A stretch of 51,237 nucleotides of DNA. Origin: an uncultured Desulfobulbia bacterium (GTDB lineage: Bacteria; Desulfobacterota; Desulfobulbia; Desulfobulbales; CAZDYX01). Shown piece by piece: positions 1-51,237 of this stretch. Position numbers and translations under genes: made by a program. The stretch is taken from positions 10,597-61,833 of the forward strand of contig CAZDYX010000001.1 in NCBI GenBank assembly GCA_964509775.1, written 5' to 3'. How positions within the stretch are numbered: the stretch's first letter is position 1; each line of letters starts with the position of its first letter. The notes below the pieces were generated by a model, which made no database searches, was not told the DNA's origin, and saw only the letters and a list, made by a program, of their open reading frames with translations.

Positions 1-1770
1 AAAAAACCTAGAGAGTTATATGCCCGTACTCAAGCAACGGAATCACTTTTAGGAATTGAACCCTTTGTGGATAAGTTTCTTGATTCTGAAGAAAACCACA
101 AATACCTTGAAATGTTAGGGGTTGCCTTCACACCGTTAAGCCCTGAAAGCCTAATCGAAAGATTGCGAATTTTGAAAAACGCAACAGGTATCCCTAAAAG
201 GGAAATCGAAAATTGCTATCGTAGGCTAGATAGTTATATTCAAGAGGCATCAACTGAGGATCTTGAAATATTGAAGACTGCATTCGAAGTTGAAAAACTT
301 ATTCTTCATAATGCAGATGATTGGGTAAATTCCTCAGGGGTATTCCTTCATGCGAATGATGAAGATGCCCCCGGTGCACCATTGATTAGGGATTCTGTAA
401 AAGAACTAGCATTATGGGAAAGGTTAAGAATTCCAACCAGACCCGATTATGAATTCGTTATTAAATGGCTAGGAACGCTACCTAGCAACCAAAAATTAGA
501 TGAGTCAGACCTCAAACGAGTCTGCTCAATCTTGGCTAGGCATGGCTATAGGGTCATTGAAGAATGCAGGAGTGTACTTAACCTTATGGGAGAATGGGTA
601 CCTCTTGACAGCATTCAGTACTGGATTTCTAAATCCTTAGAGACTCCATTCAGCGATGATCTATACGCGGGTATAAGAAGAAAAACTGCGGACCTGCGTA
701 GTCTGCCAGAAGGATCTAAATTACCGTCCGGGCTTGAATCATGTCGATCGCTAATCGAAAAAATAGAAAACCGAATTCAACCTTCTATAGAAAGCATTGC
801 CGAAAAAGCAGTTGAGGTTTCTTGGATAACCACATGTGGGGGATTCCTTGAGAGGGTGATACTAAAAGACCTAGAAATGGTAAAAGAGGAGAATATCCTC
901 AACCTTGCGAAGAGGATGTCAAAGACACGAGTTGCTGAAGTGGATACGATTAAATCCACCCCCTACCTTAATGGAACTCCCGCTGGTTTGCAAAAGCAGA
1001 TGGAGGCTGTATGGATTAATGAAATCCTCTGTATAATAAGGATGAAGAATGCAAGAAAAGCAAAAGTTCTTCCGAGAGAACTTGGAAATACCTTCCAGAA
1101 TCAAGAAATAGTTGATGCAATTGTTTATTGCTGTGATAGAACAGAACAGACCATAAAGGACTACTTTGAGTCTAACTTCCAGTTAGATCCTGTGTCTGAT
1201 AACCAACCGGTGGAACGTCAGAAAGAACCAAAAAAAAACCAATCTGAAGATACTTCCTTTTGGAAAACACCAAATATAGAAGGAAATCCCATTGAATTAG
1301 CTACTGAACATGAAAATGAGGGTAACTCAACAAGTACAATAGAAAAGGAAGCTTCTGGTGTAGTTGAACATCATCCAGTTCATCCTGAACATAAAGCGGT
1401 TCCGCTCATCGAGCGATTTGCTAGAGCTCTTGGGTATATCAGGGAATCAGATCAAAAATATAAGCATCAAGACGGAAAATGCATTATTAAAAATTCTGAA
1501 TCTAGATTCCCATGGGAACTTGTAGATAAATCAGGAAATCACATAAAATCCTATTATCCTAAAGAGTGTTGCCTTCGTGCGGGATCTATCGAAATTCCGG
1601 CAGATGTATGGAATCTCCTTGAAGAAGACCCTATCCACTACTCCCTCATCCTAATAGAAGCAGATAGAACCCCATTCGAGTATACAGGAGAACTTCTCAT
1701 CAAGCTTAAGCAGAAAGGTGACATCACCCTATTCCCGGCTAGTTACAATATACTGGCTAATGATCGGTAA
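1..1770 (+). CDS. C-terminal ~590 aa of a large uncharacterised protein; the 5' end lies outside the window
   Basis: Frame 1 is open from nt 1, with no stop before the GTG at 67 used by the ORF track, so the gene is cut by the window edge. I recognised no catalytic motif. A charged low-complexity linker (..PVERQKEPKKNQSEDTS..ENEGNSTSTIEKE..) precedes a ~120-aa C-terminal module. Its layout only weakly recalls DUF3883/NOV-C-type ends of bacterial sacsin-like ATPases, which is speculative. The region is AT-rich compared with the methyltransferase downstream. Confidence 0.6.
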   Translation, partial: KKPRELYARTQATESLLGIEPFVDKFLDSEENHKYLEMLGVAFTPLSPESLIERLRILKNATGIPKREIENCYRRLDSYIQEASTEDLEILKTAFEVEKLILHNADDWVNSSGVFLHANDEDAPGAPLIRDSVKELALWERLRIPTRPDYEFVIKWLGTLPSNQKLDESDLKRVCSILARHGYRVIEECRSVLNLMGEWVPLDSIQYWISKSLETPFSDDLYAGIRRKTADLRSLPEGSKLPSGLESCRSLIEKIENRIQPSIESIAEKAVEVSWITTCGGFLERVILKDLEMVKEENILNLAKRMSKTRVAEVDTIKSTPYLNGTPAGLQKQMEAVWINEILCIIRMKNARKAKVLPRELGNTFQNQEIVDAIVYCCDRTEQTIKDYFESNFQLDPVSDNQPVERQKEPKKNQSEDTSFWKTPNIEGNPIELATEHENEGNSTSTIEKEASGVVEHHPVHPEHKAVPLIERFARALGYIRESDQKYKHQDGKCIIKNSESRFPWELVDKSGNHIKSYYPKECCLRAGSIEIPADVWNLLEEDPIHYSLILIEADRTPFEYTGELLIKLKQKGDITLFPASYNILANDR

Positions 1771-1785
1771 AATCGTTGGAGTTTT

Positions 1786-2595
1786 ATGAGTAATACGATT
1801 ACATCCGTAAACCCTTTTGAAGCAACGCTTCAATCTCTAGGACGTGCTTTCACAGTCCGAGATATCGCGACATATGACCTTATCACTTGTCGGGAAGATG
1901 ATTCCATCGATAAAGTATTAAAGATTCCTGACTATGAAGGGCTCGACTATATCCCTGTGAAGAATCAATTGGGAACGATTATCGGGATACTAGAGCGACC
2001 AAACATGGAATTAGCACCCACATCCGCTGGTTCGAAGATGCGACACTTAGACGACGAAATTCTAGCTTCAGCAGATACCTCATTGATACCCGCACTCGAA
2101 CGGCTTGTGAATACAGGATATCTACTTATATTGGACCAGTGCCGGGTTTCTGGAATAGTGACCAAGGCAGATATCCAGAAAATGCCTGTGGTTCTTCTAG
2201 CATTTACTTTTTTAGTACATATTGAATCTCTCATGGCGAATGCCATTACGTCGCGTTGTAAGAATGAACAGGAATGGATTGAGCTTCTTAGTAAAAAGAA
2301 TCAGCATCAACTAAAGCTTAACTATGATAGACAAGTTGGGTTAGGGTTTGATCTGCCGCGCATTGTTTTAACCGGATTCCTACAAAAAATGATACTCTTA
2401 ATCAAGTTATATAAATTGCCAATAGAGGATTCCATTGAATTGGATGAATTGAAGGAGTTGCGGAATCAAGTGGCTCATTCTCGATTTACCATACAGAACG
2501 ATGAAGATGTTCGACTGTTAGTAAAAAGAATAAACCTATCAAAGAAGTGGATCGATTTTATACCTGTTATGATTAATAAAGGATTAAGCTCATGA
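1786..2595 (+). CDS. CBS-pair domain protein with a C-terminal Swt1-like HEPN domain (R-x4-H motif)
   Basis: The N-terminal half has a CBS-like pattern ([37 protein letters not shown] and [18 protein letters not shown]). The C-terminus carries [12 protein letters not shown] (RNQVAH at nt 2461-2478), the HEPN Rx4-6H signature in the same context as the HEPN of the DUF499 protein. A GGAG-like RBS lies upstream, and the start is 15 nt after the preceding stop. Confidence 0.65.
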
Positions 2596-2822
2596 GTACT
2601 CCTAAAAAACTAATCGAAGTAGCCCTTCCTCTGGAAGCCATCAATAGTGCCAGCGCCAGCAAAAAATCAACCCACCGCAGTCATCCGAGCATTCTCTCTC
2701 TCATTGACAAAGCGGCTACTGGCGGCAGCACAGGCGGTAATCTTCGTGCAGATGGTTGACGATCCCTACTCATATCTCTGCCTTTTCCCGAGCAAGAATC
2801 CCAAGGGGAAGGAGCCGGTTTG
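2592..2822 (+). pseudogene. Frameshifted, truncated N-terminal remnant (~first 85 codons) of a second DUF1156 methyltransferase gene
   Basis: It translates as [33 protein letters not shown], then after a +1 shift ..[38 protein letters not shown]. This is collinear with the intact methyltransferase N-terminus [75 protein letters not shown]. Its ATG overlaps the CBS-HEPN stop (ATGA). Confidence 0.75.
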
Positions 2823-3785
2823 ATGAGTACTACTCATGTGTTATTCCCCAATCCCTCCAAGTTCATCAGCGCATTATGTGATCCTGGCAATCTTTTCATC
2901 CTTGGCGCTGGAGCCTCTTCAGAGTTTATGCCACCTGGCAACGCATTCTTACGGAATATTGGAACCCTCTGGATAAAGGGTGAAGGGTTCTCCCCCAGGT
3001 CCAGCATTTCAAAGATATCCAAGCGTCTTCTACAGAGCAGATGCTTCCAGGATGGACTGGATGCAGCACTTATCGGACTCATCCCGGACCGGGGAGCTGA
3101 GTGGATAGTGTCCTACTTGCTATCACCCTCTACGAAAGTCAAACCGTACTTAAGCTATGAAGTGTTTAAGAGAATAGCACGGCCTTTTACTATAGCTAAC
3201 TACAATCATGATGCGCTTGCTAGGCTTTCTCTTGGAGGTTTATCGGAGACCAGGATTCTGGAACCTCACGGTTCAACCTATCCCGGGCTTAAGGAACTTT
3301 TCGATGAAGTGGAAATACAGGAGTATGCCGATATGGATATTCCTGCACCCAATGCTGATAACTTCATCATGCTTAAGCCAGAACCGTCAATATTTGCACA
3401 CTCTCCATTCTTCAATCTACTCGATCGAACCAGAAGCCGAGTTCAGAATGTGATTTTTATCGGATACTCATTCAGCCTTCAGCAAGATGGTATAAGAGAT
3501 GACGCGGTTTCGTATGACTACTTCACCGACTACCTCCAAGGCAAGAGAACTTTTGTGGTTATGCCGGAGCCGCACAAACTGGTTGAAGAGTTGTCTGGAG
3601 AATTGCATACTCGAGACGTTTATGGTATTCCTCTCCGCTGGGATCTCTTTTCACAGGCAGTGTTCTCCAGCGAAGTGGTCTTTAGCCCTGTCACTCGTGC
3701 TACCTGTCTCGCTTCGATACCCAAACTAATATCGATCTACCAAGAGTTGCTAGAAACAGCCCAAAGCAGAGAAGGAATCAAATGA
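2823..3785 (+). CDS. Stand-alone SIR2-like (SIR2_2 / ThsA-DSR type) domain protein, ~320 aa
   Basis: LFILGAGAS (nt ~2914-2928) matches the glycine-rich NAD-binding start of SIR2_2 domains. ANYNHD (3198-3212) matches the TxNYD motif carrying the catalytic Asn. EPHGS (3261-3275) matches the catalytic His motif, and VIFIGYSFS matches the conserved GYS strand. The stop overlaps the methyltransferase start (ATGA at 3782-3785). The ORF track starts at TTG 2820; I prefer ATG 2823. Confidence 0.7.
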
Positions 3786-6694
3786 GTACTCAAAATACAT
3801 ACCCTAAGAAACTAATCGAAGTAGCCCTCCCCCTGGAAGCAATAAATATTGCCAGCGCCCGCGAGAAGTCTATCCGTCATGGTCACCCTAGTACCTTCCA
3901 TCTCTGGTGGGCTAGGCGACCTCTTGCGGCGGCCCGGGCAGTCATTTTCTCGCAAATGGTGGACGATCCTTCCTCGCATCCTGATCTGTTCCCCACTGAG
4001 AAGGCCCAAGAGAAGGAGCGCCAGCGTCTTTTCCGCATCATTGAGGACCTGGTGCTCTGGGAGAATACGACTAATGAAGAAGTCCTCCAGCGGGCACGGG
4101 ATGCGATCTGGGGAACCTGGCGCCGCACCTGCGCAGCGAATGCCGACCATCCGCGCGCCAAGGAATTATTCGACCGCAACAAGCTCCCGGCGTTCCACGA
4201 TCCCTTCGCAGGCGGTGGTGCCCTACCGCTTGAAGCCCAGCGTCTGGGCTTGGAGAGCTATGCAAGCGACCTGAACCCTGTGGCGGTCCTCATCAACAAG
4301 GCGATGATTGAGGTTCCTCCTAAGTTCGCCGGGAAGCCTCCAGTGAACCCTGAGACAAGGAAAAAGAAAGACTTGATCGAACGGGAGTGGAAGGGAGCAC
4401 AGGGCCTCGCCGAAGACGTCCGCTACTACGGCAAGTGGATGCGAAACGAAGCAGAAAAGCATATTGGCCATCTCTACCCCAAAATCGAGGTGACGGCGGA
4501 TATGGCCAAGAACCGGCCCGATCTCAGACCCTATGTCGGCAAGAAGCTCACTGTTATCGCATGGCTTTGGGCACGGACGGTAAAGAGCCCAAACCCTGCA
4601 TTCAGCACTGTCGATGTGCCCTTGGCTTCGACTTTCATGCTCTCGACAAAAGCGGGGAAGGAAGCGTATGTCGAGCCGGTGATCGAGGACACAGGCTATC
4701 GCTTCACTGTTAAGGTGGGGAAGCCAAAAGATGCCGAAGCAGCGAAGAGCGGGACTAAGTTATCACGCGGTGCGAATTTCCAATGCCTGATGTCCGGAAT
4801 CCCAATTCCGAGTGACCATATCTACAACGAGGCAAACGCCGGTAATATGGGTGCTCGGCTCATGGCGATTGTTGCAGAGGGCGATCGAGGTCGAGTTTAT
4901 CTCGCACCGACGGCGGAACATGAAGTTATCGCGTCGAAGGCAATGCCCGAGTGGAAACCTGAGGTAATGATGCCCGAGAATCCGCGCTGGTTCTCGCCAC
5001 CCCTCTATGGCCTCAAGACCTACGGTGACCTCTTCACTCCCCGCCAACTCGTGGCGCTGACAACCTTCTCAGACTTGGTGGGCGAAGCTCTTGAGCAGGT
5101 GAAACATGATGCCATCTCTGCCGGCTTGCCTGATGATGGTAAACCTCTGCGGGATGGAGGGACTGGGGCATCGGCCTATGCAGAAGCGGTGGGGGTGTAT
5201 CTAGCGTTTGCATTAAGCAAGCAAGCGGACCTTGGGAATAGCTTGTGTCGATGGGAGCCAATCGCGCAGTGCCCGCGTCAGCTTTTTGGTCGCCAAGCTA
5301 TACCGATGATATGGGACTTTGCTGAAGGCAATCCGCTTGGAGAGAGTTCAGGTGCATGGATTGTCTTTATTGATGGAATTGTAAAGGCTTTTTCAAAAAC
5401 GTTTGAGTTTATTTCATCATCGGCATATGGTTACTCACAACAAGCAGATGCTGGCCGACAAGAAATATCTAAAGGCAAAGTTGTATCAACTGACCCTCCG
5501 TATTACGATAACATTGGCTATGCAGACCTTTCGGATTTCTTCTACGTTTGGTTACGGCATACTCTAAAGCTAGTTTTTCCGGATCTCTTCACGACACTTG
5601 CGGTTCCAAAGGCTGAAGAATTGGTTGCCACGCCTTATCGACATGGAAGCAAAGAGAAGGCAGAAACCTTTTTTCTTGATGGAATGACACAGGCCATGCA
5701 TCGCCTTGCCGAGCAGGCGCACCCTGCGTTCCCAGTCACTATTTATTATGCCTTCAAGCAGTCTGAAAGCGATAGCCAAGATGGTACTTCGAGTACCGGC
5801 TGGGAGACTTTTCTTGACGCTGTTATTCGCGCTGGTTTCTCTATGACTGGCACTTGGCCGATTCGTACAGAAAATGACAGTCGTATGATTGGTCAAGGTA
5901 CCAATGCACTCGCCTCCAGTATCGTACTTGTCTCTCGTCAGCGTCCAACTGATGCACCTACCATCACACGCCGCGACTTCCTTTCTGCTCTCAAGACCGA
6001 ACTCCCTCCCGCCCTCGTAAAACTCCAGAAGGGTAATATCGCCCCAGTTGACCTCGCCCAATCTGCCATCGGTCCCGGCATGGCCGTCTTCACCCGCTAC
6101 GCTAAGGTCATCGACGCTTCAGGGAAGGCCCTTTCGGTCCGCGAAGCCCTTGCCCTCATAAACCAGACCCTCGACGAGGCCCTCTCCCAGCAGGAAGGCG
6201 ACTTCGACGCCGACAGCCGCTGGGCTCTCGCCTGGTTCGACCAGTTTGGCTTTGCCGAGGGAGAGTACGGCGTAGCTGAAACTCTCTCCAAGGCCAAGGA
6301 CACCTCGGTATACGGCATGGTGGAAGCGGGCATTCTCGTTTCGGGAAAGGGCAAGGTTCGGTTATTGAAGCCGGTGGAACTCGCCTCCAACTGGGATCCC
6401 ACAACCGATGCCCGCCTCACCAACTGGGAGACGGTTCACCAGCTCATCCGAGTACTGGAGGTTGGGGGCGAAGGTGATGCAGCCGAACTTGCGCGAAAGC
6501 TTGGCAGCAAGGCCGAGGCTGCACGGGAACTTTGCTATCGACTCTATACCCTCTGCGAACGAAAGAAGCGGGCACAGGAAGCCCTCTCCTATAACGGTCT
6601 TGTGCAGAGTTGGCCGGAGATCATGAGGCTGGCGACGGAGGGTGGGAAACTAAAAGCGAAGAGCGGAGAGTTGTTCGAGGATGCCGAGGAGTAA
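3782..6694 (+). CDS. DUF1156-family DNA methyltransferase (N6-adenine/N4-cytosine type), 970 aa
   Basis: The N-terminus [41 protein letters not shown] is characteristic of DUF1156. The SAM-binding motif I is [14 protein letters not shown] (nt 4199-4219). Catalytic motif IV is [23 protein letters not shown] (DPPY at nt 5492-5503). Confidence 0.9.
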
Positions 6695-6697
6695 GCT

Positions 6698-6820
6698 ATG
6701 CCAGAAGACAAGCGGTTTATATGCCTGGCAAATTCCAGGAAACGCAAGGGATTCTGCATTATAGGTATCGTTTTATTGGATGGCGCACCTGATGGATGGA
6801 TCCGACCAGTAAGCTCATGA
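6698..6820 (+). pseudogene. 40-codon N-terminal fragment of a dual-OB-domain-type protein
   Basis: MPEDKRFICLANSRKRKGFCIIGIVLLDGAPDGWIRPVSS* matches my recollection of the conserved start (..CLANSRK..G.C.AG......WIRPVS) of much longer proteins. Here it stops after 40 codons. Confidence 0.4.
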
Positions 6821-6975
6821 AACAACGGCAGATCGAGACATTTGTTGACTCTGAGATCATCCGCGACGGTTGCCTACTATGCAGCGAGGATGCTCCAACG
6901 CATTGCCATCGGAGACTCGTTGCCGAGTATCTCCAGGATGCGTGGAAGGACATCGATATTATTCACCTGAAGTGA
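6817..6975 (+). pseudogene. C-terminal fragment of a DUF488-family protein
   Basis: ..DGCLLCSEDAPTHCHRRLVAEYLQDAWKDIDIIHLK* matches the conserved DUF488 C-terminus (LLCxExxpxxCHRxlvaeyL...v.HL). The N-terminal two thirds of the family are absent. Confidence 0.55.
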
Positions 6976-6985
6976 GGCTAGCCCC

Positions 6986-7684
6986 ATGTCGAAACCTGGT
7001 ATAGAAGCACTGGACATGATAGGAAAAAGTGCTATTATTCCTATCATGGTAAAGAAAGAGGAATATCGACAAATCATTTCAAATAAAGTTATTAAGAGAG
7101 TGCATCATCTTGGTCGTGGTTCCGTATTTTCGGCAAGTAAATTCGCCGATATCGGCCCAGGGGCTGCGATCGACCTGATCCTTTCACGTCAAGCAAAGCG
7201 TGGTACGATCCGTCGCATTGCCCGGGGACTCTACGACTACCCTGTCAAGGATCCGGAGTTGGGACTGCTGAGCCCTTCTGTCGAGGCTATCGCGAAGGCA
7301 CTGTCTGAAGCCGGACGCCTGAAGCTTCAGCCATCGGGAGCGTATGCAGCCAATCTTCTTGGATTATCCGAGCAAGTGCCGATGAAAATCGTCTTTCTTA
7401 CCGACGGGGCTTCGAGAAAGGTCAAGGTTGGGAACCGCGAGATCATCCTCAAGCGAACCACCCCACGCAACATGGCCGCAGCGGGTCGCCTGGGCGGCCT
7501 TGTAATACAAGCCCTGCGATACCTTGGGCAAGATTCCGTCGATGCCGAAGTTGTCGCCAGGTTGAAACGAGCCGTTCCTCCTGAAAAACGTGCGGAGGTG
7601 GTCAAAGACTCCCTTTCGGCTCCAGTCTGGATTAGGACCCTCCTTTCCCAGGTTTTTGCGGAAAAAGGTGGGTCACATGGATGA
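6986..7684 (+). CDS. abiEi: AbiEi-family (DUF6088-like) type IV antitoxin / transcriptional regulator
   Basis: ..VFSASKFADIG..AIDLILSRQAKRGTIRRIARGLYDYP..LSPSVEAIAKAL..LQPSGAYAANLLGLSEQVPMKIVFLTDG is the typical AbiEi pattern. The gene is paired with an AbiEii gene through an 8-nt overlap. The start is uncertain (ATG 6986 with a GAGG RBS, or ATG 7046). Confidence 0.8.
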   Translation: MSKPGIEALDMIGKSAIIPIMVKKEEYRQIISNKVIKRVHHLGRGSVFSASKFADIGPGAAIDLILSRQAKRGTIRRIARGLYDYPVKDPELGLLSPSVEAIAKALSEAGRLKLQPSGAYAANLLGLSEQVPMKIVFLTDGASRKVKVGNREIILKRTTPRNMAAAGRLGGLVIQALRYLGQDSVDAEVVARLKRAVPPEKRAEVVKDSLSAPVWIRTLLSQVFAEKGGSHG

Positions 7685-8699
7685 ATTCCATGCGTTGCCT
7701 GAAGCGAGGCGTCAGATCATTTTTCAGGAAGCCGGAACTCGCCTCGGGTTGCCTGCCATTAGCATCGAGAAGGATTGGTGGGTAACCCGAGTCCTCGAAT
7801 CCCTCTTTTCGTCACAGGAAATAGCACCTCTTGTTACATTCAAGGGAGGCACTTCGCTTTCGAAGGCGTTCAACCTTATCAGAAGATTTTCTGAGGATAT
7901 TGATCTGGTGATAGATCGCAAAAGCCTGGCCATACCAGAAGATCAGGATCCTGAATCCGCACCATCTGGACGGAAGAGAAAACTCGGAGTGAAGCAGGTC
8001 AAGCATTCATGCGCGGCATGCATCAAGGACAGGATTCTGCCAACGCTGCGGGCGGATTTTGATCTGCATGGATTGTCTGATGCGACACAGATTGAAGTAG
8101 ACCCCCTTGATCCGGAACAGCACACGGTTCTGGTGCAGTATAAGAGTTTGTTCACATCAGGAGCAGGTAGATACACACGCCCAGCGGTAAAGGTGGAGTT
8201 GGAAGCCCGATCGGAAGATGAGCCTTCTCTGCAACGTGAGATCCAATCAATCGCAGCACAGGAATTTTCCGATGCCTCCTGGGCGCATGCAGTTTCCGTG
8301 AGAACCCTAGATCCAGCAAGAACTTTCATCGAAAAGGCGTGCCTGTTGCACGAAGAAAACATGCGACCACCTGATAAAAATATAAAGGTTGCTATGTCCC
8401 GGCATATTTACGATTTGCACTTGATGATGGATTCAGACTTTGGGAAACGTGCCTGTGTAGACCGGCCCTTGCTCGACAGGGTTTTAAAGAACCGACGGAT
8501 CTACTTCGAATATACATGGCTTGATTATGAAAAATTTGGCCCTGGTTACTTCAAGTTTGTACCTCCAGCAGATCGGATAGGTTTCTGGCGCGATGATTAT
8601 AGAAGCTTGTGTGAAAACATGGTTTTCGGCGAAGCTCCGGAATTTTCTGATTTGATGGATTCGCTTGCTGCGCTGGAAATTAAATTGAATAATAAATAG
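7677..8699 (+). CDS. abiEii: AbiEii/AbiGii-family nucleotidyltransferase toxin (DUF1814)
   Basis: IEKDWWVTRVLESLF...FKGGTSLSKAFNLIRRFSEDIDLVI is the hallmark N-terminal nucleotidyltransferase motif. I place the start at ATG 7677 (MDEFHALPE..), overlapping the abiEi stop, rather than the track start at 7590. Confidence 0.85.
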   Translation: MDEFHALPEARRQIIFQEAGTRLGLPAISIEKDWWVTRVLESLFSSQEIAPLVTFKGGTSLSKAFNLIRRFSEDIDLVIDRKSLAIPEDQDPESAPSGRKRKLGVKQVKHSCAACIKDRILPTLRADFDLHGLSDATQIEVDPLDPEQHTVLVQYKSLFTSGAGRYTRPAVKVELEARSEDEPSLQREIQSIAAQEFSDASWAHAVSVRTLDPARTFIEKACLLHEENMRPPDKNIKVAMSRHIYDLHLMMDSDFGKRACVDRPLLDRVLKNRRIYFEYTWLDYEKFGPGYFKFVPPADRIGFWRDDYRSLCENMVFGEAPEFSDLMDSLAALEIKLNNK

Positions 8700-8715
8700 G
8701 AAAACGAGGAAAAAA

Positions 8716-11700
8716 ATGGCAATTTCCAATTACGAACGTGTCGGAAAGTCGATGGAACTACTCAAGGCAGGCTTGGCTCCCTTCGCCGAACGGGAAGTCT
8801 TCGCCAGGCTCCGCACCATTGACGCCCAAGCTATGATTGAAGACTTCGCATCAGCTGACAGGATGCTGGCCGGCAAGGAGATGGCTGACTGGGATGTCCA
8901 GGCGCTTTTAAACTTCCTGTGGACACGCTGGAATGAAGTATTCAGCAGGACTCTCGGCAATGCTGAGCGCAGCCTTGTCAGTGAACTCCGGGAGCATCGT
9001 AACAGATGGGCCCATCAGGCGAACTTCTCAAGCGATGACGCTTATCGTGCCCTGGACTCTGTCGGGCGCCTCCTTACCGCAGTCTCTGCCCAAGAAGCTG
9101 ATGAGCTCGAGAAAATGAAGAACGAGCTCTTGCGGCTCCGTTTCGACGAGCAGGTGCGCAACGAGCGTCGCAAGGGCCTTAGCTCTACCATTGAAAGCGC
9201 GGTAACCGGCACCTTAAAGCCCTGGCGCGAAGTCGTGACGCCACATCGCGATGTGGCTTCTGGGAAATACCAGCAGGCTGAATTCGCGGCTGATCTGTGG
9301 CAGGTCCATCTGGGCGAGGGCTCCGATGAATATCGGAATCCTGCCGAATTCTTCAGAAGAACCTATCTCACCAACAGCCTCAAGGGGCTTCTGGTGAGCG
9401 CGATCCGGCGACTCACGGGCTCAGGCGGGGATCCTGTCGTCCAGCTTCAGACCAACTTTGGCGGTGGCAAAACGCACTCCATGCTTGCCCTTTATCACCT
9501 TTTCTCCGGGGTGAGTCCCGTTGATCTCATCGGGGTAGACGAAGTGCTGAAAGAGGCTGCTGTCTCGAACGTACCGAAGGCCCGCCGCGTCGTGCTGGTT
9601 GGCAACAAGATCTCTCCGGGCAATCCTTCCACCAAGATCGACGGAACGGTCGTGCGCACACTCTGGGGAGAGCTTGCCTGGCAGCTTGGTGGCAAGAAAG
9701 CTTTCTCCCGCATCGAAGCCGATGATAAAAATGCAACGAGCCCCGGAGACGTCCTTCGTGAACTATTCAACGAGTACGGGCCTTGTCTCATCCTTATCGA
9801 TGAGTGGGTTGCGTACGCCCGTCAGCTCCACGACCAGGGTGATCTGCCGGCAGGTGACTTCGAAACGCATTTCAGCTTTGCCCAGGTACTCACGGAGTCC
9901 GCCAAGCTGGCTAAAAACTGCCTCCTCGTAATAAGCCTTCCGGCATCAGATGATTCAGGCTCCCCCCATACCCTCGCCGATGATGCCGAAGTCGGTGGAC
10001 AGCGCGGCCGGGAAGCCTTGGTTCGGTTGCGCAATGTCATCGGCCGTGTCGAGTCTTCGTGGCGGCCTGCGAGCGCAGAAGAAGGCTTCGAAATAGTCCG
10101 TAGGCGGCTTTTCGAGCCTCTGAACGATGCAGCCCACTTCAAGGATCGCGACATCATCGCCCGGGCTTTTTCCAGCTTCTACCAGAGCCAGCAACAGGAA
10201 TTCCCTCCAGAAAGCCGCGATGCAGATTACGAAAAGCGCATCAAGGCAGCCTATCCCATCCATCCTGAGATCTTCGACCGCCTCTATACCGACTGGTCCA
10301 CGCTGCTCAAATTCCAGCGTACGCGGGGCGTACTGCGCCTCATGGCTGCGGTCATCCATAGCCTCTGGGAAAAAGGCGACAAGAACCCGCTTATCATGCC
10401 CGCCAACATCGCCATCGATGATGCCCGAGTCCAATTCGAAATGACGCGTTATCTCTCCGACAACTGGGTGCCCATCATTGAGAAGGATGTGGACGGCCCC
10501 GGGTCCCTTCCCCTGCGCATCGACGCCGAAGTGCCAAACCTTGGCAAGTTTGCCGCTGCACGGCGCGTGGCGCGTACCATTTATCTCGGCTCCGCACCCA
10601 CCGCCGACGCAGCCCATCATGGTATCGAAGATCGCCGCATCAAGCTCGGCTGCGTCATGCCCGGCGAGTCGCCGGCAGTATTCGGCGATGCGCTCAGGCG
10701 CCTTTCAGGCGCTGCCACCTACCTGTACCAGGATGGTTCCCATTTCTGGTATTCTACCCAGCCGACGGTCACAAAGCTTGCAGAGGACAGGGCAGAGCAA
10801 CTCAAGCGTGAACCGGACAAGGTCATCCAGGAACTAGACAGCAGGCTGCGGATTGATCTCAAGCAGAAGGGTGACTTCGAACGCATCCATCCTTTCCCGC
10901 ATGGCGGTCAGGATGTCCCCGATGACAGGGATACGAGGCTTGTAGTCCTAAGTGTCGATCATCCGTACATCAGAGATTCGGACAACGCAGCCGAAGCCGA
11001 AGCTCGAAAGATTCTCGAATACCGCGGCACATCGCCACGGCTGTACCGTAACAACCTCGTGTTCCTCGCTGCCGACAAGAACCGCCTCCAGGATCTCGAT
11101 GAGGCAACCCGCAGATTCCTTGCATGGTCTTCTATCCTTGCGGAGAAGGATCAGCTGGACTTGAGTCCCTATCAGGTTAAGCAGGCGGAACAGCAGTTGA
11201 AGACTGCCGACACTACCGTAACAGTACGGCTGCCGGAGACCTATCAATGGATTCTTGTCCCCGGCCAGACTACCCCGCAGGCTCCTGTCGAGTGGCATGC
11301 GATCAAGGTTTCAGGGTCCGAGCCTCTCGCCGTCCGTGCCTGCAAGAAGCTAAAAAGCGAAGAGTTCCTCATCATCAATTTTGCGCCTACGAGATTGCGG
11401 ATGGAATTGGATCGCATTCCCCTTTGGCGCGGGAATGATGTGTCGGTGAAGCAGCTCTCAGAAGACTTCGCCCGGTACCTATACCTGCCAAGGCTCCTGA
11501 CATCCTACACCTTGGCAAAGAGCATCGGGGATGGATTAGGTCTTCTGATGTGGGAACAGGACTCCTTCGCCTGGGCTGATGAATGGGACCAGGCAGCGCG
11601 AAGGTATCGAGGCTTGCGTTCCGGTTCGAATTTGATCTGTCCTGACCCTGATTCGACTGGCCTTCTAGTTAAGCCTGAGGTTGCCCTGAAACAGATGGAA

Positions 11701-12240
11701 CAGGAAACAAAACCCGTCAGGATCGAACTCAGCCCCGAGCGGATCGAACTTTTACCATCCGCTACCATTCACTTCACCTTGAAGGGTTTTGACGCGGATG
11801 GACGCCCCGTTCAGGTATCGAAGGCTTCCTGGTCGGCGACTGGTGGCCAGATCGATGCATCCGGGCTTTTTACTGCAGGAGATGCGTTCGGGCAGTTCAC
11901 AGTCGATGTGGAAATCTTCGGACTGCATACTCGTTCGATCGTCTCGATCCATGATTTGGCACGACCGCCGATTCCGGAAAAACCCTTGATACCTGAGACT
12001 CCACGCCTCAAGCGATTCCACGGTACCGTAGTGCTCAATACCGAACGTGTCGGCCGGGATGCAGGACGCATCGCCGAGGAAATCATCTCACATCTTGCCA
12101 TCCAGGCAGGAGCAAAGATAACCGTCACTCTTGAGATAGATGCCGAATTACCATCCGGTGCCGGTGATTCTCTCATGAGAACAGTGACTGAAAATGCCCG
12201 TACCCTGCATTTTAGCAATCAGGGGTTTGAGAGGGAGTAG
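8716..12240 (+). CDS. Swt1-like HEPN + DUF499 (BrxC/PglY-like) P-loop ATPase with a C-terminal Ig-like (Big_2-type) segment, 1174 aa
   Basis: The N-terminal HEPN is SELREHRNRWAHQANFSSDDAYRALDSVGRLL (RNRWAH at nt 8998-9015). Walker A is NFGGGKTHS (GGGKT at nt 9460-9474) and Walker B is CLILIDEW, both typical of DUF499. Near the C-terminus, IELSPERIELLPSATIHFTLKGFDADGRPVQVSKASWSATGGQIDASGLFTAG resembles bacterial Ig-like Big_2 domains. Confidence 0.85.
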   Translation: MAISNYERVGKSMELLKAGLAPFAEREVFARLRTIDAQAMIEDFASADRMLAGKEMADWDVQALLNFLWTRWNEVFSRTLGNAERSLVSELREHRNRWAHQANFSSDDAYRALDSVGRLLTAVSAQEADELEKMKNELLRLRFDEQVRNERRKGLSSTIESAVTGTLKPWREVVTPHRDVASGKYQQAEFAADLWQVHLGEGSDEYRNPAEFFRRTYLTNSLKGLLVSAIRRLTGSGGDPVVQLQTNFGGGKTHSMLALYHLFSGVSPVDLIGVDEVLKEAAVSNVPKARRVVLVGNKISPGNPSTKIDGTVVRTLWGELAWQLGGKKAFSRIEADDKNATSPGDVLRELFNEYGPCLILIDEWVAYARQLHDQGDLPAGDFETHFSFAQVLTESAKLAKNCLLVISLPASDDSGSPHTLADDAEVGGQRGREALVRLRNVIGRVESSWRPASAEEGFEIVRRRLFEPLNDAAHFKDRDIIARAFSSFYQSQQQEFPPESRDADYEKRIKAAYPIHPEIFDRLYTDWSTLLKFQRTRGVLRLMAAVIHSLWEKGDKNPLIMPANIAIDDARVQFEMTRYLSDNWVPIIEKDVDGPGSLPLRIDAEVPNLGKFAAARRVARTIYLGSAPTADAAHHGIEDRRIKLGCVMPGESPAVFGDALRRLSGAATYLYQDGSHFWYSTQPTVTKLAEDRAEQLKREPDKVIQELDSRLRIDLKQKGDFERIHPFPHGGQDVPDDRDTRLVVLSVDHPYIRDSDNAAEAEARKILEYRGTSPRLYRNNLVFLAADKNRLQDLDEATRRFLAWSSILAEKDQLDLSPYQVKQAEQQLKTADTTVTVRLPETYQWILVPGQTTPQAPVEWHAIKVSGSEPLAVRACKKLKSEEFLIINFAPTRLRMELDRIPLWRGNDVSVKQLSEDFARYLYLPRLLTSYTLAKSIGDGLGLLMWEQDSFAWADEWDQAARRYRGLRSGSNLICPDPDSTGLLVKPEVALKQMEQETKPVRIELSPERIELLPSATIHFTLKGFDADGRPVQVSKASWSATGGQIDASGLFTAGDAFGQFTVDVEIFGLHTRSIVSIHDLARPPIPEKPLIPETPRLKRFHGTVVLNTERVGRDAGRIAEEIISHLAIQAGAKITVTLEIDAELPSGAGDSLMRTVTENARTLHFSNQGFERE

Positions 12241-12273
12241 GGATATAAGAGCGATATTGATAGGTTGTAAGCG

Positions 12274-12438
12274 TCCACTTCTCCCCGTTGTTCTGCAGCC
12301 GTCGGCGTGTTCCCGATTGAAGAATCGTGTATGCGCCTTGTCGTCATGTATTTGATGGAGTACGCTGAGGGCTGGTTGACCATCCGATGAAATTTAAGTC
12401 CGCTGACCATCGCGGAATCCTTGACCTCAGTTCGGTCG
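12274..12438 (+). mobile_element. C-terminal remnant of an IS256-family (mutator-type) transposase gene
   Basis: ..PRCSAAVGVFPIEESCMRLVVMYLMEYAEGWLTIR* matches the conserved IS256-family C-terminus (R..vvgiFPn..s..RLigalLmE..eeW...rYl). Only ~40 codons are present and the catalytic part is missing. Confidence 0.5.
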
Positions 12439-12519
12439 GCAGCCTGATAGGGTTTCCCTGATGGTCTTGCATTCCAAATTGCGAAAATCCTTGGACATGA
12501 TCGTAAAAAAGGTAGGATT

Positions 12520-12852
12520 ATGGTTGTTCAGATGGAATTAGAGAGGATTCTTTGGAAGTTCATCAAAGAGTATTCGTATATGTTCAACGACCCCTATATT
12601 CTGGAATACATTAAGAAAAATCGTGAAAGGTATGTTGAATATCCAGCCCATGTTCTTGGGGATTATCTCTTCAAAGATGAGGTCCAGGCAACAAAAATCA
12701 GAGATTATTTTTCTAGCTGGATACTGGATTACTTTGAACGGCAAGAAAATTTTTCTAGGCTCCTCGATCGCCTTGAAAAGAAAGACAAACCCTTTAATGA
12801 AAACGATTTTGAGATTCTTCCAGACACTTCGTTTTTAGATGAGGAAGACTAG
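12520..12852 (+). CDS. Hypothetical protein, 110 aa, AT-rich, acidic C-terminus
   Basis: The ORF has an upstream purine-rich RBS (AAAGGTAGG). I recognised no family. Its stop (TAG) overlaps the GTG of the next ORF by 1 nt. Confidence 0.45.
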   Translation: MVVQMELERILWKFIKEYSYMFNDPYILEYIKKNRERYVEYPAHVLGDYLFKDEVQATKIRDYFSSWILDYFERQENFSRLLDRLEKKDKPFNENDFEILPDTSFLDEED

Positions 12853-13136
12853 TGGAGAATAATGGCAAACCAACCCAAGAATACCTTCAAAAAAAGCTTG
12901 AAGCGAAGATAAATGAGCCAGTAATTTTCTTCGATGTTTTTACTGAAAAAGAAAAGCCATCGCAATGGACTATCTATAATTTCAACACGTCATATCTGAT
13001 AGAAAAAGAGAAATACACAGTGATCCTATTTATCCCAAAGAGCGATGAGTGCTTTCTCTGCTCTACACGTTTTGCCGTGTTCGAAGATGCCAAAGACGCC
13101 TATATATTAATCACTTCATGCAATGATGAAGGCTGA
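12852..13136 (+). CDS. Hypothetical protein, 94 aa, AT-rich
   Basis: It is coupled to the preceding ORF (TAGTG overlap). I recognised no family. An internal ATG at 12863 is an alternative start. Confidence 0.4.
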   Translation: MENNGKPTQEYLQKKLEAKINEPVIFFDVFTEKEKPSQWTIYNFNTSYLIEKEKYTVILFIPKSDECFLCSTRFAVFEDAKDAYILITSCNDEG

Positions 13137-13530
13137 CATTAGAACATGAGAACGCCTATGTTTTAAGTCAAGTATTATGAGCCCAAGGCGCAACTTCCCC
13201 AGATAGCCAGGATGATCACAGACCTAGTCTCGTCGGGGTACGAGGATAACGTTGACGTAAACAATCATTATGAGGGCTCCGCGCCGGCGACTATCGAACA
13301 GCTAAAAGGATTTACTCTCACATCCTCCTAAACAGACCAATGATAGTCAGATTCTTACGAGGGAAAGTCACACAAAAAGTCACACTTTTTAGCTTTTATC
13401 GCCTGATTCTCGATGATACGAAATGAGCTTGATAAGTCGGTTAAAACCAGATATCATAGTTACATAAACTCACGATTTGATTCGTCGTGAAATCGGATGA
13501 TTTGGGCAACGGTAAGCTTCCCAAGCTCGA

Positions 13531-13560
13531 GAAGCGGGTTCGACTCCCGTCGGTCGCTCT
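13531..13560 (+). other. tRNA/tmRNA 3'-end-like fragment (T-arm plus 3' acceptor strand); possible att-site remnant
   Basis: GCGGG-TTCGACT-CCCGT has the canonical T-stem/T-loop form (GTTCGAnTC), followed by the 7-nt strand CGGTCGC. No complementary 5' acceptor strand (GCGACCG) or D/anticodon arms occur in the 80 nt upstream, so this is not an intact tRNA. Confidence 0.35.
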
Positions 13561-13660
13561 AGCCCATTCCGCAGAAAAAATCCCGCTGTGCGCGAGCTAT
13601 TTAATTCGACACTGGAAATGCGTAACACCGGGATCCGCGCGTTACACGGAATAAAAAATA

Positions 13661-13700
13661 GGACATGATACCAGGATCCGCAGGATCAACAGGATCCGCT
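13661..13700 (-). repeat. Copy D of the dispersed AGGAT-9-mer intergenic repeat
   Basis: The + strand reads GATACC AGGATCCGC AGGATCAAC AGGATCCGC. The reverse complement matches copy A (45405-45439) at 27 of 35 positions in my hand alignment. Confidence 0.6.
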
Positions 13701-15450
13701 CAAACCCCGACGCCCGGCGGAGCCTGATTGAGGACCAGCCAATAGAGGCCTAGCTGCTGGGTGGCGGCGAGAAATTGCTCGAAGTCGACGAGCTTGCGTA
13801 TATAGCTGTTGGCGCCTAGCTCGTAGCTTGCAAGAACGTCCCTGTCCTCCTTAGAGGAGGTCATTATCACCACGGGCAATAATTTGATCTGCGGATTCCC
13901 CCTGATACCCTGCAGGACCTCAAGACCGCTCATCTTGGGCAGGTGGAGATCCAGCAACACAAGCTGGGGCATGTCTTCGGAGCAGTTCACTGAGTACCGT
14001 CCCGTCGACGTCAGGTATTCGACAGCCTCGGCCCCATCTCGCGCGACGACTATTTTATTTCCCATCTTGCCAGCCGCCCAGGTCTCACCGCGGTGGCGCT
14101 GCACGGCCCGCTTGATGCTCGCCAAGCCGATGCCGGTGCCCGGATACTCGTTCTAAGTGTGAAAGCGCTAGAAGGCGGTGAATAGCTCGTCCTTTAACCT
14201 GTGGTCGAATCCCGTGCCATTGTCCCGGACGAAGAACACCGTCCCCTTCCCACTGTCCTTGAACGAGTCGACGCTTACCATCGCCTCGCCTGACATGGAG
14301 GAGAATTCCCACGCGTTGTTCAAGAGGTTGCCAAAGACTATGCGCATGAGGCGCTGGTCGCAGACCGCGGCTTTCCCGGGTTCCACGGTCCACTGGACTT
14401 TGCGTCCCGGATTCTCCCTGGCCAGGTCTTCCATGACGCTCAAGACCATTCCGCTGATATCCGTGGATTGGAAGTCCATAGGCGAGCGGGTGATCTGGGA
14501 CAGAAAAAGCATGTCTTCTATGATCCGTCCCATGCGCTGCGCCGCATTCCTTATCCTCTCAAGGTAGGCACGCCCTTCTTCGGGGATCAGCTCGCCGCAG
14601 TCTTCGAGCTCCTTGTTCGCCAGGGGAAGCTCGACTGTCCTTTGTTCGATGCGCTGATCCATGGTGGCGTTGAGATCCTGCAATTGCTGCTTCAGCAGCT
14701 TCCTCTTCGATATGTCCGCCACGAATATGTTTAATGTCAACAGCCTTTCCATCCTCATAGACCAGCTGATCCATGCAGGACGCGGCGGCCATGTTCTCGA
14801 ACATTCCCCTAAATTTCGCTAATCCTGAGTTCCTGCTCCGTCCGTTTCCTCGCCGCTATGTCTTCGTCCAGGTCGGAGGAGAGTCTTTTGTTCATCATCA
14901 GGGAGAGGGAGAATGTGAGGGCGATAAAAAGCATCTGGTTAGCAAGGAGTAGTGCCGCGTCGAGGATTCCTGATTTCATGTAGTCGTTTCCGACCGAGCC
15001 CAAAAGGCTGTTGGCTATGCTGATGGCGCTGAAAAGGCAGAATAGTCAAAATACCGCTGCGGCGACCTTTGCCGTTTTGCGCAAGGAAGGCTCGGGCTTG
15101 GAAAGGAGCAGCCACGCGCACTGGGCGCAGATGAAGATCAACGCTGATGCTGTGTTTATGTTGCGCGCTGCCAATACGGGGCGGACAACAGAGAAATACG
15201 CAAGGATCAGCGTATAGATGGCGAGCATCGCCCAGTTATGTGCTTGCCGGCCTTTTATTCCAAGGAATTGTTCGAGGCCGATAAAGAGTATCATCGCACC
15301 TGCTATCGTAAGGGAGCTAGCGACCACCATGGAAAGGAAATCGGGTACCATTCCTCGCAGGCTTATGAGGAGTATGGACAAGAATTGCATTGTGAATTCG
15401 AGCGTCCATAATGCCAATCCGGAGAATTTCTGGCGGTTTTTCAACTGCAA
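13700..15450 (-). pseudogene. Decayed hybrid sensor histidine kinase (membrane sensor, PAS remnant, DHp lacking the H-box, HATPase, truncated receiver)
   Basis: The gene is split over at least 4 ORFs in different frames. These are a TM-rich N-terminus (15046-15450), ..ARKRTEQELRISEI (14809-15003), a PAS tail plus ..ADISKRK..ERTVEL..ANKELE running directly into ..EEGRAYLERIRNAAQRM (the SHDLRxPL H-box is deleted), and NLLNNAWEF..FVRDNGTGF. It then shifts frame to ..IGLASIKRAVQRHRGETWA fused to a receiver that lacks its first beta-strand and acidic pair (13700-14125). Confidence 0.7.
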
Positions 15451-15599
15451 TTCCTTGTTATAGAATATTTTTCAAGTGTTTACTTCTAGATGAACAAGGT
15501 TCATAGGTGCAAGAGAATTTTGGTAATGAAAAATTCATTTCTCGCTGACTTGTTGGGCATTCCTCTCAGGACTTTCCTCGCCGTTCTGGTCGGCATCGC

Positions 15600-15981
15600 A
15601 TTGTGGCCTGCTTTTGGCGGCGTCAATGTTGAGAAGATAGGCCTCTTATCGACAAATTGCAGGAATTTTTGCGTCTGGGGCGTAATATGCTTGTATTTGA
15701 ATCCGCGGACATGGGGGCGATGGCGGTTTCCGTGTTCGAGGACTTGGTTCCGGAGAATGACTGGGGGTGTTTTGATTTTTCCATCCGCGTCTATGCTGTT
15801 GCTATTGAGTGCGAATCCTGGTACAGGGTTGCGGACAAGTTGTTCGGTGTTTCCCAAGGGCTTCATGGTCAGAATGAGTTTCTGCACAGGCGTGGGTCTT
15901 GCGCTTGCTAAGAAGATTGTCCTACGCCATGGCGGCTCAATCTGGGGTGGTGTTCAGCTTGACGCTTCGCGCAATACTTGA
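15600..15981 (+). pseudogene. Fragmented remnant of a second histidine kinase (HATPase_c end)
   Basis: Pieces of kinase-like sequence sit in two frames (..LVFESADMGAMAVSVFEDL.. and ..GVGLALAKKIVLRHGGSIWG..). No H-box is present and no continuous ORF encodes a domain. Confidence 0.5.
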
Positions 15982-16004
15982 TTTAGTCATGCATGGGGTA
16001 GATC

Positions 16005-16865
16005 ATGTTTAATAATTCCATTAACTATGTATTTAGACATTCCAAAATTGCTTTTCTTACAAAGCATAAAAAAGAAGTTGAAGTTTTCCCATTGATAAAA
16101 AACTACTTAGGAACAGAAATTGTACTCTTCGACGGTTATGATACCGATGAATTAGGTACTTTTACAAGGGAAAAAAAGAGAAATCAATCCCAACTAGAAA
16201 CAGCACGATTAAAAGCGAAAAAAGCAATTGAAATAAGCGGATACCAGATTGGAATCGGTAGCGAAGGTAGTTTTACCACGGATCCATACATGGGAATAAT
16301 ACCGTGGAATATTGAAATGATAGTCCTATATGATAATAAAAACAAAATAGAAATAGTCGGTACTGAACAGAGACCATATAAAAGTTTACAGAAAAGTATT
16401 ACTACTAAAGAAGAACTAATTTCATTGGCCGAAGACATTGATTTCCCAAAAAACAACTTAATCCTTAGGCCAAATAATGAAAATGATTCGATTATTAAAA
16501 AAGATTTCTTAAGCTTGGATGATCTTTTTAAGGAATTTGATTTATTAATAAAAAAATCAATTACGGGAAAAGTTTTCGTTGAAAATGATCATAGAGCACA
16601 CCGTTCCGTTAGTAGAATGGAAGCAATTCGATATGCTACCATTGATTTGATCATTAAGTGCCACTCCTTCTGTCCCGAATGTAATGCTCCAGGGTTTTCT
16701 GTTAGTCGAGGTGAAGGTAGTTTACCATGTAAATACTGTGGTGAAGAATCAGAAACTTTTAAATACATAGTATATAAATGCAATAAATGCTCTTTTGAGA
16801 AAAGGATTGAAAGGACAGATATTACAAATGTTGATCCACAATATTGCAATTATTGTAATCCTTAA
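16005..16865 (+). CDS. Hypothetical protein, 286 aa, very AT-rich, with two C-terminal CxxC...CxxC zinc-ribbon motifs
   Basis: It is a clean ORF. The cysteine motifs are CPECNAPGF..CKYCG and YKCNKCSF..CNYCNP. It may belong to an uncharacterised DUF family, but I cannot confirm that. Its composition differs strongly from its neighbours. Confidence 0.6.
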   Translation: MFNNSINYVFRHSKIAFLTKHKKEVEVFPLIKNYLGTEIVLFDGYDTDELGTFTREKKRNQSQLETARLKAKKAIEISGYQIGIGSEGSFTTDPYMGIIPWNIEMIVLYDNKNKIEIVGTEQRPYKSLQKSITTKEELISLAEDIDFPKNNLILRPNNENDSIIKKDFLSLDDLFKEFDLLIKKSITGKVFVENDHRAHRSVSRMEAIRYATIDLIIKCHSFCPECNAPGFSVSRGEGSLPCKYCGEESETFKYIVYKCNKCSFEKRIERTDITNVDPQYCNYCNP

Positions 16866-16929
16866 CTGGCGTTGACACAAAGAATCGCCACATATCGCAA
16901 AGGAGTAGATGATGCTGGTTTTGGTCGCA

Positions 16930-17275
16930 TCCGATCGAAGGGTGACGAAGCTCTTTCCGGTGGTAATACCACGCAGGGGATGATGGATCGGTACCGCATT
17001 GCCAAAACGCAACCGTTGGCCGATTTTTACCGACATTGACTATCACCGTAAAAAATTTTACTACCGAGATGACAAACCATAATGTTCAACAGGGTGATAT
17101 GCAGGGCTAGACTGCCATCACTAAAGAGCATGTGCAGAACAATGCAAGTGTACGCGACATGCTTGGCCAGCGCGGCATCAAACCAGAAAAGCTTCCACCG
17201 TAAGAGGATATTAAAAAGCTGGAACGTCGAGTAAAGACCAACGAGAAGAAGCTTGAAAAAAGTCGGGCAAGTTGC
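16930..17275 (+). pseudogene. Remnant of a DNA-damage-inducible protein D (DinD)-like gene, interrupted by stops and frameshifts
   Basis: TAITKEHVQNNASVRDMLGQRGIKPEKLPP*EDIKKLERRVKTNEKKLEKS resembles the DinD C-terminus (..H.evg.kVR.ti.elGGtmPEdLPtpesIKKLE..). It has in-frame stops at 17108-17110 and ~17200, and the upstream pieces are in other frames. Confidence 0.45.
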
Positions 17276-17369
17276 CTGGAAAGAAGGAATAATGGGAACG
17301 GCAGGCAATATTTGACATGTTGATCCTGCCTTCCTGTACTCCTGTCGAATTCTCTTATAAGGATGGGTT

Positions 17370-19613
17370 ATGAATTCCAATTTTGTTGTCATTCAGAATG
17401 CGCATGCGAACAATTTGAAGAATATTTCGACGGAGATTCCCAAGCACAAGGTGGTGGCGTTCACGGGAGTTTCGGGGTCGGGGAAGTCGTCCCTGCTCTT
17501 CGACACCATCTACACCGAGGCTCAGAGGCAGCTCATAGAGACCTTCTCGACCTTTGCAAGGAAGAGGTTGCCCAAGCTGTCCAGGCCTGATGTGGACGAC
17601 ATCCTCAACCTCTCCACCGCCATGGTCATAGACCAGAAGAAGATGGGAAACAACCTGCGTAGCACCGTGGGGACAGCAACCGAGGTGAACACCTACCTAA
17701 GGCTCCTGTTCTCGCGCATCGGCAGGCCCTTCCTGGGGGCCTCCTTCTTCTTTTCCTTCAACAACCCCCTGGGCATGTGCGAACACTGCCACGGGCTGGG
17801 CAAGATAGCCAAGATCGACCTTGACCTATTCCTCGATAGGGAGAAATCCATCCGCGAAGGAGGAATACTCCACATCCACTACAAAGTGGGAAGCTTCCTT
17901 TGGAACGAACTCGTCAAATTCAGGATCGTCGACCCGGACAAGAAAATCAAAGACTACAGCCCCGAGGAACTCAACCTCCTCCTCTATTCCGAACCCTTCC
18001 ACGTGAAAGGATCCAAGGAAGCCGTATCGTACAACCGCAACTTCGAAGGCCTCGTGCGGAAACTCGAACACTCCATGGCCCAGAAAGGCGAAGACGAAGC
18101 CGACGAAGAAGAGAAAAACGCCTATGCCCGCTTCTTCAAATACGAAACCTGCCCCCAATGCCAAGGAACGCGCATCAACGCCGCGGCCCGGGAAGTGAAA
18201 ATCCACGGCGCAAGCATAGACCAAGTCTGCCGCTGGGAACTCCCCCAAGTCCTCGAATTCCTCGAAACCATAGACGACCCCATAGCCGCCCCCGTGACAA
18301 GGAAAGCCAAATACATCCTCAAGCAACTCATCCACATAGGAGTAGGCTACCTAAACCTCGAACGACCCGTGGGAACCCTCTCGGGCGGAGAATCCCAACG
18401 CGTCAAAATGGCCCGCCAGCTGGACTGCAACCTCGTCGACCTCCTCTACGTACTGGACGAACCCACCACAGGCCTCCACCCCCGGGACACCCAGAAACTC
18501 ATCGGCCTCCTGTATGAACTTAAAAACCGAGGCAACAGCGTCTTCGTCGTGGAACACGACCCCGAAGTCATAAAAGCCTGCGAATGGATCGTCGACATAG
18601 GACCCCAGGCCGGAACCAAAGGCGGAACAATCGTCTACAACGGCCCTGCCCAGGACATCCAGACCAGCCAAAGCATCACAGCCACGACACTCCACAAGGA
18701 AATCCCCCTCCACGAAACCAAGAAAACCCCCGCAGGCTACTACGAAATACGGAACGCCACCGCCAACAACCTCAAGAACATCACCGTGCGCATACCCAAA
18801 GGCATGCTCACCTGCGTCACCGGCGTATCGGGAAGCGGCAAAAGCTCCCTCATTCACGAATGCTTCCTGCCCCAGCACCCCCAAGCCACCGTCATCGACC
18901 AATCGCCCATAGGCCGATCCTCCCGGGCCAACCCCCTCACCTTCACCGGCATCTTCGACGCTATACGCAAGAAATTCGCCGCCGACACAGGAGCCGACGC
19001 AGCCCTCTTCAGCTTCAACAGCAAAGGCGCCTGCCCCAAATGCAACGGCCAGGGCTTCATCAGCTTCGAACTCAACTTCCTGGACTCAGTAAAATCCCAG
19101 TGCGATGAATGCGAAGGAAAGCGCTACCACCCCGAAGTCCTCACCTACCGGTACCAAGGCAAGAACATAGCCGACGTCCTCAACCTCTCCGTGGATGAAG
19201 CACTCGCCTTCTTCTCCACCCCAAAGATCAACCAACACCTGAGGCTCCTCAAGGACGTAGGCCTTGGCTACCTCAAGCTCGGCCAAACCCTGAGCTCCCT
19301 TTCCGGCGGCGAATCCCAGCGCCTCAAGATAGCCGCGGAGCTGCAGAAGGAAAGCAACATCTACATCATGGACGAACCCACCACGGGCCTCCACCGCTCC
19401 GACATCGACACCTTCTTCCAGATAATCAAAAAACTGGTGGACAAGCAGAACACTGTCATCGTCATAGAGCACAACACGGACATCATAAAACGCGCCGACT
19501 GGATCATCGACATGGGCCCCGAAGGCGGCCGCAAAGGCGGCATGGTCATGGCAGAAGGCACACCCGCCCAAATCAAAGCCAACCCCGCCAGCGTTACGGG
19601 GAGATACCTTTAA
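17370..19613 (+). CDS. UvrA-family ABC ATPase paralogue (short class, no UvrB-binding insertion), 747 aa
   Basis: NAHANNLKNISTEIPKHKVVAFTGVSGSGKSSLLFDTIY, LSGGESQRVKMARQL, a second NATANNLKNITVRIPKGMLTCVTGVSGSGKSSL, LSGGESQRLKIAAEL and zinc-finger CxxC pairs are all present. At 747 aa it is shorter than canonical UvrA. Confidence 0.9.
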   Translation: MNSNFVVIQNAHANNLKNISTEIPKHKVVAFTGVSGSGKSSLLFDTIYTEAQRQLIETFSTFARKRLPKLSRPDVDDILNLSTAMVIDQKKMGNNLRSTVGTATEVNTYLRLLFSRIGRPFLGASFFFSFNNPLGMCEHCHGLGKIAKIDLDLFLDREKSIREGGILHIHYKVGSFLWNELVKFRIVDPDKKIKDYSPEELNLLLYSEPFHVKGSKEAVSYNRNFEGLVRKLEHSMAQKGEDEADEEEKNAYARFFKYETCPQCQGTRINAAAREVKIHGASIDQVCRWELPQVLEFLETIDDPIAAPVTRKAKYILKQLIHIGVGYLNLERPVGTLSGGESQRVKMARQLDCNLVDLLYVLDEPTTGLHPRDTQKLIGLLYELKNRGNSVFVVEHDPEVIKACEWIVDIGPQAGTKGGTIVYNGPAQDIQTSQSITATTLHKEIPLHETKKTPAGYYEIRNATANNLKNITVRIPKGMLTCVTGVSGSGKSSLIHECFLPQHPQATVIDQSPIGRSSRANPLTFTGIFDAIRKKFAADTGADAALFSFNSKGACPKCNGQGFISFELNFLDSVKSQCDECEGKRYHPEVLTYRYQGKNIADVLNLSVDEALAFFSTPKINQHLRLLKDVGLGYLKLGQTLSSLSGGESQRLKIAAELQKESNIYIMDEPTTGLHRSDIDTFFQIIKKLVDKQNTVIVIEHNTDIIKRADWIIDMGPEGGRKGGMVMAEGTPAQIKANPASVTGRYL

Positions 19614-20639
19614 GTGAAAATTACCATCACAGGCGGCTACGGCAATATTGGAATCTCCGTGATAGAGGAATGCCTCAGGCGCGGCCACAAGGTCACGGTG
19701 TTCGACCTGGATGGCGACAGGTCCAGAAAGTTTGCCCGGCGGTATTCTAAGAAGAATGTCAGGACTGTTCTTGGCGACATACGGAAGTATTCGGATGTGC
19801 ACGGCGCCGTCGCAGGCCAGGATGCGGTCATCCATCTCGCCGCCATCCTCCCTCCCTTGAGCGACAGGAACCCTGGCTTATGCAGGGAGGTGAATGTAAG
19901 TGGCATCGAAAATATCCTGAAGGCGATCAAGGCCGAGGGAAACACGGCAGCCCTGGTGGAGGTGTCCTCGGCCAGCGTGATGGGACCCACCCAAACCCAG
20001 GCGCCGCCGGTGCGGCCGGATGATCTTGTCGCGGCCACCGACACGTACTCGACCACAAAAATCGAGGCCGAAAGGCTTGTCGAGGAATCTGGAATCCGGC
20101 ACTGCATCCTGCGCCCCGCCGCTGTCCTGCCCACGAACATTTACATTAAATATTTCCTGAACATGATCAAGGTCATGTTCGACATGCCGCTTTCGGCGCG
20201 ATGCGAAATCGTCCTTGACATCGACGTGGCCCACGCCCTGGTTTCCGCTGCGGAAAGCCTGGCTGGCGCCAACCATGGCGGCGCCCTTTGCGGCAGCTCC
20301 CTCTGCGGCAGACGGGGTTTCATCGCCGGCGGCGGAAACCAGGGCTGCCAGCTCACCAACGGAGCGATGCTCAAGGCCGTGTTCGCCCAGGTGGGGCTGC
20401 CCTTTCCGCGCGAGGAATTATTCACCCACCACATCAACGGATATTACCTCGATTGGTACGACACCGAAGAAATCCAAAACCTCCTTAAGTACCAAAACCA
20501 CAGCTTCGCCCAATGGAAAGGAATAATCGAGCAAAAACTTGGCCCCTACCGCCCCCTAATCACCTTGCTGAACCGACCAATCCTGAAGTGGCTTGAAAAG
20601 CAATCACGGCATGGAGGAGCTCGAAGCTTCCATCCATAG
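19614..20639 (+). CDS. NAD-dependent epimerase/dehydratase family (extended SDR) protein
   Basis: MKITITGGYGNIGISVIEECLRRGHKVTVFDL is a Rossmann GxxGxxG motif, and YSTTK is the catalytic YxxxK. The GTG start comes immediately after the uvrA-like stop. Confidence 0.8.
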   Translation: MKITITGGYGNIGISVIEECLRRGHKVTVFDLDGDRSRKFARRYSKKNVRTVLGDIRKYSDVHGAVAGQDAVIHLAAILPPLSDRNPGLCREVNVSGIENILKAIKAEGNTAALVEVSSASVMGPTQTQAPPVRPDDLVAATDTYSTTKIEAERLVEESGIRHCILRPAAVLPTNIYIKYFLNMIKVMFDMPLSARCEIVLDIDVAHALVSAAESLAGANHGGALCGSSLCGRRGFIAGGGNQGCQLTNGAMLKAVFAQVGLPFPREELFTHHINGYYLDWYDTEEIQNLLKYQNHSFAQWKGIIEQKLGPYRPLITLLNRPILKWLEKQSRHGGARSFHP

Positions 20640-20640
20640 A

Positions 20641-20672
20641 CAGGAGGACAGGATTTTCAGGATTCACGGAGT
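20641..20672 (-). repeat. Copy C of the dispersed AGGAT-9-mer intergenic repeat
   Basis: The + strand reads C AGGAGGAC AGGATTTTC AGGATTCAC. The reverse complement shares the identical 16-mer ATCCTGAAAATCCTGT with copy B. Confidence 0.6.
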
Positions 20673-20762
20673 GAACTTATAATTGGAGAAGGATAAGCAA
20701 AGTGGAGTAAGAGATATTCAAGTTCATGTAGCCAACAGCCATTTTACCTTCGGGTAGATGCC

Positions 20763-21791
20763 TCAGTGTGTCATTTTCATTGTACTCATGCGCGGGATGA
20801 GTCTTGACTGGAGGACATGTTTTGAAGAATTGCTCTGCTGTTGCCCTGTATCTATGAGATTGCGAAGAAGGCTGATCGCTAAAAGACCCATTTCTTGCAG
20901 AGGTTGCTCAAAAGTACTGATTGGGATTGGCTTGAATGCGGAAAAGTCCCGATTGTCGAAGCCAAGGACTCGAACCTGATCAGGCACCGCAATCCCCATT
21001 TCCGTCAGCCTGGCAATGGTTCCTGCGGCGATATAGTCGTTAGCGCAAAAAATGCCGTCGATATCCTTTCGAGAATCTAAAAGTTTTTTCGAAGATTCGT
21101 ATCCATTCTCGAAATCATACCCGCCGAATAAAACATTCTGATCCTCTAAATTTAGTCCGAGATTCTTGACATGCGACCTGAATCCACGCAACCTGTCCTG
21201 GACTGAAAGACGGTTTTCAGGACCGCAGATCATTGCAGGGTGGCGCATTCCAGCGGCGTATAGATGCTCGGCTGCTTGGAGACCGCCCTGGTAATTATCC
21301 GGAATCACTGAAATAGCCCCCGGAATCTCCATATTCACCGACGCTGTAGGAACCTGGTTGCCCGACACGGCAGGGTACAACGACGGCCCCAGGGGGAGAT
21401 GATGGCATAGCAGAAGACCATCGATGGAGTGACTCTTTAAAAAAGAATATGCAGCTTCGTAGTCATTCCCAAATTCAACCTTGGAGACAAAAAGCAAGGA
21501 AAACCCACTTCCTGACAATCCCCCTTCTGCTCCGCGCACGATTTGATTGACGAACGTTTCGGTAATATCCATCGCGAGACAGCCGATGATCCGGGATTTG
21601 CCTCCCCTTAGGCTACGTGCGTTTACTTGGGGAATATAGTTAAGCGTGGCAATGGCCTTCATGACTTTTCCCCGGGTATCAGCGCCTACAGGTCTTTTCC
21701 CATTCAGCGTATGGGTTATCGTTGAAGGCGAAACACCGGCCATGCGCGCTACATCGAGAATTGTTACATTCCGTTCCTGCTTTTCTCCCAC
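20763..21791 (-). CDS. LacI-family transcriptional regulator
   Basis: The HTH is VTILDVARMAGVSPSTITHTLNGKRPVGADTRGKVMKAIATLNYIPQVNARSLR, followed by a periplasmic-binding-like sugar domain. Confidence 0.9.
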   Translation of the reverse strand: MGEKQERNVTILDVARMAGVSPSTITHTLNGKRPVGADTRGKVMKAIATLNYIPQVNARSLRGGKSRIIGCLAMDITETFVNQIVRGAEGGLSGSGFSLLFVSKVEFGNDYEAAYSFLKSHSIDGLLLCHHLPLGPSLYPAVSGNQVPTASVNMEIPGAISVIPDNYQGGLQAAEHLYAAGMRHPAMICGPENRLSVQDRLRGFRSHVKNLGLNLEDQNVLFGGYDFENGYESSKKLLDSRKDIDGIFCANDYIAAGTIARLTEMGIAVPDQVRVLGFDNRDFSAFKPIPISTFEQPLQEMGLLAISLLRNLIDTGQQQSNSSKHVLQSRLIPRMSTMKMTH

Positions 21792-21850
21792 CCTATAACC
21801 TCGGTGTCCTATACTACTTGAAAATCCTATGGTCTACAACGCGATTTCGC

Positions 21851-22714
21851 TCAGCTTCCGAGCCACTTTAAGATGCTTTCCGCCCTTTGCCCGTATTCTA
21901 GGTAGTTTTTCCTCAATTCGCCGCCCCCGAACGATATGTTTCCGCCATGGGAACTGACTGCTAGATGGGGTTCTATGGAAAACATCCCAGAATAACCTCG
22001 GCTTACGATGTCGCGCATAATCAACGCCACATCGCAATCTCCTTCGCCGGGCATGACATGGAGGATGCTACCGTCTGGAAGCCTCTTGCAGTCTTTGATA
22101 TGGAAATGGACGATGTACGGCAAGGCAGCCTTATAAAATGCCCATGTATCCTCTTTGCTCGCCCCGTGACCTATTGGATTGCCTGGGTCGAAAACTACCC
22201 GCAGCGATTCAGAGTCGAAATAGGAAAGAAACTCGGCAAGCCGTTGTGGCGATTCCGACGCCCACCCGTCGCAATTCTCCAGTACGAGCACGATCCCCTC
22301 ACCTTCGGCTAAGGTGACTAGTTCTCGCATCCGCCTGAACACCTCCTCCTTCCACAGCGTTCCATCCCTCCCATCGTTCGGATAGGACATGATTCTGATG
22401 AAGGATGTGCCCAGGCGGCGCATTCTAGGAATCGCTCGGTGGAGATCTTCCAAGTCACGCGGAAACGGAGTATTGATCGGCCTAGCCCAGTTCGCAATGG
22501 AAGAACCTAGACATACTGTATGCATTCCAGCCTTTTCAATACTGGCGTAGACTTCATCGAACGAGGCGTCGTCCATCTCACAGATGTTTTTCCCGTTGAC
22601 GCTTCGCAACTCGATCGAATCCCAACCCAACGCTTTATGGTTGGAGATCTGTTCCACAATGCTCGAGCCACCCTCGTCCCCTATTCCAGTCAATCTCTTC
22701 TGCAATTCAGTCAT
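21851..22714 (-). CDS. Sugar phosphate isomerase/epimerase (xylose-isomerase-like TIM barrel)
   Basis: Its length and motifs (..VFDPGNP..HFHIKDC..PGEGDCD..) are typical of the AP-endonuclease-2/xylose-isomerase-like TIM family. There is a 4-nt overlap with the upstream gene. Confidence 0.75.
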   Translation of the reverse strand: MTELQKRLTGIGDEGGSSIVEQISNHKALGWDSIELRSVNGKNICEMDDASFDEVYASIEKAGMHTVCLGSSIANWARPINTPFPRDLEDLHRAIPRMRRLGTSFIRIMSYPNDGRDGTLWKEEVFRRMRELVTLAEGEGIVLVLENCDGWASESPQRLAEFLSYFDSESLRVVFDPGNPIGHGASKEDTWAFYKAALPYIVHFHIKDCKRLPDGSILHVMPGEGDCDVALIMRDIVSRGYSGMFSIEPHLAVSSHGGNISFGGGELRKNYLEYGQRAESILKWLGS

Positions 22715-23736
22715 ACCTCGCTCCTTTTCCAGTCGATCAACACCCCGAGATGCGAGTCGCGTTCGTTGAGCAACATATTATATGCATCCGCCACTCTGCT
22801 AGGCGGCACGACGTCGGTCAGGAATCCATCCACTTTCACTTTATCTTCCTCAATCATTTTCAACACTTCATACCCGAAGAGATAATGTGAGTATTTTTGA
22901 TCCAAGGTAGAGAAAAGAGGGTATCGTCCTTCATGCGCGCCTATAAGGCTGATAGCCTTGCGATGAATTAATTTGTATACATCGATTTCCACCTTTCCCC
23001 TGGTGGAACCGAGAAGTATCACCTCTCCAAGCCTATTGACAGTTTTGAGCGAATCGGCGACTAAGCTCGGGACCCCCGTCGCTTCCACAACCGTGGAAAC
23101 GCCTTCGCAATTTGTGATTGTGGAGATCGCCTCTCCTAAGTCGCGGTCCGAAGTGCCGACCGCTGCCTTGATGCCGCAACGAAGCGCCAAATTTACACGG
23201 GATAAGGCAAGGTCGGCGACTATCGCATCCCTCCCACGGGCGATTTGAAAAAGTTGGGCGCAAAGGTTGCCGATTATTCCTCCGCCCATCACAAGCATGT
23301 ATCCATTCATCTTGCCTGAAGCCGCGACCGCCGTGTACGCAATTTGGCCGAATCTCGCGAATAGGGCTCGCTTGCTGTCAATCCCTTCGGATAACTTGAA
23401 AATCAAATCCTTACCCGGATTAACGATGGATCTATCGGCATGGGTTTGGAAATGGAGCACACGATCCCCTACCGAATAATCCTTGACATCCATTCCGGCA
23501 AATACGATAGTACCCACCGATGCATAACCGGGAGCCAAGGGATAACGCGCCCATTTAATTTCCGGATCGGAAAACCCGATATGCGTGCCGGTGAACAAAG
23601 CCAATTCCGTACCAGGACTTATGAGCGAATAATGGTTTTCCACCACTACCGAATCGTGCTCCGCAAATATTTTTCTATCCTGAACCTCAAGCTCATGCTT
23701 ATCTACAAACATTAGCTGCCTTGCGCTTAATTCCAT
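22711..23736 (-). CDS. Medium-chain (zinc-type) alcohol/polyol dehydrogenase family protein
   Basis: It has GroES-like N-terminal features (..ISPGTE..GYASVG..) and a Rossmann motif VMGGGIIGNLCAQL. Confidence 0.75.
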   Translation of the reverse strand: MELSARQLMFVDKHELEVQDRKIFAEHDSVVVENHYSLISPGTELALFTGTHIGFSDPEIKWARYPLAPGYASVGTIVFAGMDVKDYSVGDRVLHFQTHADRSIVNPGKDLIFKLSEGIDSKRALFARFGQIAYTAVAASGKMNGYMLVMGGGIIGNLCAQLFQIARGRDAIVADLALSRVNLALRCGIKAAVGTSDRDLGEAISTITNCEGVSTVVEATGVPSLVADSLKTVNRLGEVILLGSTRGKVEIDVYKLIHRKAISLIGAHEGRYPLFSTLDQKYSHYLFGYEVLKMIEEDKVKVDGFLTDVVPPSRVADAYNMLLNERDSHLGVLIDWKRSEV

Positions 23737-23765
23737 ACTCCTATCCCCTTGACGATGTAGTGATA

Positions 23766-26180
23766 TTAGCGGTAGCTACCGTGAAATTCCCAGGACATGT
23801 TCTTGCCAAGCCTTAGTTGGGCGATTTTTGCCTCTGCTTGGCAGCCGTTCTCGAAATGAAAAGAAGGAGGAAGCGTGAACCTGAATATTCGGCCATCGTC
23901 CGTGTCCATCCCGCTCCGAAGATCCTCCGCAACCCAAATTTTCCCCCAGCTTGCCTTCTTATCGTACGTCATTGTTATGGTCCACTTGTTGTACCGCTCA
24001 AGATTCAATTCAGTACTTCCATCGTCTTCGTAATAGATGGATGACTTTTCACCGCTTATGTCAGGTGGGAACACTAAAAACTCCACTAATTCGAAAAATG
24101 CAGTATTCAGTTTTTTAAGGCCTGGGCTGGTGGGAATTATGCAGCCAGTCTTCGCGAACCACCGCGCTCCTTCGAACGGAATATCAACATTGATAGATCC
24201 GCCATTCCTATATACGGCTTGCTTGATCGGATCGTACCAGGAATCCGATGACGGAAGCCTCACGGATGTGAAAACTTCCCTCGCATTTACAACTAACATT
24301 TTTAGGATTGAAGAGCCGAACAAACAATGAGGATCTAGTTCATCAAGATGTTTGTCTTCTGGGTATTCCAGGAATAAAGGCCTCTCAATGGGAATGCCTC
24401 TCATCGATGCCTCAAACGCGCAATTGTAAATGTACGGCATGAAGCGGTAGTGTTCGAGCACATAATCGCGGATTCGATGCTTTATTCCAGGATACGTCCA
24501 AGGCTCCGTGGGATTGCCGTCTTCCCTCCAGGAATGTATTACGAAGCGAGATTGAAAAATCGCAGATTGGCAACTGCGCAATAAAAGCTCCTCGGAAGGC
24601 GGGGGGCCAAAAAATCCTCCCAGATCGTGGCCGAAGAATGGCACTCCGCTAAGTCCAAGGGATAAGCCCATGTATTGATTGAACCGCAGGGTTTTCCAAT
24701 CGCTGCGATTGTCTCCGGTCCATGTACGGGCGTAGCGCTGCAATCCAGAATATCCGGACCGCGAGTAAATCCAAGGGCGCGCTTCCGGATTGTCCTCTTT
24801 GAAAGCCTCATATGCCGCTTTCGCCATTTTTACCGGATATAATTGCTTAGTCTTGTATGCGGGTATTTCTGGTTCTTCAAGCTCAAGCTCGTTGTTGTCG
24901 TTCCATATCCCTGTGCAGCCATGTTCAATATATTTTTCGCGAAGTTGTGACTTCCACCATTCCGCAGCCGAAGTATTGTCGAAATCGATAAACGACGCCT
25001 CACCACCCCAAAAATATTCGCTTAACGGTTGCCCTTCGGAATTTTTTATAAAAAATCCTTTTTCTGCCAGCTCAGAATACCAAGGGTGCGAGCAGAGTAT
25101 TCCAGGCTTTATGTTCATGCATAGGTTGTAACCCCTATGGGTTAGATTCCTTAAAAACTTACCATAATCAGGAAACTTATCTTTATTCCATAGGAAAGCG
25201 TATCGCTTACCATCCCTGGCTTTCAGATACCCGGATGAAACGTACATGCCTTCGCAGGGAATGCCTTCCTCCTCCACTCGATCGAAATAGCTCATGATTC
25301 TTTCCGCGGCATCGTCGCCTTCGACATAATTCATGGAGGATCCTAGAAAGCCAAAGCTAAAAAGGGGCGGCAACGCAGGAAAACCTACGATTCGTGAATA
25401 CGCTTGTAGAATGTCATGGTAAGCAGGCCCCAGTAGGAGGAAGTAGCAGAAGGGTCCGCCTTTCAAGTCGACCTTATAGTAATAAGGGCTCTCCCTGCCA
25501 AAATCCATTTCTTCAACCCATGCCGAAGGGAAAAAAACGCCGCAGCAAGCCCCGCTTGTCCGATTCCTCTTTATAAAGAAAGGAATCGATTTATAAAGTG
25601 GATCTGAATTTTCAGCGTCATAACCTAAGGCATCACGGTTGGAAAACTTAAACCTAAAACCACGGCGGTCTGGGAGTCCTGCCTTATCTCCTAAACCATA
25701 AAACGCATCATCGCCCTTCAACGGAAAATTGAAACGAGCGAGAGGTACATCCCCTACGCCTTCGGAAAGGCAACGAACAGGATAGGTAGGTATAACCGTA
25801 TCGTCTGTGCCAAGGTTCCCGCCATAGGTTAGAATGCTTTCTTGATAAATGGACAACGTACCAAACTGTTTGTCCATGCGGATTGCTGTCTGAGGATTTA
25901 CACCATCATCAACAACAATAGAATAATTGGTGCTATCTTCATCAAGAAGGACTTTTAAGGCCATCGATGGCGGCATGTCGCCGCTGGCGATGAAGGAAGC
26001 CGCCTTTTCAAGCTCAGGATCTATTTCCACACCGTCAAACTCATACTCAATTTTAATTATTTTGGAAGAATATATCGATATGAGGATTCCCCCGCCCTTG
26101 CCAAAAGCCGAGAATCTAACAAGACCGGATTGCGCTGAATCAATATTATACGATCTAAGGTCGCCGATAGTTTTTTTCAT
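23766..26180 (-). CDS. Glycoside hydrolase family 31 (alpha-glucosidase/alpha-xylosidase-like)
   Basis: The GH31 nucleophile region is GCTGIWNDNNE, the acid/base region is RYARTWTGDNRSDW, and at 804 aa the length fits. Confidence 0.9.
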   Translation of the reverse strand: MKKTIGDLRSYNIDSAQSGLVRFSAFGKGGGILISIYSSKIIKIEYEFDGVEIDPELEKAASFIASGDMPPSMALKVLLDEDSTNYSIVVDDGVNPQTAIRMDKQFGTLSIYQESILTYGGNLGTDDTVIPTYPVRCLSEGVGDVPLARFNFPLKGDDAFYGLGDKAGLPDRRGFRFKFSNRDALGYDAENSDPLYKSIPFFIKRNRTSGACCGVFFPSAWVEEMDFGRESPYYYKVDLKGGPFCYFLLLGPAYHDILQAYSRIVGFPALPPLFSFGFLGSSMNYVEGDDAAERIMSYFDRVEEEGIPCEGMYVSSGYLKARDGKRYAFLWNKDKFPDYGKFLRNLTHRGYNLCMNIKPGILCSHPWYSELAEKGFFIKNSEGQPLSEYFWGGEASFIDFDNTSAAEWWKSQLREKYIEHGCTGIWNDNNELELEEPEIPAYKTKQLYPVKMAKAAYEAFKEDNPEARPWIYSRSGYSGLQRYARTWTGDNRSDWKTLRFNQYMGLSLGLSGVPFFGHDLGGFFGPPPSEELLLRSCQSAIFQSRFVIHSWREDGNPTEPWTYPGIKHRIRDYVLEHYRFMPYIYNCAFEASMRGIPIERPLFLEYPEDKHLDELDPHCLFGSSILKMLVVNAREVFTSVRLPSSDSWYDPIKQAVYRNGGSINVDIPFEGARWFAKTGCIIPTSPGLKKLNTAFFELVEFLVFPPDISGEKSSIYYEDDGSTELNLERYNKWTITMTYDKKASWGKIWVAEDLRSGMDTDDGRIFRFTLPPSFHFENGCQAEAKIAQLRLGKNMSWEFHGSYR

Positions 26181-26183
26181 TTT

Positions 26184-27005
26184 TCAGCCTTTCACTGCGC
26201 CCGATGTTATGCCTGACATGAAATGCTTCTGAAATACGAGAAATACAACTATCATTGGAATGATTGCTATTGATGTCATTGCCAATAGGCTTGCCCAGTT
26301 AATCTGAAGTTGACCGACAAAGTTCGCCAAAGCCTGCTGCATGGTTTGCTTTTTATTATCAGTAATCACGATGAGCGGCCAAAGATAATCGTTCCATCGC
26401 CACATGAAAGAAAAAATTGCGATTGTCGCGACAACTGGCTTGGAAAGCGGTGCGATGACCTTGCGGAAAATGAACAATTCCCCGGCGCCGTCGATTCGCG
26501 CCGCTTCGATTAATGAATCTGGCAATGTTTGCAAGTATTGCCGGGCGATGAAAATTCCCGTCGGAGTCGCGGCGGGTGGAATAATTATTCCCCATAGCGA
26601 ATTTAGAAGACCAAGGCTTTTTAGTTGGAGAAAAATTGGAACCATAATTACCTGGAGCGGAATCATCAAGGTAGCCAGCATTATTGTGAAAATCGCGTCT
26701 CGACCGGCGAACTTGTATTTTGCCAACGCGTATCCAGCCATTAGATTAATTGTCACTGTAATGAAAGTTGCGGTCACCGCCACAAACACAGTATTTGAGA
26801 AATACCGTAAGAAATTGCCTTGATTCACAGCAGCGGTATAATTTGACACAGTCCAATCGACTGGCAGAAGTCGCAAGGGAAAAGTGAAAAGTTCAGACTG
26901 CGGTTTGAATGAAGAAATCGCGACCCATACGATCGGAAAGACAGCGACCAAGGCCAAAACCGCGATCGCCACATATAACAAAAAAGGTTTGCCGCTTTTA
27001 TTCAT
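26184..27005 (-). CDS. Carbohydrate ABC transporter permease (MalG-like)
   Basis: The EAA-type loop is ..LPDSLIEAARIDGAGELFIFRKVIAPL.. with 6 TM segments. I place the start at ATG 27005 (MNKSGKPF..), overlapping the upstream stop (ATGAATAA). Confidence 0.9.
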   Translation of the reverse strand: MNKSGKPFLLYVAIAVLALVAVFPIVWVAISSFKPQSELFTFPLRLLPVDWTVSNYTAAVNQGNFLRYFSNTVFVAVTATFITVTINLMAGYALAKYKFAGRDAIFTIMLATLMIPLQVIMVPIFLQLKSLGLLNSLWGIIIPPAATPTGIFIARQYLQTLPDSLIEAARIDGAGELFIFRKVIAPLSKPVVATIAIFSFMWRWNDYLWPLIVITDNKKQTMQQALANFVGQLQINWASLLAMTSIAIIPMIVVFLVFQKHFMSGITSGAVKG

Positions 27006-27888
27006 AGTCTTGCTTTTTCCCCGATAGGGTGAATTGGAGTATTGTAATGATGGCAATGAGGATCATGAGCACAATGGACATCATCGACGCGTATCCCATC
27101 CGATCTTCCATAAATGCTGCCTGATATACCTGCTGGACGATGAATTTCGTGGCATAACCAGGTCCACCTCCGGTGGTGACAACTATCAACTCATAAGCTT
27201 TGAATGATCCGATAGTCGCCAATACTAAGGTCAATAAAATAGTACCACGCAGCATAGGGAGGGTTATTTTCCAGAATATCTCGCCCCGCGAAGCGCCGTC
27301 GATTCGAGCGGCTTCGTACAATTCCTGAGGAATCGCTTGCAGCCCTGCTATCATAATCACCATGAAATAACCAGCACCTGCCCATACAGTAATAAGAATG
27401 ATGCTCATCATCGCCGTACCTGAGTCGGTTAGCCAATGGACGTCTCTGCCTCCGATTGTCCTGATTAGGTAATTTATTATGCCCATATCATCGCCGAGTA
27501 GGAATCGCCAGGCTATTCCTACTGTGATCATGCTCAATAGCGATGGGATGTAGAATAGGGATCTGAAAGCGCGAACCCCTTTCATGGAATTATCTTGCAA
27601 TAAATACGCCAGGAACAGCGACACTACCACTAATAACGGAACTGAAAACAAGGAATAGACCAGGGTATTGGCAAATGTCTTCCAGAAAATAGTATCCTTG
27701 AACATTTCAAGCAGATTTGCTGCGCCAATGTAATGAGGCGTCGAAAGTATGCCCCATTCGTACGCGGCCATCCGCAATCCCTGGAAGGCGGGAATGATGA
27801 TAAAAACCGAAAAAATTACCATGTTGGGTAAAAGGAACAACAATGGGGCTGTCGCCTGATTGAAGCTGTTCTTCGATTTCGCTCTCAT
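26998..27888 (-). CDS. Carbohydrate ABC transporter permease (MalF-like)
   Basis: ..LQAIPQELYEAARIDGASRGEIFWKITLPML.. with multiple TM segments. Confidence 0.9.
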   Translation of the reverse strand: MRAKSKNSFNQATAPLLFLLPNMVIFSVFIIIPAFQGLRMAAYEWGILSTPHYIGAANLLEMFKDTIFWKTFANTLVYSLFSVPLLVVVSLFLAYLLQDNSMKGVRAFRSLFYIPSLLSMITVGIAWRFLLGDDMGIINYLIRTIGGRDVHWLTDSGTAMMSIILITVWAGAGYFMVIMIAGLQAIPQELYEAARIDGASRGEIFWKITLPMLRGTILLTLVLATIGSFKAYELIVVTTGGGPGYATKFIVQQVYQAAFMEDRMGYASMMSIVLMILIAIITILQFTLSGKKQDYE

Positions 27889-27978
27889 ACGCCGCCTTCC
27901 AGATTGCCAATTACTACCTATTGAACTAGATCAACGCCGCCTTTATAAGGATTTATGCTAATTAATAGCGGCTTGTAA

Positions 27979-29211
27979 TCATTTAAAATACGTATTGCCC
28001 TTATCCTGTACTGCTTTGGCAGCCTGTTCGGGCGATAGGTTTCCCATTAGAACCTGGACGATTTGTTCACGGATGAAGGTACTCACTTTGTTCAATTCCA
28101 CATTTTTCCACTCATCTGCCGTGAAGGACGGGGTAATCTTCAACTCCTCCAGGAAGATGGCGAAATCCTTGCCGTTGGAAGCATAATTTACAACCGTATC
28201 AGTGCGGGATGAAAGGTTGAACGTATCCCTGACATAGGCTGAAGTATGTTCTTTATCTGCGAACGCAGTGATCAAGCGCAATGCCTCAGCCTCATTTTTC
28301 CCTCCCTTGAAGGTTGCGATGAATTTGCCGCCGGGCACTGAGGAATTGATGGCTCCCTTGGGCATGCGAACCGCACCCCACTCGAAGTCTTTCACATTTT
28401 GCTTGTATGTATTGATGTTCCAACTTCCTCCAATATGGCAGGCCACAAGTCCAGCCTGGAATAGTTCGGCAGGATTCTCCGATCCCATCCATACGGATTT
28501 AGGGATCAACCCCTTGTCGTGAAGGCTTTTAAAAAAGCGCAAGGAAGCGATAGTACCCGGGTTTTCGAAGTCCATCCCTGTTTGGGTTGAGTTCAGGAAA
28601 TGGCCGCCTTGCTGGAACATAAGAGTGGAGAACCTGTGGGGTGTGAAATCTACGGCCAGGCCATATTTCATTTTGGAGTTCGCGGATATTACTTTAGCGA
28701 TTATCGTTTCCCACTCAGACCAGGTCCAGGTTTTTGAAACAGTATCCACATCAATACCAGCATTCTTAAAGGCCGTTTTATTTACAAGCATGCCGTTTGC
28801 GGTCGCCTCGGTGGGGAATGCCACAAGCTTGCCTTTACCGTCCAATGCGAAAGCCAAGGAGGCTGGCAGGTAATTTTTTTTCATTTCTTCCAAGCCAGGA
28901 ATTTTCCCATCCAGCGGCAGAAGCGCATGGATAAGAGCGGAAATCTGGTTGTTCGTGACCCGGGCCACATCTGGAGGATTGCCTCCAGCGATCATAAGCT
29001 TTAATTTTTGCTCGTAGGCGCTAAAAGCCACTACTTGCACATCCAACTTGACATTTGGATTTTTTGCCAGGTAATCCGCCATAGTATTTTTGAATACTTC
29101 GGATTCGTTGGCATCGTTGAACCATAGCACGGTCAACGTTGTCGGCGCAGAGAACACCGGCATAAGAATGCCTACCAGGATGATCAAGGACACAGCAAGC
29201 CTTTTCATCAT
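27979..29211 (-). CDS. ABC transporter extracellular solute-binding protein (family 1, sugar type)
   Basis: It has a signal peptide (MMKRLAVSLIILVGILMPVFSA) and family-1 SBP length and composition. It is the first gene of the operon, behind an AGGAGG RBS. Confidence 0.9.
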   Translation of the reverse strand: MMKRLAVSLIILVGILMPVFSAPTTLTVLWFNDANESEVFKNTMADYLAKNPNVKLDVQVVAFSAYEQKLKLMIAGGNPPDVARVTNNQISALIHALLPLDGKIPGLEEMKKNYLPASLAFALDGKGKLVAFPTEATANGMLVNKTAFKNAGIDVDTVSKTWTWSEWETIIAKVISANSKMKYGLAVDFTPHRFSTLMFQQGGHFLNSTQTGMDFENPGTIASLRFFKSLHDKGLIPKSVWMGSENPAELFQAGLVACHIGGSWNINTYKQNVKDFEWGAVRMPKGAINSSVPGGKFIATFKGGKNEAEALRLITAFADKEHTSAYVRDTFNLSSRTDTVVNYASNGKDFAIFLEELKITPSFTADEWKNVELNKVSTFIREQIVQVLMGNLSPEQAAKAVQDKGNTYFK

Positions 29212-29227
29212 TTCTACCTCCTAAATT

Positions 29228-29290
29228 TGTCAAACGTTGTCAAAACGTTTTGCTTGACAACTATGCATCCTTTTTTTTTAGCTGTCAAGC
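29228..29290 (-). promoter_or_regulatory. Putative promoter and LacI-type operator cluster of the ABC/GH31 operon
   Basis: Read on the - strand: TTGACA (-35; complement of 29283-29288), a 17-nt spacer, CATAGT (-10-like), then the near-palindrome TGTCAA-gc-AAAACGTTTTGACA and a further TTTGACA. The perfect core CAAAACGTTTTG is at 29241-29252. There are four TGTCAA/TTGACA half-sites within 60 nt, ending 17 nt before the start codon. Confidence 0.45.
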
Positions 29291-29560
29291 AATTTTTCCA
29301 CAAGAATATGTTGCATGCCGGAAATGTGGAGACATTCAGAAAGTCCTTCCTTGGCATAGAACACCTATGGACGGCGCAGAGAGCAATATTAAAGACTCTT
29401 CGAGGAAAACCCCTACCATAAAAAAACTCTGGTCTGATTCAAGAAACCCTGGAAAGCCAGAAACTTCCTGCGCGGCCTCCCGTGATCCTGTCGCATAAAT
29501 TGACCAAGCTTAATATCAATAAAATTTTATCTCTTCCAATTATTTTCGTTTAGATGTATG

Positions 29561-29575
29561 TTGTACTACAAGCAT
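29561..29575 (+). promoter_or_regulatory. GntR/FadR-type operator candidate 1 (TTGTACTACAAGCAT), upstream of the regulator gene
   Basis: TTGTA-C-TACAA is a perfect inverted repeat fitting the generic GntR-family consensus t.GT...AC.a. It lies 17-31 nt upstream of the ATG at 29592. Confidence 0.4.
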
Positions 29576-29591
29576 CATCGAGGAGAACTTC

Positions 29592-30347
29592 ATGGCAAAA
29601 CTGCATAGGGTAAAAACGGATTCGCTCCGAACCCAGATATATGTGCAGCTTAAAAATCAATTGCTCAACGGCGCCTGGAAGGTCGGAGAAAAACTGCCTT
29701 CGGAAAACCAGCTCTGCGAGACCTTCGGCGTAAGCAGGGTGACTGTAAGGGCGGCGATCCAACAGTTGGAAATCCTGGGCATGGTAGAGACAAAGCACGG
29801 CGGCGGAACCTATGTGCTTGAGTTGCCCGCGGTCATGACGATAAACAACCTCCAGCCGTCCATGCTGTCCAACCGCAACCACGACATCATCACCGTCCTT
29901 GAATATAGGAAGATAATAGAAAAAGGAACCATCGGACTCGCAGTGGAGAAAATCTGCAACAAGGATTTCGAATACCTCGAAGAAACCTACAATACCATGC
30001 TTGCCAGCACCGACGACCACTCCCGATTCGCCCAGGCGGATTTCAAATTCCATCTCCGGATAGCCGAAATCGCGAACAACCCAATCATCAACAACCTGTA
30101 CCATCTGATCAATCAAATAATGACTGCGTCGATGGCGGACATAGTCGACCTCCTCGGCTGCGAAATCGGGCTCTATTACCATAGGAAGCTGATAGACGCC
30201 CTGAGAGCCCGAGACAAGCCGACATGCGAAGCGGAGATGGAAAAGCACATCGATGTGACAATCCAAGCGATCCTCAACGAAAGCAGACTCCACCAGGCCG
30301 GCGAAAACGCCGCCGATCAATTGGCCAGCCAACCCCCGTCGACATAG
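29592..30347 (+). CDS. GntR-family transcriptional regulator, FadR subfamily (FCD domain)
   Basis: The winged HTH is LPSENQLCETFGVSRVTVRAAIQQLEILGMVETKHGGGTYV, followed by an all-helical C-terminal domain (..FHLRIAEIANNPII..). Confidence 0.85.
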   Translation: MAKLHRVKTDSLRTQIYVQLKNQLLNGAWKVGEKLPSENQLCETFGVSRVTVRAAIQQLEILGMVETKHGGGTYVLELPAVMTINNLQPSMLSNRNHDIITVLEYRKIIEKGTIGLAVEKICNKDFEYLEETYNTMLASTDDHSRFAQADFKFHLRIAEIANNPIINNLYHLINQIMTASMADIVDLLGCEIGLYYHRKLIDALRARDKPTCEAEMEKHIDVTIQAILNESRLHQAGENAADQLASQPPST

Positions 30348-31096
30348 ATCACCTGACCGTTGATATAGCTTGAAGCAGGGGCGGCGAGGAAGACAGCCAC
30401 CCTCCCCAGATCGTCCTCCGGATCAGCGAGGCGCTTCATAGGAATCCTGCCCATCACCCAAGCCCGCTTCTCAGGATTGGAAAACAGATTCCTTGTAAGC
30501 TCCGTCTCCACGAACCCCGGACCAAGGGCGTTGACATTGACCCCAAGATTGGCCCATTCCACGCACATAGACCTCGTCAACCCCGCTATCCCGCTTTTCG
30601 CCGCCGTATAGGCGATGATATTGGGAACAGCCATCGCGCAGTTGAGGGATCCCAGGTTGATGATCCTCCCCCCACCCTTGGCCGCGAAATGGGGAATGAA
30701 GGCCTGGGAGATGAAAAAAGTCGCGGAAAGATGAGTCTCAACCACCCTCGTCCATTCATCCACGGTGAAATCAAGCGCAGGCTTCCTTACCTGTACCCCC
30801 GCGTTGTTCACCAGGATCGTCACCTCCCCAGCCATGGTAAGGATCTTCTCCACATCACCCTTTATCTCCGCTTTTCTCGTAATGTCTGAAGCATAATGCC
30901 AGGTCTTGACACCATAATCCTTTGCGATGCGCGCAGTCGTCTCCTCCGCGAGCTCCTCCTGGATATCCCAAATGACCACATTAGACCCCGCCTTGGCCAT
31001 GGAATTCGCGATCGCCATCCCGATTCCCCTTGCTCCCCCGGTTACCACAGCGGTCTGTCCTCGCAGCGAGAATGCTTTTTCAAGGAATTCTTGCAT
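30317..31096 (-). CDS. Short-chain dehydrogenase/reductase (KduD / gluconate-5-dehydrogenase-like)
   Basis: TAVVTGGARGIGMAIA (TGxxxGIG), NNAG and YTAAK (YxxxK) are present. I place the start at ATG 31096 with a GGAGGGG RBS. The 3' end overlaps the GntR gene convergently by 31 nt. Confidence 0.85.
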   Translation of the reverse strand: MQEFLEKAFSLRGQTAVVTGGARGIGMAIANSMAKAGSNVVIWDIQEELAEETTARIAKDYGVKTWHYASDITRKAEIKGDVEKILTMAGEVTILVNNAGVQVRKPALDFTVDEWTRVVETHLSATFFISQAFIPHFAAKGGGRIINLGSLNCAMAVPNIIAYTAAKSGIAGLTRSMCVEWANLGVNVNALGPGFVETELTRNLFSNPEKRAWVMGRIPMKRLADPEDDLGRVAVFLAAPASSYINGQVIYVDGGWLAN

Positions 31097-31121
31097 GTAT
31101 CCCCTCCAAAATCGACAATAG

Positions 31122-31136
31122 TTGTAATACAAGCAT
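31122..31136 (+). promoter_or_regulatory. GntR/FadR-type operator candidate 2 (TTGTAATACAAGCAT)
   Basis: Apart from the central base it is the same 15-mer as site 1. It lies 26-40 nt upstream of the SDR start codon in the divergent SDR/TRAP intergenic region. Confidence 0.4.
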
Positions 31137-31241
31137 ATATGTACGCCAATGCAGCCACGAGTATAACATTCGTTTAAGTTGATAGCAAATAGAAAAATAT
31201 TAAATATTTTTCATTGACAGAATTGAAAAGTCATGGAATTG

Positions 31242-31256
31242 TTGCTTGTAGCACAG
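31242..31256 (-). promoter_or_regulatory. GntR/FadR-type operator candidate 3 (CTGTGCTACAAGCAA on the - strand)
   Basis: It is a degenerate copy of the same motif, downstream of a TTGACA -35-like hexamer (31214-31219) and ~80 nt upstream of dctP. Confidence 0.3.
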
Positions 31257-31335
31257 CATACAATGTTCCTACCAAGGAACTAAGACTCGGGGATCGTCGA
31301 CCCTCGCTGCTGCGCAAAGAATCGGAGGCAATCCT

Positions 31336-32385
31336 GTGAAGAAGTTTTTGGTTTTCCTGCTAGTTTTCGCCGTGGCCTTGTCGGGAGCTTTCGCTCAAGC
31401 CAAGAAGGTAAAGCCTGATTACACGATCAAGCTTGCATATTATGACGCAGGCACCTGGCCCAAGGGCACTGCGGCGGCTCCGCTGCCCGAACACGCCTTC
31501 GCCCTCGTATTCAAGAGCGTCGTAGAGTCCAACACCAATGGAAAAGTCGCCGTGGAGCTTTTTCCTGGCAACGCCTTAGGGGACACCAAGGCAACCATGG
31601 AAATGGCCAGGACCGGCAGCATAGAAATGGTGATCACCACCGGCACCGCGGCAAGCCTCTATCCTCAGCTCCAGGTTATCTTCCTTCCCTATGTGTTCAA
31701 GTCCGATGAAGTCGCCTGGTGGCTCTTCGACAACAGCAAGTTTTGGAAGGATATGGTCGCGGATTTTGAGAAAAAGACGGGGATGACCATGCTCGCCGTA
31801 GGACAGAATGGCACACGGCATTTCACCAACAGCAAGCGACCTATCCGCGAACCTGCTGACATGAAGGGGCTCAAGTTCAGAGTCATGCAATCACCAATTT
31901 ATGTTAAGATGGTCGAGGCCATGGGAGCCAACGCCATACCTCTCGCCTCAGGCGAGATATACACCGCTGCCCAGACCGGAGTAGTCGACGGCCAGGAAAA
32001 CCCGATCTGGAATATCGCCGCGAACAAATGGTACGAAGTCCAAAAGTATATAACCCTCGACGGCCACACGTGGAGTGAAAACTTTGTCCTCATGAACAGC
32101 AAGTTCTATAACAAGCTTCCCAAAGAATACCAGCATGCTATCAGGATAGCGTCCTACCATGCCCAGCTGGCGGACAGGGCCGCGGAAAACATGGCTTCCC
32201 GCGTCCTCGACTTCGATGTCATCACGAAGAACATGGAAATCTACGCTCCCACCCCCGCCGAACTGGATAAATTCAAGACCGCCGCAAAGCCGACCTACGA
32301 CTGGCTCCGGAGTGAAGTCGGAGACAAGGTCGTGAACGACTTCCTCGCCGCGGTAGCCGAAGCCGAGAAGGTTTTCGGATATTGA
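31336..32385 (+). CDS. dctP: TRAP transporter substrate-binding protein (DctP family)
   Basis: It has a signal peptide (MKKFLVFLLVFAVALSGAFAQ) and DctP-type motifs (..FRVMQSPIYV..DGQENP..). The start codon is GTG. Confidence 0.9.
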   Translation: MKKFLVFLLVFAVALSGAFAQAKKVKPDYTIKLAYYDAGTWPKGTAAAPLPEHAFALVFKSVVESNTNGKVAVELFPGNALGDTKATMEMARTGSIEMVITTGTAASLYPQLQVIFLPYVFKSDEVAWWLFDNSKFWKDMVADFEKKTGMTMLAVGQNGTRHFTNSKRPIREPADMKGLKFRVMQSPIYVKMVEAMGANAIPLASGEIYTAAQTGVVDGQENPIWNIAANKWYEVQKYITLDGHTWSENFVLMNSKFYNKLPKEYQHAIRIASYHAQLADRAAENMASRVLDFDVITKNMEIYAPTPAELDKFKTAAKPTYDWLRSEVGDKVVNDFLAAVAEAEKVFGY

Positions 32386-32477
32386 TTTTCGGACAATATA
32401 AAAAGATTTGCGCCGGAGCCGGACGATTTTCTTCACCCGGCTCCGGTTTCGCTTGAATGCCCAAATCCGGAGGAGCG

Positions 32478-32975
32478 ATGAAATATCTCGAAAAGCTAAG
32501 CGATATTTTGGCGAAGCTGGCGATAGCGATCGCCGCTTCGCTATGCGCCGCGATACTGTGCCTAGTCCTGTATGGAGTGTTCCTACGGATCACCGGGAAC
32601 GCATTTTCCATGTCTGAAGAACTCTCCCGCTGGGGCATGATCACCATGACCTTCATAGGAGCCAGCGCCGCGCTGAAGAAAAAGCAGCATATAGGCGTGA
32701 ATATGCTCGTGCAGAAGGTTCCGCTGGCCGTCGGCAAGCCGATGATTTTCACCGCCTATATCGTGGCCTTCGCCCTTTTGGGAATCAGTTTCTGGTACAG
32801 CCTAGAAGCCGCCATCGCCACAAGCGACATGATGGGTGACATCATTCCTATACCCATGATGTACGTGAAGCTTTCCCTGCCCCTGGGCATGTTCATGATG
32901 GTGGTGCACCTGCTTTTAGGTTTTCTGCGAATATTCAAGGCCAAGGACATCAACGAAGTCCTGATCGGCTCCTGA
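32478..32975 (+). CDS. dctQ: TRAP transporter small permease (DctQ family)
   Basis: It has four TM segments and the conserved ..EELSRWGMI.. region. I place the start at ATG 32478 behind a GGAGGA RBS. Confidence 0.85.
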   Translation: MKYLEKLSDILAKLAIAIAASLCAAILCLVLYGVFLRITGNAFSMSEELSRWGMITMTFIGASAALKKKQHIGVNMLVQKVPLAVGKPMIFTAYIVAFALLGISFWYSLEAAIATSDMMGDIIPIPMMYVKLSLPLGMFMMVVHLLLGFLRIFKAKDINEVLIGS

Positions 32976-32985
32976 GGATGACTCC

Positions 32986-34266
32986 ATGACCATAACATTC
33001 ATTTTCATCGGGGCAATGCTCATTGGGCTCCCCATCGCTTTCGTGCTCGGCACAACGGCGCTTTACTACTTCATGTTCGAAGGACACATCCCCCTCGGCA
33101 TGATAGGCCAGAAGCTGTACAGCGGAGCGGACAACTACATCCTCCTCGCCATACCCTTTTTCATCCTCGCAGGAGAGCTGATGAATCGATCGAGGATCAC
33201 CGACGCCCTCATCAAGTTCTCAGGCCTTCTCGTCGGCCGGATTCCCGGCGCCCTCGCCCAGATCAACATCGTCGTGAGCATATTTTTCGCAGGAATCACG
33301 GGCTCGGGAGTGGCGGACACCGCCGCGATAGGATCCGTCCTCGTTCCCGCCATGGAAAAGGAAGGGTATACTCCCGAGTATTCGGCCGCCGTCACGGTGG
33401 CATCCTCGGTCATTGGCCCCATAATCCCGCCGAGCATCGTCATGGTCATCTACAGCATGACAACAGGCGAGTCGGTCGGAGCCCTCTTCGCCGCGGGATT
33501 CTTGCCGGGCCTTGCCATCGCTATTTCCCTTATGATCCTAGCCGGGTATTACGCGGTGAAATACAAGCATCCGCGGAACACAATGCGGTATTCCTTTTCT
33601 TATATATTTAAAACCCTCAAGGATTCTATTGTCGCTCTACTCTGCCCTGTCGTCCTCGTAGGCGGCATCTTTTCCGGCGTGTTCACGCCCACCGAGGCGG
33701 CGGCCATATCCTGCCTCTACGCTATCATTGCCGGCCTCTTCATTCTTAAGACTCTGACCTTCAAGGATTTAGTCGAAAGCCTAAAGAAGGCGGCGATCTC
33801 GGCCTCGACGATCCTCCTCATCATTTCCATGGCGGCCCTTTTCGGCCAGTTTATGGCGCTTGAACGCGTTCCCGCCAAAATGGCAAACTTTATCTTGGGT
33901 TTTACTCAAAACAAATATGTATTCCTTCTCTTCGCCAACCTCCTCCTCCTGTTCATGGGCATGATCATGGAGACTGGCGCAAGCGTGATCCTCCTGGCGC
34001 CCATCCTTCTCCCAATCGCCGTGCAGCTTGGAGTCCATCCCCTGCATTTCGCCCTCGTGATGCTTGTCAACCTGAACATCGGCCTTAGCACACCGCCTGT
34101 CGGCGTCTGCCTATTCACGGTGGCTCCCATAGTCAACTTGAGCCTGGAAAAGATTTCCAAGGCCGTGATGCCCTTCATCGCCGCCGAGATGGTGGCCTTG
34201 CTGTTCCTGACTTACATACCGGAGATCGTGCTCATAATTCCACGCATGCTCGGCTACATCCAATAA
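32986..34266 (+). CDS. dctM: TRAP transporter large permease (DctM family)
   Basis: It is 426 aa and polytopic, with typical DctM blocks (..IPFFILAGELMN.., ..TGSGVADTAAIGS..). Confidence 0.9.
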   Translation: MTITFIFIGAMLIGLPIAFVLGTTALYYFMFEGHIPLGMIGQKLYSGADNYILLAIPFFILAGELMNRSRITDALIKFSGLLVGRIPGALAQINIVVSIFFAGITGSGVADTAAIGSVLVPAMEKEGYTPEYSAAVTVASSVIGPIIPPSIVMVIYSMTTGESVGALFAAGFLPGLAIAISLMILAGYYAVKYKHPRNTMRYSFSYIFKTLKDSIVALLCPVVLVGGIFSGVFTPTEAAAISCLYAIIAGLFILKTLTFKDLVESLKKAAISASTILLIISMAALFGQFMALERVPAKMANFILGFTQNKYVFLLFANLLLLFMGMIMETGASVILLAPILLPIAVQLGVHPLHFALVMLVNLNIGLSTPPVGVCLFTVAPIVNLSLEKISKAVMPFIAAEMVALLFLTYIPEIVLIIPRMLGYIQ

Positions 34267-34279
34267 GGAGACCGCAACA

Positions 34280-35311
34280 ATGAAGGCTCTTTACTTTCTT
34301 GGGGAACGGCACATGGAAATGCGGGACATCCCCGCCCCTGTTCCCGGTCCCGGCGATTATTTGATCCAGGTAGTGGCAAACGGAGTGTGCGGATCGGACT
34401 TCGAAGGCTACATGGGAAGGTCAGGCCGGCGAATTCCTCCCATGATCATGGGCCACGAGGTGTCAGGAGTGATCGCCTCCAAACCCGCAGGCGGCCGTTA
34501 TGATATTGGGCAAAGAGTCGTCATGTTTCCAAAGGACTATTGCGGGGAATGCGAATACTGCAAGCAAGACATGGTGAACGTGTGCCCCAACGGGATTTGC
34601 ATGGGCGTCATGTCGCGGGACGGAAGCATGACGGAGCAACTCGCCATCGGTGAGAAGTATTTGCTTCCTTTCGGCGAATCGCTTTCCTTCGCCATGGCGG
34701 CAATGACCGAACCCCTGGCGGTAGCGATGCGCTCGGTCAACAAGTTGGGCGACGATCTCATCACCGGTTCTAAGCATTGCGTTGTTGTAGGGACCGGCAC
34801 CATCGGCCTCCTCGCCATAAGCCTTCTCAAGCTTCGGGGCGCCAAGAATATCATCGTGGCCGATGCATCGGATTTTAGGCTTGGTGTGGCGCAGCGCATG
34901 GGCGCCGATTTCCTGATAAACCCCCTGAAGCAAAACTTTGCGCAAGCTATAGCTGAAATCACCAAGGGCGCAATGTGCGATTTTTCAGTCGAAGCCGTCG
35001 GGATAACCGCCACGGTAGGCAACGCCATCGAGGCTTTGAAGATAGGCGGAACGGCACTTTGGATCGGGAACGCGCAGAAAACGGTGGAGATCAACATGCA
35101 GAAGATCGTGACCACCGAGTTGACGATCCGCGGCAACTATGTGTATGGACTTCAAGACTTTTCTTCCAGCTTGAAGTTGTTGGAGGAAGGGAAAATCGAC
35201 TTCAGCTCGATCATCACCCACACCAGGCCGCTTGCGGATGGGGTGGAGGTATTCAAGGAGTTCGAGGGCAACAGGGACGGAAGGATGCTGAAGATCATTC
35301 TGGAATGCTAA
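34280..35311 (+). CDS. Zinc-dependent alcohol/polyol dehydrogenase (MDR family)
   Basis: GVCGSDFE..GHEVSGV are the catalytic zinc ligands, CGECEYCK is the structural zinc site, and VVGTGTIGLLA is the Rossmann motif. Confidence 0.85.
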   Translation: MKALYFLGERHMEMRDIPAPVPGPGDYLIQVVANGVCGSDFEGYMGRSGRRIPPMIMGHEVSGVIASKPAGGRYDIGQRVVMFPKDYCGECEYCKQDMVNVCPNGICMGVMSRDGSMTEQLAIGEKYLLPFGESLSFAMAAMTEPLAVAMRSVNKLGDDLITGSKHCVVVGTGTIGLLAISLLKLRGAKNIIVADASDFRLGVAQRMGADFLINPLKQNFAQAIAEITKGAMCDFSVEAVGITATVGNAIEALKIGGTALWIGNAQKTVEINMQKIVTTELTIRGNYVYGLQDFSSSLKLLEEGKIDFSSIITHTRPLADGVEVFKEFEGNRDGRMLKIILEC

Positions 35312-35332
35312 GCACGTGGAGGATACTGAAAA

Positions 35333-36169
35333 ATGCTAAGTCAAGATGACATTGCAAGGTTGAGGAAGGTCGCGTTGACCTTGCGCAAAGCCCTGGTCGA
35401 GATGATAGGCATAGGCAAAGCCGGACACCTTGGAGGTTCAAGCTCCTTGGCGGAAACCATAGCGGTGCTTTATTTCCATGAGATGAAGCGTATGCCCGGA
35501 GATCCGGCTTGGCCTGACCGCGACAGGCTCATCCTCAGCAAAGGACATGCCGCCCTCATCCAATATGCCGCCCTTTGCGAATTGGGATATTTCCCGAGAG
35601 AGGAGCTGAAACGGGTGAAGTCCTTAAGGGGTCTTCTCCAGGGTCACCCTGATTTGAGCATTCCTGGGATAGAGGCCGTGACAGGCTCATTGGGCCAAGG
35701 CCTTTCCATCGGGCTGGGCATAGCCCTCGCCCTTCGGCTGGATGCAAAAAGCTGCAGGGTGTACGTGATCATGGGCGATGGGGAGCAATCTGAAGGTCAG
35801 CTTTGGGAAGCCGCCCAGGCGGCGCCCAATTTCAAGGTCGACAACCTTACCGCCTTCATTGACTGGAACAAGGTCCAGGCCACTGGTCCCACCAAGGACA
35901 TGTTCGATATTCCCAATTTGGGCAAAAAGTGGGAAGCCTTCGGCTGGAATGTGCTGTACGTCGACGGACACGATGTCGCCGCGATAGAAACGGCCATCCA
36001 GTCCGCAAAGCAAGTGAAGGGCAAGCCCTCCCTCATCGTCCTCGACACTGTAAAAGGAAAATGCTTTTCCTTCGCCGAAGGGAACGCCGCATACCACAAC
36101 GGCATCCTCGATGAACAGAAATTCGCCCAAGCGTGCCTTGAGCTTGAAGAAATCGAAAGGGGGCTGTAA
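35333..36169 (+). CDS. Transketolase, N-terminal (thiamine-diphosphate-binding) subunit
   Basis: GHLGGSSSLAE, LSKGHAA and GSLGQGLSIGLG..GDGEQSEGQLWEA are typical of split transketolases. Confidence 0.9.
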   Translation: MLSQDDIARLRKVALTLRKALVEMIGIGKAGHLGGSSSLAETIAVLYFHEMKRMPGDPAWPDRDRLILSKGHAALIQYAALCELGYFPREELKRVKSLRGLLQGHPDLSIPGIEAVTGSLGQGLSIGLGIALALRLDAKSCRVYVIMGDGEQSEGQLWEAAQAAPNFKVDNLTAFIDWNKVQATGPTKDMFDIPNLGKKWEAFGWNVLYVDGHDVAAIETAIQSAKQVKGKPSLIVLDTVKGKCFSFAEGNAAYHNGILDEQKFAQACLELEEIERGL

Positions 36170-36171
36170 CC

Positions 36172-37104
36172 ATGGAAAAGCTTAGTCTAAGAAAAGCATA
36201 TGGCGAAGCTCTCGTTGAAGAGGGCAGGAAAAATAAAAACATTGTCGCCTTGGAAGCGGATCTTGGGAAATCCACCATGTCGATCCTGTTCAAGGAAGCC
36301 TTCCCCGACAGGTATTTCGAGATGGGCATTGCCGAGCAGAACATGACTTCCACGGCCGCAGGACTTGCCCTGGCCGGGAAAGTGCCCTTCATCAGCACCT
36401 TCGCAGTTTTCGCCTCCGGGCGGGCCTACGACCAAATCCGTTGTTCCATCGCAATACCGCGCGCGAATGTAAAGATCTGCGGTTCCAGCTGCGGCTTGTC
36501 GGACTTCGGTGACGGGAAAACCCACCAATCCATCGAAGATGGAAACATAATAAAGGCGATTCCGAACATGATAGTCCTAAATCCCGTGGATGCGGTGGAA
36601 ACGAAGCAGATGGTGGCGGCCCTCGCCTCGTACAACGGCCCCGCATATATCCGCATCAACAGGAACGATCTTCCCGTCTACACCCCCACGGACCAACCCT
36701 TCGAAATCGGCAAGATGCATACGGTTCGGGAAGGGAAGGACATCGTGGTGTTCGCCACAGGCGCCATGGTCTGGAAGTCCATGGAAGCGGCGGAAAAGCT
36801 GGCCGCCGAAGGCGTCTCCCTGGAAGTGGTCAATGTGAGCACCCTCAAGCCGCTTCGCAAGGAGGAGCTTCTCTCCCACGCGCGAGGCAAGAAGGGCATC
36901 GTCACCGCCGAAGAAGCCACGCGGATCGGAGGCCTGGGAAGCGCCGTGGCAGAGCTTCTTTTCGGCGACATATTCCTGCCTTTCAGGCAGATCGCCATCG
37001 ACGATGCCTTCGGCACTTCGGCGTACACATACGAGGAGCTGTTGAAGGAATATAAGGTCAATGAGGCAACGATCGCGGACGCGGTGCGCGATATCTTAGC
37101 GTAA
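36172..37104 (+). CDS. Transketolase, C-terminal (pyrimidine-binding) subunit
   Basis: ..FEMGIAEQNMTSTAAGLA..GKTHQSIEDG.. The start is 2 nt after the N-terminal subunit's stop. Confidence 0.9.
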   Translation: MEKLSLRKAYGEALVEEGRKNKNIVALEADLGKSTMSILFKEAFPDRYFEMGIAEQNMTSTAAGLALAGKVPFISTFAVFASGRAYDQIRCSIAIPRANVKICGSSCGLSDFGDGKTHQSIEDGNIIKAIPNMIVLNPVDAVETKQMVAALASYNGPAYIRINRNDLPVYTPTDQPFEIGKMHTVREGKDIVVFATGAMVWKSMEAAEKLAAEGVSLEVVNVSTLKPLRKEELLSHARGKKGIVTAEEATRIGGLGSAVAELLFGDIFLPFRQIAIDDAFGTSAYTYEELLKEYKVNEATIADAVRDILA

Positions 37105-37130
37105 TAAAATCAAGGAAAGGAGCGACAAAT

Positions 37131-38030
37131 ATGAAGATCGGATTCATTGGACTCGGGATAATGGGAAGACCCATGGCCAAAAACCTCATCACCGCCGGTT
37201 ATTCTCTCGTCGTCTATGACAAGTTCGCAAGTTCCGACGATCTTGTCGCCCTAGGCGCCGAATGCGGCGGTTCCAACAAGGATGTAGCCTCGAAAAGTGA
37301 TGTCATAATCACCATGCTTCCCAATTCGCCCCACGTGAAGGAGGCAATCCTGGGGAAGGACGGCGCCCTCGAAGGAATCCTCGCTTCAGGAAAGAAAGGC
37401 GTGACCGTCATAGACATGAGCTCCATCGCCCCGGCCGTATCCCAAGAAGTCTCCGCCATCCTGGGCGAACATGGGATAGCGATGCTGGACGCCCCGGTGT
37501 CGGGCGGAGAGCCCAAGGCCATCGACGGAACCCTGGCGATCATGGTCGGCGGACCCGCGGAAGTGTTCGAAAAAGTCGAGCCCATTCTCCGCAAGCTCGG
37601 CGCCTCGGTCATATTGGTAGGGCCGATAGGAGCAGGCAACGTTGCCAAACTGGCAAACCAGGTGATCGTCGCCCTCAACATCGCCGCGGTTTCCGAGGCC
37701 TTCACCCTCTCGACAAAGGCGGGGGTTGATCCCGAGTCTGTCTTCATGGCGATCAAGGGCGGCCTGGCGGGAAGCACCGTCATGAACGCGAAGGTTCCCA
37801 TGATGCTCGACGGCAACTTCAAGCCTGGGTTCAGGATCGACTTGCACATAAAGGATCTCGCCAACGCCCTGGACACCGCCCACGCCCTGGGTGTGCCTGT
37901 GCCGCTCACCGCCAGCGTCATGGAAACCCTGCAGGGCTTGCGGGTGGCGGGCCACGGCAATTCCGACCACAGCGCCATCCTGCGTCACTACGAAAAGTTG
38001 GCGGATATCGAGGTTAGGAAGCAGGGGTAA
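37131..38030 (+). CDS. NAD(P)-dependent 3-hydroxyisobutyrate / tartronate-semialdehyde reductase family oxidoreductase
   Basis: MKIGFIGLGIMGRPMAKNL (GxGxxG), ..DAPVSGG.. and ..KDLANALD.. are typical of the HIBADH/GarR family. Confidence 0.85.
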   Translation: MKIGFIGLGIMGRPMAKNLITAGYSLVVYDKFASSDDLVALGAECGGSNKDVASKSDVIITMLPNSPHVKEAILGKDGALEGILASGKKGVTVIDMSSIAPAVSQEVSAILGEHGIAMLDAPVSGGEPKAIDGTLAIMVGGPAEVFEKVEPILRKLGASVILVGPIGAGNVAKLANQVIVALNIAAVSEAFTLSTKAGVDPESVFMAIKGGLAGSTVMNAKVPMMLDGNFKPGFRIDLHIKDLANALDTAHALGVPVPLTASVMETLQGLRVAGHGNSDHSAILRHYEKLADIEVRKQG

Positions 38031-38053
38031 GTTTCAACTCGATAAATCGCAGC

Positions 38054-38086
38054 AAGAAGCCCGCTCCTAGCGGGCTTCTTAGTATT
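38054..38086 (+). terminator. Rho-independent terminator of the TRAP/transketolase operon
   Basis: It has a perfect 11-bp stem AAGAAGCCCGC / GCGGGCTTCTT (38054-38064 / 38070-38080) with a 5-nt loop, followed by AGTATTT. It lies 24 nt after the stop codon. Confidence 0.65.
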
Positions 38087-38110
38087 TGTCCAAGCCGCGA
38101 CGCTTTCCAC

Positions 38111-38170
38111 ATTGAAATCATAAAATCCTGAATATCTTGTTATCTCGTCGTATTTTAATCCTGTTTAACA
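38111..38170 (+). repeat. Copy E (diverged) of the dispersed intergenic repeat
   Basis: ..TCATAAAATCCTG-aatatct-TGTTATCTCGTCGTATT.. aligns with copy B ..TCCTGAAAATCCTG--TTAACTCGTCCCATT.. when a ~7-nt insertion is allowed. Confidence 0.4.
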
Positions 38171-38421
38171 TCCTTCGCATGATGACCACTATGGAACGAG
38201 GAATTGCGACCGAGAAAAAACCTATCCCGACGGATTGGAAATCCGCGCCGCCGCCGATTACCTCGCGAACATCGATTTGGGCATTTGAGGAAAGTTTTCA
38301 TAAGCGCTTGCAGTTCATGATTTAACATCTTCTTAATGCGGACGGGAAAAACTTAACAACTTCTATATTCACCGATATTCCTTCAATCGCTAACCTTTGG
38401 AGGACGTATCGGAGGAATTCC

Positions 38422-39051
38422 ATGTTCGTAATGATAGTTGGAAGCGGAAAACTTGGCCTGGGCCTGGCGCGCTCCATGTCTTCCCGGCAGGATGATGTAG
38501 TCATCATGGACACGGGACTGAACAACACGCGGATCGGCGATGGCTTTGATGGAATCATCATCGACGGCGATCCGATGGATTTGAATGTACTTGATCAGGC
38601 GGGGATAAGGAATGCGGAGCTGTTTCTTGCCGTCACCGCCAACGACAATGTGAATGTGTTCTGTGTTGAAGCTGCGAAAACGATCTTCAACGTGCCAAAA
38701 GCTTTGGCTAGAATCGCCGATCCTGAACGGGAACTGTTCTTCCATAATATTGGATTGGAGACCGTGTGCCCGACTGTCTCGGGGATCAACCAAGTGCTGG
38801 ATTATATTGCAGGGGAAAGGTTCAGCTCCCTGGCAATAAATTTTGATCCATCCTTTATATGCATCCATCCTCTAGAAAGTTGGGTGGATAAACCGCTCTC
38901 AAAGATTGATATCCCCGGCAAGATGAAAATTGTTGGAGTAGTAAAGAACAACCACATAGTCAAGTTGAATGGCCACAAAGTATTCCATAGAGATGATTCC
39001 GTGGTAATTACCCAGGGGAGGGGAAAAGAGGATCGGAAATGGATCGTGTAA
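38422..39051 (+). CDS. trkA: TrkA/KtrA-like potassium-transport NAD-binding (RCK) protein
   Basis: MIVGSGKLGLGLARSM..DVVIMD is a Rossmann motif (TrkA_N), followed by a TrkA_C-like C-terminal domain. Confidence 0.8.
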   Translation: MFVMIVGSGKLGLGLARSMSSRQDDVVIMDTGLNNTRIGDGFDGIIIDGDPMDLNVLDQAGIRNAELFLAVTANDNVNVFCVEAAKTIFNVPKALARIADPERELFFHNIGLETVCPTVSGINQVLDYIAGERFSSLAINFDPSFICIHPLESWVDKPLSKIDIPGKMKIVGVVKNNHIVKLNGHKVFHRDDSVVITQGRGKEDRKWIV

Positions 39052-39707
39052 TAATAGTAGGCGCAGGAAAAGTGGGATTTCACCTTGCTAAAGTCTTAAA
39101 ATCAAACAAATACGATGTAGCCTTGGTTGAAAAGGACGCAGCGAGGGGAGCCGAAGTAGCGCAAAAAATAGAAATTGGAGTTTTTTTAGGAGAAGGCACC
39201 GATATCCAATTGCTCCGCAGCGCCGGAGTGGAACGCGCGGAATATTTTATATCCGTAACTGGCAATGATGCCGACAACTTGGTTGCATGCCAAATCGCAA
39301 AATCTAGATTCAATGTGCGCCATTCCATCGCAAGAGTGATCGATCCAAACAACGAATCCCTCTTCAGGCGACTAGGCGTCGATGCAGTAATAAGCACAAC
39401 GGCCTTAGCCGCCCAGACAATCAGCAATTTATTCCCGGCCAACGGACTTAGGCTCATTTCGATTTTCGACCGAGGCGATCTCGAATTGGCTGAAGTGGCC
39501 TTGACTGAGCACTCTCTCTCAGTCGGCAAGAAGGTTTCGGAAATTCTCTTGCCCGAAGAGTGTTTGCTTGTGGCCATTCTCAGGGAAGAGACAGTTTTTC
39601 TTCCACGAGGAAATACTATTCTACAACCATTTGACAGAATTTTTGCAATGGTCCAGAAAAAATATGCCTCCGATTTGCGAGGGATCCTGGCCGGAGGAAA
39701 GCTATGA
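39039..39707 (+). CDS. trkA: TrkA/KtrA-like potassium-transport NAD-binding (RCK) protein, second copy
   Basis: VIIVGAGKVGFHLAKVL..DVALVEKD, followed by a TrkA_C domain. It overlaps the previous gene by 13 nt. Confidence 0.85.
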   Translation: MDRVIIVGAGKVGFHLAKVLKSNKYDVALVEKDAARGAEVAQKIEIGVFLGEGTDIQLLRSAGVERAEYFISVTGNDADNLVACQIAKSRFNVRHSIARVIDPNNESLFRRLGVDAVISTTALAAQTISNLFPANGLRLISIFDRGDLELAEVALTEHSLSVGKKVSEILLPEECLLVAILREETVFLPRGNTILQPFDRIFAMVQKKYASDLRGILAGGKL

Positions 39708-39835
39708 TGAACTCTACGTTGCACGAAACAGGAATCTTGACGATTATAAAGGGAATTTTCGCAGAAATACTATTCGCAGCGACACTAGGATTCCTTGGAA
39801 CGTTTATCTGCGGAGCGGTGGCAGCAATTTTATAG
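39704..39835 (+). CDS. Candidate 43-aa single-TM peptide between trkA and trkH (not in the ORF track)
   Basis: MMNSTLHETGILTIIKGIFAEILFAATLGFLGTFICGAVAAIL*. Its ATG overlaps the trkA stop (ATGATGA), it has a hydrophobic core, and it ends 7 nt before the ATG at 39843 that I favour as the trkH start. Confidence 0.3.
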   Translation: MMNSTLHETGILTIIKGIFAEILFAATLGFLGTFICGAVAAIL

Positions 39836-39842
39836 GCCGATC

Positions 39843-41351
39843 ATGGGTAAAAATATTTTCCTGCGGGACTGCTCCATTGTCCTACACTACACAGGTAAAA
39901 TCATCGCCGGTCTCTCGATGCTCTGCCTTATCCCTGCCTTGACATCACTTATCGCGGGAGAATTTACGGTAGTGGTGGATTTTTTGATCGGCTTTGGAGC
40001 GATGTTGATGTTAGGCGCCGGCCTTGCTGTGTTTTTCCCCAACGTGGAAAAGCCGAATTTGATGCACGGCATGGTCACCGCTGGCATCTCCTGGCTTGTC
40101 GCCATGATCGTGGCTGCCCTCCCGTATTGGCTGTCCGGGCATTACCTATCCTACCTTGACGCAATGTTCGATGTAATGAGCGGGCTCACCACAACGGGTC
40201 TGGTACTCATGCAAAACCTTGACCATGCGGCGATCGGGATCAACATGTGGCGGCACATCCTCACCTTTGTAGGCGGACAGGGGATAATCGTACTTGCCCT
40301 CGCGCTTTTTTCAGACGGTGCCGGTGGAGGATTCGGCTTTTACGCGGGCGAAGGCAAGGACGAGCGGCTTTTCCCGAGCGTCATGCATACCGCCAAGTCG
40401 ATTTGGAAGATCAGCTTGATCTACCTTGTTGTCGGAAGTATTGCTTTTTGGCTTGCTGGAATGGCAATTGGACTTTCGCCATCTCGCGCCTTCCTCCACG
40501 GCATTTGGATGCACATGACAACCTGGAGCACGGGCGGCTTCGCCCCGATGTCGCAAAATATTCTTTATTACCATAGCGGATTGTATGAAGCGCTGACTTT
40601 TGTTTTCTTCACCATCGGATCCTTCAACTTCGCACTTCATGCTTCCGTCCTTAGAGGCAATAGGCGGGAATTGATGAAAAACATCGAGACCGTCTCTTTC
40701 ACCATTACACTGATGCTCACTGTTTTTGTCATCGCCTGGGGCCTGGGAAGACTGCAAGTGTATCCAGACCTCTTCTCCATGATGAGAAAAGGTTTTTACC
40801 ATATAGCTTCAGCCCATACAACTACTGGATTGATGACTATTTACCCTCAGCAATTCGCAAATGAGTGGGGAGATTTGGCAATGTCGGCAATCATTATCGC
40901 GATGATGATAGGAGGAAGCGCGTGTTCGACCGCCGGAGGTTTCAAAGGCCTTAGGTTCGGCATCTTGTTTAAAGCCTTGTTGCAGGAGATCAACCGCATG
41001 GTAAAGCCCCGTTCCTCCATTGTATTACAAAAGTATTCATACTTTGGAAGACAATCGCTTTCCGATCAGCAAATAAGGAACGCCTCGCTTATCGTTCTCA
41101 TGTATGTCGTTGTTTTCTCGGTTGCTGTGGTCGGCAGCTGCGCCGCAGGCTTTCCTCTGTTGCAGTCTATGTTCGAAGCTGCATCGGTAACCGGCAATGT
41201 CGGGCTCAGCATCGGCGTGACAACCGCCGCAATCCCTTCAGGTCTTAAAATCCTCTACATTTTCAATATGTGGGCGGGACGTTTGGAATTCATGGCAGTA
41301 CTAGCTTCCATGGGCTTGATCGGATCTATCTTTGCGAGGAAACACCGGTGA
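39843..41351 (+). CDS. trkH: TrkH/KtrB-family potassium uptake transporter
   Basis: It is polytopic, with TrkH-type pore motifs (..MSGLTTTGL.., ..TTWSTGGF.., ..ASAHTTTGL.., ..ASVTGNVGLS..). The track offers TTG 39795; ATG 39843 is the alternative. Confidence 0.85.
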   Translation: MGKNIFLRDCSIVLHYTGKIIAGLSMLCLIPALTSLIAGEFTVVVDFLIGFGAMLMLGAGLAVFFPNVEKPNLMHGMVTAGISWLVAMIVAALPYWLSGHYLSYLDAMFDVMSGLTTTGLVLMQNLDHAAIGINMWRHILTFVGGQGIIVLALALFSDGAGGGFGFYAGEGKDERLFPSVMHTAKSIWKISLIYLVVGSIAFWLAGMAIGLSPSRAFLHGIWMHMTTWSTGGFAPMSQNILYYHSGLYEALTFVFFTIGSFNFALHASVLRGNRRELMKNIETVSFTITLMLTVFVIAWGLGRLQVYPDLFSMMRKGFYHIASAHTTTGLMTIYPQQFANEWGDLAMSAIIIAMMIGGSACSTAGGFKGLRFGILFKALLQEINRMVKPRSSIVLQKYSYFGRQSLSDQQIRNASLIVLMYVVVFSVAVVGSCAAGFPLLQSMFEAASVTGNVGLSIGVTTAAIPSGLKILYIFNMWAGRLEFMAVLASMGLIGSIFARKHR

Positions 41352-41857
41352 CCAAAATCAACCATTGGCATCTCATCCTGCTCCTTATCCTTTTCATATC
41401 AACAGCTATGACACCCTGTTTCTCCGATGCAACTGACGTGATTGCCATCGGAACCTTAGTCGATGGGGCGAAGGCTTTCGATGGCAAGACAGTGGTAATA
41501 GAAGGTGAGGTTGTAGGCGATGTGATGAAGCGGGGACTTTATTCATGGATCTGCCTGTTGGACGAAGGGATAGCCATCGGCGTGTGGACAAATTCGGCGG
41601 AAATACCTTCGGATCTTACAGCCGGTGGGTATGGGATCCGCGGAGACTATGTCCGAGTATCGGGTGAATTCCATCGAGCTTGCCCGGAACACGGAGGCGA
41701 CCTGGATATTCATCACATGGACAGCTTTGAACGAACGGCTCCAGCGATGCATATCGCATATCCCATTCGTAAGGAAAGGGTTATCGTTGCCGCCCTTTTC
41801 TGCATGATGGGTCTCCTTTTCTCTTTGCTATGGAAACGAAATTCCGCCAAGGGTTGA
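41348..41857 (+). CDS. Hypothetical exported / membrane-anchored protein, ~169 aa
   Basis: A GTG at 41348 overlaps the trkH stop (GTGA). It has an N-terminal signal-like segment (HWHLILLLILFISTAMTPCFS) and a C-terminal TM (VIVAALFCMMGLLFSLLW). The beta-rich central part has no family I can name. Confidence 0.5.
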   Translation: MTKINHWHLILLLILFISTAMTPCFSDATDVIAIGTLVDGAKAFDGKTVVIEGEVVGDVMKRGLYSWICLLDEGIAIGVWTNSAEIPSDLTAGGYGIRGDYVRVSGEFHRACPEHGGDLDIHHMDSFERTAPAMHIAYPIRKERVIVAALFCMMGLLFSLLWKRNSAKG

Positions 41858-41913
41858 ACAGTTGAAGATTTTTTGTCTGCCTTGCCCGATAAGGGCAACA
41901 GGGAGATAATGGC

Positions 41914-43875
41914 GTGAATATGAATACTGCATCGCGCCCAATGCCAGATAGCTTAAAAAGAATCGCCGTGGGAGTGGGCAGCTCTCCCAGTTCCTGGCAC
42001 TTGGTTGAATGGACCGCCAAAGTAGCCTCCAAGATGAACGTTCCATGGATGGCTTTCCATGTGGATGGCGGAGTGCCCTTATCCCAGGAAGATACAAAAC
42101 GATTGGAGAAAAATTTGCGCCATGCGCAAGCGCTAGGAGGTGAAATATCCACCCATGCCGGCGCGGATGTTGCGAGGACATTGGTGAAAGCGGCAGGAAG
42201 CAGTGGTGCGTCGATGCTCGTCATAGGGAGATCTGGCCTATCTCAATTGGGCTTTTTCACTAGAAGTTTAACAATTTCCGATAAGATCCTGAGCAACGCC
42301 GTTGGGCTGGATATCGTGGTAGTTTCTGATGGTTTTGGGACCAAAAGGCGATTCTTCCCAGGATATATTGCCAATCTGTTCAGCTTACCCCTGCGTCAAT
42401 ATCTGGCGATGGCGATTGCATTCATATTGGTGACGATTGGCTGTTTGGCAACTTTGCCTTGGGTTGGAATAAGGGGTGTGGAACTATCGTATTTGGCGTT
42501 GATCCTTGTGTTTTCCCTTTTTTCAAGACCCGCGCCTATCATACTTTTTACCCTTGTCGCTGCGCTTGCATACAACTTTTTCTTCATTCCTCCAAGATTC
42601 ACTTTTTCAATTTCTTCTACTGAGGACATCTTGGTATTTTTGCTTTTTTCCCTTGTCGCCGCAACAACCGGTTTTCTTTCTTCCGGATTGAGGTTGCGCG
42701 AAGCACTTCTGCTGAAGCGTGATCGAGTAGCCTCGCTGCTGCTTTCCGCAGGAGAGCATTTTTCAAAAATAAATACGGAGGATGACGCAGCCGAAGCTGC
42801 GGCGATGTTGGTCCAAAAATATTCAGGTTCCACTGCGGTCATTTGTTTGCAAAAGAGCAAGGACCGCATGGAACCATTCCACAGCCATGTAAAAGGGATT
42901 TTGAGCACCTTTGACGTGGAAGCGGCGAAGCATTGCATTGTGAAAGGAGAAATATGCGGAGCCGGAAACATTCCGCATGCCAAAGCCCGTTTCCGGTTTG
43001 TGCCGGCAAAGGCTGGAAACAGTGTTGTGGCTTCAATTGGGTTTGTTCCTAGGGCTGGAAAAGGCAAGCTTGGCGAGGATGACGCTCTCTTCCTGGCGTT
43101 AGGGAAAAGCCTTGCCCTGGCCATCGAGAAGGAGCGCTCCGATGAAATCTCAAGAAAGGCGCTCCTTGAACTCGAATCAGAACGATTGGCAAAAGTCCTA
43201 CTCGATTCTGTTTCCCATGAACTCCGAACTCCCTTGACATCAATTACAGGCTCCCTGAGCGCTCTAAAAGATGAAGAAATTGGAGGAAACCCTTCAACGC
43301 GCGCGAAGCTTCTTGGAGGTGCGCTTTTATCCGCCGAAAAACTCAATAAAGTAGTGGACGATTTATTATCCTTCAGCAGGATGGAAGCTGGCATTTTACG
43401 CCTTAAGCTCGAACCTATCACAGCGTCCTACCTGGCTGCGGCAATATCCGCTGGTGTGAAGGACTCTCTCTCAGGGAGGCGACTTGCGGTGTTCCTGCCA
43501 GAGAAATCGCATGAATACATTCTTGACGCCACGCTCGTGACACGTCTTGGGATAAACCTTGTGGAAAATGCGTGCCGGTACTCAAGGAAAAGCGGCGGCA
43601 TCGAATTGAGATTCTCCTCAATCGACGGAGGAATTGGGATAAAGGTGAGGGATGAGGGGCCAGGCTTCAGCGATGAACGAATGCGAGATCCTTTTAAAAA
43701 ATTCAGTCGGACCTTCGGCGACCAGCCTGGCAAGCTTGGTTTAGGCTTGGCAATGTGCAAGGGAATAGCCGAAGCTCATGGAGGATCAATAAACGCCATG
43801 AAAGGAGAAGGCTTTTTTGAGATTGAGGTGGTATTTCCAAAGTGCGAAGCAAGCGAGGCGTATGAAATAGAATGA
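41914..43875 (+). CDS. kdpD: KdpD-like sensor histidine kinase (USP + DUF4118 membrane domain + HisKA + HATPase_c), lacking the N-terminal KdpD sensor domain
   Basis: It has a USP-like start (RIAVGVGSSPSS..LVIGRSG), a DUF4118-type TM block (..AYNFFFIPPRFTFSI..), the H-box SVSHELRTPLTSI, and N/G boxes (..NLVENACRYS.., ..DEGPGF.., ..GLGLAMCKGI..). Confidence 0.85.
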   Translation: MNMNTASRPMPDSLKRIAVGVGSSPSSWHLVEWTAKVASKMNVPWMAFHVDGGVPLSQEDTKRLEKNLRHAQALGGEISTHAGADVARTLVKAAGSSGASMLVIGRSGLSQLGFFTRSLTISDKILSNAVGLDIVVVSDGFGTKRRFFPGYIANLFSLPLRQYLAMAIAFILVTIGCLATLPWVGIRGVELSYLALILVFSLFSRPAPIILFTLVAALAYNFFFIPPRFTFSISSTEDILVFLLFSLVAATTGFLSSGLRLREALLLKRDRVASLLLSAGEHFSKINTEDDAAEAAAMLVQKYSGSTAVICLQKSKDRMEPFHSHVKGILSTFDVEAAKHCIVKGEICGAGNIPHAKARFRFVPAKAGNSVVASIGFVPRAGKGKLGEDDALFLALGKSLALAIEKERSDEISRKALLELESERLAKVLLDSVSHELRTPLTSITGSLSALKDEEIGGNPSTRAKLLGGALLSAEKLNKVVDDLLSFSRMEAGILRLKLEPITASYLAAAISAGVKDSLSGRRLAVFLPEKSHEYILDATLVTRLGINLVENACRYSRKSGGIELRFSSIDGGIGIKVRDEGPGFSDERMRDPFKKFSRTFGDQPGKLGLGLAMCKGIAEAHGGSINAMKGEGFFEIEVVFPKCEASEAYEIE

Positions 43876-44549
43876 GAGTCCTTATCATCGACGATGAAGA
43901 GCAAATCAGGCGTCTTATCTCAATATCCCTTGGCAGCAAGGGGTGGGAGGTCTTTGAGGCAGAAAATGGATTTGAGGGCATCCAGGCCGTGGTTGGAACG
44001 CGTCCAGATGTGGTGCTTCTTGACATAAATCTCCCGGACATGGATGGTGAAAAAGTGCTTCGAACTATCAGAGCATGGAGCAACGTTCCTATTGTAGTTG
44101 TTTCAGTCAGGGATTCAAAGGACGACATTGTAGCTCTATTGAATGCCGGAGCCGACGATTATATCACCAAGCCTTTTTTTACAGATGAGTTGATGGCACG
44201 TTTGATCGCGGTATGCCGGCGCAGCCTCGCCGAATCCGGAAAAACTTACCGGCGGAAAGGTCTTATCATTAATCTTGAACAAAGAAGCGTTGAACGAAGC
44301 GGTGATGAAATTCATCTTACGAATACAGAATTCGCGGTTCTTGAAGCTCTCCTTAAGCATGCGGGGAAGATAGTCACTCGAGATTCTCTTCTAAAGGAAG
44401 TGTGGGGACCGGGGGGTGACACGGAAGAAGGCAGCTTGCGTGTGCATATCCGAGCCCTCAGGAAAAAACTTGAGATCGACGACGAGCATCCGGACCTCAT
44501 CGTTACCGAACCAGGGGTGGGGTACAGGATATCCCTTTCCGAAGGCTGA
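43872..44549 (+). CDS. kdpE: OmpR-family response regulator (KdpE-like)
   Basis: The receiver is MRVLIIDDEEQIRRL..VLLDINLPDMDG, with a winged-helix output domain (..LTNTEFAVLEAL..VWGP..LRVHIRALRKKLE..). It has an ATGA overlap with kdpD. Confidence 0.85.
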   Translation: MRVLIIDDEEQIRRLISISLGSKGWEVFEAENGFEGIQAVVGTRPDVVLLDINLPDMDGEKVLRTIRAWSNVPIVVVSVRDSKDDIVALLNAGADDYITKPFFTDELMARLIAVCRRSLAESGKTYRRKGLIINLEQRSVERSGDEIHLTNTEFAVLEALLKHAGKIVTRDSLLKEVWGPGGDTEEGSLRVHIRALRKKLEIDDEHPDLIVTEPGVGYRISLSEG

Positions 44550-44647
44550 AAAGTTCGATCGGGAGGTCTGGCAGAATTTGCCTAAGGATCCTGGATTCCT
44601 TTTTTCAGTTGGACGCCTGTTCTTCCGAAAGATTCTGCCTACAGCCA

Positions 44648-45187
44648 TTAGTTCATCGCAAGCGATACTCCGATTCCATCCTGCGAGAGGATGATGCTAA
44701 ATTTGGGCGATTCGTTTTGTTGGAGGCCTTTGCGCAGCGCCGTGATGTAGCGCCTGGCGTAGGCGAAAGGTCTGATGTATTCGAATATCCTGGTGATTCC
44801 AAGAAAAGCGTATCCCGCGTAAATCAATTCGTAGCCGTAATAGTCCTGCATGATGCAGGCGTAGCCAAGGATCGGCAGGGCGACGCCGAGGCCATCGCCA
44901 ATCAAAGCAATGAAACCGCCTAAGAGGTTCTTTTGGATGAAAGAGCCAACTCCAAAACCCACAGCAAGGTTGGCATAGAAGGGAAGCATGGGGGTTTTTC
45001 TAATTTTTTTAAAAATTGTTAGGCGCTCAATGTCGGTCAACGTTCCGAAAATTTCTTCGATTTTTTCCGAGTTGCGGAATAAATTCTCTTGGATGAGATC
45101 GGCCACCGTTCCCAATTCCGAACTGGCCCCGGCCGTCGCTTGAACAATGATCAAACACATAAATACGCTCCGGCGGATTTTCTTCAT
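44648..45187 (-). CDS. P13-porin-like small membrane protein (spirochaete-type), tentative
   Basis: After a signal peptide come ..LPFYANLAVGFGVGSFIQKNLLGGFIALIGDGLGVAL.. and ..ITRIFEYIRPFAYARRY... These resemble my recollection of Borrelia P13 (..LNLFLGFGIGSFAQGDILGG.. / ..RLTEIILPFTFANSY..). The start is placed at ATG 45187 behind a GGAGGG RBS. Confidence 0.5.
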   Translation of the reverse strand: MKKIRRSVFMCLIIVQATAGASSELGTVADLIQENLFRNSEKIEEIFGTLTDIERLTIFKKIRKTPMLPFYANLAVGFGVGSFIQKNLLGGFIALIGDGLGVALPILGYACIMQDYYGYELIYAGYAFLGITRIFEYIRPFAYARRYITALRKGLQQNESPKFSIILSQDGIGVSLAMN

Positions 45188-45404
45188 GCCCTCCATCCTT
45201 CCCCTGAGATTGTGCGGTATGGGGAGGTGTCGGCTGGTGTCGGGCTTGGGCTGGCAGGAAAGAATCAACGTAATTCTTTCGTTACATGATGCGAAGGCAT
45301 ATCGTACAAAACAATTATAGGCGTTTTCGGGACAAATTCAACGGTAGATAATTATTGAGGTAAATTTTTGAGGCCGCTGTAAGCCGGAACCCCCTTTGTC
45401 GGCC

Positions 45405-45467
45405 TTCCTGTCGATCCTAAAAATCCTGGTATCCCGTCCTATTCCCTCATGTAAATCGGTTGCCATT
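45405..45467 (+). repeat. Copy A of the dispersed intergenic repeat
   Basis: TTCCTGTCGATCCTAAAAATCCTGGTATCCCGTCCTATTCC..AAATCGG..CATT matches copy B at about 50 of 63 positions in my hand alignment. Confidence 0.7.
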
Positions 45468-45563
45468 GCCAAAATGTTCCAACCTTTCAGCTATCAACCT
45501 CGATCAGGCCATAGTACCATTAGCGCAGAATCCGGGCGGACATGGAGAAAGAGGGGGAACATA

Positions 45564-47093
45564 ATGTGTTTTCGCAGAAATCGAAAAACCGCAGACCTTG
45601 CAACGATGCTGGCCGTGATTGCCATGCTGGCGTTCGGATTTTCCGAAGCCTTCGCGCAAGGCCAGGGAGGCATGGTCCTCGTAAGCAGGGCGGAAGCCCT
45701 GAGAGTGGCTGGAGAACTGAGCGCCGCCGAGGAGTTGTACCGCCAAGGTCTTGCCGAATTGGATCCCTCCACCCAAGAAGGAGCCCGGTACTTGAGAATC
45801 TGCCGCGACGGCCTGGAGTCGATCCAATATGCGCGGATATCCTTTCCCTACGACGAAGACACTATGAACGCCGCTCTGGCCAAGGCCTATCCTGCCTGGG
45901 TCGCCGCAGGCGGAAACGCCCGAAAAGCCGCGAAAGGCCTTGAGAGCCTTCAGATCGACGGAAAAACCATGTACTCGGATACTGTCATCCCAAACCTGCA
46001 GTTCAGGACCATGGCCTTGATGCACGGAGACCAGGAGAAAAACAAGACCTACGCTGCCCTGGTGGATAAGATATTGGACATCGCCAAGGTATGGCCGAAG
46101 GAATCCTGGAGGATTTACGACAACCCAGTCACCTATATAGGAAAGCATGCGGTGGACATCCCCCGCTCAGAGCTTCCCGCCGCGGGAACCTTCAAGATGT
46201 GGTTTCCCCTGCCCATCACCCTCGGCTACCAGCAGCCTGTGGAAATACTGTCCGTCGAACCCGCACGCTACCTCGTCCTTCCCCCTTCGAGTTCCGGCGC
46301 GATAAGCACACTCTATATGGAAGTTCCCCTCGAGAAACTCGAAGGGCCCCTTCGCGCCGAGGTTCGCTTCAAATTCACCCACTACGAACAGCACTTCAAG
46401 ATAGACCCCGCCCTGGTAGGCCGATATAACACCTTAAGCCCCGAATACATCGCCTATACCGGCTCATCGGGCAACGTAGCCGTGACCCCGGAGATAAAAG
46501 CCACGGCGGAGCGAATTGTCGGGGGAGAAAAAAATCCCTACCTCGCGGCGCGGAAGATTTACGATTACATGATCGATACGATCGACTACAGCTTCATGCC
46601 CCACCTCCTCCTGTATCCCCGTTCCGACCTAAGGGAATCGGCCTATGTGCACGAATACAAGTTAGGCGACTGCGGAGCCCAAGGCGCATACTTCGCAGCC
46701 CTCTGCCGCGCCGTGGGAATTCCCGCCCGCGTACCTGGCGGCTGGCAGCTCTTCAACGGCAAATTCTCCCCCCATTTCTGGGCCGAATTCTTCGTGCCCA
46801 ACTACGGCTGGCTTCCTGTCGACCCAAGCGTAGGCCAAGCATCGCTTTACACCACCATGGTCGATCCCGAGGTTAGGCGCGCCTACACGGATTTCTTCTT
46901 CGGACGCCAGGATGCCTTCCGCTGCGTCGTGCAGAGCAACGTGGACGAAGAATTTATACCAAAATTCCCCGGCACGAGCTTTTTGCCTATGGCCATCCAG
47001 AACATAGACGCCAGCTGCGACGCCATCGATCCCTCCAAAGGAGACAGTCCCACCCTAATCGTGCTCAACTATTCGGAACTGACGGTTGAATAA
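45564..47093 (+). CDS. Transglutaminase-like (cysteine-protease-fold) domain protein, exported
   Basis: The core motif is YKLGDCGAQGAYFAALCRAVGIPARVPGGW with a catalytic Cys, followed by ..HFWAEFF..GWLPVDPS (His/Asp). The start is placed at ATG 45564 (MCFRRNRK.. plus signal peptide) behind a GAGGGGG RBS. Confidence 0.8.
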   Translation: MCFRRNRKTADLATMLAVIAMLAFGFSEAFAQGQGGMVLVSRAEALRVAGELSAAEELYRQGLAELDPSTQEGARYLRICRDGLESIQYARISFPYDEDTMNAALAKAYPAWVAAGGNARKAAKGLESLQIDGKTMYSDTVIPNLQFRTMALMHGDQEKNKTYAALVDKILDIAKVWPKESWRIYDNPVTYIGKHAVDIPRSELPAAGTFKMWFPLPITLGYQQPVEILSVEPARYLVLPPSSSGAISTLYMEVPLEKLEGPLRAEVRFKFTHYEQHFKIDPALVGRYNTLSPEYIAYTGSSGNVAVTPEIKATAERIVGGEKNPYLAARKIYDYMIDTIDYSFMPHLLLYPRSDLRESAYVHEYKLGDCGAQGAYFAALCRAVGIPARVPGGWQLFNGKFSPHFWAEFFVPNYGWLPVDPSVGQASLYTTMVDPEVRRAYTDFFFGRQDAFRCVVQSNVDEEFIPKFPGTSFLPMAIQNIDASCDAIDPSKGDSPTLIVLNYSELTVE

Positions 47094-47099
47094 AGTCAA

Positions 47100-47163
47100 T
47101 TCCTGTCGATCCTGAAAATCCTGTTAACTCGTCCCATTCCTTTATAAAAATCGGCAAGCATTT
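47100..47163 (+). repeat. Copy B of the dispersed intergenic repeat
   Basis: TTCCTGTCGATCCTGAAAATCCTGTTAACTCGTCCCATTCC..AAATCGG..CATT begins 7 nt after the transglutaminase gene's stop. Confidence 0.7.
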
Positions 47164-47419
47164 TGACTGGCGCGCGCAACGCAAATCGATTACGATTAGC
47201 CCATTGCCCAAGAATGCCAAATTAGGAGCTCGAACACCATGAAGAAAAATCGCATCCCTGGAATAGTCGCCGCTGAATCGGTGCTGATGGCCTACGGGGA
47301 CGCGGGTTCAATGGTCCGGATTCTTCAATGAGGAAAAATTCATTCCATGCCTACCTGCCGTTCACAAGCCCTTCATGCGGATCATGTACGCTGGCTTCTA
47401 GACCCACAGGGAGGCACGG

Positions 47420-47896
47420 ATGAAAGGAAGTATCGCTATACGGGCGGCTTGGACGCTCATGGCTTTCTTCGCATTGGCGGCGATTCTGCCCGCCGTCGGA
47501 CAAGAAAACGGCTCAAAGGCTCAGGGGTCCTGGGCAATATCGATCAAGAAAAGCGAGATCACGCCTACGGCCAAATTTTATTCCATAAAAATCAACGACA
47601 AACCCGTGGAAATATTCGCTGTCCGGGCTTTCGACGGCACCATACGGACAGCCCTCAACACCTGCCAGGTTTGCTACGCTTCAAGCCGCGGGTACTTCAA
47701 GCAGGAAGGGAACATCTTCATCTGCCAGAATTGCGGAAACAGATTCAGCTTGGATCAGATAGGCAAGGGGCGCGGAGGCTGCAATCCAATTCCCATCCTA
47801 GGCAAGGACAAGACCGATCTTGGCGACTCGATCGGAATCTCCGAAAAATACCTAAGATCTGTCGCGCCCTACTTTGAGAAGTGGAAGAAAATCTGA
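47420..47896 (+). CDS. DUF2318-like exported Cys-rich protein (iron-uptake-associated family), tentative
   Basis: It has a signal/TM segment and then CQVCYASSRGYF..FICQNCGNRFS..GRGGCNPIPI, the CxxC..CxxC..GGCNP pattern I associate with DUF2318. Confidence 0.55.
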   Translation: MKGSIAIRAAWTLMAFFALAAILPAVGQENGSKAQGSWAISIKKSEITPTAKFYSIKINDKPVEIFAVRAFDGTIRTALNTCQVCYASSRGYFKQEGNIFICQNCGNRFSLDQIGKGRGGCNPIPILGKDKTDLGDSIGISEKYLRSVAPYFEKWKKI

Positions 47897-49231
47897 GGCT
47901 AGGGAGACGGAAAAACAGGCTCCTCCCAGGGATGAATCGCCAAGCTCTAGGACTCCACCATGGGCTGCTGTGATCTCCTTGGCGATCGCCAAGCCCAGGC
48001 CGCGTCCGCCTTCGCGGGCTGACCGGGATTTTTCAATCCTGTAAAAACGCTCGAAAACCAAGGCTCGTTCCGGCTCCGGTATTCCGGAACCAGAGTCCTC
48101 CACCTGGAGCAAGGTCGAAGCCGGACGCCGCGGGTCGCGGCGGGCTGAGAGCAGCACAGCCCCTTCCGCGGGCGTATGGTTCAATGCGTTGGAAACCAGG
48201 TTGTAGATGACCTCGTTCAGGCGGGTCGGATCGGCGGCGACATGACAAGGCGGGTCTATGGGCGCCACGACCAAGGATATTTTCTTCTCCCGCGCCGCAG
48301 GGCCGAACATGGCCGCTGCCTTGCCCAGCACTTCGGCGGCATCAATTTTTTCCAGCTGAAGCCGCAGCTTCCCGGATTGGATTATCTCCAGCTCCCGGAG
48401 CATATCGATGAGGCGGGAGAGCCTCAAAGTCTCCTCGTGCACGGATTTGAGGGTAGCCATGTCTAAGGGATACACGCCATCCAACATCGCCTCGATAGTG
48501 CCTTGGATAAGGGCGACCGGAGTCCTCAGTTCGTGGGCCGAATCGGCTATCAACTGCCGTTTCCCTTCTTCAAGCCGCTTCAACTCCGCCGTCATCTGGT
48601 TGAACATGGATCCCAGCTCTGATATTTCGCCAAGCCCTCCCACCTCCACCGCCGTCCCAAGCTCTCCTTGGGAAACCTTCTTGGCCGCATTCGTCAAGGC
48701 GATGACCGGACGGGTCACTTGGGTGGAGAGAGCGATGCCCAAAAGAAGCGCCAAGGACAAGGATGCAGCGGCGGCCAATACCAGCGCCAGGCCGATGGTT
48801 CTCAGGAACCTTTCCTCGACGCCGGACAAGGAGGAGTCCACCATGGAATTGACCAGCACCGTGCCCACAGTGACTCCGTTGCTCATGATGGGTATTCCGT
48901 GGCTGACATGCCTGGAAGGATGGATTGTCTTCAACAGTTGTCCGGATGTATCTGCGACGATGATGCCATTCGCGTCCGCCACGACGACCCGGTCGCCGGC
49001 CAAGCCCTTGGCGGGATTCGACGCATTTGACTGAAGATCGGCCCAGGAGCCTTGGGAATCGAAGTATGAGCCCAGGACGTCTGCGTAGGTTCTCGCCTTT
49101 TCCGCATCGCCGGAAAATACATAGGTGCGGAATAGGTCTTCCGTCAGGAATCTCACTGAGACCAACATTACACCGCAGGCGACGGCGATGACTAGGAAAA
49201 AATCCAGGGCGAGCCTGAGCTTTAGTTTCAT
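47852..49231 (-). CDS. Sensor histidine kinase (TM - periplasmic - TM - HAMP - HisKA - HATPase_c)
   Basis: The H-box is ADSAHELRTPVALI, with N/G boxes (..NLVSNALNHTP.., ..VEDSGSGIP.., ..GLGLAIAKEI..). The start is placed at ATG 49231 (MKLKLRLAL..), 1 nt after the regulator's stop. The 3' end overlaps the DUF2318-like gene convergently by 45 nt. Confidence 0.85.
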   Translation of the reverse strand: MKLKLRLALDFFLVIAVACGVMLVSVRFLTEDLFRTYVFSGDAEKARTYADVLGSYFDSQGSWADLQSNASNPAKGLAGDRVVVADANGIIVADTSGQLLKTIHPSRHVSHGIPIMSNGVTVGTVLVNSMVDSSLSGVEERFLRTIGLALVLAAAASLSLALLLGIALSTQVTRPVIALTNAAKKVSQGELGTAVEVGGLGEISELGSMFNQMTAELKRLEEGKRQLIADSAHELRTPVALIQGTIEAMLDGVYPLDMATLKSVHEETLRLSRLIDMLRELEIIQSGKLRLQLEKIDAAEVLGKAAAMFGPAAREKKISLVVAPIDPPCHVAADPTRLNEVIYNLVSNALNHTPAEGAVLLSARRDPRRPASTLLQVEDSGSGIPEPERALVFERFYRIEKSRSAREGGRGLGLAIAKEITAAHGGVLELGDSSLGGACFSVSLASDFLPLLKVGRDRS

Positions 49232-49232
49232 C

Positions 49233-49925
49233 TCAAGGCTCCAGGAACCTATAGCCCACGCCCCTGACCGTGCCGATGAATCGCGGATCCTCGCTATCGT
49301 CGCCGATATTCTTCCTGATGTTCTTGATATGGGCGTCGATGGTTCTCTCGTAGCCATCGAAAGTAGTGCCCGAACAGGCTTCCAGGATTTCGAGCCTGCT
49401 GTACACCCTTCCAGGCTCCCTCATGAGGTACCAAAGTATGTCGAATTGGATTGTGGTAAGATTTTTTTCCATCCCATCGACTCTAACCGATCTTTTTTTA
49501 TGATCCAGCTCTATTAGACCCCGGCGCAACGCTCCCCGGCTTCCCTCCTCTTCTTCCTTAGGCCATCCTCGGCGGAGGATAGCCCGTATCCTTGCCACGA
49601 GCTCCCGTGGGCTAAAGGGTTTTGTCACGTAATCATCAGCTCCCAGCTCAAGGCCTACAATCTTGTCCGCTTCCTCCGCCCGTGCGCTCAGGAAAAGGAT
49701 AGGAACGGAAGAATCCTTCCTCACCGCCCTGGCGAGGTCCAGGCCGTTCATCCCTGGCATGTTTATGTCCAGGACCAGGCAATCGGGACTGTTCTCCTTA
49801 AACAGGGCCAAGGCCTTCAATCCGTCGTAGGCCAGGATTGGAAGGAACCCGTGGGTCTCGAGATATGCGCCAACCATGAGGGTTATTTTTTCCTCATCGT
49901 CGGCGACCAGGATTTTTACCGCCAC
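49233..49925 (-). CDS. OmpR-family response regulator
   Basis: The receiver is KILVADDEEKITLMV..LVLDINMPGMNGLD, with a winged-helix output domain (..LTTIQFDILWYL..IGTVRGVGYRF). Confidence 0.9.
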   Translation of the reverse strand: MAVKILVADDEEKITLMVGAYLETHGFLPILAYDGLKALALFKENSPDCLVLDINMPGMNGLDLARAVRKDSSVPILFLSARAEEADKIVGLELGADDYVTKPFSPRELVARIRAILRRGWPKEEEEGSRGALRRGLIELDHKKRSVRVDGMEKNLTTIQFDILWYLMREPGRVYSRLEILEACSGTTFDGYERTIDAHIKNIRKNIGDDSEDPRFIGTVRGVGYRFLEP

Positions 49926-49977
49926 TTGTTTCCCTCCGCGAGCATGCTCGCGGAAAATATACTGCTTCGGGCGGGGG

Positions 49978-50670
49978 TCAATCTATATTGAAGGGCTTGA
50001 GCAGCTTGTCCACAAAGACTGTCTTCCCCGACTCGTCCATAGTTTCCACCTTGGCAAAGAGCCAGCCGCCCACCGCGCCGGGATCGACCCCCGCGGCGGC
50101 AAACGGCGCAGGATCCAGGACCCACACGATATCCTTGTCGTTCTTCTTCATATCTTTGGACCATTCAAACATGTTTCCGCCGCCGACGGAAATGCCGTAA
50201 TGGTCAAGGGCGGCATGGTAGCCTATCCTCGCCCTATTGGTTCGAACCGTTTCGTCGAAGGCCGTGGCGAAAGAAGCACCCGCGTCAGCGGAAAACGCAT
50301 TGTCGCCGAGCTCGAATTTTATGGTCAGGCGCTCTCCTTCAAGCGTAGCTTCCGTGCCCGCTGGAAACTCAAGCTTGGCCATGTCGAGGCCTGCAGCGAG
50401 GAAGGGCTTCGCGTCGAAGGACATTATTAAATCGGGCTTGGACGTCCCGGCAAAGTCCGCGGCGAAAAGAACCTGGTCCCCCTGGGGAGAAGCGAGGCTC
50501 CAGTACAAACCGCCCTCGGCCTTCGCCGCTCTTTCGCCTGAAGCATCCAATACAGCCCTGAATGAAGACTTGGAAAACTTCGCCACCACGTCCGTTTCCG
50601 CGCAGGATGCCAAACCCAGGATCAGCACCATGGAAGCCCCAAGAATCCCGGCCAATTTATAGAATTTCAT
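49978..50670 (-). CDS. Hypothetical lipoprotein
   Basis: MKFYKLAGILGASMVLILGLASCAE carries a lipobox (L-A-S-C). The start is at ATG 50670 behind a GGGAGGAAG RBS. I recognised no family. Confidence 0.6.
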   Translation of the reverse strand: MKFYKLAGILGASMVLILGLASCAETDVVAKFSKSSFRAVLDASGERAAKAEGGLYWSLASPQGDQVLFAADFAGTSKPDLIMSFDAKPFLAAGLDMAKLEFPAGTEATLEGERLTIKFELGDNAFSADAGASFATAFDETVRTNRARIGYHAALDHYGISVGGGNMFEWSKDMKKNDKDIVWVLDPAPFAAAGVDPGAVGGWLFAKVETMDESGKTVFVDKLLKPFNID

Positions 50671-50728
50671 CTCTTCCTCCCTATTCCAGTCAAGAATACC
50701 TCGGCCGCATGAACCCTGCATGAACGGA

Positions 50729-51237
50729 TTATGGATTTCCCGGGATGGCTTCGACCACCAGGATCCTACTGGATATCATGCCCATCCAGCAAGTGTAGAC
50801 TAAAACGCCTTTCTTCTTGGGCGTGAATTCAATGACGTTGTCCCCGGGCTTCAAGCGTTTCTTGATGCCATAGGCTGGAACGGTGATCGGATTGTTGCAT
50901 CCGTTGAGCCCATCGGCTTCCACGCTGATGGTCCACCGTAGGGGTATGCCCGCCTGGACGACAAAGGGAAAGTAGTAGCCGGAATCCCCAAAATCGGTGG
51001 TGATTGTCTGGAATTCACCCCCCACCGCCGCCACGGTAAGACCCTCAGCCAGTCCCGCGGGCAAGGAGACTTGGTCGTAACCGTCAATCTTGCCGGGCAA
51101 TGGAGCTCCGGCCAGCGCCCCTCCCCTTCCCATGGTAATAACCCCAAAGCCGAGCACCATAAGGGCACTGGCCTTGACCATCGCGGGCAGCAACTTCTTG
51201 GGAAGGAGGCGGGAGATGAATCCGAAGCCGAGCAGGA
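50729..51237 (-). CDS. 3' part of a membrane protein with a C-terminal cupredoxin-like domain; the 5' end lies outside the window
   Basis: The reading frame stays open to the window edge (..LLGFGFISRLLPKKLLPAMVKAS..). The C-terminus ..NVIEFTPKKKGVLVYTCWMGMISSRILVV resembles cupredoxin_1-type ends fused to DsbD_2/TauE-like membrane domains. Confidence 0.55.
   Translation of the reverse strand, partial: LLGFGFISRLLPKKLLPAMVKASALMVLGFGVITMGRGGALAGAPLPGKIDGYDQVSLPAGLAEGLTVAAVGGEFQTITTDFGDSGYYFPFVVQAGIPLRWTISVEADGLNGCNNPITVPAYGIKKRLKPGDNVIEFTPKKKGVLVYTCWMGMISSRILVVEAIPGNP

Follow-up and report, generated by a model that had tools for sequence, protein, structure and literature searches.

A sacsin-like GHKL ATPase gene and a DS-11-like CBS-HEPN gene probably form the middle of a truncated Hma operon in an uncultured Desulfobulbia bacterium

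Gene content of the locus

The analysed DNA, here called the window, comprises 51,237 nucleotides of an uncultured Desulfobulbia bacterium (assembly GCA_964509775.1, contig CAZDYX010000001.1, positions 10,597 to 61,833). Its first part was compared with a related contig, L001, which shows 86.5% nucleotide identity to window positions 7-2765. The following features were assigned:

1..1770, + strand: ORF1, 3' end of a gene for a ~1390-aa sacsin-like GHKL ATPase (TmtA/Tiamat-like), encoding the C-terminal 589 aa (frame open to the window edge; L001 orthologue)
1786..2595, + strand: intact CBS-HEPN gene, 269 aa, distant relative of DS-11 (NCBIfam DS11_antiphage, homologues, AF2 model)
1849..2181, + strand: CBS pair (Bateman module) of this protein, residues ~22-132 (Pfam CBS, Foldseek)
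2182..2592, + strand: all-helical HEPN-type C-terminal domain, residues 133-269 (weak profile matches, motif)
2461..2478, + strand: Rx4H motif R226-N-Q-V-A-H231 within ELRNQVAHS (conservation)
2592..2819, + strand: decayed 5' remnant of the original hmaB (DUF1156 methylase), ~codons 1-75, frameshifted, with premature stop (alignment to the start of L001 hmaB)
2820..3785, + strand: 321-aa ORF without assigned family, between the hmaB remnant and the intact hmaB (open reading frame)
3782..6694, + strand: intact hmaB, DUF1156 N6-adenine methyltransferase (PADLOC HmaB, 1583 bits)
6986..8699, + strand: embedded AbiEi-like (DUF6088) and AbiEii toxin-antitoxin pair (Pfam)
8716..12240, + strand: hmaC, Swt1-like HEPN and DUF499 ATPase (PADLOC HmaC, 1137 bits; Pfam HEPN_Swt1, DUF499)

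ORF1 is open in frame 1 from the first base of the window and ends after 590 codons with a stop at 1768-1770. The CBS-HEPN gene begins 15 nt further on with an ATG at 1786, preceded by a GGAG 5-8 nt upstream, and its TGA overlaps an ATG at 2592 (ATGA). An earlier, sequence-only reading of this DNA had described the open frame and the 269-aa gene behind it in the same way. It had also pointed to an AT-rich composition of both genes against ~60% GC in the methyltransferase gene; the AT-richness is real, but the contrast is smaller, with a GC content of 0.40 for both 1-1770 and 1786-2595, 0.55 for the intact hmaB and 0.51 for the whole window.

HmaB (a DUF1156 methylase) and HmaC (a DUF499 ATPase), encoded downstream on the same strand, are components of Hma (helicase-methylase-ATPase) systems, also named Type-1 DUF499-centred BREX-related systems (bioRxiv 10.1101/2024.01.29.577857; PMC12839542; see also PMC3710099). 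PADLOC annotation of L001 revealed the gene order HmaA (1673 bits), 1390-aa GHKL ATPase, CBS-HEPN, HmaB (DUF1156 methylase; 1585 bits) and HmaC (HEPN-DUF499; 1117 bits). HmaA, an SNF2 helicase with a NOV_C nuclease domain, is present in L001 and in all seven other loci with the ATPase gene, and its expected site in our sequence lies upstream of the window edge. Positions 1-2595 thus probably represent the middle of one Hma operon, with a sacsin-like ATPase gene behind hmaA and a DS-11-like CBS-HEPN gene, cut by the window edge. A scan of positions 1-4000 found no terminators, and promoter-like sites were below the number expected by chance, which fits co-transcription without being evidence for it.

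The locus resembles described Hma systems in that all genes lie on one strand and defence genes are embedded between the hma genes, here AbiE between hmaB and hmaC. Genes embedded in Hma are often defences (Payne et al., bioRxiv 10.1101/2024.01.29.577857), and HEPN effectors are known as embedded 'backup' modules of BREX-related systems, with stand-alone HEPN genes already listed among them (PMC12839542). It differs in that the slot between hmaA and hmaB holds two extra genes and a recombination scar. The text and supplementary text of both papers mention neither CBS domains nor sacsin/GHKL ATPases in Hma-type loci.

A recombination scar at the start of hmaB

The ATG at 2592 opens a 55-aa ORF with a weak match to the DUF1156 N-terminus (Pfam, 15.1 bits). 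The ~230 nt from this position align to the start of L001 hmaB at the end of the 86.5% identity block and carry a 2-nt deletion which splits the reading frames. They are 71% identical to L001 hmaB, compared with 84% identity between the two intact hmaB 5' ends. The overlap between the CBS-HEPN stop and a DUF1156 start codon, as proposed before, is therefore present, but the partner is a frameshifted 5' remnant and not a whole decayed gene.

Synonymous divergence from L001 is uneven along the locus (dS 0.29-0.42 upstream, but 1.43 for hmaB), and window positions 6813-12246, including the AbiE stretch, are 96% identical at the nucleotide level to another contig (L009). The locus is a mosaic, and the hmaB stub was left when recombination replaced the 3' half of the locus. 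This event would have broken the coupling of the CBS-HEPN gene to hmaB and brought in the 321-aa ORF, a different hmaB allele, AbiE and hmaC. What had been taken for a decayed partner methyltransferase is the scar of the resident hmaB 5' end.

The 321-aa ORF opens with the same 9 nt as hmaB, and the same arrangement around it was found in a 2.9-kb ENA contig (L115). Searches in Pfam, PADLOC, NCBIfam and PDB gave no match for this ORF; an assignment to SIR2, suggested by GAGxS, NYxHD and HGS motifs seen by eye, found no support in these four collections and was rejected.

The sacsin-like GHKL ATPase

The ATPase domain of the ORF1 product lies upstream of the window edge, and its features are described here from the L001 orthologue, whose C-terminus is 81% identical in aa sequence to ORF1. 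Comparison of the two genes indicated purifying selection (dN/dS = 0.24). The full-length L001 protein matches Pfam HATPase_c_3 (30.6 bits) and SACS, NCBIfam P_loop_sacsin (NF047352; 75.7 bits at a cut-off of 50) over residues 43-119, a part that lies upstream of the window edge, and PADLOC TmtA (E=1.7e-52 over residues 39-370; 119 bits over residues 42-917). The suspected large ATPase-like protein upstream of the CBS-HEPN gene is thereby borne out. By these profile matches the ATPase is a distant relative of the Tiamat protein TmtA; the window fragment of 589 aa was not matched by the TmtA model. With the complete L001 protein, more than 1657 full-length homologues were retrieved. A word-index search with the 589-aa fragment returned no homologue, which is probably a false negative due to its K/E/N-rich linker, as tblastn with the same fragment does find homologues. 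Inspection by eye of the conserved ~120-aa C-terminal domain, located inside the window, revealed no canonical PD-(D/E)XK motif.

The protein shares its very large size and an N-terminal sacsin-type Bergerat ATP-binding domain with TmtA, sacsin and NO VEIN-type GHKL proteins, and its genomic partner is a helicase carrying a NOV_C nuclease domain, a further likeness to this group. Eukaryotic sacsin carries a HEPN domain at its own end. The similarity to TmtA is limited to the N-terminal third to two-thirds of the protein.

To describe its genomic context, seven loci from the top of the match list were inspected. The ATPase gene follows directly behind an HmaA-type helicase gene in all seven, with a 4-nt overlap between its start and hmaA in six. 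In six of the seven, the downstream genes include HmaB and HmaC in intact or decayed form, and one locus (L114) consists of the helicase and ATPase pair alone. The ATPase is most plausibly an optional fourth component of Hma that is coupled to the helicase, or a tightly embedded Tiamat-like gene. Conserved sacsin-like GHKL ATPases of ~1400 aa behind the helicase in some Hma/BREX-related operons suggest a four-gene variant or a Tiamat-helicase partnership.

We consider it rather unlikely that the ATPase is an autonomous single-gene defence of the Tiamat kind which, like AbiE, is merely embedded in Hma and has no partnership with HmaA. The TmtA match of the full-length orthologue and the frequent embedding of known systems in Hma loci (bioRxiv 10.1101/2024.01.29.577857) would agree with such an origin, as would the comparison of L001 with L008, in which HmaA (93%) and HmaC (95%) are nearly identical but the ATPases share merely 44% identity, as expected of an exchanged cassette. 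However, Tiamat is a stand-alone single-gene system, whereas the gene described here has an invariant place immediately 3' of hmaA, is found with the helicase alone in L114 and matches TmtA only in part.

These contexts also bear on the model of the sequence-only reading, in which the ATPase, the CBS-HEPN protein and a decayed private methyltransferase once formed a three-gene module of their own, located upstream of the main system. In its favour, these features adjoin each other in the same orientation, the low GC content of ~0.40 is common to the GHKL and CBS-HEPN genes in the window and in L001, a GHKL C-terminus lies directly upstream of a divergent CBS-HEPN gene in L106, and fusions of GHKL and HEPN are known from paraMORC-Ymh proteins and from sacsin (PMC3710099). 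Against this, the supposedly private methyltransferase is in L001 the sole hmaB of a canonical HmaA-HmaB-HmaC operon, and the window remnant corresponds to the first ~230 nt of that hmaB. The proposed partnership of ATPase and CBS-HEPN is contradicted as well: none of the seven ATPase loci has a CBS-HEPN gene, the CBS-HEPN gene occurs without the ATPase wherever HmaA is directly upstream, and most CBS-HEPN genes in Hma-linked loci lack an adjacent GHKL gene. A separate module is hence very improbable, and the genes belong to the 5' half of the Hma operon that continues downstream with hmaB and hmaC.

Domain architecture of the CBS-HEPN protein

The CBS-HEPN gene is under purifying selection (dN/dS = 0.16 vs L001), and its product was modelled with AF2 at a pLDDT of 94.7. 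Pfam CBS (PF00571) matches the protein with 32 bits at a gathering cut-off of 24 and is found in 95 of 108 aligned family members. The tandem beta-alpha-beta-beta-alpha units of the model superpose on solved CBS pairs (Foldseek probability 1.0, TM 0.69-0.76; 3fv6, 2p9m, 3kpb, 5g5x). The pair contains a GIVTKAD ribose-binding-type motif, whose D129 is invariant in the family. Three positions that hardly vary within the family differ from its consensus in the window protein (S128A, L133M, R136V).

Full-length Foldseek searches gave CBS matches only, and the C-terminal domain was therefore modelled separately. The isolated domain is all-alpha (pLDDT 93.4). Foldseek returned nothing significant for it (best E 1.5, TM <=0.41); HEPN proteins made up 10 of the top 50 non-significant matches (7bxo, 2hsb, 7ae6, 6m6u, 6m6w, 5yjc, 4nqf). 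PDB sequence searches with the single protein and with the family profile likewise detected CBS domains only. Structure prediction thus confirmed the CBS pair.

Both R226 and H231 are invariant (108/108 aligned family members; 43/43 C-terminal domains), and so are E147 and K201 among the 108 members. The Pfam HEPN models stay below their gathering scores on the window protein (HEPN_RiboL-PSP 17.2 vs 28.4; HEPN_Swt1 13.4 vs 27.5), and at E<0.01 three Pfam HEPN families are matched by 12, 6 and 1 of the 108 members. An hhalign comparison with the Swt1-like HEPN of HmaC gave a probability of 64% (E 6.5e-5) over 31 columns centred on the motif. Two weak matches to PADLOC models of Csx1/Csm6-type CARF and HEPN proteins were seen among the 108 members. 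Since Foldseek was not significant and no Pfam HEPN model reached its gathering score, the HEPN assignment rests on the motif, its conservation and the weak profile matches. Together with the CBS match and the location in a Hma operon, the invariant R226 and H231 agree with the original description of a CBS and HEPN-type protein in a defence context.

Relation to DS-11 and genomic distribution

Homologues of the CBS-HEPN protein form 773 representative clusters at 50% identity; a genome-collection scan revealed no close relatives of the window protein. The earlier reading did not recognise such a fusion as a described system component, but Anantharaman et al. listed CBS-HEPN fusions in 2013 (PMC3710099), and DS-11 is an experimentally validated one-protein CBS and HEPN anti-phage system whose defence requires the adenine-contacting tyrosine (Y157) of the CBS domain and the HEPN catalytic residues (DefensePredictor, PMC13092281). 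NCBIfam DS11_antiphage matches residues 28-245 of the window protein (profile 81-298) with E=2e-7, and 50 of 108 family members match this model across both domains (best E among the 108 relatives 7.2e-10). As the window protein reaches 30.4 bits compared with the equivalog cut-off of 260 bits (NF053863), we regard the CBS-HEPN proteins as a different and much larger family than DS-11. The family has no PADLOC model, no Pfam or NCBIfam model covers the whole protein above threshold, and none of the 108 members matches the PADLOC HEC-01 to -09 and PDC models.

Like DS-11, the family consists of single polypeptides of ~270-300 aa in which a CBS pair at the N-terminus is followed by a HEPN-type domain with the conserved R and H of Rx4H. 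To judge from the profile offset, DS-11 has an N-terminal extension of ~50 residues that is absent from the window protein. The family is preferentially embedded in Hma and coupled to hmaB, whereas DS-11 has been described as a stand-alone E. coli gene. Compared by description, the fusions of the Swt1/Abi2 clade of Anantharaman et al. (alr3009, Pelobacter gi 118580987) share a Swt1/Abi2-like HEPN domain, an RNxxxH-type motif and a proposed logic of nucleotide sensing that controls RNA cleavage. In contrast to our family, these fusions were not linked to operons of the Hma or R-M type, and an HD domain is present in some of them.

Context loci were retrieved from an 18-sequence subset via one conserved peptide (IVTRSDL[LQ]K / SDL[LQ]KLPVR), and the counts may for this reason over-represent one sub-clade. 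CBS-HEPN genes lie inside Hma-type operons in 19 of 45 informative loci and in heterogeneous neighbourhoods outside Hma in the other 26. Non-Hma neighbours include Type IIG R-M, DrmMI, MADS, Old/GajA and PD-T4-6 proteins, and about half are ordinary metabolic genes. A defence context is thus also found in other genomes. In 24 of 28 Hma-linked loci the CBS-HEPN gene ends directly at the start of hmaB (median gap -2.5 nt), and the distance to hmaA is variable; judged from this spacing, the gene is usually translationally coupled to hmaB.

Proposed role of the CBS-HEPN protein

The most likely function, which we infer from domain content and context and which is in line with the earlier reading, is that of an adenosyl-ligand-gated HEPN RNase serving as an embedded abortive-infection or backup effector. 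The protein would dimerise through its CBS and HEPN domains, and each CBS pair would bind an adenosyl ligand, with ATP/ADP/AMP, SAM/SAH and Ap4A as candidates. A change of ligand during infection may then release the composite Rx4H RNase site, and RNA cleavage would halt the infected cell, adding a layer of abortive infection or backup to the Hma machinery, which targets DNA.

Alternatively, the protein could be an integrated subunit, that is, a dedicated Hma/BREX sensor-effector functionally coupled to HmaB and no autonomous hitch-hiker. For example, it might sense an adenosyl metabolite such as SAM/SAH and become active once the methylation-based system has been disabled by phage anti-restriction. 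The near overlap with hmaB at a variable distance to hmaA points in this direction, as do the occurrence of Hma-linked members in most of the deep branches of an approximate NJ tree, the divergent DUF499 or DUF1156-like genes adjoining the gene in L022, L081, L103 and L105, and the DNA methyltransferase-containing systems among the non-Hma neighbours. The CBS pair of MJ0100, bound to SAM/MTA (3kpb, TM 0.75), is among the best structural matches, but equally good matches were obtained for many CBS pairs with different ligands. Further arguments against a dedicated subunit are the 26 loci outside Hma, the function of DS-11 as a single gene (PMC13092281), the close Hma loci with and without CBS-HEPN (L001 and L008) and the fact that tight coupling to hmaB may simply reflect insertion into the operon. 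We regard both the integrated subunit and its SAM/SAH-reading example as unlikely.

More improbable still is the reading of the family as an obligate sensor-effector of Hma/BREX-related systems that is coupled to the methyltransferase and fired when a phage disables primary restriction, e.g. by a SAM lyase. If it were true, the CBS pair would read a methylation- or ATPase-tied adenosyl metabolite such as SAM/SAH and provide a built-in guard against anti-restriction. It would follow that bacterial operons with a sacsin-type GHKL ATPase and HEPN proteins could represent the prokaryotic forerunner of eukaryotic sacsin with its GHKL...HEPN architecture.

A protein without a role in defence, acting as a non-catalytic or housekeeping regulator, e.g. 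in metabolite sensing or the control of RNA stability, can hardly be expected. The ligand-responsive RNA-stability role proposed for CBS-HEPN fusions by Anantharaman et al. (PMC3710099) and the metabolic genes among the non-Hma neighbours would suit it. The invariant R226 and H231, the strong enrichment of the family in Hma loci and beside other defence genes, the homology to the validated DS-11 and the patchy distribution across unrelated phyla speak against it and leave the gated RNase as the preferred reading.

CBS-HEPN fusions, DS-11 and the embedding of HEPN effectors and defences in Hma are already published; the apparently novel module thereby moves into known territory, and these leads do not overturn current views of bacterial immunity. 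They point to an uncatalogued DS-11-like family as a common occupant of the hmaA|hmaB junction. Being large, common at this junction and coupled to the methylase gene, it appears well suited for identifying the adenosyl ligand of defences of the CBS-HEPN type. Recombination swaps the operon centre between otherwise nearly identical loci, which fits the centre as a cassette slot for accessory effectors. The idea that the CBS-HEPN protein substitutes for a missing HEPN domain on HmaC was rejected, as most Hma loci with a CBS-HEPN gene keep the N-terminal HEPN on HmaC.

The 5' genes of the window probably lie within an Hma operon

The window opens in a long open reading frame (ORF1), the 3' end of a large ATPase gene, and 15 nt after its stop a gene for a 269-aa protein begins (CBS-HEPN), an arrangement already described by the sequence-only reading. 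The following features were identified in the Hma (helicase-methylase-ATPase) locus:

1-1770, plus strand: ORF1, frame 1 open from base 1, stop at 1768-1770
1786-2595, plus strand: CBS-HEPN gene, ATG at 1786, GGAG in the gap preceding it
2592 (ATG), plus strand: 55-aa ORF with a weak DUF1156 N-terminal match, its ATG overlapped by the CBS-HEPN TGA
2592 to about 2819, plus strand: hmaB (DUF1156 methylase) stub with a 2-nt deletion, split frames and a premature stop
2820-3785, plus strand: 321-aa ORF between the hmaB stub and intact hmaB, its stop overlapping the hmaB start
6986-8699, plus strand: DUF6088/AbiEi-like gene and AbiEii nucleotidyltransferase toxin gene, between hmaB and hmaC (HEPN-DUF499)

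ORF1 and CBS-HEPN are real genes under purifying selection, since their dN/dS values against the related contig L001 are 0.24 and 0.16, respectively. The module is AT-richer, as had been noted from the sequence: both genes have a GC content of 0.40, whereas that of the intact DUF1156 gene is 0.55 and that of the window 0.51. The sequence-only reading had also seen a decayed DUF1156 gene behind CBS-HEPN; the stop/ATG overlap at 2592 stands, and what is left of the gene is merely a 5' stub of about 230 nt.

A search with the CBS-HEPN protein in an index of 5.8 billion proteins revealed one 90%-identical homologue. Its best contig, L001 (19 kb), shows 86.5% nt identity to window 7-2765 and encodes, in this order, HmaA, a 1390-aa protein, CBS-HEPN, HmaB, HmaC, an HNH gene, further genes and an integrase. 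Its HmaA is an SNF2 helicase that also carries a NOV_C nuclease, and it scored 1673 bits against PADLOC; the downstream genes of the window scored 1583 bits (HmaB) and 1137 bits (HmaC). Judging from this gene order, window 1-2595 is most likely the interior of an Hma system that continues downstream; the second, upstream module with its own methyltransferase proposed earlier does not exist.

The Hma system was defined by the authors of PADLOC, who found 1,485 distinct systems in 234,099 genomes (Payne et al., bioRxiv 10.1101/2024.01.29.577857). Extra genes, many of them defences, are embedded in 62.7% of these systems (bioRxiv 10.1101/2024.01.29.577857), and the AbiEi/AbiEii pair between hmaB and hmaC belongs to a type already known to be embedded in Hma. 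Operons of this type had first been reported in 2013, under the description HEPN-DUF499/SNF2-DUF3883/methylase R-M system (PMC3710099); they were later renamed Type-1 BREX-related system (PMC12839542).

CBS-HEPN protein family

The CBS pair predicted for the 269-aa protein was borne out: the protein passes the Pfam CBS model (32 bits, threshold 24), and solved CBS pairs superpose on the N-terminal half of its AlphaFold2 model (pLDDT 94.7; Foldseek probability 1.0, TM up to 0.76). The C-terminal half is modelled as all-alpha, with a helix ending at R226 and H231 lying just beyond, and is probably a HEPN domain, judging from its sequence. This assignment is supported by the invariant Rx4H motif (R226, H231), by an alignment with the Swt1-like HEPN of HmaC (hhalign, 64% probability, E 6.5e-5) and by weak matches to CARF+HEPN models. 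It is further supported by sub-threshold Pfam HEPN matches, to two families for the window protein and to three in 19 family members, and by the DS-11 matches described below. Foldseek with the C-terminal domain alone gave no significant match; HEPN proteins made up 10 of the 50 top matches.

An exhaustive phmmer search detected 773 representative clusters with E<=1e-3, of which 304 reached E<=1e-10; almost all are 250-290 aa long and align over their full length. D129, E147, K201, R226 and H231 are invariant in 108 family members, and the defining motifs of the family are GIVTRSDLLKLPVR, DK and LRNxxAH. The NCBIfam DS-11 model was matched across both domains by 50 of the 108 members; the window protein itself is not a DS-11 equivalog (30 versus 260 bits). 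The family is absent from the PADLOC candidate sets HEC and PDC.

The sequence-only reading did not recognise a CBS-HEPN fusion in this context as a described component. The architecture is however already described and validated, because a 2013 catalogue lists CBS-HEPN fusions of the Swt1/Abi2 clade and proposes that nucleotide sensing controls their cleavage of RNA (PMC3710099), and DS-11 is a one-protein CBS+HEPN defence (PMC13092281). Its protection is lost on mutation of the adenine-contacting Tyr or of the HEPN catalytic residues (PMC13092281). What is modestly new is how large this DS-11-like family is, how strongly and position-specifically it is coupled to hmaB, and that some Hma operons carry a sacsin-like ATPase coupled to the helicase.

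Genomic neighbourhoods of CBS-HEPN genes

Loci were retrieved by a conserved peptide, 20 from genomes and 80 from metagenomes, which possibly favoured one sub-clade. The search in other genomes that the sequence-only reading had suggested revealed defence contexts, with Hma-type operons housing 19 of the 45 loci for which both flanks were usable. HmaB follows 3' of CBS-HEPN in 21 of the 62 loci having downstream sequence. The Hma-linked gene always lies between hmaA and hmaB, its stop being at most 60 nt from the hmaB start in 24/28 loci (median -2.5 nt). The distance from hmaA is variable (median 425 nt), and this gap is sometimes filled by an embedded gene, for instance for an AlbA_2/Schlafen-like + HATPase_c_4-type protein. 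Such a protein of about 690 aa, resembling 'RecG-related' proteins (PDB 3lmm, 2kyy), is found in locus L016 (7852-9921) and also in L038, L039 and L065.

The tight spacing to hmaB, together with Hma-linked members making up the majority of the deep branches in a rough NJ tree, would fit an integrated, HmaB-coupled subunit rather than an autonomous protein. We consider this unlikely: the neighbours outside Hma operons are mixed, comprising Type IIG R-M, DrmMI, MADS, Old/GajA and PD-T4-6 proteins as well as ordinary metabolic genes. Divergent DUF499 or DUF1156 genes adjoin a few members.

The class of function was guessed correctly in the sequence-only reading, a putative ligand-gated HEPN RNase being the likeliest mode of action. 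Domain composition, conserved catalytic-type residues, purifying selection and operon position form the observed part of the mechanism, and its steps are proposed on the model of DS-11 and from the biochemistry of HEPN and CBS domains. The protein would dimerise and each CBS pair would bind an adenosyl ligand; the G-h-h-T-x-S/A-D motif with the invariant D129 is the element through which CBS domains classically contact ribose. A change of ligand during infection may then activate a composite Rx4H RNase, leading either to abortive infection or to a backup defence alongside the Hma machinery, which is directed at DNA.

The large sacsin-like ATPase is tied to the helicase

The 589-aa fragment encoded in the window matched nothing in Pfam, PADLOC or NCBIfam, and a word-indexed homologue search with it returned none, though more than 1600 family members exist; probably a K/E/N-rich linker (fragment residues ~395-465) filled the candidate list. 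The full-length L001 orthologue (1390 aa) matched Pfam HATPase_c_3 (30.6 bits), Pfam SACS, NCBIfam P_loop_sacsin (75.7 bits, cut-off 50) and nine PADLOC models of the Tiamat protein TmtA (best E=1.7e-52). More than 1657 homologues of about 1400 aa can be aligned over their whole length with 37-45% identity and are annotated at source as 'sacsin N-terminal ATP-binding-like domain-containing protein'. The C-terminal 589 aa are well conserved across the family and include, beyond a low-complexity linker, a distinct C-terminal domain of about 120 aa.

Seven ATPase loci were inspected (L008, L009, L011, L113, L114, L116, L117). An HmaA-type helicase lies upstream on the same strand in all seven, with a 4-nt overlap between helicase stop and ATPase start in six, and CBS-HEPN is absent from all seven; the ATPase is therefore tied to the helicase rather than to CBS-HEPN. 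HmaB and HmaC follow downstream in 6/7 loci, frameshifted in L116, and L114 carries the helicase-ATPase pair alone. The ATPase may be a true fourth Hma subunit, or else a Tiamat-like gene tightly embedded in the operon. A GHKL ATPase directly 5' of CBS-HEPN was found only in the window/L001 lineage and on the short contig L106.

In L116, a Brucella pecoris contig, hmaB and hmaC are split into several frames behind the helicase-ATPase pair (12253-18102), which looks like a decaying Hma system with helicase and ATPase still intact.

Recombination history of the locus

The hmaB stub shows 71% identity to L001 hmaB, compared with 84% between the two intact hmaB 5' ends, and is thus more diverged. 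The dS against L001 is 0.29-0.42 for the ATPase and CBS-HEPN and rises to 1.43 for hmaB. Window 6813-12246 (AbiE and hmaC) is 96% nt identical to positions 18648-24081 of L009, whose ATPase shares about 42% aa identity with that of the window. The divergence of the stub, the jump in dS and the 96% identity to L009 show that the Hma locus arose by recombination: its 5' half is L001-like, its 3' half L009-like, and the two meet within the initial ~230 nt of hmaB. An identical junction is present in the independent ENA contig L115.

The 9-mer ATGAGTACT occurs just three times in the 51-kb window, at 2592, 2823 and 3782, exactly at the starts of the hmaB stub, the 321-aa ORF and intact hmaB (chance expectation 0.22; three copies in 0/100 shuffles). 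This pattern points to a cassette having been inserted or exchanged precisely where hmaB begins. The 321-aa ORF is a candidate for another embedded effector; it had no match in Pfam, PADLOC, NCBIfam or PDB sequences and no detectable relatives. By eye, GAGxS, NYxHD and HGS motifs resemble SIR2; no search supports this.

Between L001 and L008, aa identity is 93% for HmaA, 95% for HmaC, 78% for HmaB and 44% for the GHKL ATPase, which therefore appears exchanged like a cassette; CBS-HEPN is present in L001 and absent from L008. The operon's central part behaves like an interchangeable segment.

Remainder of the window

Outside the Hma locus the window is ordinary chromosomal DNA, encoding a UvrA-like ABC protein, a sugar uptake cluster, a GH31 protein and a KdpD-like kinase. 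Two further features were recorded:

14168-14758, minus strand: truncated histidine-kinase ORF
16005-16865: DUF6671 gene, just downstream of the histidine-kinase ORF

The DUF6671 gene lies inside the lowest-GC kilobase of the window (16001-17000, 0.34), which may be another acquired segment.

Follow-up and report, generated by a model that had tools for sequence, protein, structure and literature searches.

A decayed hmaB start in a mosaic Hma defence operon points to accessory-gene exchange through the 5' end of hmaB

We analyzed a 51,237-nt stretch of DNA (the window) from an uncultured Desulfobulbia bacterium, the first part of which carries what its predicted proteins identify as an Hma (BREX-related type 1) defence operon. 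The system, also called type 1 BREX-related (BR), is outlined in PMC12839542 and PMC11232893 as a helicase-nuclease (HmaA), a DUF1156 methyltransferase (HmaB) and a DUF499 ATPase (HmaC), with an N-terminal Swt1-type HEPN domain in HmaC. PADLOC identifies the complete core set with very high scores (HmaA 1656, HmaB 1583 and HmaC 1137 bits), HmaA possesses SNF2 and NOV_C domains, and HmaC (8716..12240, 1174 aa; Pfam HEPN_Swt1 and DUF499, PADLOC HmaC) has the described HEPN fusion. The gene order is HmaA, a GHKL ATPase, CBS-HEPN, a 5' stub of hmaB, a SIR2-like gene, HmaB, AbiEi/AbiEii and HEPN-DUF499 HmaC, and every feature located below lies on the plus strand. The window opens within the AT-rich accessory gene of a GHKL/HATPase_c_3 protein (TmtA-like; Pfam HATPase_c_3, PADLOC TmtA), which has 1393 aa in full, starts upstream of the window at C1:8185 and contributes its C-terminal part at 1..1770. 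It is followed by the CBS-HEPN accessory protein (1786..2595, 269 aa; Pfam CBS and a weak HEPN_RiboL-PSP match), the stub (2592..2822), the SIR2-like gene (2823..3785, 320 aa) and the intact HmaB, a DUF1156 N6-adenine methyltransferase (3782..6694, 970 aa; PADLOC HmaB, Pfam DUF1156 and MethyltransfD12). Between hmaB and hmaC are an AbiEi antitoxin-like gene (6986..7684; Pfam DUF6088/AbiEi_4, PADLOC AbiEi) and an AbiEii nucleotidyltransferase toxin-like gene (7677..8699 by Pfam and PADLOC, with the start taken from the L007 gene call; its longest ORF starts at 7590). Unlike the basic Hma system, the operon thus embeds GHKL plus CBS-HEPN, SIR2-like and AbiEi/ii modules and a dead second hmaB start. 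SIR2-like or CBS accessories have no occurrence in PMC12839542.

The SIR2-like protein had no match in Pfam or PADLOC models, and none of the 95 scanned members of its family, which comprises at least 351 cluster representatives, matched Pfam. Its profile matches PDB 8yhx ('SIR2 family protein', E = 0.0011) on the motifs, it conserves GAGxS, N128/D130 and H149, and its AlphaFold model (pLDDT 94) has ThsA, DSR2, AVAST5 and sirtuins as best Foldseek matches. The predicted fold and the motifs support the SIR2 label. The protein resembles the defence SIR2 NADases (ThsA of Thoeris, DSR2, SIR2-HerA and AVAST5) in structural matches and in the GAGxS, N/D and H motifs, at 11-14% identity and TM-scores of 0.4-0.5; unlike them, it is a stand-alone protein of 320 aa without a sensor domain.

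In front of this gene, the first-pass annotation had recognized a methyltransferase remnant, and both alignment and translation identify these ~230 bases as a decayed DUF1156 (hmaB) 5' end. Its similarity to the intact hmaB is real but longer than the ~60 nt originally given, amounting to ~90% identity over the first ~60 nt and ~72% over 218 nt, with a 12-nt in-frame gap after the initial 9-mer and a 2-nt deletion near 2700. Because this deletion breaks the frame, the stub runs into a frame-0 stop at 2757-2759, and the shifted frame ends at 2821-2823. The short DUF1156 frame could nevertheless encode a functional small protein, a free-standing N-terminal helical domain under selection: in the L007-L012 loci all 77 codons are open, the stop/start overlaps are coupled and Pfam DUF1156 matches; contig C10 of the same genome has an 84-aa ORF with an intact HLWWARRP motif, and stubs occur in several phyla. 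However, both the window and the independent contig L029 have a broken frame, the conserved WWARRP is destroyed in both stub lineages, and the truncation point varies by locus from ~28 to 84 aa. Moreover, the window and L007 stubs differ about equally often at each of the three codon positions (15/19/21), as opposed to 2/2/23 for a pair of functional hmaB 5' ends. Selection on a small gene is therefore very improbable; the substitution pattern, the frameshift and the lost motif mark the stub as a real pseudogene that decays neutrally. It codes for nothing useful today, while its last codons appear to act as the ribosome-binding site of the SIR2-like gene.

The first-pass annotation had also predicted that relatives with CBS-HEPN-methyltransferase and SIR2-methyltransferase arrangements would be found, and both exist. 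Loci L022-L028 contain HmaA, GHKL, CBS-HEPN (90% amino-acid identity) and, immediately after it, an intact hmaB of 963 aa, then HmaC; the L022-type hmaB starts with ATGAGTACT, and the CBS-HEPN/hmaB junction (...AAGCTCATGAGTACTCCTAAAAAACTAATCGAAGTAGC) is identical to that of the window. A SIR2-like gene followed by hmaB, without a stub, occurs in L013-L018, L019 and L020, where the upstream neighbour varies (Abi_2, a full Fic gene or a Fic fragment). Identities along the operon reveal a mosaic of such operon types, as had been proposed. The L022-like left arm comprises HmaA, the GHKL ATPase, CBS-HEPN and ~31 nt at the start of the stub: HmaA and the GHKL protein are each 79% identical to their L022 equivalents (amino-acid identity for the latter), and CBS-HEPN is 90% identical to P0010 of L022-type operons and 35% to the CBS gene of L007. 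The right arm (SIR2-like, HmaB, AbiEi/ii and HmaC) is 99% identical to L007-type contigs, with the SIR2-like gene 99% identical to L007-L012 and HmaC 99% identical to L007 versus 75% to L022. The L007-type operon itself carries a stub with the same truncation point before its SIR2-like gene. These parents are relatives and not the actual donors, the left arm being only 79-90% identical to L022. The exchange had also been offered as the cause of the compositional step across the locus; the main step, between the AT-rich GHKL and CBS-HEPN genes and the GC-richer core genes, is also present in L022, which has neither the stub nor the SIR2-like gene, therefore the exchange does not account for it.

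The breakpoints were mapped by comparing the window with both types. Identity to L007 is ~45% in the CBS gene, 70-80% in the stub and 98-100% at 2828-3907, followed by a mosaic region. In the three-way comparison, informative sites from 2541 to 2621 are L022-like in 31 cases and L007-stub-like in 2, and the switch falls between 2621 and 2624 (Fisher p = 1.5e-9 at the best split). This assigns 2592..2622 to the L022-like left arm, and in the alignment the segment 2624..2816 has derived changes and its truncation point in common with the L007-type stub. The latter segment is 75% identical to the L007 stub, the adjacent SIR2-like gene 98-100%, and downstream of the crossover the stub matches neither L022 nor L007. 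The stubs differ by ~24% and the adjacent SIR2-like genes by ~1%; reconciling these values requires one more exchange or recurrent ectopic conversion of the stub. A third crossover is placed at 2812-2960. Instead of the single join first suggested, the history comprises at least three events. Within the otherwise L007-like hmaB, L022-like patches lie at 3905..4035 and ~4502-4591. Across 4680..5040 hmaB is hypervariable, with the window, L007 and L022 diverging from one another to a similar extent (roughly 50-72% per 90-nt window); this stretch probably corresponds to the target-recognition region, given the recognition-domain assignment derived from PMC12839542.

The hmaB homology of the stub ends in AAGGAGC(C) at 2808..2816, which corresponds to hmaB codons K-E-R and now acts as Shine-Dalgarno sequence for the SIR2-like gene. 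The equivalent gene in L019 has AAGGAGGAGC, then 7 nt, ahead of its ATG. AAGGAGC at about 2808-2816 may therefore be the microhomology joint of the old truncation, a placement supported by one relative, 71% identical.

Two other origins of the stub were weighed. An assembly artefact, namely a chimeric or collapsed contig of two co-occurring strains, was named at the outset as an observation that would overturn it, and the genome is indeed a fragmented MAG (585 contigs, 5% contamination) with several hmaB copies and a join within conserved sequence. However, L029 is an independent assembly (ENA MEGAHIT contig k139_864394, covering GHKL, CBS-HEPN, stub and SIR2-like) that differs from the window by 4 SNPs, all outside the stub, with the stub, including its 2-nt deletion, and the junctions identical. 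The L007-type stub/SIR2-like joint was found in six separate runs, and the misfit of the stub past the crossover to both L022 and L007 means that it is not a splice of those types; an artefact is the least probable of the explanations weighed. The second, that the neighbouring hmaB 5' end was duplicated in tandem within the operon itself, has a precedent in the perfect 434-bp hmaB 5' duplication of L128, which indicates that such duplications can occur or be assembled. It is extremely improbable here: stub and adjacent hmaB share just 72% identity, the initial 31 nt of the stub and their upstream context equal the L022-type junction, and the two arms differ in their closest relatives.

The word ATGAGTACT occurs in the window exactly three times, at 2592-2600, 2823-2831 and 3782-3790, as originally reported; shuffled sequences contained 0.22 matches on average, and none of 100 shuffles gave three. 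Each copy coincides with a stop-start overlap that can be read directly from the sequence: the CBS-HEPN stop (TGA 2593-2595) lies within the ATGA of copy 1, the shifted stub frame stops at TGA 2821-2823 and shares its A with the ATG at 2823, and the SIR2-like stop (TGA 3783-3785) lies within the ATGA of copy 3. All three translations begin with M-S-T. The 9-mer is rare genome-wide (8 copies in the 3.98-Mb assembly versus 27 expected by a zero-order model), therefore it is not a common gene start, and three of the eight copies fall within one 1.2-kb stretch of the locus. Its AGTACT core is not avoided (271 observed, 279 expected).

The first-pass annotation had placed the joint at or beside the methyltransferase start. 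The 9-mer or its palindrome would then be a fixed cassette-exchange junction, where crossing over at the start of the gene is either site-specific or driven by microhomology, or would be a 9-bp target-site duplication around the SIR2-like cassette. The recurrence at three successive gene starts and the rarity of the word speak for this; the SIR2-like gene (2823-3790) is also flanked by two copies, the first of them just 6-7 nt past the end of the hmaB homology. The mapped joints lie elsewhere, however: the left breakpoint at 2622-2624 is ~30 nt past copy 1, and the truncation joint ends at ~2816, with 6-7 unrelated bases before copy 2. L007-type contigs have the same stub/SIR2-like joint, yet their sister stub starts with ATGACTGCA; in L019 the SIR2-like gene starts with ATGAATGCT and hmaB with ATGAGTAGT, and in L013 and L020 the two starts are alike in ATG only. 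A heuristic, motif-based scan covered 113 loci and 104 candidate hmaB starts (67 in ORFs >600 aa); in it, ATGAGTACT was confined to the window's own locus, L007 and L022, being missing from hmaB starts beyond this close clade. Terminal inverted repeats, a transposase or an integrase were not found beside the SIR2-like gene. A fixed junction is thus very unlikely, albeit the least so among the alternatives to exchange within hmaB. Copy 1 has the upstream context of the L022 hmaB start, and two of the three 9-mers are homologous hmaB starts, whose ATGA follows from the overlap of stop and start codons. At the SIR2-like start, the copy is probably a chance or convergent match, because the 71%-identical relative starts with ATGAATGCT. 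The chance of a 9/9 match there is roughly 2e-4 to 1e-3 per gene pair (8 of 39,185 ATGA sites), and a mechanistic cause, e.g. micro-conversion or an old target duplication, may also be involved. By these comparisons the shared 9-mer is a by-product and not the crossover or joining site.

We consider it likely that the stub is the dead 5' remnant of hmaB left by accessory-gene exchange between Hma operons, through recombination in the first ~250 nt of hmaB. In an older event, an hmaB would have been cut at about nt 228 and fused, on the AAGGAGC microhomology, to an arriving SIR2-like/hmaB pair at its Shine-Dalgarno region. Two known processes yield a truncated copy, an insert and a full copy, as seen in the window: homology-facilitated illegitimate recombination, with one homologous anchor and one microhomology joint, and insertion-duplication (Campbell-type), in which a circle bearing part of a gene integrates by one crossover. 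The older event may have been either the former, with its anchor in hmaB, or a Campbell-type insertion of a circle that held a stub and its cargo; here both are deduced from sequence, and the later mosaic blurs the variant. The L022-like hmaB expected past a single crossover is seen only as the patch at 3905-4035. Later homologous exchanges would have replaced both arms, the left through a crossover at 2622-2624 and the right through one somewhere in 2812-2960, leaving patches inside hmaB. Given the divergence of the two stubs, this order of old truncation and then arm swaps, and the direction of the exchanges, are tentative.

Insertion of accessory genes into hma operons has already been published. 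The Halomonas study (PMC11232893) reports genes inserted between hmaA, hmaB and hmaC in ~66.5% of hma loci, names Septu, PARIS and AAA_21 pairs among the inserts and describes a 'defence gene insertion hotspot', of which the present locus is a further example. Its passages on the hotspot give no molecular scar or mechanism, whereas the window adds a duplicated hmaB 5' end and mapped breakpoints that point to recombination in the conserved hmaB start; this scar and its mechanistic implication appear to be new. As in integron cassette arrays, accessory genes stack beside a fixed point; unlike in integrons, no integrase, attC-like sites or conserved junction word were found when looked for, and cassette exchange in Hma loci appears to proceed via ordinary homology.

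The stub-cargo-hmaB arrangement recurs in contig C10 of the same genome (cargo: a DUF4062/HATPase_c_4/Fic_C protein), in L076 (AAA_21 ATPase) and in L138 (HicAB). In L092, a short stub follows MqsA and SecB genes and immediately precedes hmaB, with no intervening cargo. Among 80 species-level loci, N-terminal-only hmaB fragments were found, and no same-strand upstream fragment contained only the middle or C-terminal part. L007 carries a second, older stub; decay there is more advanced in the stub farther from hmaB, suggesting that newly acquired cassettes insert beside hmaB.

We read the gene order with an additional 10.6 kb upstream of the window (C1:1-14000, C1 being the contig that bears it). 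The operon consists of genes for HmaA, a 1393-aa GHKL ATPase (TmtA-like), a CBS-HEPN protein (269 aa), an hmaB 5' stub (2592-2822), a 320-aa SIR2-like protein, HmaB, AbiEi, AbiEii and HmaC. HmaA (C1:4631-8191, just upstream of the window) combines an SNF2-type helicase with a C-terminal NOV_C (PD-(D/E)xK) nuclease (Pfam SNF2-rel_dom, Helicase_C and NOV_C; PADLOC HmaA, 1656 bits). HmaB (3782-6694, 970 aa) is an N6-adenine methyltransferase with an N-terminal DUF1156 domain (Pfam DUF1156, 6.7e-31; PADLOC HmaB, 1583 bits). HmaC (8716-12240) belongs to the DUF499 ATPases, which often carry an N-terminal HEPN domain, here of the Swt1 type (HEPN_Swt1 fused to DUF499; PADLOC HmaC, 1137 bits). Judged by this domain content, the locus is a Hma system, renamed type 1 'BREX-related' in a 2026 comparative study (PMC12839542). 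According to the Halomonas study (PMC11232893), phage defence was demonstrated for Halomonas HmaA only, and inserted genes occur in about two thirds of hma loci, in a region dubbed a 'defence gene insertion hotspot'. Scans of the region detected no promoter-like sites, terminator-like sites or Rfam families.

The relatives of this operon fall into distinct arrangements. Close relatives of the CBS-HEPN protein form a single cluster (90% identity) on 8 contigs (L022-L028), which come from several runs. The order there is HmaA, 1390-aa GHKL, CBS-HEPN, an intact 963-aa hmaB and HmaC, and the stub, the SIR2-like gene and AbiE are all absent. The CBS-HEPN/hmaB junction of L022 (...AAGCTCATGAGTACTCCTAAAAAACTAATCGAAGTAGC) is identical to the CBS-HEPN/stub junction of the window. 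The SIR2-like gene is always located directly 5' of an hmaB, and its own upstream neighbour is variable: Abi_2 in L013-L018 (50% identity to the SIR2-like protein of the window), a full Fic gene (385 aa) in L020 (51%), and a 74-aa Fic C-terminal fragment (L019:458-682) in L019 (71%). The two arrangements that the first-pass annotation had postulated as ancestral therefore both exist, CBS-HEPN-hmaB in L022-L028 and SIR2-like-hmaB without a stub in L013-L018, L019 and L020. In a third arrangement, found in six runs (L007-L012), the SIR2-like gene is 99% identical to that of the window, and the order is an 844-aa DEAD helicase, a 162-aa ORF, a 290-aa CBS protein, a 77-codon DUF1156 ORF, SIR2-like, HmaB, AbiEi/ii and HmaC. 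The 77-codon ORF shows that a stub with the truncation point of the window pre-exists in this type. A DNA search of 40 same-order genomes yielded no orthologous locus, the conserved hmaB 5' end being the sole match. The L019 Fic fragment, compared with the full-length gene of L020, is another truncation scar in the same slot. The 290-nt gap between hmaB and abiEi (6695-6985) is absent from L022, where hmaB abuts hmaC.

The similarity between the stub and the intact gene, noted earlier for the region after the start codon, extends over the full length of the stub (72% over 218 nt, ~90% over the first ~60 nt). The alignment has an in-frame gap of 12 nt, and near 2700 the stub has a 2-nt deletion that breaks the frame; an internal stop is present, and substitutions are independent of codon position. 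The stubs of the window and L007 differ at 15, 19 and 21 sites by codon position (~76 sites each), and the functional hmaB 5' ends (L022 vs the intact gene of the window) at 2, 2 and 23. Neither stub retains the invariant HLWWARRP motif, and the window copy is also frameshifted. The stub is a relic. Its last hmaB-derived bases, GAAGGAGC (codons E-K-E-R), lie 9 nt 5' of the SIR2-like ATG and constitute a consensus Shine-Dalgarno sequence. A 2931-bp ENA MEGAHIT contig from a separate assembly (L029) spans positions 478-3408 with 4 substitutions, all outside the stub, and with identical junctions and 2-nt deletion. The stub is not an assembly artefact.

Defence operons of the Hma and BREX kind are known to carry embedded, rapidly exchanged accessory effectors, and the present locus retains a scar of such an exchange. 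As both parental arrangements occur in relatives, breakpoints can be located with a precision of a few bases, and they fall in the best-conserved part of the methyltransferase gene. In the left arm, HmaA and GHKL are each 79% identical to their L022 counterparts, alongside the 90% of CBS-HEPN; at the other end, HmaC shares 99% identity with its L007 counterpart, against 75% with that of L022. Identity between the window and L007 is ~45% (nucleotide) and 35% (amino acid) in the CBS gene, 70-80% in the stub, 98-100% at 2828-3907, 82-88% at 3908-4087, 93-98% at 4088-4447 and 72-80% at 4448-4567. In a three-way comparison of the window stub, L022 hmaB and the L007 stub, informative sites up to 2621 favour L022 by 31:2 and switch to the stub lineage from 2624 (best split, Fisher p = 1.5e-9). 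L022-like patches also occur within the intact hmaB of the window (~3905-4035 and ~4502-4591). Because the arms differ in their closest relatives, the informative sites switch and hmaB itself is patched, the locus is a patchwork. Several of the breakpoints cluster where hmaB is conserved, within its first few hundred bases, and they do so in the dead copy as well as in the live one. The broad proposal, that exchange of a cassette duplicated the 5' end of hmaB, is thus borne out by the parental types and the mosaic arms. Insertion of accessory genes into hma operons is already on record; what the present locus contributes is a mechanistic variant, through the scar, the breakpoints mapped here and the recurring stubs.

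The same exchange had been thought to explain the compositional step across the locus, where GC content rises from 35-45% in GHKL and CBS-HEPN to 46-50% in the SIR2-like gene and 55-59% in hmaB and hmaC. However, L022, which lacks the exchange, has the same contrast (32-42% in GHKL and CBS-HEPN vs 47-56% in the core genes), so the step belongs to the older GHKL/CBS-HEPN module rather than to the SIR2-like exchange.

Further into hmaB, at ~4680-5040, the three otherwise close alleles of the window, L007 and L022 are about equally divergent (~50-72% per 90-nt window). This stretch is probably a target-recognition insert that has apparently been swapped, so near-identical operons may methylate different sites.

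The 9-mer ATGAGTACT was confirmed on the plus strand at three consecutive gene starts (2592, 2823 and 3782), with no further copy across the 51-kb window. Copy 1 overlaps the CBS-HEPN stop as ATGA, copy 2 follows the shifted stub frame as TGATGA, and copy 3 overlaps the stop of the 320-aa gene as ATGA; all three reading frames begin M-S-T. Shuffled windows contain on average 0.22 matches, and three copies were reached in 0 of 100 shuffles. The whole 3.98-Mb assembly (585 contigs) has 8 copies, three of them being this trio, against ~27 expected from base composition; therefore, the word is not a common gene start. Avoidance of AGTACT was rejected as the cause of this rarity (271 observed vs 279 expected).

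As starts of hmaB, copies 1 and 3 are homologous. The L022 hmaB also starts with ATGAGTACT, and copy 1 arrived with the L022-like left arm, which is why the window has three copies and L007 two, the L007 stub starting with ATGACTGCACTT. The hmaB start is ATGAGTAGT in L019 and one order-level relative, and more distant hmaB starts differ. The ATGA portion is imposed by the TGA/ATG overlap, and 39 of the 67 long hmaB ORFs in our survey start with it. Copy 2 starts the SIR2-like gene: its equivalent in L019 is ATGAATGCTGCT, with two substitutions in an otherwise colinear N-terminus, more distant SIR2-like relatives start ATGGCT... and ATGGGG..., and the SIR2-like and hmaB start regions have no similarity outside the 9-mer. 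The chance of GTACT following ATGA is ~2e-4 to 1e-3, which is small for one pair and unremarkable across many scanned windows. Copy 2 is thus likely to reflect coincidence or convergence, and a micro-conversion or an old duplication could instead have produced it. The SIR2-like start (2823-2837) also reads as a 6-bp inverted repeat around codons 2-3 that includes the start codon (ATGAGT-ACT-ACTCAT). An 18-nt resemblance between 2820-2837 and 2756-2773, inside the stub (78%), was judged likely to be due to chance.

The exchange had originally been placed at the 9-mer itself, and this placement is not supported: the informative sites switch at 2621/2624. The L007 stub does not start with the word, nor do the SIR2-like genes of L013, L019 and L020 or the hmaB genes outside the close clade. 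As a boundary word, it is thus not conserved in these independent loci. No recombinase or transposase was found among the genes scanned (C1:1 to window position 13136), no inverted repeats bracket 2823-3790, and the sole integrase of the L022 locus lies at the distant end of its island. A site-specific (integron-like) cassette or transposon insertion, for which a conserved boundary word, a recombinase or transposase and terminal inverted repeats are expected, is not supported.

The hmaB homology ends with ...GGGGAAGGAGC (~2816), followed by CGGTTTG and the ATG of the SIR2-like gene. The corresponding upstream region in L019 reads ...AAAAGGAGGAGC, then ATGTACC, then ATG, with a GGAGC-N7-ATG spacing equal to that of the window. 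On these sequences, the joint may have been illegitimate: AAGGAGC microhomology would have paired codons 74-77 of a recipient hmaB with the ribosome-binding site of an incoming SIR2-like/hmaB pair, and the homologous anchor would have lain further into hmaB. A Campbell-type integration of a circle carrying the stub and its cargo fits the same architecture. It would also account for a stub whose 5' part is recipient-like and whose 3' part travels together with the cargo. The hmaB, AbiE and HmaC genes downstream are, however, mostly L007-like, and a simple Campbell integration into an L022-like operon was therefore rejected as the sole event.

The 320-aa protein (2823-3785) matches no Pfam or PADLOC model, those for SIR2 and SIR2_2 (Pfam) and SIR2 (PADLOC) included. 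Exact look-up of its sequence gave no match, and a word-indexed search gave only 7 relatives; a profile search of 1.8 billion cluster representatives recovered at least 351 family members. Family members (P0011-P0158) are mostly stand-alone proteins of 300-340 aa, and none of 95 that were scanned matched a Pfam model. The alignment of these 95 sequences has invariant G28, G30, S32, N128, H149, E187, G214, D227 and W273 and nearly invariant A29 and D130, which include the NAD-binding GAGxS motif and the catalytic Asn/Asp and His of the SIR2 superfamily. The 95-sequence profile weakly matched PDB entry 8yhx, a 'SIR2 family protein' (E = 0.0011), and sirtuin-5, exactly on the GAGxS/N/D/H motifs; a shallow alignment returned noise only, mainly PUF4. 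An AlphaFold model built from the 95 sequences (pLDDT 94.4, vs 50 with a 7-sequence input) has a Rossmann-type SIR2 fold, and its top 50 Foldseek matches in the PDB are all SIR2-family proteins (ThsA, DSR2, AVAST5, SIR2-HerA, SIRT2/3; E down to 8e-5, TM-score 0.4-0.5). The SIR2 label of the first-pass annotation is thus borne out by fold and catalytic motifs and not by family models. The family is distant, lacks Pfam representation and is missed by current domain libraries; its members are putative NADases.

Stubs recur at other hma loci. A second, decayed Hma locus of the same genome (C10:93-6391, on another contig) contains genes for an HmaA-like helicase, Schlafen/AlbA_2, HATPase_c_4, an 84-aa hmaB stub (3946-4200) whose motifs are intact, a 526-aa DUF4062/HATPase_c_4/Fic-like_C protein and an hmaB cut off at 205 aa. 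Transporter genes come next, and hmaC is absent. The 162-aa ORF of L007 (L007:4164-4652), located 5' of its CBS gene, begins with a more decayed DUF1156 N-terminus (RKLIELVVLLWSIE...; 39% amino-acid identity, E = 1e-6), in which nucleotide similarity is gone. Two stubs are thus present in that operon, the older being the more distant from hmaB. A set of 80 hmaB loci, drawn from representative genomes of species in many phyla, was surveyed for N-terminal-only stubs upstream on the same strand. Stubs were found in L076 (HmaA, two small ORFs, stub, AAA_21/AAA_15 ATPase, hmaB), L138 (PIN, stub, HicA/HicB, hmaB), L092 (MqsA, SecB, stub, hmaB) and L128. In L128 (minus strand, ~3363-4235), the hmaB 5' end and its upstream region form a perfect 434-bp tandem duplication, which is either a very recent event or an assembly artefact. 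With the exception of L128, the surveyed stubs are 72-87% identical to the adjoining hmaB. Among the 80 loci, fragments restricted to the middle or the C-terminal part of hmaB were not seen upstream in the same orientation, and the hmaC start was never duplicated. The stub frequency is 4-5% of loci, a small number with a consistent pattern.

It is conceivable, if somewhat doubtful, that the conserved hmaB 5' end serves across phyla as a polar, homology-based and recombinase-free acquisition site for accessory defence genes. Incoming cargo would settle directly 5' of hmaB by recombination within the DUF1156-coding start, and each entry would leave a dead hmaB stub before the cargo, older stubs being further from hmaB and more decayed, as in L007. 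The stub would act as a left homology arm, and the stub-plus-cargo unit would therefore be portable into any other Hma operon. Such a site would be a counterpart of the integron array that works with no recombinase. If general, the stub-plus-cargo arrangement, observed in several phyla, would provide a simple rule for how Hma-like systems collect effectors, make hmaB stubs a marker for recently acquired, possibly new defence genes, and warn annotators that short DUF1156 'genes' are usually relics.

Some other short DUF1156 candidates are not cassette scars. L075 and L085 each have a second full-length copy of hmaB, frameshifted in L085, and matches from an order-wide scan represent contig ends (G036, G319), an IS110 disruption (G317) and a deletion relic (G300). 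In ~10% of surveyed loci (L075, L085, L111, L112, L115, L128 and L140, and L119), a span of 7 kb holds two near-complete hmaB genes, either tandem or divergent; such side-by-side pairs are ready substrates for exchange. Finally, CAGCTG is strongly under-represented in the genome that bears the window (150 observed vs 577 expected under a maximal-order Markov model). Counts of CTCGAG and GTCGAC are likewise low across the whole genome, and the pattern suggests restriction-modification pressure on these sites.

What the first reader, a model, noticed from the sequence alone, without database searches (positions are those of the whole stretch)
2823..12240. Stand-alone SIR2 gene coupled to a DUF1156 methyltransferase and a HEPN-DUF499 ATPase: candidate undescribed SIR2-armed, methylation-linked defence system
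Seen in the sequence:
- A 320-aa protein carries the SIR2_2 landmarks (GAGAS, NYNHD, PHGS, GYS).
- It ends in an ATGA overlap with the start of an intact 970-aa DUF1156 methyltransferase (FAGGG and DPPY motifs present).
- Downstream on the same strand is a 1174-aa protein with a Swt1-type HEPN (RNRWAH), DUF499 Walker A/B motifs and an Ig-like tail.

Established knowledge:
- SIR2 domains are NAD+-depleting effectors in Thoeris (ThsA), DSR1/DSR2, SIR2-HerA and SIR2-associated short pAgo systems.
- DUF499 is the BrxC/PglY-type ATPase of BREX.
- DUF1156 + DUF499 gene pairs were flagged as an R-M/BREX-like module in comparative analyses of defence islands. There they are usually accompanied by a helicase, nuclease or DUF3780 gene.

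Inference:
- No helicase, DUF3780 or nuclease gene is present here.
- The SIR2 gene sits in the effector position and is translationally coupled to the modification enzyme.
- That suggests a variant in which methylation-based self-marking (methyltransferase), sensing or translocation (HEPN-DUF499) and NAD+ depletion (SIR2) are combined.
- I do not know of a described system with this gene content.
Basis: partly seen in the sequence, partly recalled or inferred. Interest (0 to 1): 0.85.

Follow-up and report, generated by a model that had tools for sequence, protein, structure and literature searches.

The report
SIR2-like gene embedded in Hma system
The methyltransferase and ATPase belong to an already named phage-defence system (Hma), which often carries extra defence genes, and one of those here is a small SIR2-like protein from a family that the profile libraries searched do not cover.

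Summary
The three genes exist as described.

- **Known system.** The 970-aa DUF1156 methyltransferase and the 1174-aa HEPN-DUF499 ATPase are full-length HmaB and HmaC. They belong to the Hma system, also called the Type-1 BREX-related system.
- **SIR2 call.** The 320-aa protein matches no Pfam, NCBIfam or PADLOC model. A 117-sequence alignment gives a confident AlphaFold model (pLDDT 94.9), and all 50 listed PDB matches are SIR2 proteins such as ThsA, DSR2, sirtuins and SIR2-HerA. The GAGxS motif is 90% or more conserved, and Asn128 and His149 are invariant. It is a divergent SIR2-fold protein.
- **The helicase is probably cut off, not absent.** The leftmost ORF runs off the window. Its homologues are the C-terminal part of ~1390-aa proteins that directly follow hmaA in four loci and lie just downstream of it in two more. 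All three relatives of this locus with enough upstream sequence carry hmaA.
- **The SIR2-like gene is rare.** None of 80 close hmaB loci has it. It occurs patchily in one Hma subclade.
- **The ATGA overlap is not specific.** Other inserted genes overlap the hmaB start in the same way.

About 63-67% of Hma loci are known to hold embedded defence genes. Best reading: this is an Hma locus with embedded cargo (AbiE, a CBS protein, the SIR2-like gene). The SIR2-like protein is a candidate NAD+-consuming effector. Whether it works together with Hma is unproven.

The parts
1..1770 (+). C-terminal ~590 codons of a large embedded gene, with the ORF open at the left edge of the window. Homologues are ~1390-aa proteins with an N-terminal GHKL/HATPase_c_3-like domain.
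   Evidence: Frame 1 has no stop codon from base 1. Homologues (25-39% identity) lie between hmaA and hmaB in L031, L054, L069, L091, L099 and L103. In four of these the gene starts 4 bp inside the hmaA stop. Weak HATPase_c_3 and sacsin hits fall at their N-termini. The fragment itself has no Pfam or PDB hit, and no homologue was found in the word-indexed search.
1786..2595 (+). 269-aa protein with a CBS domain and a weak HEPN (RiboL-PSP-like) C-terminus; a recurrent Hma-embedded gene.
   Evidence: CBS E 1.6e-7; HEPN_RiboL-PSP E 0.005, below cut-off. Weak hit to NCBIfam DS11_antiphage. It is 35% identical to the CBS protein at the same position in L009. Homologues lie directly upstream of hmaB in L084 and L101.
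2592..2822 (+). Frameshifted remnant of the first ~77 codons of an hmaB gene (DUF1156 N-terminus).
   Evidence: Two reading frames together spell [18 protein letters not shown]... and ...[15 protein letters not shown], which match the intact hmaB N-terminus. In L009 it is an intact 77-aa ORF with a DUF1156 hit. The window copy has a 2-bp deletion. It is 75% identical to L009, against 99% for the adjacent gene.
2823..3785 (+). 320-aa divergent SIR2-fold protein (called X in this report), the claimed 'SIR2'.
   Evidence: No Pfam, NCBIfam or PADLOC hit. The family has 351 representative clusters. N128, H149 and G214 are invariant and GAGxS is 90% or more conserved across 117 sequences. AlphaFold2 pLDDT is 94.9. 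All 50 listed Foldseek PDB hits are SIR2 proteins, best E 1e-4, TM 0.37-0.47. The family profile against PDB sequences hits only SIR2 proteins, weakly. dN/dS against L009 is 0.20, from only 10 substitutions.
3782..6694 (+). HmaB: DUF1156 N6-adenine DNA methyltransferase, 970 aa, apparently intact.
   Evidence: PADLOC HmaB 1583 bits over model positions 4-961 of 967. DUF1156 and MethyltransfD12 hits. FAGGG and DPPY motifs present. The variable region at about 4400-5200 is 67-85% identical to L009, while the flanks are 90-99%.
6698..6975 (+). Decayed fragments of an earlier embedded cassette: a DuOB N-terminus (6698-6820) and a DUF488 C-terminus (6827-6975).
   Evidence: DuOB PF22557 E 1e-9 and DUF488 PF04343 E 5e-6 on the translated fragments.
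6986..7684 (+). AbiEi antitoxin (DUF6088), embedded between hmaB and hmaC.
   Evidence: PADLOC AbiEi E 3e-67. DUF6088 E 4e-46.
7677..8699 (+). AbiEii nucleotidyltransferase toxin. The start is placed at the ATG at 7677 by analogy with the 339-aa gene call in L009; the longest ORF starts at 7590.
   Evidence: PADLOC AbiEii E 1e-89. Pfam AbiEii E 1.5e-28. L009 gene call. ATG at 7677.
8716..12240 (+). HmaC: DUF499 ATPase of 1174 aa with an N-terminal Swt1-type HEPN domain.
   Evidence: HEPN_Swt1 over residues 11-124, E 4e-32, and DUF499 E 5e-32. PADLOC HmaC 1137 bits over residues 166-1002. RNRWAH, GGGKTHS and LILIDEW motifs present. The C-terminal 175 aa have no Pfam hit.
12520..13136 (+). Two small abutting ORFs (110 and 94 aa) that travel with the block; function unknown.
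   Evidence: 99-100% identical in L009. Homology with L009 ends at about 13306. Only sub-threshold family hits.
13372..13560 (.). Element of ~175 nt ending in a sequence that resembles the 3' half of a tRNA; a possible boundary of the island.
   Evidence: The same element, reverse-complemented, lies at the left end of L001 and L003, upstream of hmaA. The sequence was read. No complete tRNA gene and no Rfam hit.

Best explanation
The region is an Hma locus, also called the Type-1 DUF499-centred BREX-related restriction-modification-like system. It is filled with embedded cargo genes. One of these is a small SIR2-fold protein from a family that Pfam, NCBIfam and PADLOC do not cover.

**Shown**
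- HmaB (DUF1156 methyltransferase) and the HEPN-fused HmaC (DUF499 ATPase) are intact.
- An AbiEi/AbiEii pair, next to decayed DuOB and DUF488 fragments, sits between them.
- Upstream of hmaB lie, in order: the C-terminal part of a large GHKL-like protein, a CBS/HEPN-like protein, a frameshifted hmaB 5' remnant, and the SIR2-like gene.
- Among the loci compared, the SIR2-like gene next to hmaB was found only within one Hma subclade, and it is patchy there.

**Inferred**
- The helicase-nuclease HmaA lies about 2.4 kb beyond the left edge of the window.
- HmaB methylates host DNA. HmaC senses unmodified invader DNA and HmaA nicks or cuts it. The HEPN domain serves as a back-up RNase. This part is the literature model.
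- The SIR2-like protein binds NAD+ through GAGxS, Asn128, Asp130 and His149. It consumes NAD+ as an abortive-infection effector.
- It most likely acts as an independent embedded defence gene that was acquired once and is co-inherited with hmaB. A role as a subunit of Hma is less likely.
For: **Hma identity**
- PADLOC HmaB 1583 bits and HmaC 1137 bits, with matching Pfam domains.
- The literature definitions of Hma and the Type-1 BR system agree (PMC11232893; PMC12839542).

**Embedding is the norm for Hma**
- 62.7% of 1485 Hma systems carry embedded genes (10.1101/2024.01.29.577857); 66.5% in PMC11232893.
- Here, 42 of 53 hmaA-hmaB gaps exceed 600 bp.
- Cargo next to X in relatives belongs to known defence families: SoFic in L018 and AbiD in L001. 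The X-less sister locus L044 carries AbiL.

**hmaA is present in relatives and expected upstream of the window**
- L009, which is 94% identical in DNA, holds the C-terminal 514 aa of HmaA (NOV_C).
- L018 has full HmaA at 1640 bits. L001 has a 1195-aa Snf2/NOV_C protein.
- The left-edge ORF is open. Its homologues lie between hmaA and hmaB in six loci and directly follow hmaA in four of them.

**SIR2 fold**
- pLDDT 94.9.
- Foldseek hits are all SIR2 proteins.
- The family profile hits only SIR2 chains in PDB, aligned at GAGxS, NxD, HG and GYSF.
- Three of 117 family members hit PADLOC SIR2 models and three hit Aga_SIR2 models.
- N128 and H149 are invariant.

**X behaves as cargo rather than a core gene**
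- X is absent from all 80 close hmaB loci; 68 of them have more than 1.2 kb upstream of hmaB.
- In the HmaB tree, X-bearing loci share a subclade with the X-less loci L029, L030 and L044.
- Four of the six distant family members found in genomes (L019, L021, L022, L024) are stand-alone genes with no shared neighbourhood. In L023 the gene follows a sigma-54 activator on the same strand, and in L020 it appears disrupted.
- The 4-bp overlap with hmaB is shared by other cargo genes.
Against: - X abuts hmaB with a 4-8 bp overlap in all five lineages where it occurs, across divergence down to 50% identity. New cargo always lies upstream of X, never between X and hmaB. This is compatible with a dedicated partnership.
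- The closest outgroup of X (29% identity) is coupled to a large DSR1-C-terminus-like protein. At least some family members therefore work with a partner.
- X has no sensor domain of its own, so how a solitary copy would be triggered is unknown.
- NADase activity is inferred only from the fold and the conserved residues. TM-scores to solved SIR2 structures are modest (0.37-0.47), and sequence E-values to PDB SIR2 proteins are weak (0.02 to 2).
- hmaA upstream of the window is an inference, not an observation.
- The HmaB tree is a quick neighbour-joining tree without support values.
Confidence: 0.72

Rival explanations
1. X is a dedicated accessory subunit of this Hma subclade. It coexists with HmaA. 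HmaC or HmaB would act as its sensor and release its NADase activity as a second, abortive layer, in parallel with the fused HEPN domain.
For: - X always lies immediately upstream of hmaB with overlapping codons, in five lineages with X identity from 50 to 99%.
- Purifying selection is indicated (dN/dS 0.20, from only 10 substitutions).
- The closest outgroup clade is a two-gene unit with a DSR1-C-like partner, so the family can work as a separate effector subunit.
- The Hma-linked clade has its own C-terminal tail and loop insertions compared with the rest of the family.
- The BREX-related literature proposes back-up suicide effectors embedded in these systems (PMC12839542).
Against: - Absent from 80 of 80 close hmaB loci.
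- Patchy within its own subclade.
- The overlap with hmaB is generic for cargo genes.
- Most distant family members are solitary.
- There is no co-variation or interaction evidence.
Confidence: 0.2
2. One reading: a new three-part system in which SIR2 replaces the helicase/nuclease effector and combines with methylation (DUF1156) and sensing (HEPN-DUF499).
For: - No HmaA, DUF3780 or stand-alone nuclease gene lies anywhere in the 51-kb window.
- X is adjacent to hmaB and overlaps it.
Against: - The locus is truncated by the window edge.
- All X-bearing relatives with enough upstream sequence carry hmaA (L009, L018, L001; L013 shows its C-terminus).
- The left-edge ORF belongs to a gene that lies just downstream of hmaA in six loci.
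- The gene pair is the already named HmaB/HmaC.
Confidence: 0.05
3. X is a SIR2-fold enzyme or binding protein that does not deplete NAD+. It could be a protein deacylase, an ADP-ribosyltransferase acting on a host or phage target, or a nucleotide-binding regulator of HmaB.
For: - The conserved Asn/His pair and GAGxS are shared by deacylating sirtuins and ADP-ribosylating SIR2 proteins as well as NADases. Sirtuins (SIRT2, SIRT3, SIRT5, Hst2) are among the hits.
- Some distant family members sit in contexts that are not obviously defensive, for example next to a sigma-54 activator and HpaB, or MoxR and VWA genes.
Against: - The best structural matches are the defence NADases ThsA and DSR2.
- Family members hit PADLOC defence SIR2 and pAgo-associated SIR2 models.
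- No conserved cysteines stand out, so a sirtuin-type zinc module appears to be lacking.
- X is embedded in a defence locus among known abortive-infection genes.
Confidence: 0.1

Closest known systems
Hma system (HmaA/HmaB/HmaC; PADLOC), also called the Type-1 DUF499-centred BREX-related (BR) system
   Same: - HmaB (DUF1156 N6-adenine methyltransferase) and HmaC (DUF499 ATPase) match the PADLOC models over nearly their full length.
- The HEPN_Swt1 fusion on the ATPase is the common variant, reported in 1370 taxa (PMC12839542).
- Same strand and same gene order as in relatives that carry hmaA.
   Different: - hmaA is not inside the window.
- The SIR2-like gene upstream of hmaB is not mentioned in the main text of any of the three Hma/BR papers consulted. 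Their supplementary tables were not searched.
Hma-embedded defence genes ('guilt by embedding', HEC-01 to HEC-09; Payne et al., bioRxiv 2024)
   Same: - Independent defence genes are nested between hma genes on the same strand. Known systems such as Septu, AbiE-type toxin-antitoxin pairs and GmrSD-like genes occur this way.
- Here AbiE sits between hmaB and hmaC, and relatives carry SoFic, AbiD and AbiL.
- X occupies this kind of position.
   Different: - X matches none of the PADLOC v2 models, HEC and PDC candidates included.
- X is far rarer than the shortlisted HEC families. Only seven clusters at 90% identity were found in the word-indexed search.
- No SIR2-type HEC candidate is described in that paper.
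Defence-associated SIR2 NADases: ThsA (Thoeris), DSR1/DSR2, SIR2-HerA, SIR2-APAZ/pAgo
   Same: - SIR2 fold with GAGxS, a catalytic Asn in an N-x-D motif, an HG histidine and a GYSF strand motif.
- Best structural hits are ThsA and DSR2.
- A few family members hit PADLOC SIR2 and Aga_SIR2 models.
- No sirtuin zinc module is apparent.
   Different: - X is only 320 aa. It has no SLOG domain, no DSR-type C-terminal sensor, no HerA partner and no pAgo/APAZ partner.
- It is not detected by Pfam SIR2_2.
- TM-scores are only 0.37-0.47.
DSR1 (defence-associated sirtuin 1)
   Same: In the closest outgroup clade (L005, L006, L016), an X-like gene is 4-bp-coupled to a 1137-aa protein. That protein matches the non-SIR2 part of the PADLOC Dsr1 model (positions 719-1009, E 3e-16). 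The arrangement looks like a DSR1 split into a sensor gene and a SIR2 gene.
   Different: No DSR1-like partner is present in the window. The link comes from a relative with 29% identity and from a single HMM hit.
MADS (methylation-associated defence system, mad1-mad8)
   Same: It is also a defence system that distinguishes self from non-self by methylation.
   Different: MADS is an eight-gene operon with different components. PADLOC-DB contains mad models (a mad3 model appears), and none is hit by the window proteins.

Membership tests
Hma / Type-1 BR system | DUF1156 N6-adenine methyltransferase (HmaB) | tested here: met
   PADLOC HmaB 1583 bits, model positions 4-961 of 967. DUF1156 E 7e-31. 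FAGGG and DPPY present.
Hma / Type-1 BR system | DUF499 AAA+/STAND-like ATPase (HmaC), often with an N-terminal HEPN domain | tested here: met
   PADLOC HmaC 1137 bits. DUF499 and HEPN_Swt1 hits. Walker A/B and RNRWAH present.
Hma / Type-1 BR system | Snf2 helicase with a C-terminal NOV_C/PD-(D/E)xK nuclease (HmaA) on the same strand, upstream | tested here: inconclusive
   No HmaA homologue in the window by tblastn. The locus is cut by the window edge. HmaA is present in relatives L009, L018 and L001. It also lies just upstream of homologues of the left-edge ORF in six loci.
Hma / Type-1 BR system | Adenine methylation of host DNA and restriction of unmethylated DNA | not testable with these tools
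   Needs a methylome analysis and phage or plasmid challenge.
SIR2 superfamily | Rossmann-type SIR2 fold | tested here: met
   AlphaFold2 pLDDT 94.9, pTM 0.92. All 50 listed Foldseek PDB hits are SIR2 proteins, best E 1e-4, probability 0.98-1.00, TM 0.37-0.47.
SIR2 superfamily | NAD-binding GAGxS loop plus catalytic Asn and His | tested here: met
   N128 and H149 are invariant; G28, A29, G30, S32 and D130 are at least 90% conserved in 117 sequences. These positions align with sirtuin-5 QNID/HGS and with TTNYD/HGS of 8yhx.
SIR2 superfamily | NAD+ hydrolysis or NAD+-dependent catalysis | not testable with these tools
   Requires a biochemical assay.
   No Pfam hit for X at E<=10. No Pfam hit for any of 117 family members at E<=0.01.
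Thoeris | ThsA with a SLOG or other sensor domain, plus a TIR protein ThsB | tested here: not met
   X is 320 aa and consists of the SIR2 domain only. No Thoeris model was hit in PADLOC, and there is no TIR or SLOG Pfam hit among the genes at 67-13136.
DSR1/DSR2 | Single polypeptide of about 1000 aa or more with an N-terminal SIR2 domain and a C-terminal sensor region | tested here: not met
   X is 320 aa and has no PADLOC Dsr hit. Only a distant relative pairs with a separate DSR1-C-like protein.
SIR2-HerA / SIR2-pAgo | Adjacent HerA ATPase, or a short pAgo with an APAZ domain | tested here: not met
   No such Pfam or PADLOC hits among the neighbouring genes.
MADS | mad1-mad8 operon, with mad6-8 mandatory | tested here: not met
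   No mad models were hit by the nine proteins at 67-13136. Gene content as given in 10.1101/2023.03.30.534895.
Canonical BREX | PglZ, BrxA, BrxB, BrxC and PglX | tested here: not met
   The only PglZ hit is a spurious 14-bit match on the CBS protein. The ATPase scores as HmaC/DUF499, not BrxC.
AbiE toxin-antitoxin | AbiEi antitoxin plus AbiEii nucleotidyltransferase toxin, overlapping genes | tested here: met
   PADLOC AbiEi E 3e-67 and AbiEii E 1e-89. Matching Pfam hits.
Hma-embedded gene (positional class) | Located between hma genes on the same strand | tested here: met
   The order hmaA - cargo - X - hmaB is seen in L018, L001 and L009. In the window, AbiE lies between hmaB and hmaC.

The most novel reading that the evidence does not exclude
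X would represent a family of sensor-less, plug-in SIR2 effector subunits that unrelated sensors can recruit. Two recruiting partners are suggested. One is a DSR1-C-terminus-like protein in the closest outgroup clade. The other, in this Hma subclade, is the methylation-reading HmaB/HmaC machinery. Under this reading, detection of unmethylated DNA would trigger NAD+ depletion in addition to HmaA nicking and HEPN RNase activity. That would be a methylation-gated NADase arm of a BREX-related system.
Probability: 0.17. Interest if true: 0.65.

Novelty: new member of a known kind. Interest (0 to 1): 0.33.

Why it matters
- **It removes a false lead.** The DUF1156 + HEPN-DUF499 pair is not a new system. 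It is Hma (the Type-1 BREX-related system) with its well-documented embedded cargo. The 'missing helicase' is most likely an effect of the window edge.
- **A modest new finding remains.** The small SIR2-fold protein belongs to a family of about 350 clusters at 50% identity. The family has no Pfam, NCBIfam or PADLOC model, and it keeps the NAD-binding and catalytic residues.
- **It has two informative contexts.** One is embedding in an Hma subclade. The other is coupling to a DSR1-C-like protein in a related clade.
- **It is worth testing.** Seven of nine tested Hma-embedded candidates gave phage defence (10.1101/2024.01.29.577857). By that 'guilt by embedding' logic X is a reasonable candidate for a new SIR2-type defence gene. 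The split-DSR1 arrangement could also help define how SIR2 effectors are coupled to sensors.
- **The locus shows how cargo turns over in Hma.** Evidence includes the hmaB 5' remnant, the DuOB and DUF488 fragments, and the diverged variable region of HmaB.

Tried and rejected
**Searches that found nothing or failed**
- Pfam at E<=10, NCBIfam and PADLOC on X gave no hits.
- The profile of the 7 close homologues against PDB returned only chance hits such as PUF4.
- AlphaFold2 with that shallow alignment gave pLDDT 50 and was unusable. The 117-sequence alignment fixed this.
The 7-sequence alignment worked.
- tblastn of X against plasmids and phages found nothing.
- BFVD gave only two weak hits. 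One of them is a Marseillevirus Sir2 protein.
- Attempts to recover the DNA upstream of the window failed. An exact look-up of the CBS protein found only a 2.9-kb contig. HmaB is not on record. A homologue search with the left-edge ORF found nothing at E<=1e-5. Its relatives surfaced only through tblastn on the fetched hmaB loci.
- No tRNA or Rfam hit in the region.
- No PDB sequence hit for the DSR1-C-like partner or for the left-edge ORF.

**Ideas considered and rejected**
- MADS identity: different gene content, and no mad model was hit.
- Thoeris, DSR, SIR2-HerA or pAgo membership: the required partners and domains are absent.
- The ATGA overlap as evidence of functional coupling: it is generic at the hmaB start.
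- The hmaB 5' fragment as a functional leader peptide: it is frameshifted here and diverging faster than its neighbours.

Full report
**1. What is in the sequence**

All genes discussed lie on the + strand. The ORF map and Pfam, PADLOC and NCBIfam scans give this order:

| Coordinates | Feature |
|---|---|
| 1-1770 | ORF with no Pfam hit |
| 1786-2595 | 269-aa protein: CBS domain plus a weak HEPN RiboL-PSP-like C-terminus |
| 2823-3785 | 320-aa protein, called X below; the finding's 'SIR2' |
| 3782-6694 | 970-aa DUF1156 methyltransferase |
| 6986-7684 | AbiEi |
| 7677-8699 | AbiEii |
| 8716-12240 | 1174-aa HEPN_Swt1 + DUF499 protein |
| 12520-13136 | two small ORFs |

- The ATGA overlap between X and the methyltransferase is real.
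- GC content rises from 0.40 left of about 2600 to about 0.53 across 3000-12000.

**2. The methyltransferase and ATPase are a named system**

- PADLOC scores the methyltransferase as HmaB: 1583 bits over model positions 4-961 of 967.
- PADLOC scores the ATPase as HmaC: 1137 bits.
- Hma (helicase HmaA, methylase HmaB, ATPase HmaC) was defined by PADLOC, and its helicase was studied experimentally in Halomonas (PMC11232893).
- A 2026 comparative study renames it the Type-1 DUF499-centred BREX-related system. It reports the N-terminal HEPN fusion on the ATPase in 1370 taxa, and it treats the Snf2-REase helicase as the primary effector (PMC12839542).
No mad model is hit here.

**3. Is X a SIR2 protein?**

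Direct HMM tests fail:
- No Pfam hit even at E<=10, and no NCBIfam or PADLOC hit.
- A word-indexed search finds only seven clusters.

Deeper tests succeed:
- An exhaustive profile search finds 351 representative clusters, nearly all stand-alone proteins of 300-350 aa.
- In a 117-sequence alignment N128, H149 and G214 are invariant. G28, A29, G30, S32, Y112, D130, G150, E187, Y215, F217, D227 and W273 are at least 90% conserved.
- None of the 117 members hits Pfam.
- Three members hit PADLOC SIR2 models (best E 4e-5) and three hit pAgo-associated SIR2 models.
- The family profile searched against PDB sequences returns only SIR2 proteins: 8yhx at E 0.02, and sirtuin-5 and a bacterial deacylase at E 1-2.
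- Those alignments fall at GAGxS, N-x-D, HG and GYSF.
- AlphaFold2 with the shallow alignment was useless (pLDDT 50). With the deep alignment it gives pLDDT 94.9 and pTM 0.92.
- All 50 listed Foldseek PDB matches are SIR2-domain proteins: ThsA, DSR2, SIRT1/2/3, Hst2 and SIR2-HerA. The best E is 1e-4, probability is 0.98-1.00, and TM is 0.37-0.47.

X is therefore a divergent SIR2-superfamily protein with the NAD-binding and catalytic residues intact. It is not a detectable member of Pfam SIR2_2.
- It has no extra sensor domain.
- No conserved cysteines stand out in the alignment, so a sirtuin-type zinc module appears to be absent.
- Against its 99%-identical relative, dN/dS is 0.20, from only 10 substitutions.

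**4. Genomic context of X in other sequences**

X lies immediately upstream of a DUF1156 gene, with a 4-8 bp overlap, in five lineages:

| Locus | X identity to window | Gene order |
|---|---|---|
| window / L009 | 99% | see below |
| L015 | 71% | Fic fragment - X - DUF1156 |
| L013 / L014 | 51% | Fic - X - DUF1156 (L013 also shows the HmaA C-terminus upstream) |
| L018 (Spirochaetes MAG) | 52% | HmaA - SoFic - X - HmaB - GmrSD-like (HEC-05) gene - HmaC |
| L001 | 50% | HmaA - AbiD - X - HmaB - HmaC |

Sources.

- L009 is 94% identical in DNA to window 2602-13306.
- Its order is: HmaA C-terminus (NOV_C) - DEAD helicase (844 aa) - 162-aa protein - CBS protein - 77-aa hmaB fragment - X - HmaB - AbiEi - AbiEii - HmaC.
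- Every X-bearing relative with enough upstream sequence therefore also carries hmaA.

**5. The 'missing' helicase**

- No HmaA homologue lies in the window.
- The reading frame of the leftmost ORF is open from base 1.
- In six hmaB loci, homologues of that ORF are the C-terminal ~570 aa of ~1390-aa proteins with a weak N-terminal GHKL/HATPase_c_3-like domain.
- Four of these start 4 bp inside the hmaA stop codon (L054, L069, L091, L099). L031 and L103 are similar.
- By inference, hmaA lies about 2.4 kb beyond the left edge of the window.

**6. Is X part of Hma, or cargo?**

I fetched 80 metagenomic loci whose HmaB N-terminus is 79-94% identical to the window's.

- None contains X or any of 60 X-family members at E<=1e-6. 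Sixty-eight of them have more than 1.2 kb of sequence upstream of hmaB.
- HmaA is upstream in 56 of them.
- The hmaA-hmaB gap ranges from 15 bp to 8.4 kb, and 42 of 53 gaps exceed 600 bp.
- This matches published figures: 62.7% of 1485 Hma systems, and 66.5% in a second study, carry embedded genes. Many are independent defence systems, and seven of nine tested candidates were active.
- In a neighbour-joining tree of HmaB, built without its variable region, the X-bearing loci fall in one subclade. That subclade also holds the X-less loci L029, L030 and L044.
- L029, L030 and L044 show no X remnant. L044 carries AbiL and L029 a DEAD helicase; the cargo in L030 was not identified.
- In L029 and L044 the cargo gene overlaps the hmaB start by 4 bp, as X does. 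The ATGA overlap is therefore not evidence of a special partnership.
- Four of the six more distant X-family members found in genomes (L019, L021, L022, L024) are stand-alone genes in unrelated neighbourhoods. Examples are a serine recombinase in L019 and MoxR/VWA genes in L022.
- In L023 the gene follows a sigma-54 activator on the same strand. In L020 it appears disrupted.

One observation points the other way. The closest outgroup clade (29% identity; L005, L006, L016) is 4-bp-coupled downstream of a 1137-aa protein.
- That protein has no SIR2 domain.
- It matches positions 719-1009 of the PADLOC Dsr1 model at E 3e-16.
- The pair looks like a DSR1 split into a sensor gene and a SIR2 gene, so X-type proteins can act as separate effector subunits.

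**7. Signs of cargo turnover**

- *hmaB remnant.* Directly before X lies a remnant of the first 77 codons of an hmaB gene (2592-2822). It is frameshifted by a 2-bp deletion relative to the intact small ORF in L009. It is only 75% identical to L009, while X next to it is 99%.
- *CBS protein.* CBS-protein homologues sit directly upstream of intact hmaB in L084 and L101. The ancestral junction was therefore probably CBS-hmaB. An X-hmaB segment from another Hma locus then replaced the body of that gene.
- *Cassette fragments.* Between hmaB and abiEi lie fragments of a DuOB gene and a DUF488 gene.
- *HmaB variable region.* The HmaB region at about 4400-5200 is 67-85% identical between the window and L009, with flanks at 90-99%. 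This may reflect an exchange of target specificity.
- *Block end.* Shared homology with L009 ends near 13306. At 13372-13560 a ~175-nt element ends in a sequence like the 3' half of a tRNA. The same element recurs, inverted, at the left flank of the L001 Hma locus. It may mark an island boundary.

**8. Most likely mechanism**

- *From the literature (not tested here):* HmaB methylates adenines in host DNA. HmaC senses unmodified DNA. HmaA nicks or cleaves it. The fused HEPN domain is a back-up RNase.
- *Inferred here:* X binds NAD+ and consumes it as an abortive-infection effector. It most probably acts as an independently functioning embedded gene (about 0.55 within the accepted framework). 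A role as a dedicated accessory of this Hma subclade is less probable (about 0.2).
- AbiE and the CBS/HEPN-like gene would add further independent layers.
- NADase activity, the trigger for X and any contact with HmaB or HmaC remain untested.

**9. Novelty and score**

- The system is already known, and so is the architecture of Hma with embedded defences.
- What is new is a small family of SIR2-fold proteins with no model in Pfam, NCBIfam or PADLOC, and its occurrence in one Hma subclade.
- The main text of the Hma, BR and embedded-defence papers I read does not mention SIR2 in this context. Their supplementary tables were not searched.
- I rate it a new member of a known kind, with interest 0.33.

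Noticed in passing
window 2592-2822: Frameshifted remnant of the first ~77 codons of an hmaB (DUF1156) gene, directly before the SIR2-like gene. It is an intact 77-aa ORF in L009. It is only 75% identical between the two loci, while the adjacent gene is 99% identical. This suggests cassette exchange anchored on the conserved hmaB 5' end.
   Followed up: yes
window 6698-6975: The 'intergenic' stretch between hmaB and abiEi encodes two gene fragments: a 40-aa DuOB (PF22557) N-terminus and a 52-aa DUF488 C-terminus. They are probably remains of an earlier embedded cassette.
   Followed up: partly
window 1-1770; L031, L054, L069, L091, L099, L103: The leftmost ORF runs off the window. Its homologues are the C-terminal part of ~1390-aa proteins with a weak N-terminal GHKL/HATPase_c_3/sacsin-like domain. 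They recur as cargo between hmaA and hmaB, and four of six directly follow hmaA. Their function is unknown.
   Followed up: partly
window 1786-2595; L009 4649-5521; L084 1254-2027; L101 2623-3420: A CBS-domain protein of about 260-290 aa with a HEPN-like C-terminus recurs immediately upstream of hmaB. Its upstream neighbour differs each time: the GHKL-like giant here, a DEAD helicase plus a 162-aa protein in L009, and a dynamin-like GTPase in L101. It is only weakly similar to NCBIfam DS11_antiphage.
   Followed up: partly
window 4400-5200 (within hmaB): This central part of HmaB is 67-85% identical to L009, while the flanks are 90-99%. The pattern may mean the target-recognition region was exchanged and the methylation specificity changed.
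   Followed up: no
window 13372-13560; L001/L003 1-175 (reverse complement): A conserved element of ~175 nt ends in GCGGGTTCGACTCCCGTCGGTCGCTC, which resembles the T-arm and acceptor 3' half of a tRNA. It flanks two different Hma loci, on opposite sides. No complete tRNA gene and no Rfam hit were found. It may be an attachment site or island boundary.
   Followed up: partly
L005 5530-9917 (also L006, L016, L017): A distant X-like SIR2 gene (29% identity) is 4-bp-coupled downstream of a 1137-aa protein. That protein matches only the non-SIR2 part of the PADLOC Dsr1 model and has no SIR2 Pfam hit. The pair looks like a DSR1 split into two genes.
   Followed up: partly
window 12520-13136: Two abutting small ORFs (110 and 94 aa) are 99-100% conserved with L009 at the right end of the shared block. 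Only sub-threshold hits were found (MazE/PemI-like, E 0.02). They could be a small toxin-antitoxin pair.
   Followed up: no
window 17000-20000: Strongly skewed base composition (AT skew 0.26-0.31, GC skew down to -0.18) over a 747-aa protein with UvrA-like and ABC ATPase domains. A DUF6671 gene lies just upstream at 16005-16865.
   Followed up: no
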